64,000 nucleotides of DNA from Elsinoe ampelina (Eukaryota), in assembly GCA_010093995.1 (NCBI GenBank), contig ML992502.1, positions 261,868-325,867 of the forward strand, in the 5' to 3' direction. Shown in pieces: positions 1 to 64,000 of the stretch (its first letter is position 1; each line of letters starts with the position of its first letter). The notes under the pieces are model-generated. The model searched no databases and was not told the DNA's origin. It worked only from the letters and a program-made list of their open reading frames with translations. A program made the translations under genes and the position numbers.

Positions 1-562
1 GCTCACCTTCGCCCAAGCCTACCGCGACGACTTCATCCTCAACTGGTCCGACCTGACCCTCTTCCCGAAACCCATCATCGCCGCCGTGAACGGGTACGCG
101 CTCGGCGGCGGGTGCGAGCTGGCTATGATGTGCGACATTATCTACGCACATCGCGGGGCTACGTTCGGTCAGCCGGAGATCAAGCTGGGCGTTATCCCCG
201 GGGCGGGGGGGAGTCAGCGGCTCACGCGCGCGGTGGGGAAGAGTAAAGCTATGGAAATCATACTCACTGGGGAGAACTTTTCGGGGGAAGAGGCGGAAAG
301 GTGGGGTTTGGTGAGTAAGGTTTTTGAGACGCCGGAGGAGACGGTGGAGGCGGCGGTGAGGACGGCGGGGAAGATTGCGGGTTTTAGTAGGGTGGCTGTC
401 AAGGCGGGGAAGGAGGTGGTGAATAAGAGTCAGGACTTGGGGTTGAGGGATGGGGTGGAGTTTGAGAGGAGGGTGTTCCATGGGTTGTTTGGGAGTCAGG
501 ATCAGAAGGAGGGGATGGAGGCGTTTGCGGGCAAGAGGAAGGCGGAGTGGAGGCATGAGTAG
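1..562 (+). CDS. Enoyl-CoA hydratase (crotonase family, ECHS1-like), 5'-truncated by window edge
   Basis: Motifs PIIAAVNGYALGGGCEL and FGQPEIKLGVIPGAGGSQRL (both catalytic Glu present); C-terminal DQKEGMEAF; stop TAG 560-562. Confidence 0.93.
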   Translation, partial: LTFAQAYRDDFILNWSDLTLFPKPIIAAVNGYALGGGCELAMMCDIIYAHRGATFGQPEIKLGVIPGAGGSQRLTRAVGKSKAMEIILTGENFSGEEAERWGLVSKVFETPEETVEAAVRTAGKIAGFSRVAVKAGKEVVNKSQDLGLRDGVEFERRVFHGLFGSQDQKEGMEAFAGKRKAEWRHE

Positions 563-641
563 GTGACACGGGTTGGGTGAAGGGTAAAAGGGGGAGATAG
601 ATCTGCGCTCTTTGGGCGGAAATGTACAATTACCGATGGCC

Positions 642-2043
642 TCACCCGCCAAACAGCTTGCTGAAGTCTGCCTCCTGCTCTGCCCCTCTGACCGGTGCAG
701 GCGGCGTGTTTTTCCTCCTCCTGCGCTCCCCTCCCGCCTTGCTAGGGAAGCTAGGGAACATCTCCTCCCTCTTCGGCTTCGGGTCTTCGGAGAAATACTC
801 ATGTTCCAATACCTCCTCAGCGGTCAATCTCTTGCTAGGATCCAGCAGCAGTAGATCCTCAAGCAATGCTCGTCCAGCCTTGGTCAAGCTGCCAAACATG
901 CCCCTTAGCTTCCCTTTCTCCTTGGTTCTGTCACTGGATGGTGTCTTGATTGTCCTTGCATTGGGCAACCTGCGCCAGCCCGGCCAGGATTTCTCGGTGG
1001 GCGTCCCTACGAGCTCAAAGATCTGTACTTCATTAGCGCTGTGGTATGTGCCCTTTTCTTCTGTCGAGTAGGATAGGTAGGAAAGAACGCACCTTGCTTA
1101 ATTGATCGACCTCGTTGCGGCCCTGCAGGACAGGATCGCGCGTGAGGAGCTCGGCGAAGACGCAGCCTAGACTCCACATGTCGACTGCTGCGTCGTACTC
1201 TTTGGTACCGAGTAGGAGCTCGGGGGACCTGTACCAGAGTGTTACGACTAGGGTGGTGAGATTTGGGGGAGGAGGACTGGAGGTGAAGCGGGCCATTCCA
1301 AAGTCTGCTAATTTGAGGCGACCAGTGGAAAGGAGAAGGATGTTCGAGGTCTTGATGTCCCGATGGAGGATGGAATTGCTGTGAAGATGGTAGAGGGCGG
1401 ATGAGAGTTGAAGTAGGAGCGACTTGGTCTCAGAAGGGGTGAAGGGAGCGGGCATGTCTGAGAGCAGGGACTTAAGGTCATGGGCTGCAAACTCCATGGA
1501 GAGGTAGATATCGGGGACCAGAGGAGACGCGGAAGATGGTTCTGTCGATGTGATGACTTCGTTGAGCGTGATGATATGCTTGTGTCTGGCTCGTTGCAGT
1601 GTCTGGATCTCTCGAAGGCATGTCACTGGTATCCCATAGGATGACGCTCCCTCGAGCTTCATCTTCTTGAGAGCCACGATCGTGTTGGATCTCAGATCTC
1701 GAGCTCGTGAGACATAGCCGTATGTCCCTTCTTCGATTGGATTGAGCGTCTCGAAGTCAGATATCGAGCGAGAGGGCGACCAGGTGCCAGTATCAAACCG
1801 CAACAATGGAGCACTTCCCTCAGCGTCCGTAGCATCGTTGGACAGCCTCTGCCGCTTTGAGGGCCGCCCTGAGTCTTCATCCGATCCTCTTATCGTCGTC
1901 TCCGCTACTTGTCTTGCCCTCGTCTGCTCTTCTTCCAGCTTACGCTGCTTCTCTGCTTTGGCTCTTTTCTTCTCTTCCTTTTCCTGTTTGCGCCGAGCTG
2001 CGTCAGCAGCGTCCTGCTCGTTATCGGCCCATTTAGACTTCAT
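642..2043 (-). CDS. CDK11: CDK11/PITSLRE-family cyclin-dependent kinase; exons 2043-1093, 1022-642
   Basis: IEEGTYG, VALKK, PVTCLREI (PITSLRE-like), HRDIKTSN, DFG, VVTLWYRSPE; intron 1092-1023 (GTGCGT...GCTAAT...CAG) joins QLSK to IFEL. Confidence 0.88.
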
Positions 2044-2257
2044 AGGATTGTTTCAAGGGGCTTCAAGTACTCAGTCAAGGTTGAGAGCAGGCCGAATGGT
2101 GTTGTAGAGTACTGTCAGCTCACCGGTTGTGTGGGTTGTTGGTTGTGAAGTCGAGCGAAGCCTGAAGATCTGAAAATCATCGGAACGAAGGCGAGCAGAA
2201 AATTGATCTTATATAATTCGCACACCATCATATGTGCTTGACCTTCGGCGTGAAATT

Positions 2258-4033
2258 ATGCGAAGCAGATTGACACGACTCGGTCGACTATGTGATACAT
2301 CACTGAGCAGATTTGGAAAGCACAGCACGAGTTGTTCCGGCGCAAGATGGAACAGCTCTTCGACAAGGCAATGGTCGACTCCTCTGGCAAAGACGTTGTC
2401 TGAGGTCATCACGGTGGATACAGCCTTCATTTCCAGCTGAAATAGCATTCTGACGATACATAGACAACTGGTCCGATCCCAGTGGCTTCTTACATGCGAC
2501 AATGCTTGACATCAGATCTGGGTGGCTACTATACATCAAAGACACCTGATCGAGATCAGTTCGGCCGCAAAGGAGACTTTGTCACATCGCCAGAGATATC
2601 ACAGATCTTTGGTGAGCTTGTGGGACTATGGATCGTGGCTGAATGGATAGCCCAAGGACGGAAGGACCATGGAGTCTACCTCATGGAGGTTGGACCTGGC
2701 AGGGGAACTCTGATGGACGACGTTATGAGGGTGAATGTATTTGTTGTCGTCACCGGAGTTCCACTAAAATGCATGCAGACAATCAGGAACTTCAAGGATC
2801 TAGTCTCAGCACTTGATGGAGTCTACCTAGTCGAAGCAAGTTCGTCACTTAGGGAAGCTCAGCACAAACTCCTCTGCGGTGACAACGCTTTGACGAAGAC
2901 CGAGACTGGCCATGAGAGTCGCAGCAAGTACGCATCGGATCTACAGGTGAAATGGTGTGAGGATGTACGACTACTCCCGCAAGGTACGTGACACGAACGA
3001 GAGACGTCGTGACAAGTACCTGATGGAAGCAGAATCCGACAAGACGCCATTCATCGTGGCACATGAGTTCTTTGATGCACTTCCAATCCACGTCTTCCAA
3101 TCGATCGCTCCGAATCCTGTAGGAAGTATACAGACCCCTACTGGACCGATAGAAGCGAGGAACATTCCAAGAGCAGCCCAGCACCAGTGGCGTGAGCTAT
3201 TAGTTTCCCCGACCTCGCCATATGCAACACATGCCAGCCTCGGAACACCGAAGAGCTTGCAGGCAGAGCCAGTACCAGAGTTCGAGCTGACACTCGCCAA
3301 AGCAGCCACACCACATTCACTGTACCTGCCTGAACAATCTGAAAGATATCGTAGATTAAAATCGACCAGCAACGCCATCATCGAGGTCAGCCCAGAATCA
3401 CAGACTTATGCAGCCGACTTCGCAGTTCGTATCGGTGGAGGCAAAGTCCCCACACCGAATCCAAACCAGCATGCGCAGTCACATGCCAAACGAGTCTCGC
3501 AGCCTAGGCAAGCGGAGATGATTGAGAAAGCGGAGCCGTTTGGGGCAGCGCTCATCATCGACTATGGTCCAGCCGACACTATTCCAAGCAATTCTTTGCG
3601 AGGAATCAAGGCGCACAAACGAGTCAGCCCATTCACAGAACCTGGAAGAGTGGATCTCAGCGCAGATGTAGACTTCCTCGCTCTTGCCGAGTCTGCACTC
3701 GAAGCTAGTCCTGGTGTCGAGGTTCACGGACCACTAGATCAGGCCCGTTTCTTGACAGCCATGGGAATAGAGGAGCGTGCGACGCAGCTCGTCAAACGCG
3801 CCGTGGACCAGGAGAGAGGAGCCGTGCAATCTGCTCGATCTCAAGATCGGACGAGGACAGATTTGACCGAGATTGTCAAGCGCATAGAAAGTGGATGGAA
3901 GAGACTGGTTGACCGGGGCCCTCACGGAATGGGGAAGCTATATCAGGTCATGGCCATTGTACCTTACAAGTCCAGAGCAGGAGGGCAGCCCATTCGCAGG
4001 CCGGTCGGTTTCGGTGGAGACATCTCGATATAG
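2258..4033 (+). CDS. NDUFAF7: NDUFAF7/MidA mitochondrial protein arginine methyltransferase (DUF185); introns ~2414-2463, 2731-2780, 2984-3032
   Basis: GDFVTSPEISQIFGELVG, EVGPGRGTLM, AHEFFDALP, IIDYG, DLSADVDF; Arg/Ser-rich N-terminal presequence; GT-AG introns restore frame. Confidence 0.9.
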
Positions 4034-4900
4034 GTTGAATATCCAACAAATATTGTAGATGGCCGAGGTAGCACCGCCTGATGCCCTCTTCGAATCCTGG
4101 TAGGTTAATTGAACATATACGAAGCACTCGCAGTGGGATGTCGGGGACGCCAGACTCTGCAAGTACACGTTTCGTGACGACTTGCTACCAGGACGAATTC
4201 GAGAAGTTGTTGCGGTCACGGCAGAAGCAAGGAAGATGCCCAAGGGTTGAGCGGCTCGCATCCACCGAGCCCCAGTGTGATTGTTGAAAGGTTTTAACCG
4301 GAACAGGCAAGAGTTTAACCATGCATCCCCACATGTCGGCCCGCCTCAAGAGCTTCATTTCCGGTGGTGGACTGACTCAGTCTTTTTTACTGCACCTTGA
4401 CCTCGACGGTCACTATACAGAGCCTCTGCAGACTCAGACGACATCGCAGCTGAGCCCTCTTCCTCTGTACACACCAAGCATGTGAAGGTCGATCCTTCAG
4501 GCCCGTGTCGATGCAATTTATGTCCCCTCTTCTCGGACCGAGATGATCATGTGCTACAGTCTGCACTCCGCTTCTAGCGCTTCTAGCTCGTCCATCCTAC
4601 GTCGATCAGCCCAGGTCCCAACAAGCTTGACAAGCAGTCGACATGCGGAATGATGAGGGGAAGCATGCGGGGTTCAGAGCATCCCTTGCATGCTACCCTA
4701 CGCGCATGGTCCGTCATACCACTCCTTGGCGGCATTCTACGCCCACGGTAGCACCGTAGTGACCAGAATGATCGTCACCCTGTCTGCTGTTGGCCTGCAG
4801 CTACTCTTCGTAGTGTTGTACCAGATGATCGTCTCTGTGATATAAGAATCGGTTCGTGCCCCAGATTGGAAAAGGTTGAGTAGCTCTCAGTCAGGACAAG

Positions 4901-7900
4901 ATGGCTCCAAGATCGCTGCTAGCTTCACTCGCTGGCGCGGCGGTAGCAGCTGCTGCCGCCATCGATTCGACTCTCATTGCTCGTCAAGCATCTTCAATCG
5001 AGTCGTGTCCAGGATACACCGCATCGAATGTGCAGACAAGCGGGGACAAGATTGTCAGCGCTGACCTGAATCTCGCCGGTCCGGCATGCAATGTCTATGG
5101 GTCAGATTTGGACAACCTTCGTCTGCTCGTAGAGTACCAGTCTCGTTTGTACGCCATGGAATTGGAAGATATACGAGCTAACATGTTCCAGCCGACCGGC
5201 TTCATGTCAAGATCTCCGATGCTGCCAACCAGGTCTACCAGGTTCCGGAATCAGTATGGCCACGACCCGGTGGTGATTCATCAGAGAGCAATCTTGCCTT
5301 CTCCTTGACAGAATCACCATTCTCATTCGCTGTGACTAGAATAAGCAATGGCGAGGTGCTCTTCAATACCTCTGGGTCTCAAGTCATCTTTGAGTCGCAG
5401 TATCTCAGATTGAGGACGAGTCTGCCAGAGAATCCATATTTGTATGGTCTTGGAGAACATACCGACCCTATGAGATTGAACACCACCGATTACCTGCGCA
5501 CGTAAGACAAACTTCGAAATGATCAACTGCTCTTTCTGATGCTGACTTCTGCATAGCATCTGGGCTCGCGACTCGTATGGCATTCCCCCAGGGACCAACC
5601 TATACGGATCGCATCCAGTCTACTATGATCATCGTGGTGATCTTGGGACTCACGCAGTCTTCCTCCTGAATTCCAACGGTATGGATATCAAAATCAACAA
5701 CACGGCTGAGGATGGTCAGTACCTCGAGTACAACACTGTCGGAGGTGTCCTTGACTTCTATTTCCTGGCCGGTCCTTCCCCGAGCAGTGTCGCACGCCAG
5801 TACTCTGAGGTGGTAGGTCTGCCCGCCATGATGCCATACTGGGGTCTTGGATATCACAACTGTCGGTACGGCTACCGCGACGTATACGACGTCGCGGGTG
5901 TTATTGCCAACTACTCTGCCGCAGACATTCCACTAGAGACGATGTGGACCGACATCGACTACATGGACGGCCGTGCCATTTTCACCACCGATCCTCTACG
6001 CTATCCAGTTCCCCTCCTTCGACAGGTGGTGGACTACCTCCATAGCCACGATCAGCAGTACATCATGATGGTCGATCCAGCAGTAGCTGCCAAGGATTAT
6101 CCAACATACAACAGGGGCGTAGATTCGAACGCGTTCCTCCGGACGTCGAATGGTTCTGTATACCTTGGTGTCGTCTGGCCAGGTCCTACCAGCTTCCCAG
6201 ATTGGTTCTCCCCTAATGTGCAAGAATATTGGGATGGCGAGTTCAACGACTTCTTCAACCCAGAAGACGGCATCGACATTGACGGGTTATGGACCGACAT
6301 GAACGAGGCTTCCAACTTTTGTCCATACCCATGCACAGATCCTGTCGGGTTTGCGGAGAGGAACAACAACCCGCCACAGCCTCCGCCAGTTCGTCTTGGT
6401 CCAAACTACCAGATACCCGGATTCGGCCCAGAGTTCCAGCCACAGTGCGTCGCCCGAGTATCCTTCAACGTCGAAGCACAAACATACTTCGGCGAGAACA
6501 TTGCGGTCATCGGAAATGCTATCACGCTTGGTAATGGTGAAGCCCGTAACGCCGCACCGGTCAGCCCTGACAACTATCCTATCTGGAGTGCTGTCATTGA
6601 CCTGCCGCCAAACTCGGAGATATCATACCAGTATGTTAGGCTAGAAGCCGATGGAAGCTATATCTACGAGGCAACCAACAGGACACTTACTACCAGTGAT
6701 TGCAACGGTATGGTCGCAAGCGTGAACGACGTCATTACAACTCAGCAAGGTACACCACCATCTGTAAAGCGAGACACGCCTGTCTTGTCCTACCCCAGCA
6801 GCTTCTCGAAAAGGCAGACTGGCGATCAGACTGGCCTGCCTGGCCGAGACCTGATCAACCCAGCATACAAGATCAACAATGTTGCTGGATCTCTCTCGAA
6901 CTTGACCCTAGACACGGACCTGGTACACAGTAATGGTCTCACCGAGTATGATGTTCACAACTTATACGGTCATACAATGTCTATTGTCAGCCGTCAAGCC
7001 ATGCAGCAACGTCGTGAGGGACTGATGCCCTTGGTGTTGACCCGCTCCAGCTTTCCAGGTACCGGCAAGTATGTCGGTCACTGGTTGGGTGACAACACCT
7101 CCAACTGGGTCAATTACCTACGCTCAATCGGTCAGATGCTTGACTTCATCTCCTTCTTCCAGGTCCCGTATGTTGGCAGCGACGTCTGCGGCTTCATCGG
7201 TGACACCAACGACCTCCTATGTGCCCGCTGGGCTACTCTGGGTGCCTTCTCCCCCTTCTACCGCAACCACAACGCCGACGGCGCCGCCAGCCAAGAGTTC
7301 TATCGCTGGCCCATCGTCGCCTCGGCTGCCCGCAATGCCATCAACACCCGCTACCAACTCCTCGACTACATATATACCGCATTCAAAGCTCAAACTACCA
7401 CTGGCGAGCCAATGATCAAGCCCATGTTCTTCGTCTACCCCGATGAGGCCGACTTCTTCACGGAACAATACCAGTACTTCTATGGCGACGCCATCCTCGT
7501 CGCCCCCGTCACCACCGAAAACTCCACCGTCGGTTCCGTTCGCCTACCGGCCGAGTCCTTGTACTACGATTTCTACACTCACGCTCCCATCCGCGGAACA
7601 GGAGAAGCCATCGTCCTACCAGACGTCCCGTACGATACCATCCCACTCTTCATCAAGGGTGGCAGCATCGTCCCTCTCCGTGCTTCGTCGGCGAATACTA
7701 CCAAGGCACTGCGCGAGCAAGACTTCACGCTGATCATCGCGCCTGATGACGAGGGCAACGCTAGTGGGAGCTTGTACATCGACGACGGAGTCAGTTTGGA
7801 GCAGCCTACCAGCACGCAGATCACGTTCAAGTACTCGAGCGGTCGCTTTGCTATGGACGGTCAATTCGACTACGATGTGGGAGAAGTTGGTATTACGAAA

Positions 7901-8053
7901 GTGGTAGTGCTTGATCCAAACACGGAAGGGGCGAGGGTCGCAGAGCAGACGACAGGAGGGTATGCTACTACATTGGAGACGTTGGATGGGGCAAAGAACA
8001 TGGCGGGAAGTAAGATGGGATTGAGCGGCGGCTTCGAGGGCAGTCTTGCATAG
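4901..8053 (+). CDS. Secreted GH31 alpha-glucosidase with internal CBM20; introns 5145-5191, 5502-5556
   Basis: Signal peptide; [14 protein letters not shown] (nucleophile), [14 protein letters not shown] (acid/base), FYRNHN; CBM20-like insert at ~6449-6703. Confidence 0.93.
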
Positions 8054-8185
8054 ATAGCAAGTCTAGCAGGTAAAAGTGGTGGTCAAGGACAAATCCTACC
8101 ATTGCTCTCACGCATAATGAAGCTATCCGAGGCTGTGATAGACCCAAAGCTTCCTCAATCACATTACGCCCCTAAGCCAGCATGA

Positions 8186-9669
8186 TCATTCCACTACCAC
8201 CTGCTCTTCCACCCACTCCACCTCCCATTCTTCTACCACCTCTTCGCACACATCCATAGCATCTGTGTCATCCTCCGTGACTCCACCCATCAATTCAGGT
8301 GCCTGGACCCAAGCCTCCTCTACCTGCAAAAGCCACGCCACGCACCTCGCCCGTGTAGCGACCTGCTTCACCTTTCCAACGCAAGTCACGTTCCCAGCAT
8401 CGATCGTAGCCAGCGCTGCTCTACTCAGCAAAACTCCAGAATCTCGCCCGATCATCACGTCTATACAAGTCAGCTACTACCACTCAACTCAGGTCCACCA
8501 CGAAAGCCCTCTCACCATTTCGCCTGAAAGATCGCTTGCGCAATCGACTCCACTCCCTACAATTCCTGATGACAAAGTCAAGCTGCTTCACTTCCGGCAT
8601 GTCATCAGGCAAATGAACCAGACACCCATCCAGACTCCCAAAGTCAATCTCATGGTCTACTAGTGTTAATATCCCTCCCCTTCGACCCTGTCCGCGAAAG
8701 AAGCAACTCACCCGTCCAATGCCTCACCACCCTCGTCCACACCCTCTTCAACCCTTCCCATCCCAGCGGCACAGGCATCGTCGCCATGAGGTTCACCAAC
8801 ATCGGCAGCCGCCACTTTCCCTCCACCAGTCCCACCACCCGTCGGATAGCACTCACGCCCTTACCCAGGTTCAACGCAAACTCCTCTTCTCCCTCCTCGT
8901 CGGGCCCTGCGGACAGACGACCGTATACCGCCCGCAGTCTCCGCGTCATCTGCACCGTACCCAGCTCCTCCTCCCCCCCGACACCCCGGATGAGACCCGG
9001 GCGAAGGTCCGCAATACCCGCCCGCACCAGCTGCTCAGCCGCGAGACACGTGCCATGGCCAGCGACACGCAGCGCGGCTTGGGAGAGGTACGTCCCTTTG
9101 TCCCACCGGGCCACACCTCCGCCTTCGGGAGTGGAGTCGTCAAGGGTACGGATGTCGTCCAGTCTAGCGCCCGGGCTGGGGTCTGGATCGTTGCGAGCGG
9201 AGAGGAGGGTGTTGGCGTTGATGAAGCTCCCCTTGGGCAAGGAGGTAGTGTCGATGATGAAGAGGTTGATCTTTTCCAGATCCTTGTCTTGGGTTTCGAG
9301 GAGATGGGAGATGGTGCGGAGGGCACAGAGGAGGGAGCAGGTCCAGGGGACGAGGGCGCTGGGGCTGTTGGGGCAGGAATTCCGGAGATGCTGGAGGGTC
9401 TCTCTGTAAGCGAAGGAAGGGCCCGGGCGAGAGATGATACTGGTATGGGACGCAGGGGCGTGGGTTGCGGTCGCGTGGGAGGTGGTCCAGGAGAGGTTGG
9501 TGGTGCCCAAGGAGGAAGGTGTGGTGATGCGGAAGAGGTACCGGGGGATTTTGTGCAGGGAGGAAGGTGGATGCTCGGTAGTGGAGCAGGTGGCGAGGGG
9601 GAGATGGGTTTTGGGGTTGTTTGGGGAGGATAGGGTGAGCTTCTCGAAGTGCGTGGTGAGGTCGTCCAT
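8186..9669 (-). CDS. ART-fold-like (DUF7587-type) hypothetical protein, paralogue A; exons 9669-8712, ~8659-8516, 8460-8186
   Basis: IPRYLFR, LVPWTCSL, FIIDT, GTYLSQAAL, LPMLVNL, MPEV motifs shared with the neighbour; introns GTGAGT...TAG and GTGAGA...TAG join three ORFs in frame. Confidence 0.75.
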
Positions 9670-10192
9670 GGTGGCTGGTTGAAGTCGGGTTTGTTCTGCA
9701 GGTAGGGTGGGTCATTGTGGCTGATCTGACTTACATATACGAGGGGCCCCTGTTCCTCACCGGATTGCGTTGGTGTTGTTTGCGAGGACTTGCAGCAAGC
9801 AGCAACTCGTAGCAACCGAGCCACAAACAGGGTAAAACCATGATGACAGGAACACCTACATCCTGCACTCGCCTGAGAGACTTTCCACCTGTCTGTCATG
9901 AAAGCTGCACAGCAGACATGCAGAACGTGGAATGCCGTGCATCGATGATTGGAAAGAGTTTTGGAGATAGAAAGGGTGGCTAAGAAAACAATGAGAGACT
10001 GCATCCCGCACGGCTCATTCATGTGTATACAGCCCCCTTCGAAGTACGCTCCATGCTTTGCTTGATTACATCAGAGACACCGGATTTTGACGTATTCCAA
10101 GGTCACCACCAAGTCCCGGACCGGCCATACATCACACGTGGCAGTTCCCCAAGCTCTCGGAATGCGCAGAAGTCTGTAAACTAGCCTAGCTC

Positions 10193-11540
10193 CTACTCAC
10201 TGCGCGGTAGCGGCAAAAGTCCTTTCTTGGTAGATTCGGCGAGGAAGACTGCTGTGTCGAGGCGTCTGACCGTGGCATCGTGCATTCTTCTGTACATCGC
10301 AGTGTCCGCCACGGCGTCGATCTCTGCATGGACGATCCGGTCGAGGAGAGAGATTCTGGCTCTCCGGATGATGAGCTCGGCTTCACGCAGACAATCTGAA
10401 GGCTTAGTGAGATGGACCTTGTGCCTCACGGGAGTACTTACTCATGCTTTCACCGATGGCGATACGGCACGATATTAGTCTGCTAATGTGCTTCACCTGA
10501 GCTACCTCGGGCAAATGCGCTGGGACGAAGGGGTGCATATTTTGCAGGGTTACGGGGCGCAGATGTGGCTCCACTTTCTCCTGGTAGTTGACCTTGTCAA
10601 CTGGAAATAGCTGTTCGACGGATGTTTCGAGGAGGGGACCACCAAGGAGGCAAGGCATGAGACCAAGTAGATTGGCGACCATTGGTAGGTAAAATCTCCT
10701 GCCGAAGAGGTTGGCAATGTTGTGGATGGCCGCATATTGTTCATCCGTGGTGGTGTTTTGGCTGTACCCAAAGTGGTAGTAGGCTTGTCTCATGCGACAG
10801 ATCTCTTTCGCCAGTCCAGCACTGGAGGAATGATCATCGAGCTCAAGATCGGGTCGAAGGGTGCGCAGGCCGGCGTCGAAAAGATCCCTGGCTGTGACAG
10901 TGGTGCATTTGCCTTGTACGTGCAGAGCGCCGTGAGACAGATACTCCCCATTGTAATAGTGAGCGGGAGGATACTTGCGACATGCGGTGTTTTCCAGGTT
11001 GCAAAAGTTGCTCAGGTCATTGTTGTACTCGCGCAGAGGCCGAGCCAGGTTCATCTCACGAGTGAACGTCCCGGTGGGAAATTCCGCCGTGTCAACTACC
11101 AAGACGGAGATGTCTTCAAGACGCTGTTGATTGCCCTTACGACGGCGCATAACGTGCTGTGCAACGAAAAGGAAAGAGCTCGTCCATGATACGAGATTGT
11201 CGTCCTCTGGCCTACGCCATCTCAAGTGGTCGATCAGCGATTGAGCTGTGGCTTCTCGGTCCTCTCTGTGAAGGAGGTCCTCTGGACCGGCTACTTGTAC
11301 GCCTGGTCTGTCATCTCGATGGTCTCTCTCCAAGTCGCGTAGGTACTGCGCTTTGGACTTGACCCATTGAGTATCCGTCTGCCCGTCGGACGCAGGACAT
11401 GCCACCCGGAACAGATAACGTGGGGGCGGCTCTTGCCCTGGCTGGTGTCTATCAGTATGTCGTGAAGAACCTGTCGAGCTATTGGAAGGTCCAGCCGTCG
11501 GCCCAATGTTCAAGCTGTTGAACTGGACTTCCAAACTCAT
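10193..11540 (-). CDS. ART-fold-like (DUF7587-type) hypothetical protein, paralogue B; exons 11540-10442, 10395-10193
   Basis: PPRYLFR, DNLVSWTSS, VVDT, YYNGEYLSHGAL, LPMVANL, LPEV; intron 10441-10396 GTAAGT...CAG. Confidence 0.8.
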
Positions 11541-12417
11541 GTTGCATGCAGATGACGATCAAAGTCTGGAGATTTTGAAGACAACTAAGTGCTCATGAAG
11601 TGAAAGGATGTCCTACAGGCCCATTTGGACGCCCTTTGCGCAGCTTCATATATGAGTGAACCCCGCTCCTATGCATGGTGATTGTGGCATGGCAATGGCA
11701 ATGATTGGTCCAGGTGTTCGAACACTGTCACACAGACCATGGCGCCGCTTGTTCATTTGCCTGATTTTCTTCTCAAATGTGCCTCAGGACATGCGCGATC
11801 CAGCGAATGTTGTGAGGGTCCGCCAGGCCAAATGGCAGGAGACGTCCGTCCGAGGCAGTAAGCAGGTTCGACAGGATCATGGCGGCGCGGAGAGGTATAG
11901 GTGCTCGATCAAGTCTTCATCGCCCTCAAACGTGACCGAATTCAAGCCACGTGCGGTCCCAATTGTCTGTCAAGCATCTCATATGATGGTTGATGTCAAC
12001 CGATATTGTTGGTCTCATTAACGAAATCGAAAGTTGGAAGTACAGTTCCGTTCTTTGGCTCGAGGTCACGTGCCTCGTCGCGATCCTAGCTTTAGCATTT
12101 CGCGTCTTCAAAACCTTCATATGCAAAGCACACTTGGTGCAGCAGAACACTGCCAATGACCCTTTATCGAAGGTGGCCCCGACGAATCAGCTCATCCGTT
12201 GTCATGGTCTCTTTAGTCCCGGAAAAGTGTCCTAAGCCGATGAAGCTGACCAGTATAAACCCTGAGGCTTGTATAAGATGCATGGAGATGACGAATCACA
12301 GCGTAAGGAAGATTGTTGATCCATATATTCAAGCTCACTCTGGAGCGAATGGGTATCTGATCCACATGTCCCCAAATCGGGGCCAGAACTCCTCGCTATG
12401 CTTGGGCGCGTAGAAGA

Positions 12418-13343
12418 TCAATAATCGTCCTCGCCACCCCCCTCGTCGCCATATCCGGCGTCGTCATCCTCTCCGCCTTCAAAGTACTGCTCCGCATTGT
12501 AATCGTCGTCTTCGTCCTCGTCGTCCTCGTCGAATTGATCTGGATCTTTGTCGTCTTCCTCATCGTCCTTGTCTTCTTCGTCTGGCTTGTCTTCTTTCTC
12601 TTCATCCGCGTCTTCGTCCATGTTCTCGTCCTTTGGCTCGTCTTCATCGGGAGCGTCGGCCCATTTGTCGATGTTGACCATTTTGCTGATTTGATGGGTC
12701 TTCTCGCCTTTGACGTCTACTCCGATGGTGTCCCATAGCTCTTGCGGGAAGTATTCCTTGACAAATGGACGTTTGTGGAGATTGGGCAGGTGGTTTCGCT
12801 GTTTCTTAAAGCGTTGCGAGTAGGTCTGCTGGCCGTCGAAGGGGTTGAAGAGCGCTGTCGGTGGTGTGCGATCCCTACCGCGACGTGACTTGGAGACTCG
12901 AGCGGACGGATCCAGGATGCAGTAGAATGGACCGTCGTGGATGCGGGCGCGAAGGGTGCGGTAGTTGTGGACTGACGCTCGCTCGGCATGATCAGGAGGT
13001 CTGGCTATCGGCGGGTCGATTTTCTGGTCATTTGTGAGCTCACTGGTCTGCAAGGGGAGTGAAGTCATGGTGGACGCCCGCGCTTGCTCGGTGGCAACGT
13101 CTGTACACGCATGATCGGGCGTGGTGATGCTGGTGCAGGAGGAAAGTGAGAGGACAAGATAACAAGGAAACTGGCGACGGAATGCGGGGATGTTGGCGGC
13201 GGTCTTACTGGAAACGTCTCGGATGGCTTCGTGTCTATCAAGCCTTGTACAGCTGGGTCGTCGAGGCCGAGGCGTCTTTCGAGTTCGCCTCTGGAGCCTC
13301 CCCCAGCAGCGCCTCCGAAGCCGCCTCTACCTCCCCTCGACAT
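12418..13343 (-). CDS. RPC31: RNA polymerase III subunit Rpc31; probable intron 13208-13024
   Basis: MSRGGRGG start, PSETFP, GPFY, YSQRF, FPQELW, acidic tail with DDDYNAEQYFEGGE; 3' splice site has alternative candidates. Confidence 0.88.
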
Positions 13344-14064
13344 GGTATGCGGCCTTCACCTGGAGATGTGCGGGGCTTCTGTCACCGTCGTTCTAGACGT
13401 AAAAGTTCTGGTTTTCGAGCTGGTCCGGTGATGCTGTACATGGTCAAAGTAGACCTTTAGCTGTCGAAAGCTCCGCTGGTGAAGAAGAAACAGCTAAATG
13501 TGAGTCGAGGTGAGACTTCAGGTAAAGGTGAATCGTAGTGTGTGTGGTGAGTCGTCTTTTTTTTACGGTGGAGAATCGGAAAAAAGCTCGGGGCACATGT
13601 TTGCCCATCACTTGCATTGTTCACCGATCATATGTGAAATTTGATGATTTAGAAGCGGGCTACAGCATTGATAGGCAAGCGATCGCAATATATGTAGTCG
13701 TCCCTCGCATGCGATCGATGCAAGTTGAGCGAATCATGGCAGGAAATAAGTAAAACTGGTCAACCTTGGTGCTACACACTTGGGACAAGCCAAATGATAC
13801 ACAAGACGCTGGTGACGAGGTTCAGGACATACTACCAGAGACGTGGTGCATGATCTCGGTCTCTGGCTTGTGTGACATGTAGCTGGTAGTAAAATCTCGG
13901 TCGTCCTACCAGGTCTTTATGTAATTTGTCCTTAGTTTTGAAGCAAAAAAATGGCAGCGGCGGGGTTCTGGTAGTTTTAACGCGGCGGGGACGCCGGACC
14001 GGATGCCCTTTTTTGCACTTTTTTGCCCTCTGATTCAACTTCACATCTTGATCACGTGCAGCAC

Positions 14065-16510
14065 ATGCGGCGATCTATCTGGTCTAGACTGCTTTTCACA
14101 AAGACATGTACTGTTCACCGAGAGCTTGAGAAATTAAGACCACGAAAAATCGCATACCCGGCCTACAGCACGTCTTCTATCATGGAAGCCAATATCGACT
14201 CGCCCCCAAAGGCAGGGCAAATCCTGATACATGATGGTCTCGAGTACAATACCATCAAAGAAGGACGAGCATATATTCTGGTACCTCCAGGAGCAAAAAC
14301 TATCACAGATCCAAAAGCTTCCAAGGAGGATCCTGGTGATGCGCAAAAAGTCTTCTACAATCCCATCCAGCAATTCAATCGAGATCTGAGCGTGCTGGCC
14401 ATCCGAGCTTTTTCAGAAGACTTTGAGAGCCGAAGGACGCAACGCAGTAAAGTCGGCCGCAAGGAAAGGCTGCAGCAGAGGAAGCAGAAGCAAAAAGAGA
14501 AGAGAGAGAAGATCGCGGCAGTACTGGACCGAGACGCACTTGCACCAGTCAATGGATCCGAATCGAAAGAGGCCCAAAGTGAGGCCGAAGTCAATCCTCG
14601 AAAGCGCAAGTCCGAGGACGATGCACAAGATGTGGCGACTGAGAAACGACAACGACTAGACGAATCAAACACGACGAACGGTGCCACTGGCCTTCATGAG
14701 CAATCTGAAGTCGGACCAGCGCATACAGAGCCCGCACCGATCGCGAATGGGACAGCTATCGAACCTGCTGCTGCTTCGGCTCTTCCGACCGGTCAAAGGC
14801 CGGATGATAAGCTACGCCCTCACATGCGCATACTCGATGCCTTGTCCGCGACCGGTCTTCGAGCTCTCCGCTATGCTTCAGAACTGCCCGTACCTACTCA
14901 AATCGTGGCAAATGACCTTCTCCCTAAAGCGACTGCCGCGATCAAGCTCAATGCCATGCACAACAAGCTCACGCACGCCATCAAACCCGTGACTTCAAAC
15001 GCCCAAGCTCACATGTACAGTGCAGCATTTGGTTATTCAGAACATGCGTACGGCAAATACGATGTCATAGATCTTGACCCATATGGCAGCGCGGTATCGT
15101 TTCTCGACGCTGCGTTGCTGGCCCTTCAGTCCCCAGGGCTACTCTGCGTGACCTGCACCGATGCAGGCGTCTTCAACAGTCTCGGATATCTCGAGAAGAC
15201 ATATGCACTCTATGGGGGCATTCCCATCAAGGGTTTCCATGCTCACGAAGGAGGACTTCGTCTTATCCTGCATGCCATCGCCACTGCCGCTGCTAAGCAC
15301 GGCTTGACAATCGAGCCTCTCCTCAGTCTCAGTATCGACTTTTACGCCCGCGTCTTCGTACGAGTCCGTCATGCTCCCGTCGAAGTCAAGCATCTCGCCA
15401 GCAAGACGATGCTCGTACACAGCTGCGATCACGGCTGTGGATCCTGGAGTACTCAGTTCATCGGTCGAGCAAAGAAGGTAGACGGAAGAAGAGGTGCCGA
15501 GTTCTGGAAGTTCCAACAATCGCAAACCACAGCCGATAAACTCTGCGAGCACTGCGGCTCCAAGACACACCTCGCCGGTCCAATGTGGGGTGGTCCCTTG
15601 CACAATCCCTACTTCATCGAGCGAATCCTAGGCTACCTCCCCGGTCTCGACCTCGACGTCTACCAAACCACCGAACGCATCGAAGGCATGCTCAGCACCG
15701 CTCTCGAAGAACTCGACGTCATCCCCGGTCTAGACGACACAAGCCTCAGCAAACCCTCCCTCCCTCCCACAAACGGCAAACCCCAACCCTCAAAACCCCA
15801 GGCCCCCGACTCAGCCCCAACCGACCCCCCCTCCCCCTCCCTCCTCACAGGCGACNNNNNNNNNNNNNNNNNNNNNNNNNNNNNNNNNNNNNNNNNNNNN
15901 NNNNNNNNNNNNNNNNNNNNNNNNNNNNNNNNNNNNNNNNNNNNNNNNNNNNNNNNNNNNNNNNNNNNNNNNNNNNNNNNNNNNNNNNNNNNNNNNNNNN
16001 NNNNNNNNNNNNNNNNNNNNNNNNNNNNNNNNNNNNNNNNNNNNNNNNNNNNNNNNNNNNNNNNNNNNNNNNNNNNNNNNNNNNNNNNNNNNNNNNNNNN
16101 NNNNNNNNNNNNNNNNNNNNNNNNNNNNNNNNNNNNNNNNNNNNNNNNNNNNNNNNNNNNNNNNNNNNNNNNNNNNNNNNNNNNNNNNNNNNNNNNNNNN
16201 NNNNNNNNNNNNNNNNNNNNNNNNNNNNNNNNNNNNNNNNNNNNNNNNNNNGGGGGGCAGGGAGGATGGGAAGGTTGATGGGAAGACGGACGGCGAGGGT
16301 ATGGGGAAGGAGGGAAGGGTGAAGGAGGGAGGAGTGAAGGAGGGGAAGAGGGAGGGGAGGATCGAGGGGCAGATTGGGGGAAAGAAGGAGGCGAAGAGGG
16401 AGGTCGTCTTCGATGAGGTGTTGGGCAAGGATAAGCAGGGGAAGAAGTTGACCAGGTATCAGCAGAACCCAAGGGCCAATTGGGGGCCGATGAGCAGAGC
16501 AAAGGGGTAG
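14065..16510 (+). CDS. TRM1: tRNA (guanine-26-N2,N2)-dimethyltransferase; interrupted by assembly gap
   Basis: VFYNPIQQFNRDLS, ILDALSATGLRALRY, IDLDPYGS, CVTCTD, AGPMWGGP; C-terminal YQQNPRANWGP after the gap. Confidence 0.93.
15856..16251. other. Assembly gap (N run)
   Basis: 396 N bases between C-rich and G-rich sequence. Confidence 0.99.
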
Positions 16511-16809
16511 AGGTCTGTGGCTGCCATGGATGAGATGGTTGAGAGCAATTGCGAGAATGTATTCATGTTTCCTTCATGGTGTATGTCCTACAACGCCTCG
16601 CTTTTACTCGTCTGCAGTGCCTGCCCTTCATCGGGTCGTGATCATAAGCTACCGTGTTTGTAAGATATCAGCCTGACTCCATCAACCATGTATCTCCTCC
16701 CCAAGCTGAATTACTACCAGCAGGTCTTGCCCTTGCCCTTAATCTGATCCTCGTCCCATGTCTAACGTATCCTCTCATGGTCCATTCCTATCCCATACTA
16801 CCAGCACAG

Positions 16810-16834
16810 CCTTGTCCTTGTCCTTGTCCTTGTC
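16810..16834 (+). repeat. Hexanucleotide microsatellite (CCTTGT)4
   Basis: ccttgtccttgtccttgtccttgtc between the TRM1 stop and the next convergent gene. Confidence 0.85.
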
Positions 16835-16904
16835 ATGATCCCATTTCTAATGCGATCCCTTCCGGTCCATTCCTCCCATACCTTCAACCTCTTTGCCAGA
16901 CTCA

Positions 16905-18304
16905 TCACCTCACCCCCTTACTCCCCGCACTCTCCCCCACACCCACCACCTCGTCCCTCTCCTCCTGCGTCGTCTCCCCCATCCCCCCTTCCACCTGTCG
17001 CCTCCTCACCGACGCCTCAGTAGACTGACTCTCGCTCCTCTCTCTTGGCCCCGCCACACCAGCCACCGATCCCTGCGCCGCCGCCCAAGCGGAAACATTC
17101 ACACCTCCTGGACCTGCTATCCTTTCCCCTGCCCCTGCCCCTGTGCCGGTACCAAGCACAGAAGCCGGTGTCGAGGCCACTTGTCCAGGAGCGGAGACAG
17201 ACATGGCTTCGCTCGTGCCACTCTCTCTTCTCCTTCGGAGCTGGCGTTCTAAGGCTTTGACTTTCTCTCGTAGCGCCTCGTTCTCAATCTTCACGGTTTC
17301 GAGTTCTTGGCGTGCTTTCTCTGCGTCGATGAAGGATGGGGAGGATATCCCTGGCCCTGGTATGGGTGGCGCGCTTGTTCCACCTCCTGCTCCTGCTAGT
17401 GCGAGCCCTAAGCTCCCTACTGGAGTCCCTGCTGTGGAGGTCGCTGAGCCTGTCCCGCTGCCTTGTGTTGCTGCTGTAGACGCGACGCTGATGCCGCTCA
17501 TGGCGCTGCCTGCGTGGCTGAGTGCTGGGCGGTGGGGGAGGGTGAGCCCGCCTGGTGCATTCGTGTAGCTGTGACTGTACGTGTCTGAGCTGATGCGGGC
17601 GGGAGTACTCGTACCGCTTGCAGAGATGGAAGGATTACGGGAGACGGATGATCTGGTAGTTGCTGCGGCGGCACGGTCGGCGGAGGCTTGGCTTTGACCG
17701 TGAGGTGGAGGGTGGGTAGTGCTTGTGCTGGTAGAATTAGGATTGGTGCCGCTGCGAGAGATGGAGGAGGAAGAGGAGCGGTGCCGGCGGCTGGGAGTGG
17801 GGTGGGTTGGGCCAGTGATTTGGTGGGCGGGATTGGGGTCGGTGGGATCAATGAGGGGAGTCGAGGTGGTGGAGCTGAGGGAGTGGTTGCTGGCGACAGA
17901 GGCGGAGTGCTGGGCTCGTAGGGCGGTAAGCTCGCGAGTAAGGCGATTGACCTGGATTGTTAGTGGTAGGAACGGCTTGAGTGCGGTGAATATCGATTGG
18001 GAGTGTGGTAGGCAATGGTTGAAAGTGTGGTAGGTACAGACTTGGGGAGAGGACATACAACTGCTTCTTGCTCTTTCTCCAGCTCAAGATGGAGCTCTGC
18101 TGCGGTCAAGGGTCGAGGGTGTCGAACGGGCATGCCGTGCTCGCTGTGGGCAAAGACAGGACTGTGGTGCATGGCGGGGCTTGTGCCGGACTGGGCCATG
18201 ACTTGAGAAGGGCGGCGAGAATTGGATGTCGAGGGAGGTTGAGAAGTGCGAACGCGTTGTTGCTGGCGGGGAGAGGAAGGGACAGAGTTGAGATCTGGTG
18301 CCAT
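16905..18304 (-). CDS. Conserved fungal coiled-coil hypothetical protein; intron 18058-17952
   Basis: MAPDLNS...PRPLTAAELHLELEKEQEAV|VNRLTRELTALRAQ; GTATGT...CTAAC...CAG; second coiled coil ELETVKIENEALREKVKALE. Confidence 0.82.
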
Positions 18305-18879
18305 GATTTTGTTGGATCGTGTAGCGATAGTTGGCTTCCGATAGTATCAAGGAGTTTCTGGTAGTCTCAAGGAGTAGCCGCGTTGATGTTTCACTTTGTG
18401 CTTGCCCGTGATGCTAGTTGCAGATGTGTAGAATACAGCGAGTCATCGGCATATAGCTACCAGTAGTGCTCCAAGCATGGTGAGGTACGGTAGAGATCTC
18501 AGGAATAATGTACAAGGGTTGACAGGTGAGGTTCAGAAAGGGCCACTTCACTTCAATGTGGGGAAGCTCGAGCACAAGCTGGGGACTGCTCAGGTCCGAG
18601 GTCTGCACTGTAAACACCTCTGACAGTGAGGGACTGCTGACCGCCATGTTCTGACGGTGTGTGTGCTGGTTGCGACATCGACTTTGTCATTCATCGCAAG
18701 GAAGACTGCCATGCTGATGTCCTGCCTCGGGTCCGCGTCAAATGTCCTGCCTTTCCTAATCTGGGGGGGATGCACAGAAGGCAAAAGGTCACATGGCTAG
18801 GTCCTGCGAGCACCTCCGATCAGAAGTCTTCTTTCTATAATTCGCCTGTCGTTCCTTCTCGTTCGGACAAGGCAGGACA

Positions 18880-20261
18880 ATGGCATCGACAACAACTTGG
18901 CTGATCAGCCAGTGGACTAACCCTCGCGATATCTTCACTGTCCTTCTGATCGTTGGAGGCGACGTGGTGCAACTCGCCATAGCTCAGATATGCGCGGGCC
19001 CTGTGCCATGGCTGGCACCCGTTCCATTTTCCTTTGGTTGGGCAGGTCTCTAGAACTTACTAGGAAGCTTCTGCTGATCATACAGGTGTCGTATGCGATG
19101 ACGGCAACGATGGCCGCCGTGGGTGGAAGACCTCTAATGCCGAAGCCTGAGCTTGACTGTCTGGTCATAAACGCCCACTCTGGTTATTCTCGGAAGAATT
19201 GCTCCTGGGTTCTGTCGCGCATACTCCGCGATTTCGACCATTGGAGACCTGCCATCTGCGACGAGTTAGAGCTTAGGGTGCTTGAGCGATTGCGTTCAGC
19301 CTCTGGTCCTCCACCGGATCAACGCGCTGCCAAGCAGGCGACTGGCACGATATCCAAATTAGACCATGCTAGCGTTATTCGTATAGGACTCCGCATCACG
19401 GTATGGCAGTGCGTAAAAGCAGATGGTGTGGGCATCGGGGACTGGGTGTATTGGACTGGAACTGTCGTGACCATCATTCAAATCGCAATCAGCATCATCC
19501 CGTGGGCCATGTATGATGAGTGGTTTACATTCTTAATTGTCAGTACAGGATCATTCCTAGCGTATACTAGCGCTGGTCTTCCGCAGTGGAGGAAAGAGAA
19601 GGTCGACTGTCGGAAAGCGCCGCCCATAAGAAGGAAAGACATCGTTCTGACAGAGGGTAATGGCTCGAAAGAGGCTGTCTTGTTACTCGGCTGCGATAAT
19701 GGCATGGATCTAGAACACTTTGCTGCTTCTTCAAGGGTTCAAGCTGGATCTGTAGCCTCAAGCGTTACTTCAATCTTGCTCGCAAGCTTCTGGTTATCTT
19801 TGCTCGTTAGTGTTGCTGGCTGGCAGAGGCATACTTGGTACTTACTGAGCATCGGTTTGATCGGTGCTATACACAATCTTGTAGTGGTCGGGATCGCACG
19901 TAACCCAGAAGCTTTCGGCTTGCATTTACGGTACCAAGACACGATAATGGCGCAGCGAGTGATGGAATCATTATGGCACCTTGAAGAGAAACACCCATAC
20001 GCAGGACTCGCGCTCCTCCAAGAATACTTCCCAGGTCCTTTGACCCGGCGAGAAGAGGCACTCTGGGGTTATGCACGCAGACGCGCTGAGGCCCAGAGCC
20101 CACAAGGTATCTCGAAACATAGGTGGGCCATGCCGGCGATGACAGGCGCTTTCACCAGTAGCCTGAGCAGCTATTGCGAGGACATCCCGAAACACGGTCC
20201 ATACCAGACGGAGACCGACCAGAGTTGTGTGAAGTCGACAGGTGCCCAGTCCTCGAGATAG
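18880..20261 (+). CDS. Uncharacterised multi-pass membrane protein (about 5-6 hydrophobic segments); GC-AG intron 19042-19085
   Basis: QWTNPRDIFTVLLIVGGDVVQLAIAQ...PVPFSFGW|VSYA...LMP...SWVLSRILRD...GLPQWRKEK...MDLEHFA...TWYLLSIGLIG; only a GC donor keeps frame. Confidence 0.8.
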
Positions 20262-20333
20262 CTCTTCGATCCTTGGAGCCAGTACTTCGCCGCACAAGTG
20301 TGTAGCCAAAGGTCAGCGGAAATACCCAACTAA

Positions 20334-23300
20334 TTACAGCTTTCGCATTATCACCACGCTCCCCGGTGGCCCGCCTCGGCGTAGCCAAGCAGGAATTCTG
20401 TCTTTTTTGGGTTCCGAGGATGCTTTGTTGAAAGAATCCACCCATTTCTGGAAGCCTGGCCCAAAGAGGTCGATGTAAATTCCACGAGCGGACGAGAGAA
20501 AGCCATAGCCAAATATGAATACAGCACAAGCAACCATGACAGCCCCGAAGCCTTCTCTCGAGACTGTTGAGATGTGTCAGTCTGTGAACATCTGTGGAGG
20601 CACGCAACCTACGACCTGCATTGGAACTCGGGCTATCCGGTTCCCATCCAAGCTTCCGGAGAAATTCATCGCTGCCATGTGGGTTCCTCCCACCCTGATA
20701 GATTGCGAGAAGGGGTATCCCGGTGACAAGCAGGCAGATGGAAAACAACATGCTGATATTCGTGAGTCTCAGCGTTGTCTCTCGATGCAATGGATTACGT
20801 ATCCTGCGCTGATAAATCTGCGAAAGATCGTAGTCATCTATGCAAGTCAGCACCATGCAAGGGGCAATTCTTCAATTGGACTCGCGTTACCGTGATCAAA
20901 ATATATGCGATCGACCTGGTCGGGGAGCGGGCATGCATGCTCAGCAGGTTCTGTAAATTGCGTCTGATGCCGGAAGAACCATTGTTTTCCAGTCCAGACC
21001 CGAAATGAAGTGTCAAACCTGACGACGAAATCTCGTTGATTTCTCTGGACAATACCGTAACGTGCACCTGCTCCCATGCAGCCATGTTGTGATATCATGT
21101 GCGAGAGCTGTATGATGAGCAAGCAAGCGTCTGGCTCACAATCTTCATAGGAATCCCGACGAGCCTCAAGATTGTCCGTGCTAACCGGTACTGTTTCGGT
21201 ACCGTCTGATCTGTTGTGTTCAACGATCAAATCTTTTGATTGAGGCGGTGCACCTGGCAAGGAGATCAAGTAAGTACTGGTGGCAAAAGGTATCTTGGGT
21301 GCGATCATCAACACCATCGTGCTAGCCTCACAATCGGCCAATTTGAGGTACAACCTACTCAATTCTGTGCTTCTGGTCTCGACGTCAGGATATGTATCAT
21401 CCGGCGACAGTCGGACGGGCGTCCAATTCGAGATAGGCTCTCCAGCGATCTCGCTTGGTATCCAGGCATCCTTAGGGGCAAGGTCTCCTCGCGGGACTCT
21501 CTGAGCGATAAACATCAGATCCAATGGGAAAGCACGTAACGAGAGAAGCATTCGAAATAAGCATAGGTGATCTGGCGTACGAAGGACCTCACCAATGTCA
21601 AATTCCAGAAGATGTGCGAAGATCAGAAGCAAGTCCACAGGTCTAGAGGCTGAACGCTGCAAGAGATTGTTCCAAGCCTCTACCACTTGCGTGAAAGTCG
21701 GAAACCCGCCGCTACCGTATCCCTGTCGTCGCCTCTCGAAATTCAATGGTCTTCTAAGCATGAATTTCACGGGCAGCTTGCCAGACGATGTGCTGCTTTG
21801 TTCACCAATTGAAGGACGCCAAGCATGTTTGAGACGAATAAGAAATGGCGTTGGACGATGCAGTGGATCGAGCGCAGCGTTGACTTTGAGTGACCGCTTA
21901 CGGATCCGTCGAAGAACCGGAGTTAGACGCAAGGGCGATACAGCCTCTCCTAGATTCACCAGAGCGGATTCCGCGCCTACGAAGTAGCACCGTGCTGCCA
22001 ATGCGCCCTCTTCTAGCGTCCATGCCCGTTGTAACCATTTGCAGCCGAGTACATGTCCCGCTAACCTTTCGGCCTGATCTTCAATCTCCTGAGCGGACAT
22101 TCTGTCGTGACCGGGTGTTTTCATAGCCAGCAAGGTGAGGTCACTGTCGAGGACAATTACTTGGCGTGCGGCGGTGAAAACCGGAGTTATGTGCCGGATC
22201 GTCCGGAGTCTGAGGTGCTTTGCGTCTTGACCTGGAGGAGCGCGGACAGGGATGCACAAAGTGTCCATCCAGAAGAAAGTCCGGCCCGCTCGTTCTGGTG
22301 AACGCCGTATCGAGACAGCGTTGTATAAACTCTCTGCGTTAGAAGCTTGCGCTTGGCTAATCAGATCAGCCTTCGAAACAAGGCGTGCTATGCGTGTCAT
22401 TTGGCAATGAGGCAACGCGTTGCTTTTTGGATTGCCGAGACCATCACTCCAGACGTGAGATATTGCAGCATATCGTAGCGTGGAGTCGGCTTCATGAAGT
22501 TGCAGATCCAGGTTTGGATCGTTGAGATTGACCGATACCACCGGCATTCGACCACCTTGTATGATCCGGCAAAGATGCTCGATCTGAACAGTGATACTTG
22601 TACAGGAACAGTCTGGATTGACGTGTCGGACCTCGTAAGATCTTTCCTGTTCCTGGCTGAGATCGTGCGCAACGCATTTGCCTTTACTCACGCATCGCGA
22701 GTGATCTGCAAGGTCATCATGCTCTCTGACGATTCTTGAGATGTAACTGACAGAAATGTAATCGCATGCCGCCGCAAGGTAGCGGGCTCTTGTCGGACAC
22801 CAGCCGTTGATCGCGAATCGATGAAGTAATAGGCGTACAGAGAGCGGCACCGGGCCTCTCAAGAGTACCAATTTCCGATAAACTCGGGGTGACATCCATT
22901 GGTAAATCTCTTCCTCTTCTCTCAACGTCTTACGCTTTCCAGACCATATCCGGGATGTGCGATTGTAGGTAATGATTCGTAACGCCGACGATAGGACTAG
23001 GCGCAGACGATTGATGAGCAATCGTATTGTGAGGAGGGTGTAGGCGAAATTAGTCCCCTCGCTGTCTTCAGCCTCATCTGGGAGGGGTCTGTCGACGACA
23101 TCGAACTTGTCCAGTATCAAATCTGCCGAGCACAAGAGCTCCGTAAGACCTCGGTGAGCCGTATGCAGTGCTGTATCCACGAGACCTACGAAGTGGTCCT
23201 TCCAACGACTAATGAAATCATTGAACACGTCTTCTCGTGGAGCAAGCAGCCAACGTCCATGGCTATCCTCAACGTGGATTAGCGAGTCACGTGGGACAAC

Positions 23301-23552
23301 ATGGCCGAGAAATTTGAACAGCAGTCCCCAGATCAGTAGAGCTTGTAAGTAAGATGTCTTTGCGTCTAACGACAATTCTTGAACATGCTCCAACGGTGAC
23401 TCGGCGGTACCCGAAACGAACGGCTCACCATACCGTAGTATGCCTTTGCCCCACTGCAGAGGAGCTCCATTGGGGATGTACTCAAAGACATCAATTGACC
23501 ATGGGATGAAGCATGGGGATGCGTTTGGAGGAGCTGGTAAAATTGTCTCCAT
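20334..23552 (-). CDS. HET-domain (heterokaryon incompatibility) protein with C-terminal TM segments; introns 20890-20838 and probable 20615-20564
   Basis: YAAISHVWSDGLGNP, ALPHCQ, FFWMDTLCIP, VIVLDSDL, WLQRAWTLEEG; N-terminal GWCP...HSRC...C.AH...HV..DCSC Cys/His cluster; splicing adds two hydrophobic helices and removes the apparent overlap with the neighbour. Confidence 0.87.
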
Positions 23553-23951
23553 CGAGGTCCGAGAACCGAAGAGATCGATGAGAGGCGACACGATTGCAAC
23601 ATGCGATGATGCGTTCTTGTGCTGTGAATCAGTGGAAGGCAAAGCGGCTCAAATTCAGCCCCAGTCCCGCTTCGCTAGCCTGAAGGAAGCGTCGCGCGGG
23701 CCCAGGCACTCAGCTCATATCGATCTAGACATTTTGTGACAGCACGAAGTATCACACGTGTCATGCTGTGTTACTGCGGCTGGGATCGACTGTTTCCGGC
23801 ATGTTTATATGGTATCGTGATCTTTCATCCCGACCGCCTGCTCGACAGGCGCCACAACGAACTCAAGCGTCTTGACGAGCCGCAAAGACAAAGCGTCACC
23901 TTTGGCGGCTCATACTCTCTTGCCGTCCACATGACCGAATCCGGACTTCCA

Positions 23952-25482
23952 TCAGTACGTCCTCGCCAGGTTTCTCAAGTACCAATCCACCAACTTTCTG
24001 CCAACCTTGGCTTCCGACACGTGAATCAAATCCTGCGATGTCATTAGTCATTGGACATCAATCGGATCAGAATATAGCTTACCCCTTGCATGGCATAATC
24101 AAGATCGCTTGTGTTCACCACATCGCCGCTGAGAAGACCACCCTCATTGTGCCTAACTTGTCTGCTTCTCTGCTTGTTCACCAGTAGCCAGCTGCGAAGA
24201 GTCTCCGCGTCGACCTCCAAGAACCCAGCGAGCTTCTTCACGTCCATTGTTGTGTAGAGCTTAAGGTAACTCCTGATGGTGGGGCTGAACATGTTATTCT
24301 TCACGTCCTCCATGAAGATGGCCAATTGATGCTCGACTGGATCGCCGTTCTGGTGAGGGTGATCAAAGTCGGGTGGAGTGGGTGAGATGAATTTCGGGCA
24401 CGAAGCGCGGAAGAGCTCCTCGAAGATAGGCAGAGCCTCAGGACCGCCTCGCTGCATGCGGGTGAATTGCTCGCCATACTTCTCCTTGAGTGCGGTGTGG
24501 ATGGTGTCGTCGAGCCTGGTTGGCTGGAAGGCGACGCAAATGGCCACAAGAGCGTACATCTGATCATTCTTCTTCGCGATGTTGTCATACTGCGCATTCT
24601 TCTGGAAGTTCTTCGTCCGAGATACGTAGATGAGGATATGTGTGAACATGCGGATCGCATCGGCGTATCGACCCATCATCATGTAGGAGAAGCCAATGTA
24701 GTAGTATGTGGTGAAGTGAGCTGCCATGACACGGGCGAACATGGCCTTCTTGTTGAGCTCGATATCGTCCAGAGTCTTTAGAGCCAGTGTAAAGTCACCG
24801 AGCAAGCAGTGCACCCTGAGTAGCCCGACGACTGAGAAGTATCCCAGCATTTGGTAGAGTGGCCGCGACCCATACTCTCCAGCGTACAAGCTGGGCTCCT
24901 CATTTCGCTTCTTCGCTGCAAGCTGCTCGCTGATTTGTGATCTTTGGATGAGAGAGTAGAGCACGTTCAAGACGCTGTAGCAGCCCCATGTGTTTGGATT
25001 CTCCCGCAGCACTGTGATATCTTCCTCGTTGTCCTGCTTGATGGCAAGCTTTTGTCTGTAGCTGCAGAAGGTGTTGAACTGGTAGATGAACTCGTCGATG
25101 ACTTCCCATGCCCAGTAGAACTGCTTCATATTAGTTTGAACCTCTCTCTGTACCCTTCTGAACGTACAGATGGCACCTCCAAATCTACAGGTCCATCCGA
25201 ATTGAGGATGTAGTGGAAGAGGTTGCAGTAGCTGTCGTAACTCGCGATCTTTGCTTCCAGGGATGCGCCGTACTCGAGAGGTTGTGCCGCGGCCTGCAAC
25301 TGTGCTTGAAGATCCTGTAACTGTCCTCCTACCGACTGCACATCGATGTCCTGATATTCATCGCCATACTGCACTTGCTGCTGATAATCGTTTGCGAGAG
25401 CCTCCTCTTCTACGTCCGAATCATCGTCAACCAAGCGCTGAGGATCGGCTTGCTGGTAACCAGGACCAGTGCGCAAGCTCAT
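23952..25482 (-). CDS. eIF3L: Eukaryotic translation initiation factor 3 subunit L; introns 25167-25121, 24082-24033
   Basis: WAWEVIDEFIYQF, LGYFSVVGLLRVHCLLGD, CPKFISP, IRSYLKLYTT, terminal DLIHVSEAKVGRKLVDWY. Confidence 0.95.
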
Positions 25483-25770
25483 GGTATCGATTGCGCAGTT
25501 CGAAAGTCGTAACTAGTGCCGTGAGTTGCCAGATGTGAGACTGTCACTGACTTCGTGGTCGACATGCAAAATTAAGCGAATTCCACGCTCAGCCCTACAG
25601 AGAACTCTTACCGAATTGGGACGCGTTGTGCGATCGGTCGGCGCGGGGCCAGAGGTACGCCGACAGCGGGGGGTATATTCTATGCTCATGATTTCACTTT
25701 CAACTCGCTGTTGATAAGAACTTCATTAATGTCAGAAGTCGACTAGTATTGCTGTAAGATCCAGCCAAGC

Positions 25771-26785
25771 ATGGCACCAATATACAAAGTTGCTGTGATA
25801 CAGCTCCACCCAAAGGTAGATGCCATATCACGTGACGTTCGCGGTAGCAGTGCTGATAGTGCTAGCCACTCCAACTAGACTTCAACTACAACAAGGCAGA
25901 AACATTCATACGTGCAGCTGCCGAGCAAGGAGCAGAGGTAGCAGTTCTACCAGAGTACCATTTAACCAACTGGATTCCTGACGACCCTAAATTCAAAGAA
26001 GCCTGCAGTCACTGGAAGAAGTACCTCGACAAGTATCGGGCATTAGCAAAGGAATGCAAGATCTCAATCGTGCCAGGAACGATAGTGGAGCTCCACACAG
26101 ACGACGAGCACGATAGGACAGGGCTTGACGAAGGCGAACAAGAAGGTGAAAGATTACTGAACGTAGCCTACTTCATTGGTCCGGATGGCGAGATCCTGGG
26201 CAAGTACGTGAAGAAGAATCTATGGGGTTCGATAGAGAGAGGACATCTCACCTCGTCAACACGAGATCCGCATCCAGTCTTTGATACACCGATAGGTAGA
26301 GTCGGCATGCTGGTATGCTGGGATTTGGCATTCCCGGAAGCATTTCGAGAGCTCATAGCTCAAGGTGCGAAGACGATCATCATACCTACTTTCTGGACGT
26401 TGAGCGACTGCTCAAAAGAAGGACTAGCCTTGAACCCGGTTGCAGAGAAGCTCTTTCTCGATTCTACATTGATAGCGAGGTGCTTTGAGAACACCTGTGG
26501 TATGTGGTCGACTAATATGGCCTGTTGCAATGCTGACTTTCTGCAGCAATCATCTTCGCAAATGCGGGAGGCCCTCCCGGAAAAGGATACTGTGGAGTGT
26601 CGCAAGTCGTTGTACCATATGTCGGTCCACTCGTGAGGTTGGGTAGTTGTACGGAGGGTGTGGCTGTGGCTGAGCTGGACATGGGCATCGTCGAGGATGC
26701 AGAGGCCAATTATCAAGTGCGAGCAGATCTTGCAAAGGCGGACTGGCATTATGATTACCGGCATAAGAGTGATGCGAAGCTGTAG
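25771..26785 (+). CDS. Carbon-nitrogen hydrolase (nitrilase superfamily); introns 25816-25865, 26500-26546
   Basis: Glu-Lys-Cys triad in LPEY, YVKKNLW, VCWDLAFPE; ARCFEN. Confidence 0.9.
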
Positions 26786-26935
26786 AACGGGAAAGTGAAT
26801 CCCCGCTATATCCTTTAGCCGTCATTTGGTGCGCTCTGTGTCGATCGCTTGATGCTTCCTGGACGTTCATCTTCCAGCAAGCAGGTTTGTCAAATGATTG
26901 TTGATAGAGCTGATGCAGGCGATGTCATGAATCGC

Positions 26936-27882
26936 TCATGGATGATCACCATTTCGTGGTATTACTGTCCCAATCTCATCTCGTACTCCCTTTGAGGTCA
27001 GGGGCGGTGGAGCAATACGAGCTTTGATTTCTTGGTCTTCAGCAAATCCAGCCATGCTTGTCATAGCAACAACCAGAAATCCAAGGTCTTCCCGGTCGAC
27101 ATCAAAGACTTCCCACCACGGCTCGTCAGGCAGATTGACTTCTGTCTCCCGGGCGCCGAGGTAGATCGCCGCGGCAGCCAAGTCGCAGGGTTGATGAGTA
27201 AGATAGATTAATTGAGGATTCAGGAGAGAGGAATTGAGATGCGCATGTGCACGACGGGCAAGCTCATGTCCCGAATCTGCGGTGAGAACTCCCAGCGTCT
27301 GCAGATAATTGATGCATAATGCATGAGGCAGTGCAACGTGGAGTTGAAACCCCAGAATCTGCAGGATTTGTGATTCACCCCGTAACAGTGCAGCACGATC
27401 GATTTCGATCTGACCCTCCGTGTACAGCGGTATGACCCCGTGTTTTGATGCGGTTGAATTCTCTACATCGTGTTCCGATGCATGAATGACGTAGTAGAAT
27501 GCGTTGAGTATCTGTTTGGGGCTCAATGGGTATGGCCCCGGTTTGGTTACCAAATAGAGAGCGGCCGCAGCAATATCCTAAACAGTAAGCTTTTGCAACA
27601 GGGGTACAACCATGACAGGTATACCTTGGCAGAGTGATCTAGTAGACTCCCACCTTTGGGACCGATCCAAAATCTGCAGAAGATTACGATTGTTTCAGCG
27701 ATGGTTTGCTGCGGGAGTCGTAGCAGAATCCCTACAGCCTGAATGATGGATGATGTTGAATATCGTATTGAGTCTTCCAGATCTCTCGGGACACCTGCAA
27801 TCTGTGAAGCTGATTGAGACAGCTGGTCCGGAGTAGCTATTGGGTTTGAGAGCTGGGATAGTCCTAGAATGACTGGCGCCAT
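26936..27882 (-). CDS. Cyclin L-like transcriptional cyclin; intron 27624-27578
   Basis: IQAVGILLRLPQ, AALYLVTK, ESQILQILGF..HVALPH, LAAAAIYL, PWWEVFDV. Confidence 0.85.
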
Positions 27883-28829
27883 GGAGTAATGCTGTGCTTC
27901 GGAATTTTCACCGGAAAGCTATGTCTCCAGACAAGGGTATGTAAGAAAGGCATGCAATTGACCGTTGTCGATGTGTCCCGCTCCCGAGATGAGCAGTGGA
28001 GTCGCCGAGGGAGCAGTGTGGAGGTGCGGTGAGGTGCAGGGGGTATCATACTACCACGAAATGTGATGTGAAGTCGAGGGGGCTTGGCACGTTTTTCGCG
28101 ACGCTCACCTCGGGAAAAACTCACAAGCGGCTTGTCACACCTGCGATTCCCTGCGCCATATCCAACCTGAAACGCCCCATTCTCCGCCTTCGACGTACTT
28201 GATCCCAAGCTATACCCACATCCCTTTTCGTTCTCGGTCTCTCTCTGCACTGGCGTTGTGCACGGCGTTTCACCTCTCCGGATGCGCCACAACCTCTTCA
28301 AGGTCCCTTGTCGGTTCAAACCTGAACAGACGTCAGTAGTAAAATGAAGAAGGACCTGCTCTACCTCTTCCATATGACTGTACAGTCTCACGCCTGCCGT
28401 AGGCGCCCAGGGATGGCCTCCAGATGGCCCTTCCGATCGACCTCGCCTCTCCGCACCAGCTCTCCCGACCCACCACACTTCTCGTTCTTAGCCGTCCATG
28501 CCCATGACCGTCGGTTGCACAAGTCGACTAGCTCCGACCGACCTGTTGTATGATGCTTGGATGAAACCCAAGACGTAGAGAGTCGGTTGTGTGATCCGAG
28601 TATGCAAGAAGCAGGTATGTTACTATATCGTTGATATGCCGCCTGTCCCTCCTTCTCTCTCTTCAAGGACTAGCTACGTGACTCTCCTTCGCCGCGCCCG
28701 CTCACTCTCTACGTCCCGGTCTGTGACCGATTGCACTCGTTTGTGACATTTTACGATCATTAAGCACTGGGTGCTACGACTACGACATAGATCAACGACC
28801 TCCACGCTCGCTACCAATTTAACGACACG

Positions 28830-31355
28830 ATGAAGTCTTACAATACTATCTTGGCCACCGCCGGTCTTGTGGCATCAGTCTCTGCCCATGGACGCTTCAT
28901 GAGCCCAGCTCCTCGTACTGCAGGTCAGGCATTCGCTGGTGCATGTGGTCAGCAGGCTTTCTACCAGGTCTCTGCCGACCCTAATGGCAACGTTCAGGGC
29001 CTACTCCAGGTCGTGAGGGGTCAGTCCGACTACAGGGCTGATGCTTGTATCGCCAACCTCTGCAAGGGTCTCAAGTATGAGGATAACACCGACAAGGTTC
29101 AACGCTACACTGCTGGTCAGGTCGTGCCCATGACCTTCAACGTCGCCGCTCCTCACACTGGAAGCGCCAACGTCTCCGTCGTTCGCACGAGCGACAACAC
29201 CGTCATCGGACAGCCCTTGAAGAGCTGGTCCAACTTTGCCCCAAACGCTGGCGGTGCTGCCCCAGATCAAGGTTCCTTCAGCATCACCATTCCTGACACT
29301 GGATCGGAGTGCGCATCGCCTGGTGCCTGCGTTCTTCAGCACTGGTGGGACGCCGACAAGCCCAATATCAGCCAGACCTACGAGTCCTGCATTGACGTTG
29401 TCATCGGCGGTGGCTCCAGCGGTGGTGATGCTCCAGCTCCAGCTCCGTCATCGTCCGCCGCCGCCGAGCCCGTCCCAGAGACGACCTCACAGCCACCCGT
29501 CGCCGCTCCTGTTACCACATCTGCCGCACCAACTTCCACCACACCACTCCCTGTCCGTCGCCCAACAAATACTTGTGCTTGCAGTGCCCCAGGTCTTGCT
29601 AGGAGACAAGCTCCTCCTTCAGCTTGCAACCCCACTGCCACCGTGACTGTCATCGAGAACGGCTCTGGAGCTCCTGGCGGCCCTGGCGGCAATGCTGGCG
29701 GTCCTACAGGCTACATCACCATCACTGCGACTGTCACTGCCTCTGCTACTGCTGGTGCCGGCGGTGCCGGCGGTGCTGGTGGTGCTGGTGGATCCGGCTC
29801 CGGCTCCGGCTCCAGTTCTGGTTCTGGTTCTGGCTCAGGTGGAGCTGGCGGCGCCGGTGGTGCTGGCGGTTCTGGCTCCGGATCTGGTGGAGCTGGTGGT
29901 TCTGGTTCTGGCACTGGTTCAGGTGCAGGCGGCGCTGGTCCAGGCGCCGGCCCAGTCACCGTCACCGTCACTAATATCGTCACATCTGCACCGCCTTCTC
30001 TCCCCACTGGTCCAAATGGACAGCCTGTGGGAGGATATGTCACAACTGTTGATGGCACTCCCATCTCTGTCATCACTCGCACCGTGACCGCTACACAGAC
30101 CGTCACTGCTACAGTGACCAATACCTTCACCATCACTCCTCCAGCAGAGGCTACCGTCACCCAAACTGTTACACAGACTAGCACTATCACCTCTGCTGTC
30201 ACTGTGACTTTGTCCACTTCCAGGATCAACATTCCTCCTGCCACTACAAGCTCGGTTGCGGCTCCGTTCCCACTGCCGAACGGAACTTTCCCTGGCTCCA
30301 CGGTTAATGAAGCATCAACTTCCCTGTCCACTAGTGGCTTCACTTTCAGCCCTCTGCCTACCACGACTGCTCCCTTCCCAACTGGAGGTAACGGCACCGT
30401 CATCAACCCAGTCACCAGCTCTTCTAGATTGAGCACAGGTCTTTCCACTGTGGACGTTACCGCTACCGCTTCAGTCACCACCACTCGCATCACTTCCTCC
30501 GGGGTGCCGTTCCCCACTGGCGGCAATGGCACCACTGTGAACCCAGTTGGTACTGGATCGACCACCCGTCGTCCAACGACTCTTCCAAGCTCGTACCCGT
30601 CCGCGTCTGTCCCAGTCAGCAACGACAACATCAACTCGACCACTCGAGCATCTAGCAGCAGCAGCACTCGCATCGCAGCTCCCTTCCCAACCGGTGCTAC
30701 TAACGGCACTGCCGTCAACCCCGTTGTGACTGGTACCGGTGTGACTAGCCGTCCAGCTGCTACATTGACTCCTTACCCAAGCCAGTCTGGTGTTACAGTC
30801 ACCGGCGGCAACACCAACGGCACTACCGCAAACCCTGTGACGACCAGCTTCTCCACTCGTGTGTCTGTCCCCATCGGTACCGGCGTCACCTCGCGCCCAG
30901 CAGGAACTCTTCCAGTGCCATACCCGACCTCGGCAACATTCAACAACACCAACCCCGACGGCACCTCCACCACCGGTCCAACCGCAACCATCACCTCCCT
31001 TCCCATCAGCAGCGGCGCCATCTCCTCCATCGCCTCCCTCACCTCGCTGATCCCGACCAACAGCCTCAACTCCACCATCCCAACCGGAACGGGCATCTAC
31101 TCCTCCCTCTCCTCCCTCATCTCCTCCCTCCCTACCGCTTCAGGCCAACCAGGCTACGGCGCCCCACCTCCTCGACCCCAGCCAGGCAGCGGTTCCAAGA
31201 TCGCTGATCTCCTCCGCTGGATCGCGGACTTGATCCTGCGCGCCAAGGCAAAGAACGAGGGTAGGCCGGCCCCACCGGCCACCACGAGTCCGCTCCCCGA
31301 GACTCCAAAGATACCTTACGTCTATCGTAGGGCAGCGAGGGACTTCAGGGCCTAA
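28830..31355 (+). CDS. Secreted AA16 LPMO-family protein with long Gly/Ser/Thr-rich tail
   Basis: 19-aa signal peptide followed by His1 (HGRFMSPAPR); ACGQQ, CKG, APHTG, CVLQHWW, QTYESC match the AA16 pattern as I recall it; catalytic domain ends ~29405. Confidence 0.87.
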   Translation: MKSYNTILATAGLVASVSAHGRFMSPAPRTAGQAFAGACGQQAFYQVSADPNGNVQGLLQVVRGQSDYRADACIANLCKGLKYEDNTDKVQRYTAGQVVPMTFNVAAPHTGSANVSVVRTSDNTVIGQPLKSWSNFAPNAGGAAPDQGSFSITIPDTGSECASPGACVLQHWWDADKPNISQTYESCIDVVIGGGSSGGDAPAPAPSSSAAAEPVPETTSQPPVAAPVTTSAAPTSTTPLPVRRPTNTCACSAPGLARRQAPPSACNPTATVTVIENGSGAPGGPGGNAGGPTGYITITATVTASATAGAGGAGGAGGAGGSGSGSGSSSGSGSGSGGAGGAGGAGGSGSGSGGAGGSGSGTGSGAGGAGPGAGPVTVTVTNIVTSAPPSLPTGPNGQPVGGYVTTVDGTPISVITRTVTATQTVTATVTNTFTITPPAEATVTQTVTQTSTITSAVTVTLSTSRINIPPATTSSVAAPFPLPNGTFPGSTVNEASTSLSTSGFTFSPLPTTTAPFPTGGNGTVINPVTSSSRLSTGLSTVDVTATASVTTTRITSSGVPFPTGGNGTTVNPVGTGSTTRRPTTLPSSYPSASVPVSNDNINSTTRASSSSSTRIAAPFPTGATNGTAVNPVVTGTGVTSRPAATLTPYPSQSGVTVTGGNTNGTTANPVTTSFSTRVSVPIGTGVTSRPAGTLPVPYPTSATFNNTNPDGTSTTGPTATITSLPISSGAISSIASLTSLIPTNSLNSTIPTGTGIYSSLSSLISSLPTASGQPGYGAPPPRPQPGSGSKIADLLRWIADLILRAKAKNEGRPAPPATTSPLPETPKIPYVYRRAARDFRA

Positions 31356-32269
31356 ACGTCTCGTCCTGCACGGGACCTGACAAGCGGCTCGACGTGGCGG
31401 AGAGAGATCGTGTACACGTCTTCTCGACATCTTCTCGACACGGATCACAGGCGTGAAATGCTGGCATGGAGCGGCTGTCATTGGAACCAAGGTCTCGGAG
31501 ACTGTGTACTCGTCTTACCTCGCTCAATCTCGTCTGGCTCGCACTGTCAAGTCACAAGACGAACTGGATACGGCTGCTCATACAGAATGGAAGGAACACT
31601 GTAGGAAATAGGGACATCTCGACGATCAAGAAAACATGTATCGCCACCTTTGTATGCTCGCTATAGAATAGTTTTTGTGCGGGCGTGGAACATCGCTTGT
31701 TCGCTTCTCTTGGGTCCCATCTTCTCATCCGTGTCCCGTGGCACTTGATCAACTTGCACCTTTGCCCTACAATGGCCTCCTTCTGCTCTCATCTGCTTCC
31801 CCCGTGTCCCCAATCACCACACCCCACCCTCTCTCCCTTACTCGCGAGTCGTACCCCCATTCCCCCCTCCCAAGTCCCCCACCTCCCAGACCTCCGGTGG
31901 GATGGATCCAGCCTGTACCCCAATCGGCCCGACACGGATCGTCGCAAAACACGCGGTGGCCTCAGGCCGTCCGTCTCGGACCCTGCATTCTGATACCCGC
32001 ACGCGAAGCCCATGCTTTCGGGGTGTAACAAGCTCCATGACCCTGGTAATTTCACGTGCTCGGCTTCATGGATACTTCAGACGGTCTCGAGAAGGGATTG
32101 TGGAGGCAGTGCTGCCTCAGACCCGTTGTGGCCTGTTGTAGTTTCTAATTCTCGTTTCTCTGTCTCGGCCACGGGAAGCTTTCGGAAACGAAGTCTAGAC
32201 TCTAGGCTTGCTTGGAATGCAACGCTTGCTCTGACATGCTACACTGAGGCTGAGAGCAGGTCCGGATGA

Positions 32270-33846
32270 TCATCTGAATAACCCCTCCACTACCTCTCCT
32301 ACTCCAAGCACCTGCTCATCATCCCCTACCTGCCCCATGACCTGCATCCCTGCCGTGCTCACTTCCCCCTCCCCAAACTCTCCTTCCAGCGGCACTGGCA
32401 CGCTCACGACCGGCAACCCGGCTAGACTCGCCGGCACAGTCAAGACATCACCTAGATACCTCTCCACCGCCGTTTGCCTCTCCACTTCGTCCAGCGTAGG
32501 CGGCAGCGTCGGCGCCGTAGGAGCAATGAGGACATCCACCTTCTCCTGTCCCACTTCCCGCTCACTTCCCCCCTGCGTGTTCCGCTCCACCTCCCGTGAC
32601 GACCGCACAAGCGTGTTCACCGCCGCAAAAACCCCATCAAACTCCCCCCTCACCAACCTCCTCACCTTCTGCGCCTGCAAGAAATAATTCCCAAACGCCC
32701 CAGACGAAAGCGTGTATGTACCCAACAGTATCCTCCTCCTCACCTCTGCACCGAAAGCCTGGCCGCGCGTCTTGGCGTAGAGAACGCTCTCTTGCCCTTT
32801 CGCCTGATCTTTGTCTTTGAGGACCACCGCGTCCGGCCCTTTGGAGCGGAAACCATACTCCACGCCATCGTAGCGGGCGAGGTTGGAGGAGGCTTCTGCC
32901 GGGGCGAGGATGTAATATGCTGACAAGGCGAGGGGGGTGGAGGGGAGGGAGACGGGAACCAGAGAATGGCCTTGATCTTGCAGGAGGGATAGGGTGCGGG
33001 TCCAGGCTGAGCGGACGGAGGGGTGGAGCCCGGAGACGTTGTACTCTTTTGGGACGCCGATGCGTAGACGCGAGGAATTCGACGTGGAGAGAGGAGTGAA
33101 GCGGCTCCGAGTCCTCGAGGAAAGGCTAGTGGGGTCCTTAGGGTCGTGCTTGTCCAGAACGTGAAAGACGGAACGGGTGTTCCGGACGGAAGTGCTGATA
33201 ATCCCAACCGTGTCGAGGCTGTTGGCGTAATCGACTACACCATACCGTGAGATGCGGCCGTAGGTGGGCTTGAAACCGACTGTGCCTGTCCAGGCTGCGG
33301 GAAGGCGAACGGAGCCACCTGTATCGGTGCCCAAGGCGGCCCAGCATTGACCTGTTGCGACTGCTATGGCGCTGCCGCCAGAAGAGCCGCCAGCGCTCAG
33401 AGGCGAGGATGACCCAGCGGGATGCAAGTGACTCTGGACAGTGCCGGAGAAGGGCGACTGGCTGTGTGATCCCATGCCAAACTCGTCCATGTTGGTCTTG
33501 CCTGCCACAATGGCTCCAGCTTTGTGCAGCAGCTCAGCAACAGTAGATGAAATGGGCGAGGTGTAGCCCTCGAGAGCTTGGGAAGAGCATGTTGTCGGCT
33601 CAGATGAGGACTTCAGGGAGGCGATATTATCCTTCAAAGAGATCAGTCGGCCGTGCAGAGGCTCTGTAAATTGTCAGATGCGAAAGCCTAGTAGATATGT
33701 ATGAAAGTATTACGAGTCGGGGCAGCATCGAGTGCTTGAGCTACAGGTCGAAGCTTGGCAGCTGTCGGGGCCGTCACATAGGCATTGAGGTGTTGATGCG
33801 CCAGTTGGCGCGAGATGCATTGCTCTACATGGCGGAGCGAGGACAT
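32270..33846 (-). CDS. HER2: Glutamyl-tRNA(Gln) amidotransferase subunit A, mitochondrial; intron 33713-33664
   Basis: LKDNI, GKTNMDEFGMGS, GGSSGGS, GTDTGGSVRLPA, SSNLARYDG, FGAEVRRRILLG. Confidence 0.92.
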
Positions 33847-34087
33847 GAGAGGTCGCGGATGGTAGAGAGAAATGGACGTTGCAAGGTGTAGGATATCTCG
33901 AGGTCGGCTGCAGTTGCGCATATTTGCCACACCGTACAAAGCTGATCGGTCTCAAGGCAAAACGAATGTCGATTGATTGATGATGCTATCTATCACTGCT
34001 TGCACCGCATTATCAAATACTGATCACTCGAGCTATCATCTCACTGCTGGTATCCACGATCATGCTGTATCTCCCCTGAAGCCCAGC

Positions 34088-36686
34088 TCAGCGTTCGTTC
34101 TCTTTGTCGGACACATCCTCCCAGATGCCGGATTCGTCGTCATCGTCCTTGTAGGTCATTCGCACCGACACGCATGCTCGACCGCTCATCTGCGATCTGG
34201 AGGACTGAGCGTTCTTCTTCAAGCGCAATGGCAGTACCTTGGGCCGTTGGGTGGCCCCGTCTTCCAAGTCGGCTGCGATTTCATTGTCAAGCACTTCCTC
34301 AGTGGAAGAACGGCGAAGGAGATTGATGACATCCTTGGCCAAGGTTCTTTGTTCTGAAGGAGTACCATGATCCCTGTTCCCCTCTTCTGGATCTGTTGGC
34401 GGCGATGGTAGATCATCAGGGCGCGTCAATTCAGCATCCAAGGCCTGAGGAGTGGATGATACGAAGACAGCCGGCGTCGAAGCGCCGTGATCATCACCGG
34501 GTGCAGTGTGGACTCCTTCATTCTCGACCTCATCATCATCGTCGACGTTGGAGTACGGATGTGGCCAATCTGCTGGACGCTTGAGCTGCTGCGGATCGTC
34601 ACTCAGAAGCCAGGCCGAAGAGGCTCGTGGTTTGCTTGGTCGGACGCCATCGATCTCATCGGTTCTTGTGCTCTCAGCGCTGGGTACACGCGTGGTCTGC
34701 CGATTGCGGATACCGAAAATCTCCCAGTACCTCTGTTCACGTTCCGCGCGTTGTGCGTAGAAGTCAACTGGAGATCCTATGTCCGGCGTGGAGACTGTGG
34801 TTCCGGGCTTCTCAGCATTGGGCCCCATTTCGGTGAGCGGATTTTGAATGTTGAATGCCGGCTTGCTCGGGAGAACAGCACCAAGCTCGGCTTGATCAGG
34901 ACGACGGACAGACTCAAGGACTTGCACTTGGTGCAGATGACGCTTCGCACTCAACATCGCCTTCTCGTCATCAGAAGCATAGAAGAGACTCTGCACCTCG
35001 AGCGGAGATTGCAGTGGTTCAGAGAACGTGTCTGACCCCGCATGAAGCGCATTGGTCGTCCCACCAGATTCGCGGGACGTGTGGCGCGAAGACGGCCCCG
35101 AAGACTGTAACGAGTGTGCTCCTGGTCCTACATCAGAGTTCAGAGTGCGGAGAGGAAGATCTGTCCGTTCGGCGGCCATCTCGGACTGGCCTGTCCAAGT
35201 CATGATTGGTGGTGAATAGGGAGGCGCTTTTCGAAGTTCGGCCTCGATATCAGCCATACGCCCCTCCAGATGCTGTAGAGCTCTGCGACTGACTTCAATC
35301 TCCATCCGAAGCGCTTGTGGGGACATTGTGGCCAAGTCATCATCGATGCCGTCTGGAATGTGTCTGACAGCCTCAGCTGAATACTCGGGAGGCAAGGCTA
35401 GTGCTGTTGCGTGAGCTTTGGCTGGGGTGGCGCGGATTGAGCTCGATGGAGATATGGAGATACCTGTGGCTGGAAGTCCGGAGGAAGGGTCGGCAGCGCC
35501 GTCTACCTTCGCAGGCAGGGCCTCATTTGTGGCTTGAGCTGGTAGCTCCAGAAGGCTCTTGGCAGCTATTGGTCCGACATCAAAAGGATCATCCAGAGGC
35601 AAGTTGGTTCCGGGCATTGGGGAAGGTAGAGCTGGAATGACTTCGGGCGAGGGGGAGGCTTCGGGTAGCTTATGAGGCCTGTTCCGGCTGACCTTCCTCA
35701 TACGCCAGTGATCATTCGATGAGCGACGTGGAATATGGATATGTTCGTCCTTGATTCGCTCAATTTCGCTTCTGATGGCTTGCCGTTTGGAACGACGCCT
35801 GGCCATGATCATTGTGTTTCTAGTCTCGGTATCAACGTCAACAACTGGCGACTCAGGAGCTTGGATCGGGGTCTCCCTGTGGGCAGTGATAGCTTCCGAC
35901 TTCACCTCGCTGCTGTCCAGACTCTCATCGCCGAAAAGCCTGGTGGGAGACAGCTGACCGGACTCGATTTCGAAGTCGATAGTCGGTGGTGGACTTCCAC
36001 GTGGAATAGGTATCGGAGAGGAACCCGTGGTATCCACAGAGTCGTGACCGCGAGAATGACGGTCTGGTGTACGGACCTTTGCTGACAAGTTTGCGCTGGA
36101 ATCATCGCTTCGAGTCATGCTCAGTACATGCAAATTGCGAAGACTGGCACGAGCTGGGGAGGTGTGGACCGATCCTGTATCGGCGGCTTCGTCGATCAAC
36201 TCTTCTGGGCCGACGAGTTTTGTGAGCGATCGCTTTGCCATCATGTCGACCAACAATGAAGACCGCTTGGACTTGGAGTGGGTCGTCAAGACTCTGCGTA
36301 GGGATAGTGAGGCCCCTCGACGAAGCTCTGGTGTCGCATCCACCTCTTGGAGTCTGGACGTTCGCGTACGAGCCGAACTGAAGGACCTCGTAGGTACAGA
36401 TGGACGACCACTGCGCGCACGATCAGACATTGTCACCGCCTAATTTGGATAACAAGGCTCACTGCTCATCGTGCTCTGGCACTCCCCTGATATGGTCGAT
36501 GCTACCCTTTGCCTTCAACAGCACGGAACGTGCTATTCCACTCATACTGTCCCTCCAAGTGTTATGCCTGCTACTTCTATTGAGAGATAGCTCTACATCC
36601 TTGTTGAGAGTGCTTTGCAGGCTTGCAGTCGCAGATGGACGTCTCGCGTCAGACGCAGTCGTATCTTCGGAGGACTGTCGAGCCAT
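34088..36686 (-). CDS. Large low-complexity hypothetical protein; intron 36462-36411
   Basis: 782-codon ORF plus an upstream exon joined in frame by GTGAGC...CTGAT...CAG; short coiled coil; no family recognised. Confidence 0.7.
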
Positions 36687-37349
36687 ACTGGTTGTACGAT
36701 ACTGTGGTATGAAAGATGCTTAGATGAGAATGCCAGACAAAACTATTGTTGTGACAATCATCGTGGCGACAGTCGAGCCAAAGATTCAAGTGGATGGGTC
36801 GAAGATGGAAAGAGCTCAAGATGCTCAACAACGGATGGCAAGCACTCCACGAGCTCTTGCCCAACATCTCGAACCAAGAGAGTGGACTTTGCTCTCCACA
36901 GCCGCTGAGCTGTCATGAGTACCGTGTTGAACAGCGAGATTATCACGCTGTTGCACTTGATCATAGCACCCGGATGTCGGTCGTTTGCTGCTTGACAAAC
37001 ACTCTTGCTTCCTGTCTCCAGGACCATGAATGGGCGAAAATACGTGCAATCATTTTGTTCACCACTGATATGATCAAGAACTCCCGCAATTTTCTTCAGA
37101 ATAGGATCAGGCGCTCGACTACAACGACGCATAACCCCCATGCGACACCAGCCGATGCTCGTGGCGCACATCACGTGACATTCATTGCAGAACTTGACAT
37201 CTGGCCCACCGTAGCCTCAATCCCGCAGTTCGCGTTTCGTCACGGGCAACTTTTACAAGCTCCATCCAAAGCTTTGACTTGCGAGACCGCACTCATAACC
37301 TTTAACTTCTCTGCCTTGTCAATTGGAAGCACCAATCCCGACTTTCACC

Positions 37350-38564
37350 ATGGCTGGCTCGTCAGTGCCAAAGTCTCTAGACGAGATGCTCCAGGCAGGT
37401 AGGGATTTATCTCGCCGCCGGCTATGTCGCACACACTGACCGTCTCAAGACCGCAAGAAGCGCAAAGCTGAGAAACTGGCCCAGAAGATCTTCGGCAATA
37501 AGGATCGAAGACAGAGTGCACCTGCGACTCACAAAGAACTGAAACCTCAGTCCCCCGGTGCCAGCTTTGCAAGTCGTGTCGGCATCAACAAGGTACGTTC
37601 AATTACCACGCTGCTCAGTTCATCATTGACCTATGTCAAGCGCTCTGCCTCATCCTCGTCTGTCAATCGCCAGAAACAACCCGGTCGTCCCAATCCTCCT
37701 TCTGCGCTTTCGAGATCTTCTACCGTCGCAAAAATCGAGTCTGCCATGTCTCGCGATACAAACTCTACCTCTACTTCTAGGAAGAACAAGGCGAAAGAGT
37801 CCAATGGACAAGTCAAGAGCGAACCACAGGTCGAGATCAGTATCAGAGGTGCGGCTGGTCCATATACGGTGGTCGCAGAAAACTTTGCGCCAGGAACTAG
37901 CGCAGCAGACATTGAGACTGTCATTTCGGGGACTGGAGGACCAATGGAGAGCTGCGAGCTGTCCAAGTCAGATCACGTTTCAGTAACTGCCGAAATGGTA
38001 TTTCTGGACAAGAAGAAGGTCGACGAGGTTGTCTCCATGTTCAATGGTCAGAAAGCGGACGGATTTGAGCTCAAGGTCTACCTGAAGAGGCCAACCAGGG
38101 ACAGCGGCAATGGCCTATCAGAGGTCAATCCATGGCGCGTCGACTCAACACCTGCAACATACACAGCATCTGATCAGACTCCTGCTGCGGAAGAAGAGAC
38201 TATGGAGGTCGACCACGGTAATGCAGAGCCCTCTTTCGTAGAGGACGGAGTCCGACGTGGGGGTTACGAGCACCGCGGTAGGGGCGACTATGATCGATCC
38301 TACGAGCACGACTACCGCAGAGATGACAGACGTGGGGCCAGACGAGATGACAGACGCGAGGACCGGCGCCCAGATCTGATGTACCAGGACGGCAGGCAGG
38401 GCTTCGGCGAGCACCCACCAGCTGGGCCAAGGTACGACAGGCGTCAAGAACCATGGAGGGGAGGTAGCGGCAGGATGTATTCAGACGATATTGTGAGGCG
38501 ATCAGGGCCTCCTCCATCACGTAGATGGCAGGACCATCAACCTCCTCAAGGACCACGGCATTAG
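37350..38564 (+). CDS. RRM-like RNA-binding protein with RD/RG-rich tail; introns 37399-37449, 37593-37640
   Basis: MAGSS...LDEMLQA|DRKKRK..LAQKIFG...SFASRVGINK|RSAS; VVAENFAPGTSAADIE...FNGQKADG. Confidence 0.82.
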
Positions 38565-38930
38565 CGAAACAGTCATGTTGTCTTTACAAGCGAGGCGTTT
38601 CAGGGAGATGACAATCGAGAACACCTCGGGCAGGGTGTGCATGTATCACGAAGTAAGCGAGAGCCATATGCTCTGGCAAATGAAATCACATGATGAACTT
38701 GAGTTCTGCGTGAAGCATCCTGCGCCTGCTACTTGTACGGTTGGCGGGATTTTCTCCGCTCACGCATTCCGCCGCAACCTCCGCCGTCCCTCTTCGCCAA
38801 ACCAGGAGGAGCAAGTCGCAACCTTTGATTCAACAACATGGCACAGACTCTACCACCATAGCTATTCCACCGCCTCTCCTTCTCGCAATCTCATCTCTCC
38901 GCCACCTCACCAGCAGCGGCCCCTCGCAAG

Positions 38931-39411
38931 ATGTCCGCAACGATCAACCCCTCCCCCCCCCCCCCCCCCCACCCTCCCCCCTTCCGACACCACAGCCCCT
39001 GCAGCATCCTCCTCTCCAGCCCTCTCCTTACCAGCCGACCGCTCCACCTGGACCGAAGCCCACTACACCCAAGCCCTGCACCACCTCACCGCCCTGCAAT
39101 CCCAAATCGACTCCCTCCGCGACGCCATCCCCTCCCTCATCCGGCCCCTCGCAGCCTTCCAACCCTCGCACCAGCCCCAAGTCCACACGATCTCGAACCC
39201 AGCATTGAACTCTCGCCTGGCCCGAAGCCATCCAAGACTCAGCCCCTCCCCGAACGGACTGGACCGACCGGGCGAGCAGATGACTCCCGCCGAGAAAAGG
39301 AGGAGGAAGGAGAAGGCGGTGGGGATGATCAAGCGCAAGGCAGAGGAGGGGATGAAGGGGGTGAGGGAGTTGAGGGAGGCGTGGGAGGGGGAGGCGACGG
39401 GNNNNNNNNNN

Positions 39412-39506
<95 letters not shown>

Positions 39507-39546
39507 GGGGGGAGGAGAGGGGGGGAAGGGGAACGGGAAGGGGTGA
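38931..39546 (+). CDS. Small coiled-coil protein, possibly a Mediator-type subunit; apparent frameshift in C18 run and a gap inside
   Basis: WTEAHYTQALHHLTALQSQIDSLRDAIPSLIRPL amphipathic helices; ATG 38931 joins this frame if the 38953-38970 C-run is one base shorter. Confidence 0.5.
39402..39505. other. Assembly gap (10 N) followed by ~94-nt poly-G, probable artefact
   Basis: N at 39402-39411, pure G at 39412-39505. Confidence 0.9.
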
Positions 39547-40031
39547 AGGATGGGTGGGGGTTTAGAGGTATGGAATTAAGGAGATGAGTCTGAATGGTCG
39601 ACGGCGGCCCAGGCAGGGTTGGAATGAGGGTGTCGATCTGCTCCCCAGAGCTGGGAGGCATGGTTGAAGAGGATATTACTTCGGAGAAGCAGGATGGTTT
39701 GCACAGGACCATTTGGGCATGGCACAGGATAAATGGCCATGGAGCAGCGAGGTACGCCAGGTCACAGCACTACATCATCGATTGAGCTGGTGCAAAGACC
39801 AAGATGGAGGAGATATTGAGGAGTGGGGACGAAGAGCAAGCACGTTTACGAAAGACACAAGACAAGAAGTATCCAGCAGAAACATCATAGATTTCCGCAT
39901 TATACTAAACTCCAGCGCTCTCCTCTGCGCTCTGAACAAGGCTCGAAGCCCCTCTCCCACAACCTCCCATTTTCTCATTTCCACCCTCCCCGTACCCCCT
40001 TCCCACCTCCATACCACCAGTCTCCCAAAAC

Positions 40032-43000
40032 TCAAGCATCAACCCCCTCCCCACCCAACGCTTCCCAAACCCTCGTCCCAAGTCTATACCTCACCATCCC
40101 CGCAAAAACCATACAATCCCTCGCCACCCCATTCAACCTCTCAATCTGCACCTTCCTCTCCGCCCCCCACCCTTCCTGATCCAACACCGCTTTCTGGCCC
40201 GCCACACACCTGATCGTCCAAACCAGAACATCCCCTCCCAGCCTCACCACGAGCGGAGGCAAGCTGTCAAACGCGTGCGCCTTGGCGCGAATAGCGGCCA
40301 TGTCACCGTCTGCAGAAGTAGGGAGCATCCCCGTAGCGTCGATGGCGTCGAGACAAAGCACCCACTTACGGGCTTGGTAGAGGGATTTGGCGGCGCCGAT
40401 GCGCAGGAGGAGTTCGAGCTGGCCGCGGTTCGCCGGGCGGATTTTCTGGAGTAAGAGCGTGTTGGACTTGTAGAGACCGAGCATGGACGCGGCCAAGTCG
40501 TGAGGGGTGGTGACGGCCGTGAGACTGAGAGAGCTGTTGGGCGGTGCGGCGTCGCTTTGGGGCTGGGACGTGGAGCGAGGTTTGAGGGGTTCGAGACGGG
40601 CGAGCACGTCGCCTTCTTCGGCTGCGATGGCGTCGGAGAGGGCGCGGGCGCAGACGGAGACGACGTCGTCGTATTCTTCTGCGAGGTGGTAGAGGAGGAC
40701 AGCGTCCGTGACGCGGCCGTTTTCGTCGGCGATTTGGGCTGCGCCGATGGTGATTTGGCGGAGGAAGTGGGCTGAGTCGGTGATGTGGATGAGGCGGAGG
40801 CGGGATTCAATGGCTCCTATGATGCGTTGGCCGTCGAAGCGAATGTCGCCTAGAAGTTGGGCGAATTCGCGAGTCTCGAGGACGAGCTCGCGAAGTGCTT
40901 CGTGGCAGAGGCCGAGTTGACGGGCTCCTAGCTCGCCAGGCTCGTCTGAGTTGAGAGCGATGAGAGCAAGATAGTCTGCTGCATTCGATGGTGACGCAGC
41001 ACGGAAGTCGCGGGTGTAGTAGCCGAGCATATGTCCAAAGGCTAGCTGGGGTTGTTGACGAGTGGTATATGAGAGAAGATCATCTGATCCATTGAAGTCG
41101 TTGACGCGGAGCAGACCGTAGTAGTCGAGAGCAATTGCAGTGTGCACTGCGGTGAGGTAGTTGTGAGGATATAGCCACGCGACAGCCGACTCGAATTGTC
41201 CAGCGAGAATCTGCAAGAAGAAATACGTGCCGTACGCACCAGCTCCCTCAGCTTGTCCCTGCAAGAAGTGTCGTTGACCGATCTCTTGGATGACCAATCT
41301 GACTTCGGACAAACCAAAGACCTCACTTGCGGATTCTTCGACTCTGTTGACCTCCCTCGCAAGCACAAACTGCAGCCAGACCCAATCTTCCATGCTCAAA
41401 TTGACATTCTCCAAGTTCCTCTTTCCCAGGCCGAAGCGACCGACAATCTTGTAGCAGGCCACCCGGAAAGGATCGATCTGACCATCGTCGGATACCTTGA
41501 CTCTGCCGGTATAATCTTTCGCAAGGAGTTCTTGCTGTCCTTGGGTGGGTCTACGGTCCGCGGATTCTGCGTAATTTTTCACTGCCTTTTGGAAAGCACG
41601 GTCACTCCTGGCGAAGAAGGGTTGGCTGGCGTACTCTGCAGCTTCGTCTAAAAGACCAGCACGAAGCAGGTAGAAGACCTGGGCCCAAGCATAGTCGTCG
41701 CCAACTTGTTGGAGATAGACGTTGTCTGCACCTAGCTCTTTCCTTGCAGATCGCAATCGAACATACGCTCGAATCTTGTTGGTGACTGATGGAACGCCTC
41801 CGAGATTAGCCTCGCGTGGATTCTTGAGTACAGCCGCCTCCACATTTGATAGGAATTGCTTCTCCAAGAAAGTCCGTGAGCCATTAAGTATTCTCTTCCG
41901 CAGCTCGAAGGCGCCTTTCGAATTGGATGCGTCATCGTGATAGTCCTTGGTGAAGTGCCTTTCCTTGATTGCTCCCGGCTCGGAGAAGGTTTGACTCTCT
42001 GGCTTCTCGCCGACGATCTCGGCCAGAGCTTTGAAGCAATTAACATAATGTGAGGTGTCCTCTGGAGATGGTTGAGTCTCGACCTCGGCGAATTGGTGCA
42101 GCAAGGGATAGACCGTCTCTTCCATGCGAGCGACGTTGAGAGCATTGACCTTTTGCGCATATCTGTCCTGCTTCTCTCGAAGTAGTCGATCCTCCGGTGC
42201 TGGTTGCAGATTCGATGCAGACGCCTTCTCTGCAATGTCGTTGAATCCAGGAGCACGCGAGCCGCGCATGCTAGGAACGCCCAGAATAGATTTGCTCATG
42301 CCTGACGCTCCAGGTCCAGCTGTCGAAGCTCCGAGGCGACTCCTCCTGCTCGATCGGCCAAAGGCACCCCTCGTACCCACACTCGCTGCAGCATCAAAGC
42401 TTCCAGAGTCTTGCTCGCCCTTCTTTGCCAGTCCAAAGTGCTCGTAGATCTTCTGTCGTTGTGTATCCCACTCCATCTGAACATGCTCCTCCAGAAAGTC
42501 ATCAAAGTCCTTTCTCACTTGTGTCAAGTGATGCTCTACCAGGTCAAGAGAGGATTGCCTGTACAGATTATCCACGTAGCCATCCAGGTCGGTGTCGAAT
42601 GTCGGGAGAGGAACTTCGGTCTGCGCAGGTGCGCGCTTTGCCCCAACTTCTGCCCCCAGAGCGCTCAGATCTCGTAGCGCAGCAGCAGTATTCACGCCCG
42701 ATGCTGAGAGGAGATAATGTGAGTGATTGTCTCTCGCCCGATCTCGCTGCTGTCCAGTCGGTGTACCTTGGCCCAAGTTGCGCAGCTTGCGGGAGATGTC
42801 ACCTAGACCAAGCTGCAATGAAGGCAACTCGGCCGGACTAGATGACTGGATCTCGCCATTTTGCCTCTTCTTACCTCGCTCCAGTAGTTGTCCGAAGTAT
42901 GCAATCTGTGGCTCAGCTTTCTGGGTCTGGGTTGGAGCTTGAGCTTGTTGTGCGGTGGACTGGTCATTCGTTTGTTGCTGTGTCGTTGAGGCGGCTGGTT

Positions 43001-44294
43001 GCCCAATCTGTGATACATTAGTTCGATCATTTGAATCGGTCTTAGAGTCCGCGTTGTGTTTCGTGTATTGAGCCCTTCGTGTCACATTAGAAGCCAGGAT
43101 TGAATTCAAGAAATCTGGGAAGAGGGTTTTTTGGCCTGGCGAGGGGCGTGGCCGTGAATTTGATAGTGGCGCCAACAAGCCGGCGGGAACCGTGGTGGTT
43201 GTGCCCTTGTCGTCGCTCGATATCGGACGGCGTTCAAGGCCCTCAGCTGGTACATCTGCCATGTCTATATCTTGTATGGCTTGACTTTCGCATGTCGAGT
43301 GGCATTGAGATGTTGCATCCCTCATATCTGCATCCCGTGTCGTCGGAAGAGTCCACGGAAGCCGGCGTTGTGGTGGTGGAGGCACAGGTATCTGCTGATC
43401 GTGTCCAATCCTTGAACGATGACCGACTGCTTGTCTGATGTGTCGTATGGTTTTGGGCTTTTCCGGCTCACAGTCATCGCCCGGGCTGCTAACCGTCCGG
43501 CTATCGTCATCCGCCTCATCTTCCTGCATACTGTCGTGTATAATTGATGTCGTCCTTGCAATGGAGTTGTCGCCAATTCACAGAACGAAGTCCCAGAAGA
43601 TTTATAGAACATCGCGATTTCACGCAAAGATCACGAAAGAACTTACCCTGCTAAACAGTCCCCCCGCTTGCTGCCCCTGCGATTGCTGTCCGCCTCCCAA
43701 ACCACCAAACACACTGCTCCCCTGCGCGGGCTGTGACGTTTGTGTTGTGTTCTGCTGCGAGCCCAGTCCGCTAAAGAGGCTGCTCGTTTGTGCCGGCTGT
43801 GAAGCGGCACCACCGAGCCCTCCGAAAGCTGTCGATGCTGTATTCTGCTGTTGCTGCTGTCCTCCACCTAACCCGCCAAACAAATTCGAGGCTCCTGTCG
43901 TGCTTGTGTTCTGCTGTTGTTGGCCACCACCCAAACCACCAAAGATATTTGAGCCACCAGTGGAGTTGTTGTTCTGTTGTTGCTGATTGCCTCCTAGGTT
44001 GGCAAACAAGGTTGATGTGCCTGTGGACCCAGTCCCAGCTCCAGACGTCTGCGCTCCTCCCAAGCCACCAAATGGATTTGCAGCGGATGAAGTCGCTGGT
44101 TTTGATCCCAGGTTGCCAAACAGTCCACCTCCGCTTGACGCCGCAGGTGCATTATTCGTCGTCGAGCCGAAAAGACCGCCTGAGGCTGGTGCTGAGGTCG
44201 TCGTGTTTGCCGCGCCGGAAGGTGCAGTACTGCCGAAAAGACCGCCTGGCTTGCTTTGTTGGCCAGCGCCTCCCAGCGAGAAAAGACCCGACAT
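40032..44294 (-). CDS. NIC96: Nucleoporin Nic96 with FG-repeat first exon; intron 43646-43008
   Basis: Exon 1 has GLFG/FG repeats; exon 2 has LPSLQLGLGDI, HYLLSASGV, FLEKQF, WAQVFYLLRAG, DPFRVACYKIVG, EDWVWLQF, LLGDI; donor GTAAGT, branch ACTAAT, acceptor CAG. Confidence 0.93.
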
Positions 44295-44675
44295 TTTGAT
44301 CGATAGCTCACTGCGACTGTGAAAGTGCAATGGCTAGTGATTATTTCACGTGAATGAGCGCGTGGAGCTGAGAAATGTTTCGAGCTCCCCGAGTCATGCA
44401 GCTGCAGGTCACTTCACACTCATCGATCCAGCCTACCGTACCTCCGCTCCCTTCTCCGCATTCAAGGCATTGACTTCATCACCAATCTCCTGCTCCACGA
44501 CACAACCACACGCCCCAAACAACCTCACCCGTCCCCACCAGTACATCCCTCGACACACCAGCACATATCTCCCACCACCCATCTCCATCCCCAGCACAAC
44601 ACAACACCACCCCTTCACTGGCGCAACGCATCCACCCCCCCTTCCATCCAGCCGCACCCCCCAGCCCACCCAACC

Positions 44676-45194
44676 ATGAACTTCGCCCCCTACCAATCCT
44701 CCCCTCCCGAATCCACCCGCGCCCTCTCCCCCCCTCCGCGCTCCCCCACCGCCTCCCCCCGTCCAACCCACACCAAACGCACCTCCACCGACGTCCCCCG
44801 CAGCATCGCCAGCACCACAGACCCATGGGCAGCCTCACGCACCAACCGCCTGCCCTCGCCTTCGAGGTTCTCGCCTTCGTACCAGGACAATGTCGAGGGA
44901 GAATCAGGAGGCGGAGGCGGGGGCAGGGGAGGGACAGGACGGGGGTATGAGGATGTAGAAGGGCAGAGAAGTGGTGGGGAGGGAGGGTATTTCACTGGGA
45001 GAGGAGGGGGCCAGGGAGGTGTGGGGGATGTGTTTGAGACGAGTCTGGGGTTTAGGATGGATGTGGAGGCGGCGTTGGCTTATTTGTTGTTGCCGCCGGC
45101 GGGGGGTGTGGCGTTGTTGGTGTTTGAGCATAAGAGTGATTATGTGAGGTAGGTTGTTTTCTGTTATTCCGGGGTTGGGGTGGGATAGGCCTGG

Positions 45195-45225
<31 letters not shown>

Positions 45226-45662
45226 AGCACAGGAGGTAGGAATGGGGAGGCAGGCATGAATAGGGGGATGATGAGGAAGACAGTTTGCCGGCGGGATGGA
45301 GCTGCCAGTTGAGGCATTGAGTGCTGGGGAAAGTGCGATAGACATACATGGTCGGAGTACTGACACACACAGATTTCACGCCTGGCAGTCCGCCCTCGTC
45401 TTCAGCGCAGCCTTTGTACTCCACCTCCTCTTCTCCTGGACATCAGTGCTCTCATGGCTACTATTCATCGGCGACTTGGCTCTGATCGCGTACTTGACCT
45501 TCCACGCATATAGAGACGGTAAGCCATCCCTACATCTTCCTTCCCTCGAGCTGTCTCCCACCCTCGAGACCTACATACTGACACTCCCCAGCCGAAACTC
45601 TCGACCGCTGCGAACTCCCCTTCTTCGGACGCCTCGCCAGCCGATTCGTCGACAACGAATAA
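44676..45662 (+). CDS. UPF0132-type small membrane protein; introns 45149-45372, 45519-45591
   Basis: MNFAPYQ...FETSLG...LAYLLLPPAGGVALLVFEHKSDYVR|FHAWQS...AYRD|AETLDRCELPFFG. Confidence 0.85.
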
Positions 45663-45936
45663 CCCCCCTTCTCTTTTCGCGCGATCGATACCCCATTTCT
45701 TCCACATGTACAGCCATTGCACTTCTCACTTGCCACATCAAGCCATCTGGAGCGAACAAAAGATCAATCTCATACAAGCTAATACCTAATTCCCATATTT
45801 TTGTGTATCCTTGCTCCACCATCCGTCTTCGTGATGCGTGCCGCCCCTGGGTGTCATTACCACCTTGTCCATCTCGACCATCCCCCCTTCACTCCTCCCA
45901 TCCCCCTCCCATCTTCCCATCTTCCCACCTTTGCAT

Positions 45937-48900
45937 CTAAGCCTGCGTCTCCCCGTCCTTAACAACCACATCCCCCTCCTCCGGCGCCTTGCCCCCCACA
46001 AAAGCCGTAATCTTCTCCTCCTTCCCGTCCGGACTCCTTACCCGCATCTCCGTCTCACCCGTTTGCACGCTCTGATTCACACCTTCTGCCTCCTTCGCCG
46101 AGCGCTCCTGATCCCTCGCGAGAACATTCTGCAGGCTCTCCGTGGCAGTCTTGTCGGACTTGGCGGGGCCGATGCCACCTTCTTCTCTCGGTGCGGCTGA
46201 AGCTGCGGGTGCCTCAGTGGCCTCGTCCAGGGGCGTGTCGCGCTTGGCGTCGTTGTCTGCGAGCGCTTCCTGGAGACCCTCGGCGATGGTGTTCTGGCTT
46301 TCGGATGTGGCTGTGTCGAGGGTGGGGTCGGGGAGGTCGCCTTCTGCGCCGACCTGTTCGGCGGGGAGGGCGGAGCGGGCTTCGGCTTCGGTCTTGGGGA
46401 TGGAGGATGAGTAGACGGCAAGAGAGCCTTCGTCGTCAAGGGAGAAGATAAGCCGTGGGGTGGAGATGGAGAGATTATCTTTCGGAGCCTCTGTCTCAGC
46501 TGCTGCTGCGGGCTTTCTCCTAGCTGGACCGCGAGCACGTCCTTTGCGGGCATCGGCGAGGGGTTCAGGTTCCTTATCCTCCACCTTTGGCTCTTCTTTC
46601 TTCGCGACTGGAGGTCCGAGTTGCAGACGGCTGTTGAGGTCATTCATGAAGCTAGCTTTGATGCCTGCAAGTTTGCCCGCTGGTCGACTTGGTACAGCAG
46701 GCTTTGGTCTGGCACCACCCTCTTGCATGGCTAGTGGAGAGGATGGTGCAGCATTGCTGGATCTAGGCAGGGGACGTGCTGGTACTGATGGCTTGGGTCG
46801 ATCTGGAATTGTAGGAGCACGGCGATCTGTTGGCGATGTCTCAGGTTTCTTCGCCGGGCGTGCTGGAATCGAGGGAATAGTGCGAGATGTTTCCTCCGGA
46901 GATGTGGGAGACGTAATATCATCCTGTGGGCTTGAGACGGTTGTCGTCAGACGCATTGAGTCTGGATTGTCTTCCCAGATATCTTGACTGGGAAAGCGTT
47001 GTGCCATGTGCGGTCGATCAGGTATGTCCTGTAGCACTCCCGGCTTGTATCGAGGGTCGGCATACTTCTCCGTCTCCTTGGGTAGGAAAGTCGCTCGATC
47101 CGTAGGTAGAGGACCATTTTTACGCTTTGCTTCTACATCAGGGTGCTCAAAGACAGCTTCTGGCTTGATGTCCTCCTGCTTGGGTTCTGGAGGTAGATCC
47201 GGCGTCGAGACTGTCGCGGTGAGGCCAAGAGATTCAGGGTTGTCTTCCCAAATATCTTGACTTGGGAAGTGATGGCGTGCAAGATCCGGTCTGGACTTGT
47301 GAATCGGCTTCTTCTCCACCTTGTCATCATCATCCGGGAAGAGCGGTTCGTATTCCTGAATCTCTTCAAGCGGAGTACCTACACCCGAACCATCATGTCG
47401 GTCTTGCGATAGCAAGCGAGACAGAGGCTCGCCATGAAGACTAGTAGGCCGGCTGCTATCTTTATCGCGACTACTGGGCCGGCGATGCGAGGGGTAGTGG
47501 GAATGATGGTGATCCGAGTCGTAACCACGCTCCTCAGGATCAACAGCTGGCTGCTGGAATTCTCCGCTTGGGTACTTGGCGATCTCGTCAGCAGCGAGGA
47601 TGGGCACTTCGTATCCTCGCTCTTCTGTCCAGCCACCTTCTTCATTTGAGTTGCCTCTCTGGATGCCAAGATTCTCTGTTGAACGATCGTAGCCTCCACC
47701 TCCAAGCCTGCTAGGGCGACGTTCTGGAGCATGAATCCTAATTGTGTTCTCATCCTCATCGTCACTTTCGACGGCACCGTGATCCTTAGCCTCGTTGAAA
47801 GGGAAGCTTGACTTGTGAAGCGGAGACGCGGCGTGAGTTTGAGAGCTGCTTGATGGACGCTTGGCTGATTGCCCGAGAGGTGTTGGCTTGGGCGAATGTT
47901 GTCTAGATGCGTATTGCTCCGAGGCCAGATATCCGATCTGTTCGTCCGGAGTGGCAATGTTGGGAGACGCAACTGATAGTGTTAGCATAGAGTTTTTGTA
48001 TATTTGTGATCGTCTTACCCGGCCCGTTTCCAGTACGTTTGGAGTGAACCAGCTTGTTCAGATCGTCACTCGACAAAGCCCACTCGCTGCGTGGGTGGCC
48101 AGGATCGTAGTGGTGATTCCGCTCTTTGGCCAGCTCCTCAGGGTGTCTCTGGTACCATGCCTTCTCGAACTGATCTCGTGGTTCAAGGCCGTGTCCATGC
48201 ATACCATAGCTTCCTGGCGGGCCGAATTCTTGCCTCGAACTTCTGCGACGGTGATGATTGCGCGATCCGTCGTTGAAGAAGCCAATGCCAGCAGAATGAG
48301 GTGGGGCAGACTGAGCAGGCGAAGGAGCCTGTACATCTCCAGCATTGGGGTACATGGGTACCTGGAGACCAATCTCCGGAATGCCGTGAACATGCTCGGG
48401 CTCGTGGATGGAACCAGGACGGGAGTGATGCAGGTTGGGATTCGATCGGTTGAAGCTGGCCTTCGCCCTCAAGGAGTGCTTTTCCGAGTGGCCCTCTTCA
48501 TGAGAGAGGGTCTTGGAGAGAGCATTCGCCTGGTCTGAGTCGGTCCTGGTAACCCCCTGAATCCTTGACTTTGCTGTTGATTGCGGGACTGATGCCGTAG
48601 GCTGGTGCATGGGCAGATCCGCTGCAACATTGCGTGTTTGTTCCGACGGACCACTCCCGTGAGAAGTTGTCCTTTGCAGATCTTCAAAATTGGCATACTC
48701 ATCGCCCTCGTGACCAATCGATGGTAGCTGTACACTTGGTGGGCGAACGGGGAGTTCCGAATTCGAAGGAGCTCGGTGATGCTCAAAGACAGGCGGGACC
48801 TGACCTATGGGTCGTTCGTTCAAGGGACTTCTTGTGAAGGCTTCCCTGTTGGGTGAAACGGATCGGTCTGAGCGGCGATGAGGCCGAGGAGGTATTTGCG

Positions 48901-48973
48901 GAATATCTTGACCGAGATTGCCCTGACCGGAGCGTGCTGGACGCGGTGGGATCGTAGGTACAGCGGTCGACAT
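45937..48973 (-). CDS. AIM21: Aim21-like actin cytoskeleton protein; intron 48018-47973
   Basis: PTIPPRP, repeated FPSQDIWEDNP, KPAVPSRP..KLAGIKASFMNDLNSRL, LADARKGRARGPARRKP (capping-protein-interaction-like motif). Confidence 0.85.
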
Positions 48974-50025
48974 GGTGGAGTGGTTGGAAAAGGAGACTGC
49001 GTAAGTGACTGAAAGTAGTCGTCAGCAACGGAGCTCAGCTACTGTCGATTCTTCAATTGGATGAAGGTGAGTGACGATGAGCTAGGGTGCCCTCAATCAA
49101 TCCAATCCAAAATATATGCCGCGTCCAGCTTGGGAAAGATGTGGGATATAGTGGTAGTTATCTCCCAACCAGTATCCCAAGCCACACTCAGGTACCCCAG
49201 CTTTTCCTTTGTTGGAGAAAGGGCAGATCAAACTCACCGACGAGTTGTTCTTAACGCATCAGAGCCAGCGTTGTGGCTAGAAAAGCAGCGACAGAAGTGC
49301 AGATAGGGAGAGCTTTGTGGCTATGAAGCCGAGGAGAAACAGAATCCAGAATGGCGGAAAGAGGGTTGCAAAGTGGTTTTACAAGACTTGACTCCCTCGA
49401 ACCGGGACTACCAGGCTGCTGTGACGCCTTTTGCTCGATCCGAAAACCAAGGACTGGCGGGACCCGATTGACCAATCATCGATTAGCTATAGGAAGCCTC
49501 ACTTTGTGGCTTTCGTGTTCCTCGTCACTCGCTGGGTTGGAATTGGGAAATGCTTGAACTTGATAGCATGTCGTAGAGTACGGATTCTGTATTAGCCATC
49601 TGATCACGACGGTCTCCTGGTCATGCATGGCTCATTCGCGCTCCTCGTCCTTGAACTTGAAGACGAACAAGACATCGTTGCCCCGCCATGATGCTTTGGG
49701 AAAGAATTGTGGCTCGACCGACCCACTCTTTTCTGCACCGAGACAGTGTTGCGAAATCACGCTCCGAAGCAATCGTGAGGAGGATAGCTCTTCTGAACGG
49801 ATCGGACCATGCCTGCAAAAAACATGAATTTGAGCATGCTGATCTCTCAAGAACTGGTGGAGGTGCTGCACGCGAATCTGGGATGCTGTCGTCGTGATGA
49901 TCCTTTAGTGTGTCAAGGCCCTGCAGCTTGACTGGTTAGCTCCTCCACCACCGTCACTGCGCGAGGTCACGGGGTTGTAGATGCATTGAAAACTTTCTGC
50001 CATTCTGGTAGGGACGAACAAGAAT

Positions 50026-50101
50026 GCAGGTGCTTGATGACAACCGACCTAATCATGTGACGCCGTTTTGGATATCACTGCTAAAACCAGGTCTGACCTG
50101 C
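50026..50101 (+). ncRNA. Candidate box C/D snoRNA-like element
   Basis: TGATGA 50035-50040, CTGA 50093-50096, terminal stem GCAGG/CCTGC, internal hairpin GTTTTGG/CTAAAAC; no target identified. Confidence 0.3.
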
Positions 50102-50327
50102 CAGTGCGAAGAACTACCAGGCCTACCATGAAAATACCGGGCCTGCTTTTTGTAGAGATGAATGCTCCCAATTCGCGAGTTGCATCGCTTCTCAGATCAT
50201 TGCTATTCCGTCCTTACGCCAGTAATGCATCCATTGTTCGCCCTTCGACTTGCCGCCTGGTCCCCCATAACGGTCCATCTCCAGCTCTGACGTCTCCTAA
50301 GCTGTTCCGACCGGTCCTCAGGCATTC

Positions 50328-50984
50328 TTACACAATCATCTGCGCAACACCCTGTCCGCCCAACGTCTTGCTCGCCGCAAAGCCCTGTCCCTTGACACCT
50401 GCCAGCGCATAGAACGACGCCGCGATCAGTAGGAACACAGCCGCTGCCACAAGACTGCTAACGTCCACAATCAAGCTGAGCCATTGTACGACGCTCATGA
50501 GCAGGTAGATGGCAGCGCGCATGTAGTTTGTTTCGAAACGGCGGATGAATTGGTCAAATTTCGGCGAGGTAGGGCATATCCGGAGAAGGAGCGGAATCTC
50601 GATGAAGAGGAGGATAAAGGAGGAGACGCTGGGAGATGTCAGTGATACATACGTTGGTAGGAGCGGAGTACGACGGACAGGCAGATGATACTGAACACGA
50701 TCAGTACCGGTCGGAAGAGGTTGAAGCAGTTGGCAATGCCGAGCGCGAAACAGAGGACGATGCAGAGTACTCCGGTCCTGCGGGTTTGTCAGTATGTGGT
50801 CTGAGATTCTTCGCTATGCTGCTCAAGCTCTTTCAATCATGTCTTCTTGTCTCCGCGCGATGCGCCATAGGGAAGATCGTACCATTGACCGTAGATACCT
50901 ATGGGACTGTCAGCGCATGTTTCTAAACCGTGCATTGAGCTTCGTACTGAAGTTTCTTGATCTGAACTCATCCGCGATAGTCAT
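50328..50984 (-). CDS. TVP18: Golgi membrane protein Tvp18; introns 50947-50899, 50882-50778, 50678-50629
   Basis: Spliced MTIADEFRSRNFSIYGQWTG...FIEIPLLLRICPTS...NYMRAA...GQGVAQMIV. Confidence 0.92.
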
Positions 50985-51636
50985 GATGAAGGGTATAGCA
51001 AGGCTCCAAGCAGTGGGTTGATCTTGTGTGGTATTTTACTGTCTGGCAGAAGAGACGGCGGTCGTGTTCAAGGTCACTGTTTGAGGTCCGGAGCTTCGAA
51101 GCTTTGTTTGGGGTCCAGGGATCGGGTCAATTGCGATTACAGCTGGAAAACTTCGAAGTATTGGAGATTTATGTCTGGGTGCTAGAGGATGTGATGGATG
51201 GGTACGATGGTCAAATTCAAAAAGTGGTTCGAGTGTATGTAGAATGAAGATGCCTAGTTGACATGTATTCGTAAGTGTTGCGGCTCAAACTTGACTGCCC
51301 GTGGCTGAGCGTTTGAGCTTCTCGGCTCAGGGTCTAAATCGGGTGATGGAGCTTGACAGGAACAGGAACAAAATGCTCAGGGCAAGGCGCGCAGTCTGTC
51401 ATAATTCAATTCATATGATGGTTGATCTCCCAGCAGTTCCCTCCACAGCTACCCACCCTGTATCCCTCTGCAACTTGAATTTGCCGAGTCAGAGGATCGC
51501 GAACTGCTGCTAACACCAATGTCCGGTCCTCGACCCATTATCGAGCCGACTGCATCGAGGAAGCTGTCTCGGCAGCCCATATACATCAGGTTCAAACTCC
51601 ATGCTTTGCTGTTGTTGTGCCTCTACCCTTACATAA

Positions 51637-52274
51637 TTAGGCGGCAGAGTAAATGAGGCGGAAGATGTCGTTGAAGACATAATAGCTGCCTGAATCAGGC
51701 AAGAGCTGGAATGTCTGGGTGTAGCTCATTGGCCTCTGCTCCTCATCGACCTTGCCACATGTCAGTCTCCAATCCTCTCCTGATATCGAGTTCAAGCCTT
51801 ACCAGAAGCCTGCCGGAGACAAGCACCAGGATACCGCCGTTCTCGTTCGAGGGTTGTGCGTCGAGACTTGAAACTTCGTGCTGTACTTTGGAGAAGGGTA
51901 GACTCTGCCTTGTGTTACTGCTCTTGCCCTCTCGATCAGCTTCTTCAGCCTACCGAAAGCTTCTCGATGATAGATGCGCCGCCTTGCGTTGGAGCGTTCT
52001 CGAATGTGAGCATAGAGTGGTCGCGCTGTGTCTCGATCAGATTGAGGCTTTGTTTCCAGCTGACGAGGGCCGTACGTAGAGGGGCAGGAGTTGAGCGCGA
52101 TCCTGGTCGAAGGTCTTGTAGTAGAACTCGGTGAATTGTTCTGAGATCCCAATAAGTACTTGAACCAGTCTACGACTATTCACTGCTTACGAGCAATCGC
52201 TTGGAAGTCTGATGGTGCGGTTAGCGTTTGAGCTTCTACCTCTCTCGCCCTTTGGCATGATACTTACCACCCAT
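51637..52274 (-). CDS. NTF2: Nuclear transport factor 2 (six short exons, absent from the ORF track)
   Basis: Spliced [36 protein letters not shown]...IIEKLSSLPF...DAQPS...[16 protein letters not shown]...[10 protein letters not shown]. Confidence 0.93.
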
Positions 52275-52791
52275 CTTGAGCTAAGGGTGACCGAAGTCTG
52301 TGTTTGATACTATGAAGTAGCTGATTGCGATTGAGCTCATGCGCGACTGCGTGGATGTCGTTGCTCTCGGCTTGTGCGGTGTGCGATAGAAATGAGAGGC
52401 GCGGGGCAGAAGAAGGACAACCTTCACAGAAGATCGTCAAAGCGCCCGCCGCCAAGACCGATGCCCAAAAATCCGGTCCTTCTATTGAAATTCTTGCTTC
52501 TTCACAAATAACACTCCCGAGTTGAAGGACATGATGGCAAGAACAAAATCGGTAAGTCATCAACGCTGTTCACTTATCCACATACTCGTATGATGATCTT
52601 TCTTCAAACGATAACTTCCGATTAACCATGACGTTTAAAAATATTCAAGCTCAACAGTCTGACTACTTCCACTATCACCAAACTCATCACGCAATCACCA
52701 GTATTAGATCGAGGCTAATTGTGTCTCAGGTGTATTCGTACTTGCTGTGTATTCTACTGGCTATATTCGGATCAAGCTACACACTCCGTGT

Positions 52792-53867
52792 CTATTCCTG
52801 GACGTCCTTGAGAGACTTCACGGTGTCCACCACTGATTCCTCCAGAGAGCGGAATTTGATGCCGAATGTATCGATTGTACGACTGTTATCGATCTTGAAT
52901 ACACCGCCTTCGGGGTAGTCACCACCCGGCGTCTTCTCGGTAGGTAGCTTATCGGCATACTCTGGAAAGTTCTTCCTCGCGAAAAGTGCAATTTCCTTGT
53001 TGGACATGTACCCAGCCGTGACGAAGAAACGCTTGTTTGCAGCTGCGTCAACCTCAATGGCTTTGACGTGGCACAAAGCGACATCACGGACATCGACCCA
53101 GACATAGACTCCCGTGTCAGGAATCTCGTCCTTGAATTTTCCAAGCACAGCGTCGCGGATTCTCTGGTTGGATGTGTTGAGCGCACTCAACGAGTTCAGG
53201 TAGTGGACAATCGGACCGAGGACGAGTGGTGGGTTTATGGTGGAAAGAGTCCAATTTGGCTTCTCCTTCTCCAGGAATTCCCAAGCTGCCTTTTCTGCAT
53301 ATGTCTTGCTGGCTCTGTATCCATTGTTCGGATTCTCCAGTGCTTGTGCGTGTGTGATAGGATTCCAGTCCTTCTCAGAGTAGGTATGGTCAGGGCGTGC
53401 ACCTTTGAAGCCGTCTACGATGGCGGCGAACGAAGATGTGATTACGACCTTCTTGACCGAAGGGGCGCCCTTCTTGATGGATTTGAGCACACCAGTGGTG
53501 CCGATGACAGCAGGGTCAAGCAATTGCTTCTGCACATCTGTTACGTTGAAATGGAATGGCGATGCTGTGTGGATGACTGCCTCAAATGGTGGATCTGACT
53601 TGACCGCCTCGTCGAAGGCGTTCTCTACCGCAATGTCCTCGACGATAGAAAAATCGAGCTTGTCTTTGCCGACATTTGGGTGCGCTTGCTTGATCTTGTC
53701 GGCCTTTTCTTGCGATCGTACAGTAGTGACAACGGAATGGCCGTGCTGGATGCGTCAATTGTTGTATCTGTCGGAAATTGATAACATGATAGTCATACCT
53801 CGAGGAGGATGTCAAGCACATGGGCAGCGATGAAGCCGCTGCCACCTGTGAGAAGTACTCTGGTCAT
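52792..53867 (-). CDS. NAD(P)-dependent extended SDR, GRE2/methylglyoxal reductase-like; intron 53798-53746
   Basis: VLLTGGSGFIA, HTASPF, ITSSFAA, YRASK, VDVRDVA. Confidence 0.92.
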
Positions 53868-54291
53868 GATCTCGTGAATGTTGTGGTGAAGACTTGTGCA
53901 GTTGGTTCGCGGGAAAGTTCTGAGATTGTGCTGAGAGGACGATTGATCAATTGAGGGGTTATCGCCGCCTCTTATGTGGGAACGGAGTCGTCGACGGTAG
54001 ATCTGCACTCAACCTCGCCATGGCGTCATATTTCGAATTCTTGGAGCTTCATTTTTAGCGAAGCTTTGCCCCCAGCTCCGGTTAAACTCCACTGCGCAAT
54101 TGTCATCTTGCCATTGTTCAACACTCATCTCGTCGGGAGATGGTCCACAACCCCCAATATCCCGCGTAGAATAGGCACCTCCCCTGCGAAATCGGAACAA
54201 GGCTTTCAATAGTAAGCACGTACATCTCTTCGCCACTCAGCACGCTCGGAGATACACAGCGGACTTTATAGCTATACCCGCGGACGACGAC

Positions 54292-55261
54292 ATGGTTTCA
54301 AGTCATCCTCGAGAAGATGACAAATATCATCGCGAGCGTCAAGGGCCAACAGAGAGGTCCGAGAAGCACTCGCACAAGCGAAGAAAGACGGAGGAGTACG
54401 CCGAACAGTTGCCATACAATGCCCGACACCTCACAAAGCATGATCTGACAAAGTATCGGGCTCTCTTTGGGCTGTACCTCGACACGCAAAAGCAATTGAG
54501 CATCGACAAGCTTGATGAACATGAAATCAAAGGACGATGGAAGAGCTTCACAGGCAAGTGGTAAGTCACTCGTAGTTACAAGATGACTGGAAGCCGCTGA
54601 GACAAGCAGGAATAGAGGCGAACTCAGTGAAGGGTACTATGATCCTGCGATGAAAGTGCGAGCGGATGCAAGAGCATCTGACAGGCAAGGATCTAGGGTC
54701 ATTGAAGACACCGCACCCAGTAGGGCCGAATGCGAAGAAGCAAAGGACGAAGACGATGAGGACGACTACGGTCCAGCCCGACCAAAGGGAGGAGACAGAG
54801 GCGCTGCTCAGCCTACACGCCAGGATCTACAGTATCGTGACGAGCTCAAAGCAGAAGCTAGAGAGTCCGAGCGAGAAGCGCTTCGACATGAGCGCAAAGT
54901 GGAACGCAAACAGCAGCGTGAGCGGTTGGATGATATCGTACCTCGGGCGGAGCCAGGGACTAGGGAAAGACAGCTGGAGAAGAAACGCGAAATGTCTGAA
55001 GCTAATCGTTCGTTCCGTGACGGGAGGGAGGCGGGGGCCGAGGAAGTGGGAGATGGCGACTTGATGGGTGAAGACGGAGTGGAAGGGCTCAAGGCTCGCA
55101 TTCGGGAGCAGGAACGCAAGAAGAGCGAACGTGAGTTGCGCAAAGAAGAAGTGCTGCAAGCACGTGCCGCTGAAAGGGAGGAGAGACTGACGGCGCATCG
55201 AGCGAAGGAGGACAAGACCATGGAAATGCTCAAGGAGATTGCAAAGCAGCGCTTTGGATGA
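54292..55261 (+). CDS. Conserved charged nuclear hypothetical protein; intron 54561-54609
   Basis: RWKSFTGKW|NRGELSEGYYDP; VPRAEPGTRERQLEKKRE; KEDKTMEMLK. Confidence 0.82.
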
Positions 55262-56395
55262 AAGGCATGACTCTTGCACAAACTAACCTGGGGTCTTGAC
55301 TTACCGACTTTGTGTCCCCTGCATACTGGCAGCGGGCGGTTAGTGAAGCGGTACTGGCAATGCCGGCGCGTACATCTGATGCCAGCGCGTAGGTGTCAAG
55401 TGTCGAGCGTGGGTGAAGCCGGAATTGCAACAAGCTGCGCCGCAGAAGTCCATGCGAGGCATCTCACGAGTTACAGGAAGGAACACAGCTTATTATACCT
55501 CTAGCGACGAAATAAAGATACTGACGAGGTCTTCGTCAGATCTGCGAATGAAACTTAGCCGTCAACACAACAGACGAGTAGAAAGAATGAACGCGACTCT
55601 GCGAAGAAAACACGGAGAAACTCCTCGTCGACCCGGCCAGCCAATCGGAGGGCGTCGTTGTGCTCGGACCTGGATATCATGAAATGCAAAGCTTGGCCAG
55701 TCCGAGGGCGGCTATGCTACTTCTCTTCCTTCACTGACCTCATGCAGACTCTATTTTCGCGCCCAGAATGGCCTTCCACATTCCCGGAGAGCTGGTCCAC
55801 CATGCTGAGCGGCTGTTCAAACAAGAATGTCAAACACCATGTGCAACCTGCTACACAAGCCTACCGCATTCCAACATCCGACGGCCAGACTGCACTATTC
55901 AGACCTATCAATATCACGTCCAAAATGGCAGCAGTCAGCTGCGCCGTGATCGACTGCTCTTCTTTTAGCAGACTGGGCTTGAACAGTATTCCCCACGCTC
56001 CACACAATTGTTTCATCCTCGGTCTCGCTTTCTGGTCAATCTTCGGGTTCCATTCCAAGCGAAACCTTGACGGGGCATACCCCTTGCGAACACATCGGCA
56101 CGGTAGAGGGCGTTGAGAGATATGCTTTGACAGATGCTTAGTGGCGTAGTATAAGTATATCCCCTGTACCGCCTCCTCTACTTGACGTTTCATGACTTCA
56201 GCTTGTTCACCAGTGCCACCTCCTTCTCTTCCATTTTCTGCTTTCTTTGCTATCCTTACTACCTAATACCTAATTGACTTTGGAGCTGGTCTCTATACAC
56301 TTGCGTCAATTCATACACTTATCTTCGGTTCCCTCTGCCAGTACCATTCTTGTAATATAGCTAATCACTTCTTCGACAAATCACATAGGCTAGTC

Positions 56396-58111
56396 ATGTA
56401 CACTTACCTCAACAATACACCAGCATCTCCTCGTAATCGTCAGAGCTACAGTCGAGGTGGATCACCCAATACATCATACGCCGCTGGCATACACCCTGCT
56501 CAAGTCACCGCCAATCCGGCTTACATGCAGACACCATACCACGGCCAACCGGTCTCTGTTCCACAGCACCAGATCCAGCCTGACTTCACCATTCATGATT
56601 TTACACCTAGAAATGCAATTCCGAGGGTCAGTCCCTCGCATACGACGCCACCTTTGCTGGGACAACCAGGATGGGATCCGAATGCTCAATATTACTACAT
56701 CTCCCCTGCATCTTCCGGGTGCCGAGATAGCCCTCAAGACCCATCAGTTCTGGACCCAACACTGTCAGTCTCACACTCGAAGCATGCCAGGAACATGAGC
56801 CTTCCAGCGATGCCAACAGGCGGTGCTCATTCTCAACTTCCGCAGTCTCTTCACCCAGCAACTGCACTGACGGCGGAGGACATCGCTCGCTACAGCTACC
56901 CAACAAACAGGAGCTTCCCGACAGGACTTGGCGGTCAACCACTTTCTGCTGCTGTAGCAGCGAGTGCACATCTGATGCCGTTACCGGAGTCGCATCAGCC
57001 GCTTCCAATGCCATATCAATCCGTCAATTTCGCTCCTCGTGCACGATCACGCGAGGCCAGTCCCAGCTATCTGCTCGGGAATAATTCCGAGTTTCCCACG
57101 CCAGAATCGGTTCAATCTGCTTCCTTTGCTCCGACTCTGCTCAACTACCTGTCGATGCCAGGACCGATGATCGATCCTCGACTTGTGGCAGGCGAGATCA
57201 CAAAGAATCTCAAGCAAATGCATTCTTGGTTCGACGTGCGCAACATCCGACACTGGGATGACTTTAATCTTTCTAGCATTCTCGGTAATTCACAGATTAA
57301 GCAAGTACTCAGCATTGCCAGTACGTTACCAACCCCCGTTGCGCCCAGTGCTCATGGCACATCAAACAAGGACCTCTTGATAGCCACAGCCTCGAACTTG
57401 TGTGTCCGAGTGAACAAAGCATTACTACTGGCCCAAGGCCACCCGCACCTGGCCATTCGCTTGCTTGACGACGGCGGTCACTCCCACTTTCAAGCGGACT
57501 TTGTCTCAAGCTACCAAGATGACAATGACTATACCATATTTGGCGACGGACGGGGACGAGTCGTTGGCATCCTCAAACCCAGCAACCTCTGGCAATCACG
57601 CTGGAAGCGAGGCTCCGTCTACGAGCAGAAGAAATACCTTGCCGGCATGTCGGATCTCCACCAAGCCATGCGCGACCACAGCTGCCGCTACGGCTTCATG
57701 GTCACCGAGTCAGAGCTCATCTGCGCCCGCTATCGAACCCGATCATCAAACTCCAAAACGCCATACTTTGGCTCTCTCGAGCTGTCAGAGTCCATTCCAA
57801 TGTCTGTCAGCCCACATCAATCGACACAGCAAGGGCCACAGCTCACGGCCGCACTTGCACTGTTCTATCTGCACATGTTGGCAAAGAAGGGTGGTTTGGA
57901 CGGCCATCTGCATTGGAAGTTGGAAGTGGGCAGGCCGGAGGATTGTACCCGTCATACTTATGAGAAGCGTGATTCGTGGATGCCGGAGATCTTGAAGGAG
58001 GACGAGAGGAAGATGAAGAATGTGAGGGGATGGACGTATCCGAAAGATAAGCTGAACAAGAAAGAGAGGGAGCTTGGGAGGTCAGCGAAGACGAATAGGC
58101 GACGACGTTGA
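56396..58111 (+). CDS. Conserved fungal hypothetical protein: disordered N-terminus, globular C-terminal domain
   Basis: 571-codon ORF; WFDVRNIRHWDDF, ADFVS...GDGRGRVVG, MRDHSCRYGF, ALFYLHML. Confidence 0.8.
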   Translation: MYTYLNNTPASPRNRQSYSRGGSPNTSYAAGIHPAQVTANPAYMQTPYHGQPVSVPQHQIQPDFTIHDFTPRNAIPRVSPSHTTPPLLGQPGWDPNAQYYYISPASSGCRDSPQDPSVLDPTLSVSHSKHARNMSLPAMPTGGAHSQLPQSLHPATALTAEDIARYSYPTNRSFPTGLGGQPLSAAVAASAHLMPLPESHQPLPMPYQSVNFAPRARSREASPSYLLGNNSEFPTPESVQSASFAPTLLNYLSMPGPMIDPRLVAGEITKNLKQMHSWFDVRNIRHWDDFNLSSILGNSQIKQVLSIASTLPTPVAPSAHGTSNKDLLIATASNLCVRVNKALLLAQGHPHLAIRLLDDGGHSHFQADFVSSYQDDNDYTIFGDGRGRVVGILKPSNLWQSRWKRGSVYEQKKYLAGMSDLHQAMRDHSCRYGFMVTESELICARYRTRSSNSKTPYFGSLELSESIPMSVSPHQSTQQGPQLTAALALFYLHMLAKKGGLDGHLHWKLEVGRPEDCTRHTYEKRDSWMPEILKEDERKMKNVRGWTYPKDKLNKKERELGRSAKTNRRRR

Positions 58112-58443
58112 GGGGGAAACGATATGGTTATAGATGTTGCAGACGATTTGTAGAGATGTAGAGGAATAGCATGTACAATAGTCGTTGTCGTTTACAATAT
58201 TACATCTGACCATTTCTATACAGCGGTCGTGACTTTCTCCCTGCGGCTCCTTCCACCGTCCGCCACAGCTCACCCACCTTTGTCGCTGCGAGGTATGAAA
58301 ACAAAGACTAGACCACCGTGCCTGAAAATTGTCACCTTCCTACTTATTACCGTAATTCCATCAGTCTGATTCAGGGTCATAGAGTCTGAGGCCGACAGCA
58401 TTCCCGACAGCGCCCTCTCAATGCGCAGCAGAGTTTCATAACA

Positions 58444-59740
58444 ATGCATCGCCCGCAGCGGGATCCAGACACATCTCAGATTTCCCATCAGATGAACGTC
58501 GCAGCCAGCCGGCCAGCTACGAAAAGGCTCACCTCAGGCGGATGGGGTCGTCTGCGAGCGCCTCAGATTGATCCACTGGAGGCGTATGGGTTGCCATCCA
58601 AGGGTGAGACGAGGTATGTCATTGTCTCTTCCAGTAATGCCCCAACCATTTCCATTGGCTATCATTGCCCCTCAGATGGTGTATTTTGATGCTATCAGAC
58701 ATCCATATACGCACGTGTGTGACACAATCACCACATGACAAGTGCGGGGCTAACGTATCAGACTCAATGACCACAAGGCACAAGAAGCATACTATCGCAA
58801 GATAGTGGACCGATACATGAGATTCTGCGCTGCTTCAGGATCAGGAGATGCCCTCGAGACAGCATTTCGATCCCTATCTGTATCCGAACCTCTCGACCTC
58901 CGTTCCCAATCACGATCAGCATCACAAGCATCTTCCCGGACATCGACTCCCACACCACAAGTCGACGCCCAACAACCTCCCCATCCAAAACCAAAGCCCC
59001 TCTCCGACTCTAAATACACTGAAGTCCCACCCGCGCCCATCCCTCGGCCCACCTCTCTCCCCACCCCACCCACCACCCTCTCCCACCCCCAACAAACCGA
59101 GCTCTCCCTCCTCCTCTCCTCCATGCGCAAACTCCGCGAATCCCTCACCGCCACCGCCCGCACCGACCCCTTCGCCCAACGCGTCTACATCTTCATCCTC
59201 CGCGCCACCCTCCTCATGCAACAATGGGAGTCCTACCTGCCCTGCCTGACCCACCTGCTGCACCGGATCCACCCCGTCACTCCTCTAGGCGCCAGCGAAC
59301 TCCGGGAAGTAGTCAGCTGGTGGATCTTGGACCTCGCGTGCCGCCAGGGTAAGCTGAGGGAAGCGCAGGAGTTGAGGGAGGAGTGGATGGGGCTGGCCAA
59401 GGGGAAGGGGAGAGGCAAGGGGGTGCAGAGGGATAGGGATGTCGATGCTATTCTCAGGGCGTTGGTGAGGGATGATTGGATTACTTGGAGAAGGGTCAAG
59501 GGGAGGGTGGATGGGTATGTGCGGGCGTTGATGGAGATGGGGGAGGAGGCGGTGAGGGTGAATGTGCTCAAGGTGGTGGGGAGGGCGTATTTGAGGATTG
59601 AAAGGGAAGTGCTGGAGAGGTGGACGGGGAAGGAGTGGGAGGGTTTGGTGGGGGAGGGGGTGGGGTGGGAGTTGGAAGGGGAGGGGCAGGGGGACGGGGA
59701 ATGGGTTGTGGTGAGGAGGATCAAGGGGAAGAGTACTTGA
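58444..59740 (+). CDS. PCI-domain (CSN8/PSMD8/eIF3K-type) protein; intron 58614-58761; start may be 58491
   Basis: DPLEAYGLPSKGETR|LND..AQEAYY..IV.RY; MRKLRESL; KVVGRAYL...GVGWELEG. Confidence 0.78.
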
Positions 59741-60254
59741 CATGGCCGGATGATGGGCCAAGTCGAGATACCAGAGCCTGCTCCTCTAATAATCTCTGGT
59801 TCTAGTAATCTCTGGACTAGCGTGGTTCGCGAACTCACACTGACAATGAAAGAACCAGGATTGAAAAAGGCGGCCCCCAAGATCTACACTGCGATAATCT
59901 GCAAAAGAGGCACAGTGCCTGCTCCGAACCTCCCCAGAAACCCATGCTGATTGGGTTAAAATTAGGCAGAAGCTAGACCGAACTTGTGATGCTGAACTCC
60001 TACACCAGAAAGTGGCGTCAGCTGAACCTCGCCATCGATCTGGGCCTTCTCCTCTTACGACTTCCAATTGGCTGTTCAACCCCTCTTCGCGCCTTAAGAA
60101 GTGGCCACAGGAGCTGCGTCATAGATTGCACAGCTCCCAAGTCGGACGTGTGAATTTTGCCAAAACCGCCTAAGTTAATCATAATCAGTATGTTCCTTTT
60201 GGCTTTCGTGCCTCTTCATTAGAGATCATACCTTGTAAACCCTCTGCAACTCTG

Positions 60255-63200
60255 ATGAAACGGAAACGGTCAGATGAGGGAGAGACGCCGCCACCGGATC
60301 GCTTCGCTTACACAATTGGGTGGATATGCGCCCTGTCGACGGAGCAGACCGCAGCCCGCCAGTTTCTCGACGAGCGCTTCGACCAGCTCGACGGCCAAGA
60401 CCCTTCTGACAACAACACATACACCCTGGGACGGATAGGCAAGCACAACGTGGTCATAGCGACATGTCCGACCATTGGCACTACCCCGGCAGCGACAGTC
60501 GCTCGAGATATGGTCCATACCTTTCCGAAAGTTCGCATTGGTCTGCTTGTTGGCATCGGAGGCGGCTTACCGTCCAAAAAGAATGACATCCGTCTCGGAG
60601 ATGTGGTCGTCAGTATGAGCGATGGACCTCATCCAGCCGTCATACAATATGACATGGGAAAACAAATGCAGGACGGCTCTTTCCAGCAAACTGGCCAGTT
60701 GTCAGGTCCTCCTCCGTTGCTGCTTACGGCCATCAACGCCTTGCGCAGTGAGCACGAAGTCGACGGGAACCCTCTGCATGAAATGGTCGGAAAAGCTCTC
60801 GAGTCGATCAAGAAGAGTCGTGCAAGGGCCAAGTATCAACGACCGGAAGAAGAAAGTGATGTTCTCTTCAAATCAGAGTTCCGTCATGACGCTCAGACAA
60901 TCGATGGCACTGATGGCACTTGTATGACAGTATGTGCCCAGAGCCACGGCGAGATCCAGCAGCGAACTCCGAGACTTGAAGACGATGACGTGTCGATGGT
61001 CCATTACGGTCCTATCGCCTCGGCTAACAGGGTGCTAAAGGACGGCCTGGAGAGGGACAAGTTAGCCAGGCAGGCCGGTGCGTTGTGCTGTGAGATGGAA
61101 GCAGCAGGTGTGATGAACCATTGGCCATGTGTAGTCATTCGAGGTATTTGCGACTATGCTGACTCACATAAGAGCAAGGAATGGCAGGGTTATGCAGCGA
61201 TGGTCGCAGCAGCGTATGCGAAGACTTTGCTACTACGCATTGCACCCGATCGGGTCGAGCAATCGGAAACGATGAATTCTATCATGAGATCTTGTATGTC
61301 GAAGTCAGCCATGACAGCTCAATCTGGTGACTAATCTAAGCAAAGTGGAGGCACAATCACAGTCAATCACGCATATCAACCAAAAGCTCGATGCGGCCAG
61401 CGAGGACAGACTTCAGAGCAAGTGGCGTAGCTGGCTCTCACCAGTCGACCCATCGACCAACTTCAGCAAAGCTTGCAGTCTACGACACGGAAGCTCAGGC
61501 AATTGGCTCATCCATGGAGAAGCATTCACCCGTTGGCGGGCCCAGCCAGGTTCTTTCCTGTGGCTGTACGGTATGGCCGGGTGTGGTAAGACGGTACTGA
61601 GTTCGACGATTCTATCTCACTTGAGCAACAACGGAGACGACTGGAACAAAATCTTATACTTCTACTTCGATTTCGCCGACGTCGGCAAGCAAACGCTCAG
61701 TGCCACAGTTCGGACACTTCTCTACCAGCTGAGTAGGCACAACGAGAATCATGCAAACGCAATTTCAGATCTGTGGCAAAAACATGATTATGGTCATCGG
61801 CAGCCCAGCCTCGAGCAGCTCTGCCAGCTCCTGCAAGCATGCATTGCTAGTGAGAAGGAACTCTGGATCGTCATAGATGCGGTCGATGAGTGTACGAGAG
61901 ACGGATCCGCTGACCGGGAAGTTCTCTCGTGGCTGGAAAAGGTACATCACGGTAGTCGGAATGTACATCTACTGATGACAAGTCGTCCCGAAAGCGATAT
62001 CGAGACTAGCGTCAAGACATGGGCCCAACCGGAGAGCGTGCTACCTATACAGAGCGATTCAGTGGCTAAAGACATAGACGCGTATATTCACTCTACAATC
62101 GCGACGCGACCTGATCTACATCGATGGCATAAACGGCCAGATGCCCAGCAACTCATCAGACAAAAGCTCTCTGAGAAAGCGGGTGGCATGTATGTAGCCT
62201 TGTCTCCATGTTATGATCGAAGACCAGCTGACTGTGTAGGTTTCGGTGGGTGGCCTGCCAGATAGAGACGATCGTAGATTGTATCAGCTATCAGCAGCTC
62301 GAATGGGCGCTAAGCCATCTACCAAAGGGCCTGTATGAGACCTACGACAGGATGGTGAGCAGGATCAAGGAGTCAGACAGAGAGGTCGCATTTCGAATAC
62401 TGCGATTCTTGATCTACTCGGAGAGACCTATGTCCCTCGAAGAAGCTGCCGATCTCCTGCTGGTGGACACAGAGCAGTCAGTGTTACGAGACAAGAACCG
62501 GTATCGTCTACCGAAAACGGAAGAAATCATCCAATTTTGTCCCGGACTGGTTGCCATTGTGCCATCGACGACCGAGGCATCCTCGGCGGTTGAGGCATCC
62601 TCGAGCAAGACAGGTCGACTACTGCAGCTGGCCCACTTCTCTGTACAAGAGTATTTCAGGTCGAACCGGATCGATGCTGTAATAAGCGCCGCGTTTGAGA
62701 GCCAAGAATCACTTCGGTGCCTTACACTGGTGTCCCTGATTTGTCTTCTGAACTACGATACATCCCTCGACAGATACGATGCATTCTCCGACACACCAGA
62801 GGTGGATACTGCATTTCCGCTTGCTCGGTACTGCGCGCGATACTGGACCGTATACGGACGAGGACTACTAAATGTGGACAAAGAGGTACAATCTCTAGCT
62901 GATTTACTGTTCGAGCCGGAAGTCATGTACGAGAGATGGCTCAAATTGTATGATCCAGATCGACCATGGGCAGAAACGCCTGAGAGCGGGAACAGGAAAG
63001 ATGCACTATATTGTGCAGCTGCAACAGGTCTTCTTTGGAAGTCTAAACTGCTGATCGAGAAGGGCGCCAACGTCAACGCTGAGGGTGGCTATCACGGCAA
63101 TGCTCTTCAAGCTGCTGCATTTCGTGGACACGAAGCTGTGATTAAGCTGCTCATCGAGAAGGGTGCAAAAGTCAGCGCTCAGGGTGGCAACTACGGCAGT

Positions 63201-63890
63201 GCTCTCCAAGCTGCTGCATACAATGGCAATGAGGCTATAGTTAAGCTACTAATCGAGAAGGGCGCCGACGTCAACGCTGAGGGTGGCACTTGCAGCAATG
63301 CTCTCCAAGCTGCTACATTAAGTGGTGACGAGGCTATAGTTAAGCTACTAATCGAGAAGGGCGCCGACGTCAACGCTAAGGGTGGCACTTGCGGCAATGC
63401 TCTCCAAGCTGCTACATTAAGTGGTGACGAGGCTATGGTTAAGCTCCTAATCGAAGAGGGTGCTAACGTCAACGCCGCGGGTGGCTACTATGGCAATGCT
63501 CTCCAAGCTGCTACAGGTCATGAATACGAAGCTATCGTTAAGCTACTAATCGAGAAGGGCGCCAACGTCAACGCTAGGGGTGGCTCCTCTAGTAATGCTC
63601 TCCAAGCTGCCATATATAAAGCCAACGAGGCTATAGTGAAGCTACTGATCGAGAAGGGCGCCGATGTCAACGATAGTGGCATAGATGGCAATGCTCTCCA
63701 AGTTGCTTCATCTCGAGGACACGAAGCTATAGTTAAGCTGCTAATCGAGAAGGGCGCCGACGTCAACGCTAAGGGTGGCAAGTACGGCAATGCTCTCCAA
63801 GCTGCTATATCTCGAAGACACGAAAATTTAGCTAAGCTACTGATCGAGAAGGGCGCTGATGTCAACGCCGAGGGTGACTACGCACAATGA
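60255..63890 (+). CDS. Fungal NLR-like protein: PNP_UDP_1 - NACHT - ankyrin repeats; introns 61294-61345, 62190-62239
   Basis: YTIGWICAL, LLVGIGGG, DIRLGDVVV, CEMEAAG, RGICDYADSHK; Walker A GMAGCGKT, Walker B IVIDAVDEC; GM|FRWVACQ; LAHFSVQEY; about 9 ANK units. Confidence 0.95.
63051..63890 (+). repeat. Ankyrin tandem array with high internal conservation, 99-bp units (one 96-bp, last truncated)
   Basis: Units start at about 63051, 63150, 63249, 63348, 63447, 63546, 63645, 63741, 63840 with ctVatcgaRRaggg...gctctYcaag. Confidence 0.95.
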
Positions 63891-64000
63891 ACGCGAAGCG
63901 GTTGTCACGAGTTATATACATCATTCATCAGGAGCGGACACGACTCGCACACCTCAATCCTCCCGTTGATCTTCCTGGAGGCACCCTTACTGTAAGCCAC

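Follow-up and report, generated by a model that had tools for sequence, protein, structure and literature searches.

Does a HET-domain gene that lies beside the gene of an unrelated membrane protein act together with it and, if so, which partner acts on which? The question is raised by a locus in a 64-kb stretch of DNA from the fungus Elsinoe ampelina (hereafter the window, by which we mean all of the 64 kb analysed), for which a reading made from the sequence alone had proposed an allorecognition or cell-death system. Few gene families of filamentous fungi are as abundant and as variable as the HET-domain genes. They have been called "mysterious players" (PMC10197012), and the HET domain, a proposed TIR relative, is described as sufficient for cell death (PMC12881547; PMC10197012) and lethal by itself on over-expression (PMC2988816; PMC10197012); in the available parts of these sources its biochemistry stands as undetermined (PMC12881547; PMC10197012), and NADase activity or signal production are listed likewise (PMC12881547). 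Were a conserved, unnamed partner in the membrane to travel with HET genes through rearrangements, it would be the first candidate at the level of a family for what the HET domain talks to, and the question of how HET kills or is controlled would become a two-gene experiment.

Gene models and transcription

Both genes are transcribed and spliced in RNA contigs from runs of two studies, and these contigs, together with the CDS ends, bear out the convergent pair described in the sequence-only reading: the membrane-protein gene (18880-20261, plus strand, 445 aa) and the HET gene (23552-20334, minus strand, 1038 aa) stand tail to tail with 72 bp between their stop codons, and the 3' ends of their transcripts overlap within this interval (Table 1). 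An antisense transcript carries an intron inside the membrane-protein CDS (ends CT..AC on the plus strand, GTAAGT..AAAG on the minus strand), across which a contig of run X3 is unspliced.

Two public gene models are corrected here. The model of the membrane protein, P0001, removes a 39-nt intron for which the RNA contigs contain no joint, and homologues align straight through the stretch concerned; the intron that we place further upstream has the ends GCAGGT..ATACAG, and with it spliced out the protein aligns with homologues over the junction. The model of the HET protein, P0020, uses another donor at intron 1, giving a 22-aa terminal tail, and is without two C-terminal hydrophobic helices, the second of which (aa 969-985, 20496-20546) lies in exon 3. 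The RNA contigs support this predicted membrane anchor against the public annotation, as had been claimed from the sequence, and a protein annotated as soluble thereby becomes a membrane-anchored one. A hydrophobic segment within the last 200 aa is present in 39 of the 120 HET homologues listed. With six hydrophobic helices predicted in the other protein, the earlier view that both products are membrane-bound is retained as a prediction.

The surroundings of the pair agree in part with the earlier description of a block between two conserved genes. The HET-side flank, eIF3L/Paf67 (24047-25357), is clearly conserved, but the other flank is a Ser/Thr-rich ORF (16908-18083) for which no Pfam family was found. 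Similarly, codon usage was said to be less GC-biased than that of the neighbours; GC3 is indeed lower in the HET gene (0.517) and the membrane-protein gene (0.558) than the mean of 0.605 (SD 0.074, minimum 0.524) over the 18 Pfam-bearing ORFs in the window, yet the difference is only mild.

Table 1 Features of the gene pair (positions in the window)
Feature	Position	Strand	Evidence
Membrane gene exon 1, aa 1-54	18880..19041	+	ATG at 18880; joint in RNA contigs of runs X1, X3
Membrane gene intron, 44 nt, GC-AG	19042..19085	+	Joint 19040/19085, 2 letters slack
Membrane gene exon 2 and stop, aa 55-445	19086..20261	+	Open frame; homologues; AF2 model
Antisense-transcript intron, 48 nt, inside membrane CDS	19798..19845	-	Joint 19797/19846, runs X1 and X2
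Spacer between the two stop codons, 72 bp	20262..20333	.	CDS ends; RNA contigs span spacer
HET exon 3, TAA stop at 20334-20336	20334..20563	-	Joint in X1, X2, X3; frame
HET intron 2, 49 nt, GT-AG, ends GTAGGT..CAACAG	20564..20612	-	Joint 20563/20613, X1, X2, X3
HET exon 2, first C-terminal hydrophobic helix aa 915-934 (20698-20757)	20613..20837	-	RNA contigs; hydrophobic segment
HET intron 1, 53 nt, GT-AG, ends GTAACG..GCATAG	20838..20890	-	Joint 20837/20891, X1, X2, X3
HET exon 1, aa 1-887 and one base	20891..23552	-	ATG at 23552; 100% identity to P0020
HET (TIR-like) domain, aa 361-515 from Met	22008..22472	-	Pfam PF06985
Invariant Cys/His cluster C252, H284, C287, C293, H310, C317	22602..22799	-	Alignment A3, 39 sequences

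A large fungal family of membrane proteins

Exon 1 encodes the first hydrophobic helix of the membrane protein (aa 18-37) and runs into the second, and this N-terminus is conserved in the homologues P0006, P0007, P0016 and P0018; exon 2 encodes the four core transmembrane helices (aa 174-197, 201-217, 277-298 and 304-323). In the AF2 model (pLDDT 77.7, pTM 0.76), three K/R-rich loops appear to form one soluble alpha/beta domain. The four motifs of the sequence-only reading lie at aa 26-36, 50-57, 94-103 and 219-226. The residues D173, Q186, W200, Q221, E225, G245 and N246 are invariant among the 19 sequences of alignment A1, the polar D173 and Q186 falling within the transmembrane core, and the cytosolic motifs are likewise invariant among homologues. 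So many invariant residues point to purifying, not diversifying, selection.

A search with the family profile (hmmsearch) returned 1234 clusters, counted at 50% identity, at E <= 0.001, of which 497 reach E <= 1e-30; the window's protein, matched over its full length, ranks first. The family is large, unnamed and mainly found in Ascomycota. By word-based search the nearest relative, the protein itself excluded, is about 50% identical. The protein matched no Pfam family, and in 25 relatives no Pfam family scored above cut-off. Foldseek returned nothing at E <= 0.001, VIA reached a Z of at most 5.8, a PDB profile search gave a single match at E 0.33, and neither Foldseek nor VIA pointed to a recognisable ligand-binding, pore or enzyme fold. 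The nearest Atlas clusters have no Pfam family in common, and the nearest 'named' ones lie below the 0.9 lead level. We thus define a large fungal membrane family with no Pfam family and no clear match to a solved fold. No characterised system with this family emerged from Pfam, PADLOC, Atlas or the literature, as the sequence-only reading had supposed, and we found no description in the literature of its pairing with HET.

The HET protein

Exon 1 of the HET gene encodes an N-terminal helical domain, a Cys/His cluster, the HET domain and a C-terminal alpha/beta region. The identity of the domain, first read from the sequence, is confirmed by Pfam (PF06985, 33.2 bits against a cut-off of 22.5, E 7.9e-08, profile positions 1-146 of 146), a label also precomputed on P0020; the match was numbered on an ORF longer by 32 residues at its N-terminus, and aa 361-515 are counted from the Met. 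HET blocks lie at aa 363-375, 427-435 and 509-516, and S365-P375, W428-P435, W506, R509, W511 and E515 are invariant in the 39 homologues of alignment A3. Such conserved blocks, with an acidic residue in the last one, define HET. The invariant Cys/His cluster directly upstream is possibly a metal-binding module. The AF2 model (pLDDT 76.9, pTM 0.80), queried as a whole protein, has no Foldseek match at E <= 0.001, and its best VIA Z, 7.4, falls on the N-terminal helices. The nearest relative, the protein itself excluded, is about 32% identical (word-based search).

The pairing recurs in independent lineages

We retrieved 12 metagenome loci by membrane-family peptide patterns alone, and HET genes were detected in them by tblastn with 120 HET-family proteins. 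Five of the 12 contain a HET match, in each case the sole one and directly beside the membrane gene; Pfam HET confirms four of the five (L001, L002, L007 and L010), and the visible part of L011 matches the N-terminal region of the HET family together with the first HET block. With duplicates merged (L006 with L007 at 99.85%, L008 with L011 at 99.6%), a HET gene adjoins the membrane gene in six independent lineages, the window included, and occupies 6 of 12 visible neighbour slots. Were 2% of all genes HET genes, the binomial probability of this would be 5e-8, and at 5% it would be 1e-5, for a sample of six lineages from the window and metagenomes, drawn by one peptide-pattern scan of close relatives from a family of 1234 clusters. 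The proposed two-gene module is supported by this enrichment of HET neighbours.

The two genes converge in the window and in L010, diverge in L001, L002 and L011, and run in tandem in L007. On the outside they are bordered by housekeeping genes that are not related to one another (eIF3L; a tRNA synthetase and Brix; a histidine kinase; FGGY and a Zn2Cys6 factor). These varied orientations and unrelated flanks indicate that the pair moves as a pair through rearrangements. The only feature common to all partners is the HET domain: the partner in L010 is a short form without the N-terminal domain, that in L002 belongs to another HET subtype (E 0.002 against the HET protein of the window), and C-terminal anchors are not visible in every one of them. 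Two loci show a single visible neighbour that is not HET, a lipase in L004 and a coiled-coil ORF in L012, the other side lying beyond the sequence end. When the HET partner of L002 was used as query, no Elasticomyces neighbour came up. The HET gene of the pair is the sole HET-family match within the 64 kb of the window, and the loci likewise hold no further one.

Unequal evolution of the two partners

Among the five lineages compared, the membrane proteins share 29-58% identity and the HET partners 21-35%, which marks the membrane protein as the more conserved partner. Co-phylogeny of the partners, a check suggested along with the sequence-only reading, was absent (Spearman -0.52, 10 pairs from 5 loci). 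The two proteins of the window share no motif by sensitive full-length blastp, the best match (E 1.1) covering 21 aa; an amyloid-motif cluster of the NWD2/HET-S type was rejected on this result. Across the parts of both genes that are covered, a single synonymous SNP (22364, Leu397) separates the assembly from the RNA contigs of the second study, a comparison of two isolates.

Models for the pair

It is probable, in our view, that the HET and membrane-protein genes are functionally coupled. What we observed directly is how the two genes are built, that their transcripts overlap at the 3' ends, which families they belong to and that they recur side by side; we infer the topology, the order of action of the partners and every functional step of a model in which the pair would be a regulated-cell-death or immune module of filamentous fungi. 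The HET protein, with its bulk in the cytosol, would be tethered to the membrane by a C-terminal two-helix hairpin, and the membrane protein would combine six helices with one conserved cytosolic domain made of its three K/R-rich loops. The HET protein, which evolves fast, may sense and generate the signal; the membrane protein, which evolves slowly, may be its dedicated downstream partner in the same membrane and would most likely be the executor, changing membrane permeability or ion flux once the HET domain is activated, whether through an enzymatic product of that domain or by direct contact. Endomembrane fractionation has been described for N. crassa HET-E (PMC4540973). Against the effector model we count the non-HET neighbours in L004 and L012, the small sample, the absence of co-phylogeny and of a shared motif, the lack of a recognisable ligand-binding, pore or enzyme fold in the membrane protein, and C-terminal anchors that are not visible in every HET partner; moreover, since over-expression of the HET domain by itself is described as lethal, nothing known so far calls for an obligatory dedicated effector. 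The direction from HET sensor to membrane effector is put forward tentatively, at a little under even chances.

The membrane protein may instead be a restraint or antidote that holds its cognate HET protein inactive at the membrane, in the manner of a guardee or antitoxin, so that its loss, modification or mismatch would release HET-driven death. Tight linkage whatever the orientation, as seen, is what such a poison-antidote or guard pair would require, and the reported sufficiency of the HET domain for death (PMC2988816; PMC10197012) suggests that a partner is needed more for control than for killing. Both proteins are also predicted to lie in the membrane with their bulk in the cytosol, and in the window, where the transcripts converge, overlap and include an antisense one, reciprocal regulation would be possible. 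However, an inhibitor fitting a fast-evolving partner should co-vary with it, whereas the membrane protein is conserved and co-phylogeny absent; it pairs, furthermore, with two different HET subtypes, and its invariant polar residues inside transmembrane helices suggest an activity of its own. We hold such a restraint to be unlikely.

We also doubt, rather more strongly, that there is no coupling at all and that the adjacency reflects inherited microsynteny, co-duplication or a shared preference for a genomic niche. HET genes are numerous and non-randomly distributed (PMC10197012), the sample is six lineages from one scan, and with co-phylogeny and a shared motif absent it is position alone that ties the two genes. 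Nevertheless, neither simple inherited synteny nor clustering in accessory islands fits well with three orientations, housekeeping flanks of unrelated kinds and two HET subtypes. Against an absence of coupling, too, the rest of the window and the loci hold no other HET match, and chance stands at 1e-5 or less even at 5% HET genes.

Very improbable, finally, is the allorecognition locus (het/vic) of the het-c/pin-c type raised by the sequence-only reading, in which a linked HET protein would recognise polymorphic membrane alleles and mismatch would kill fused cells: it has precedents in het-c, a plasma-membrane protein, beside pin-c, and in linked het-6/un-24 (PMC2988816), the 72-bp linkage to an unrelated partner is as expected of such a locus, and the distance of the nearest relatives (~50% for the membrane protein, ~32% for HET) would fit a patchy, fast-turnover locus, but het-c/pin-c adjacency is lineage-specific while the pairing here recurs across membrane proteins 29-58% identical, co-phylogeny is absent, the membrane protein is the more conserved partner, its invariant residues and, between two isolates, the single synonymous SNP over covered parts weigh against diversifying alleles, only about 5 of 125 P. 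anserina HET genes are het loci (PMC10197012), and no Het-C Pfam match was found in the membrane protein or, above cut-off, in 25 relatives.

Comparison with known systems

In the NWD2/HET-S and gasdermin/protease (HET-Q1/HET-Q2) clusters of filamentous fungi, a sensor gene likewise lies next to the gene of an executioner that targets membranes (PMC10197012), but these clusters signal through a shared amyloid motif or proteolysis, and by Pfam neither protein of the window is an NLR, HeLo, gasdermin or protease. HET genes tightly linked to unrelated partners are also known from het-6/un-24 (N. crassa), vic6/pix6 (C. parasitica) and het-B Bh/Bp (P. anserina; PMC2988816, PMC10197012, PMC10890737). 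Their partners (a ribonucleotide reductase subunit, pix6 and a PII-like protein) are system-specific and polymorphic; in the available text of these sources no partner comes from the window's membrane family or is described as a neighbour conserved throughout a family.

A similar arrangement is that of het-c/pin-c of Neurospora crassa, where the gene of a roughly 900-aa HET protein lies beside an unrelated membrane-protein gene and the two products act together in cell death (PMC2988816), a likeness to the window pair that we offer as a proposal. In the window, however, the partner has six helices, belongs to another family and matches nothing in Pfam, and the HET protein itself is predicted to be membrane-anchored, whereas PIN-C is described as cytoplasmic. 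While het-c/pin-c adjacency is given as unique to Neurospora/Sordaria (PMC2988816), the pairing described here recurs in divergent lineages, with a membrane partner that is conserved rather than hypervariable.

In logic only, the pair also resembles bacterial type II Thoeris, which sets a TIR enzyme (ThsB), the signal generator, beside a membrane effector with two helices and a Macro domain (ThsA; 10.1101/2024.01.03.573942). No sequence or fold relation to the window pair was found, PADLOC returned no families for P0001, P0007, P0016 and P0020 at E <= 1, Pfam detected neither Macro nor SLOG, the signal-binding domains of known Thoeris effectors, in the membrane protein, and the window genes are eukaryotic and monocistronic. 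That the pair is a eukaryotic counterpart of bacterial TIR signalling is a rather improbable extension of the effector model: non-self or damage would be sensed by the membrane-tethered, TIR-like HET domain, which would make a small NAD-derived signal, and the composite cytosolic domain of the six-helix protein would bind it, opening or assembling a membrane pore that kills. If this were true, the biochemical output that the HET domain has long lacked would be supplied, along with an executioner dedicated to it across the family. In type II Thoeris the cytosolic sensing domain sits on the effector, and sensors are variable while the effector is conserved (10.1101/2024.01.03.573942); in the pairs described here, too, variable HET genes adjoin a conserved membrane gene.

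Recurrent adjacency of HET and membrane-protein genes

We find that the adjacency of a HET gene and a gene of this membrane family recurs in metagenome loci that were fetched using the membrane family alone. Two peptide patterns from a 10-sequence membrane alignment gave 181 pattern matches and 12 confirmed relatives (loci L001-L012), which were searched for HET genes with 120 HET-family proteins as queries, and, for the 7 longest, 123 ORFs were also compared with Pfam. HET-family matches occurred in 5 of the 12 loci, each solely directly beside the membrane gene (see the table), and the remaining DNA of the 12 loci held no other HET match. Among the other loci, L006 duplicates L007 (99.85% identity) and reaches further downstream, to a histidine kinase, L008 duplicates L011 (99.6%), L003 and L005 are 84% and 78% identical to L011 and L002 respectively and nearly flankless, and L009 has no flanking DNA. 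L004 and L012 each have one visible side, on which the neighbour is not a HET gene (an upstream lipase in L004, a downstream 315-aa coiled-coil ORF lacking any Pfam family in L012).

With the window included, HET genes occupy 6 of the 12 visible immediate-neighbour slots in independent lineages; these six HET-paired lineages come from one scan that is biased to close relatives of the window's membrane protein, and zero lineages have both neighbours visible and HET-free. The binomial probability of 6/12 is 2.6e-9 if HET genes make up 1.2% of all genes, 5.3e-8 at 2% and 1.1e-5 at 5%, background shares that are our own conversion from the HET loci of P. anserina (125) and N. crassa (52-73) as counted in the cited sections of PMC10197012 and PMC2988816. 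This neighbourhood enrichment supports the functional two-gene module that had been proposed from the sequence alone. A weak comparison of equal-sized contigs among membrane and HET matches, covering the 120 listed of 185 HET matches, recovered the window's own pair only, and no Elasticomyces protein was present among 7 matches to the L002 HET partner.

Two further features were observed in these loci. In L001, three strongly hydrophobic segments mark an ORF on the HET strand, about 360 bp downstream of the final HET exon that can be recognised; it may supply additional C-terminal membrane exons to that HET gene or be a small membrane gene in its own right. In L010, a Sir2-family (NAD-dependent) gene is situated about 5 kb from the pair, probably by coincidence.

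Beyond the pairs lie housekeeping genes that bear no relation to one another between loci (eIF3L; class II tRNA synthetase, Brix; histidine kinase; FGGY, Zn2Cys6 factor). The pairing is thus not one block of synteny inherited from an ancestor, and it does not represent an accessory island. All partner HET proteins have only the HET domain in common: those of L001 and L011 carry a long N-terminal domain, that of L010 begins about 80 residues ahead of the HET domain, and that of L002 represents a distinct HET subtype (E 0.002 against the window's HET). It is the HET domain itself with which the membrane gene is associated. Between lineages, membrane proteins share 29-58% identity, whereas HET partners share 21-35%, indicating a conserved membrane component and a variable HET component. 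Across 10 pairs drawn from 5 loci, the membrane and HET values show no positive correlation (Spearman -0.52), and no co-phylogeny of the two genes was seen.

Coordinates of the gene pair, of other features in the window and of paired metagenome loci
Sequence	Feature	Position	Strand	Details
Window	Membrane CDS	18880-19041 + 19086-20261	+	445 aa; RNA joints
Window	Sole intron of membrane gene	19042-19085	+	44 nt; GC-AG; X1, X3 contigs
Window	HET CDS	23552-20891 + 20837-20613 + 20563-20334	-	1038 aa; RNA joints
Window	First HET intron	20838-20890	-	53 nt; GT-AG; X1, X2, X3 contigs
Window	Second HET intron	20564-20612	-	49 nt; GT-AG; X1, X2, X3 contigs
Window	Antisense intron within membrane CDS	19798-19845	-	48 nt; GTAAGT..AAAG; X1, X2; one X3 contig unspliced
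Window	Invariant Cys/His cluster of HET protein	22602-22799	-	
Window	DUF7587 ORF	8653-9711	-	
Window	DUF7587 ORF	10407-11558	-	
Window	N run	from 15856		
Window	NLR-type gene	60174-63887	+	PNP_UDP phosphorylase, NACHT/NPHP3_N, ankyrin repeats
L001	Membrane gene	10001-11398	+	
L001	HET gene	9714-7265	-	divergent
L001	ORF with three hydrophobic segments	6391-6906	-	
L002	Membrane gene	2356-3686	+	
L002	HET gene	2134-44	-	divergent
L007	Membrane gene	2231-3622	+	
L007	HET gene	3-1665	+	tandem
L010	Membrane gene	8347-10026	+	
L010	HET gene	11308-10173	-	convergent, like window
L010	Sir2-family gene	2460-3611	-	
L011	Membrane gene	from 1543	+	
L011	HET gene	1091-3	-	divergent

Transcripts and gene models

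Contigs of four public runs (X1-X4, two studies) were aligned to 18700-23700, where four splice joints appear, all with canonical ends and with intron sizes typical of fungi. None of the runs is recorded as RNA, and it is from these joints that we take the contigs to derive from RNA. The resulting models agree closely with the sizes given in the sequence-only reading (about 1000 aa for HET, about 445 aa for the membrane protein and a gap of about 72 bp), the two stops being separated by 72 bp.

The 3' ends of both public models look wrong. P0020 (911 aa, E. ampelina, carrying the annotation heterokaryon incompatibility domain protein) matches the window's long minus-strand ORF at 100% identity, yet this model splices the first HET intron from a different donor, followed by a 22-aa tail and a stop, and consequently misses the hydrophobic helices at aa 915-934 and 969-985, a transmembrane hairpin encoded by two 3' exons (20334-20890). 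Homologues gave no tblastn support for these exons (matches there have E >= 0.34), and the RNA contigs decided the model. P0001, a 432-aa E. ampelina hypothetical protein, shares 96% identity with the plus-strand ORF, and its model excises 39 nt near the 3' end (within 20100-20261); RNA contigs have no joint there, and homologues align through.

A spliced antisense transcript also crosses the 3' half of the membrane CDS, in contigs extending over 19498-20613. Its intron sits about 490-540 nt past the HET stop, and the transcript is therefore either a long 3' UTR of the HET mRNA or a separate antisense RNA; it could link expression of both genes.

Features of the two proteins

The HET protein matches Pfam HET at 33.2 bits (cut-off 22.5) over aa 361-515 from Met, and in an alignment of 39 homologues its three HET-domain blocks, E515 included, are invariant or nearly so. 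Upstream of the domain, C252, H284, C287, C293, H310 and C317 are invariant in the same 39 homologues, and may form a metal-binding module, perhaps undescribed and specific to this HET subfamily. Predicted C-terminal hydrophobic segments are common within the subfamily, being present in the last 200 residues of 39 of the 120 homologues listed (185 matches in all), mostly in proteins of at least 950 aa. The confident AF2 model (pLDDT 76.9, pTM 0.80) comprises an N-terminal helical domain, an alpha/beta HET core and a beta-rich C-terminal region, and fold searches returned no specific match for the whole model.

No Pfam family was detected in the window's membrane protein, nor above cut-off in 25 longer relatives, where a single sub-threshold DUF998 match was seen (22.6 bits against 30). 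A word-based search retrieved only 19 relatives, from Dothideomycetes and Mycena, among them M433DRAFT_149142 (Acidomyces richmondensis), LTR15_009398 and LTS10_001187 (Elasticomyces elasticus), AUEXF2481DRAFT_39077 (Aureobasidium subglaciale), and B0H11DRAFT_1963011 and DFH08DRAFT_898856 (Mycena). When 1.84 billion representatives were searched with the family profile, 1234 clusters matched (E <= 0.001), of which 497 reach E <= 1e-30. The ESM Atlas neighbourhood consists of clusters that are 100% eukaryotic and mainly from Ascomycota, with no common Pfam family and no named family. Scans of genome contigs and viral contigs returned no relatives. A fused HET-membrane (Rosetta-stone) form was sought and rejected: with the membrane HMM, the strongest of the 120 HET proteins listed scored E 0.73, and none of the best 150 of the 1234 clusters (232-613 aa) is HET-sized.

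The membrane AF2 model (pLDDT 77.7, pTM 0.76) has two N-terminal hydrophobic helices and two transmembrane hairpins (aa 174-217, 277-323), and its beta strands come from three long loops. The conserved composite domain formed by these loops is predicted to be cytosolic under the positive-inside rule, since the long loops are rich in Lys/Arg (16 in aa 66-173, 10 in 218-276, 14 in 324-445) and the hairpin turns are short (3 and 5 residues). Invariant positions of the family are situated in this domain and within the helices (D173, Q186). Foldseek found no solved fold in the PDB at E <= 0.001, the best VIA wide-search match (Z 5.8) falls on a 47-residue helical piece, and a PDB sequence-profile search gave a single match at E 0.33. 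The two window proteins have no motif in common, and a complex prediction without controls (HET 310-890 with membrane 1-395; score 0.00) speaks neither for nor against an interaction.

Surroundings of the pair in the window

The window is fungal, and Pfam searches of 43 ORFs place the pair among ordinary housekeeping genes, with Rpc31 and TRM1 on the upstream side and eIF3L/Paf67 and a CN-hydrolase on the downstream side. Elsewhere in the 64-kb window, tblastn with HET homologues found no further HET match. Codon usage less GC-biased than that of the neighbours, as perceived by eye, is only weakly borne out (GC3 0.517 for HET and 0.558 for the membrane gene, against 0.605 ± 0.074 for 18 other ORFs). 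A second immune-type gene of the window, an NLR-type fungal gene about 37 kb from the pair, has a similarly low GC3 (0.52-0.55). Two neighbouring ORFs with DUF7587 matches (E about 2e-07 to 3e-07) appear to be tandem paralogues, to which no function is assigned. An apparent dip in GC to 0.365 at 15500-16499 is due to a run of N (406 N across the window) and is not a composition feature.

Possible function and relation to known systems

The pattern that emerges from these comparisons is that of a putatively sensor-like, variable gene adjoining a conserved membrane gene, with adjacency kept through rearrangements. Our tentative preference, held at somewhat short of even confidence, is that the membrane-tethered HET protein would act as a sensor coupled to the membrane protein as downstream effector. 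The main alternative, that the membrane protein serves as a restraint or antidote for the HET protein, we regard as unlikely, and we favour the sensor-effector arrangement because the kept adjacency fits the logic of two-gene death modules and bacterial TIR systems, HET being a proposed TIR relative. An allorecognition locus of the het-c/pin-c type, as the sequence-only reading had suggested, is improbable: the membrane partner is conserved, whereas the het-c/pin-c precedent is described as lineage-specific and hypervariable in the cited part of PMC2988816; only a minority of HET genes are het loci, according to the sections cited of PMC10197012; the only second isolate available differs over the covered parts by one synonymous SNP (22364, Leu397), although two isolates are too few to dismiss the reading; and there is no co-phylogeny.

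The claim that no characterised system contains this membrane family stands, in that neither the family nor a conserved HET-membrane gene pairing is described in the openly licensed PMC and bioRxiv texts that our searches covered, and PADLOC profiles, like Pfam, gave no match. Returning to the sensor-effector reading, the cited part of PMC12881547 presents HET as a proposed distant TIR relative that is sufficient for death, its biochemistry being listed as not determined, and HET-E of N. crassa fractionates with endomembranes (PMC4540973, in the section cited). The logic of the pair would resemble that of the fungal two-gene death modules NWD2/HET-S and gasdermin/protease, as outlined in PMC10197012, and that of type II Thoeris among the bacterial TIR systems; in Thoeris, as far as the cited portion of 10.1101/2024.01.03.573942 describes it, a TIR enzyme makes His-ADPR, which switches on an effector bearing two transmembrane helices.
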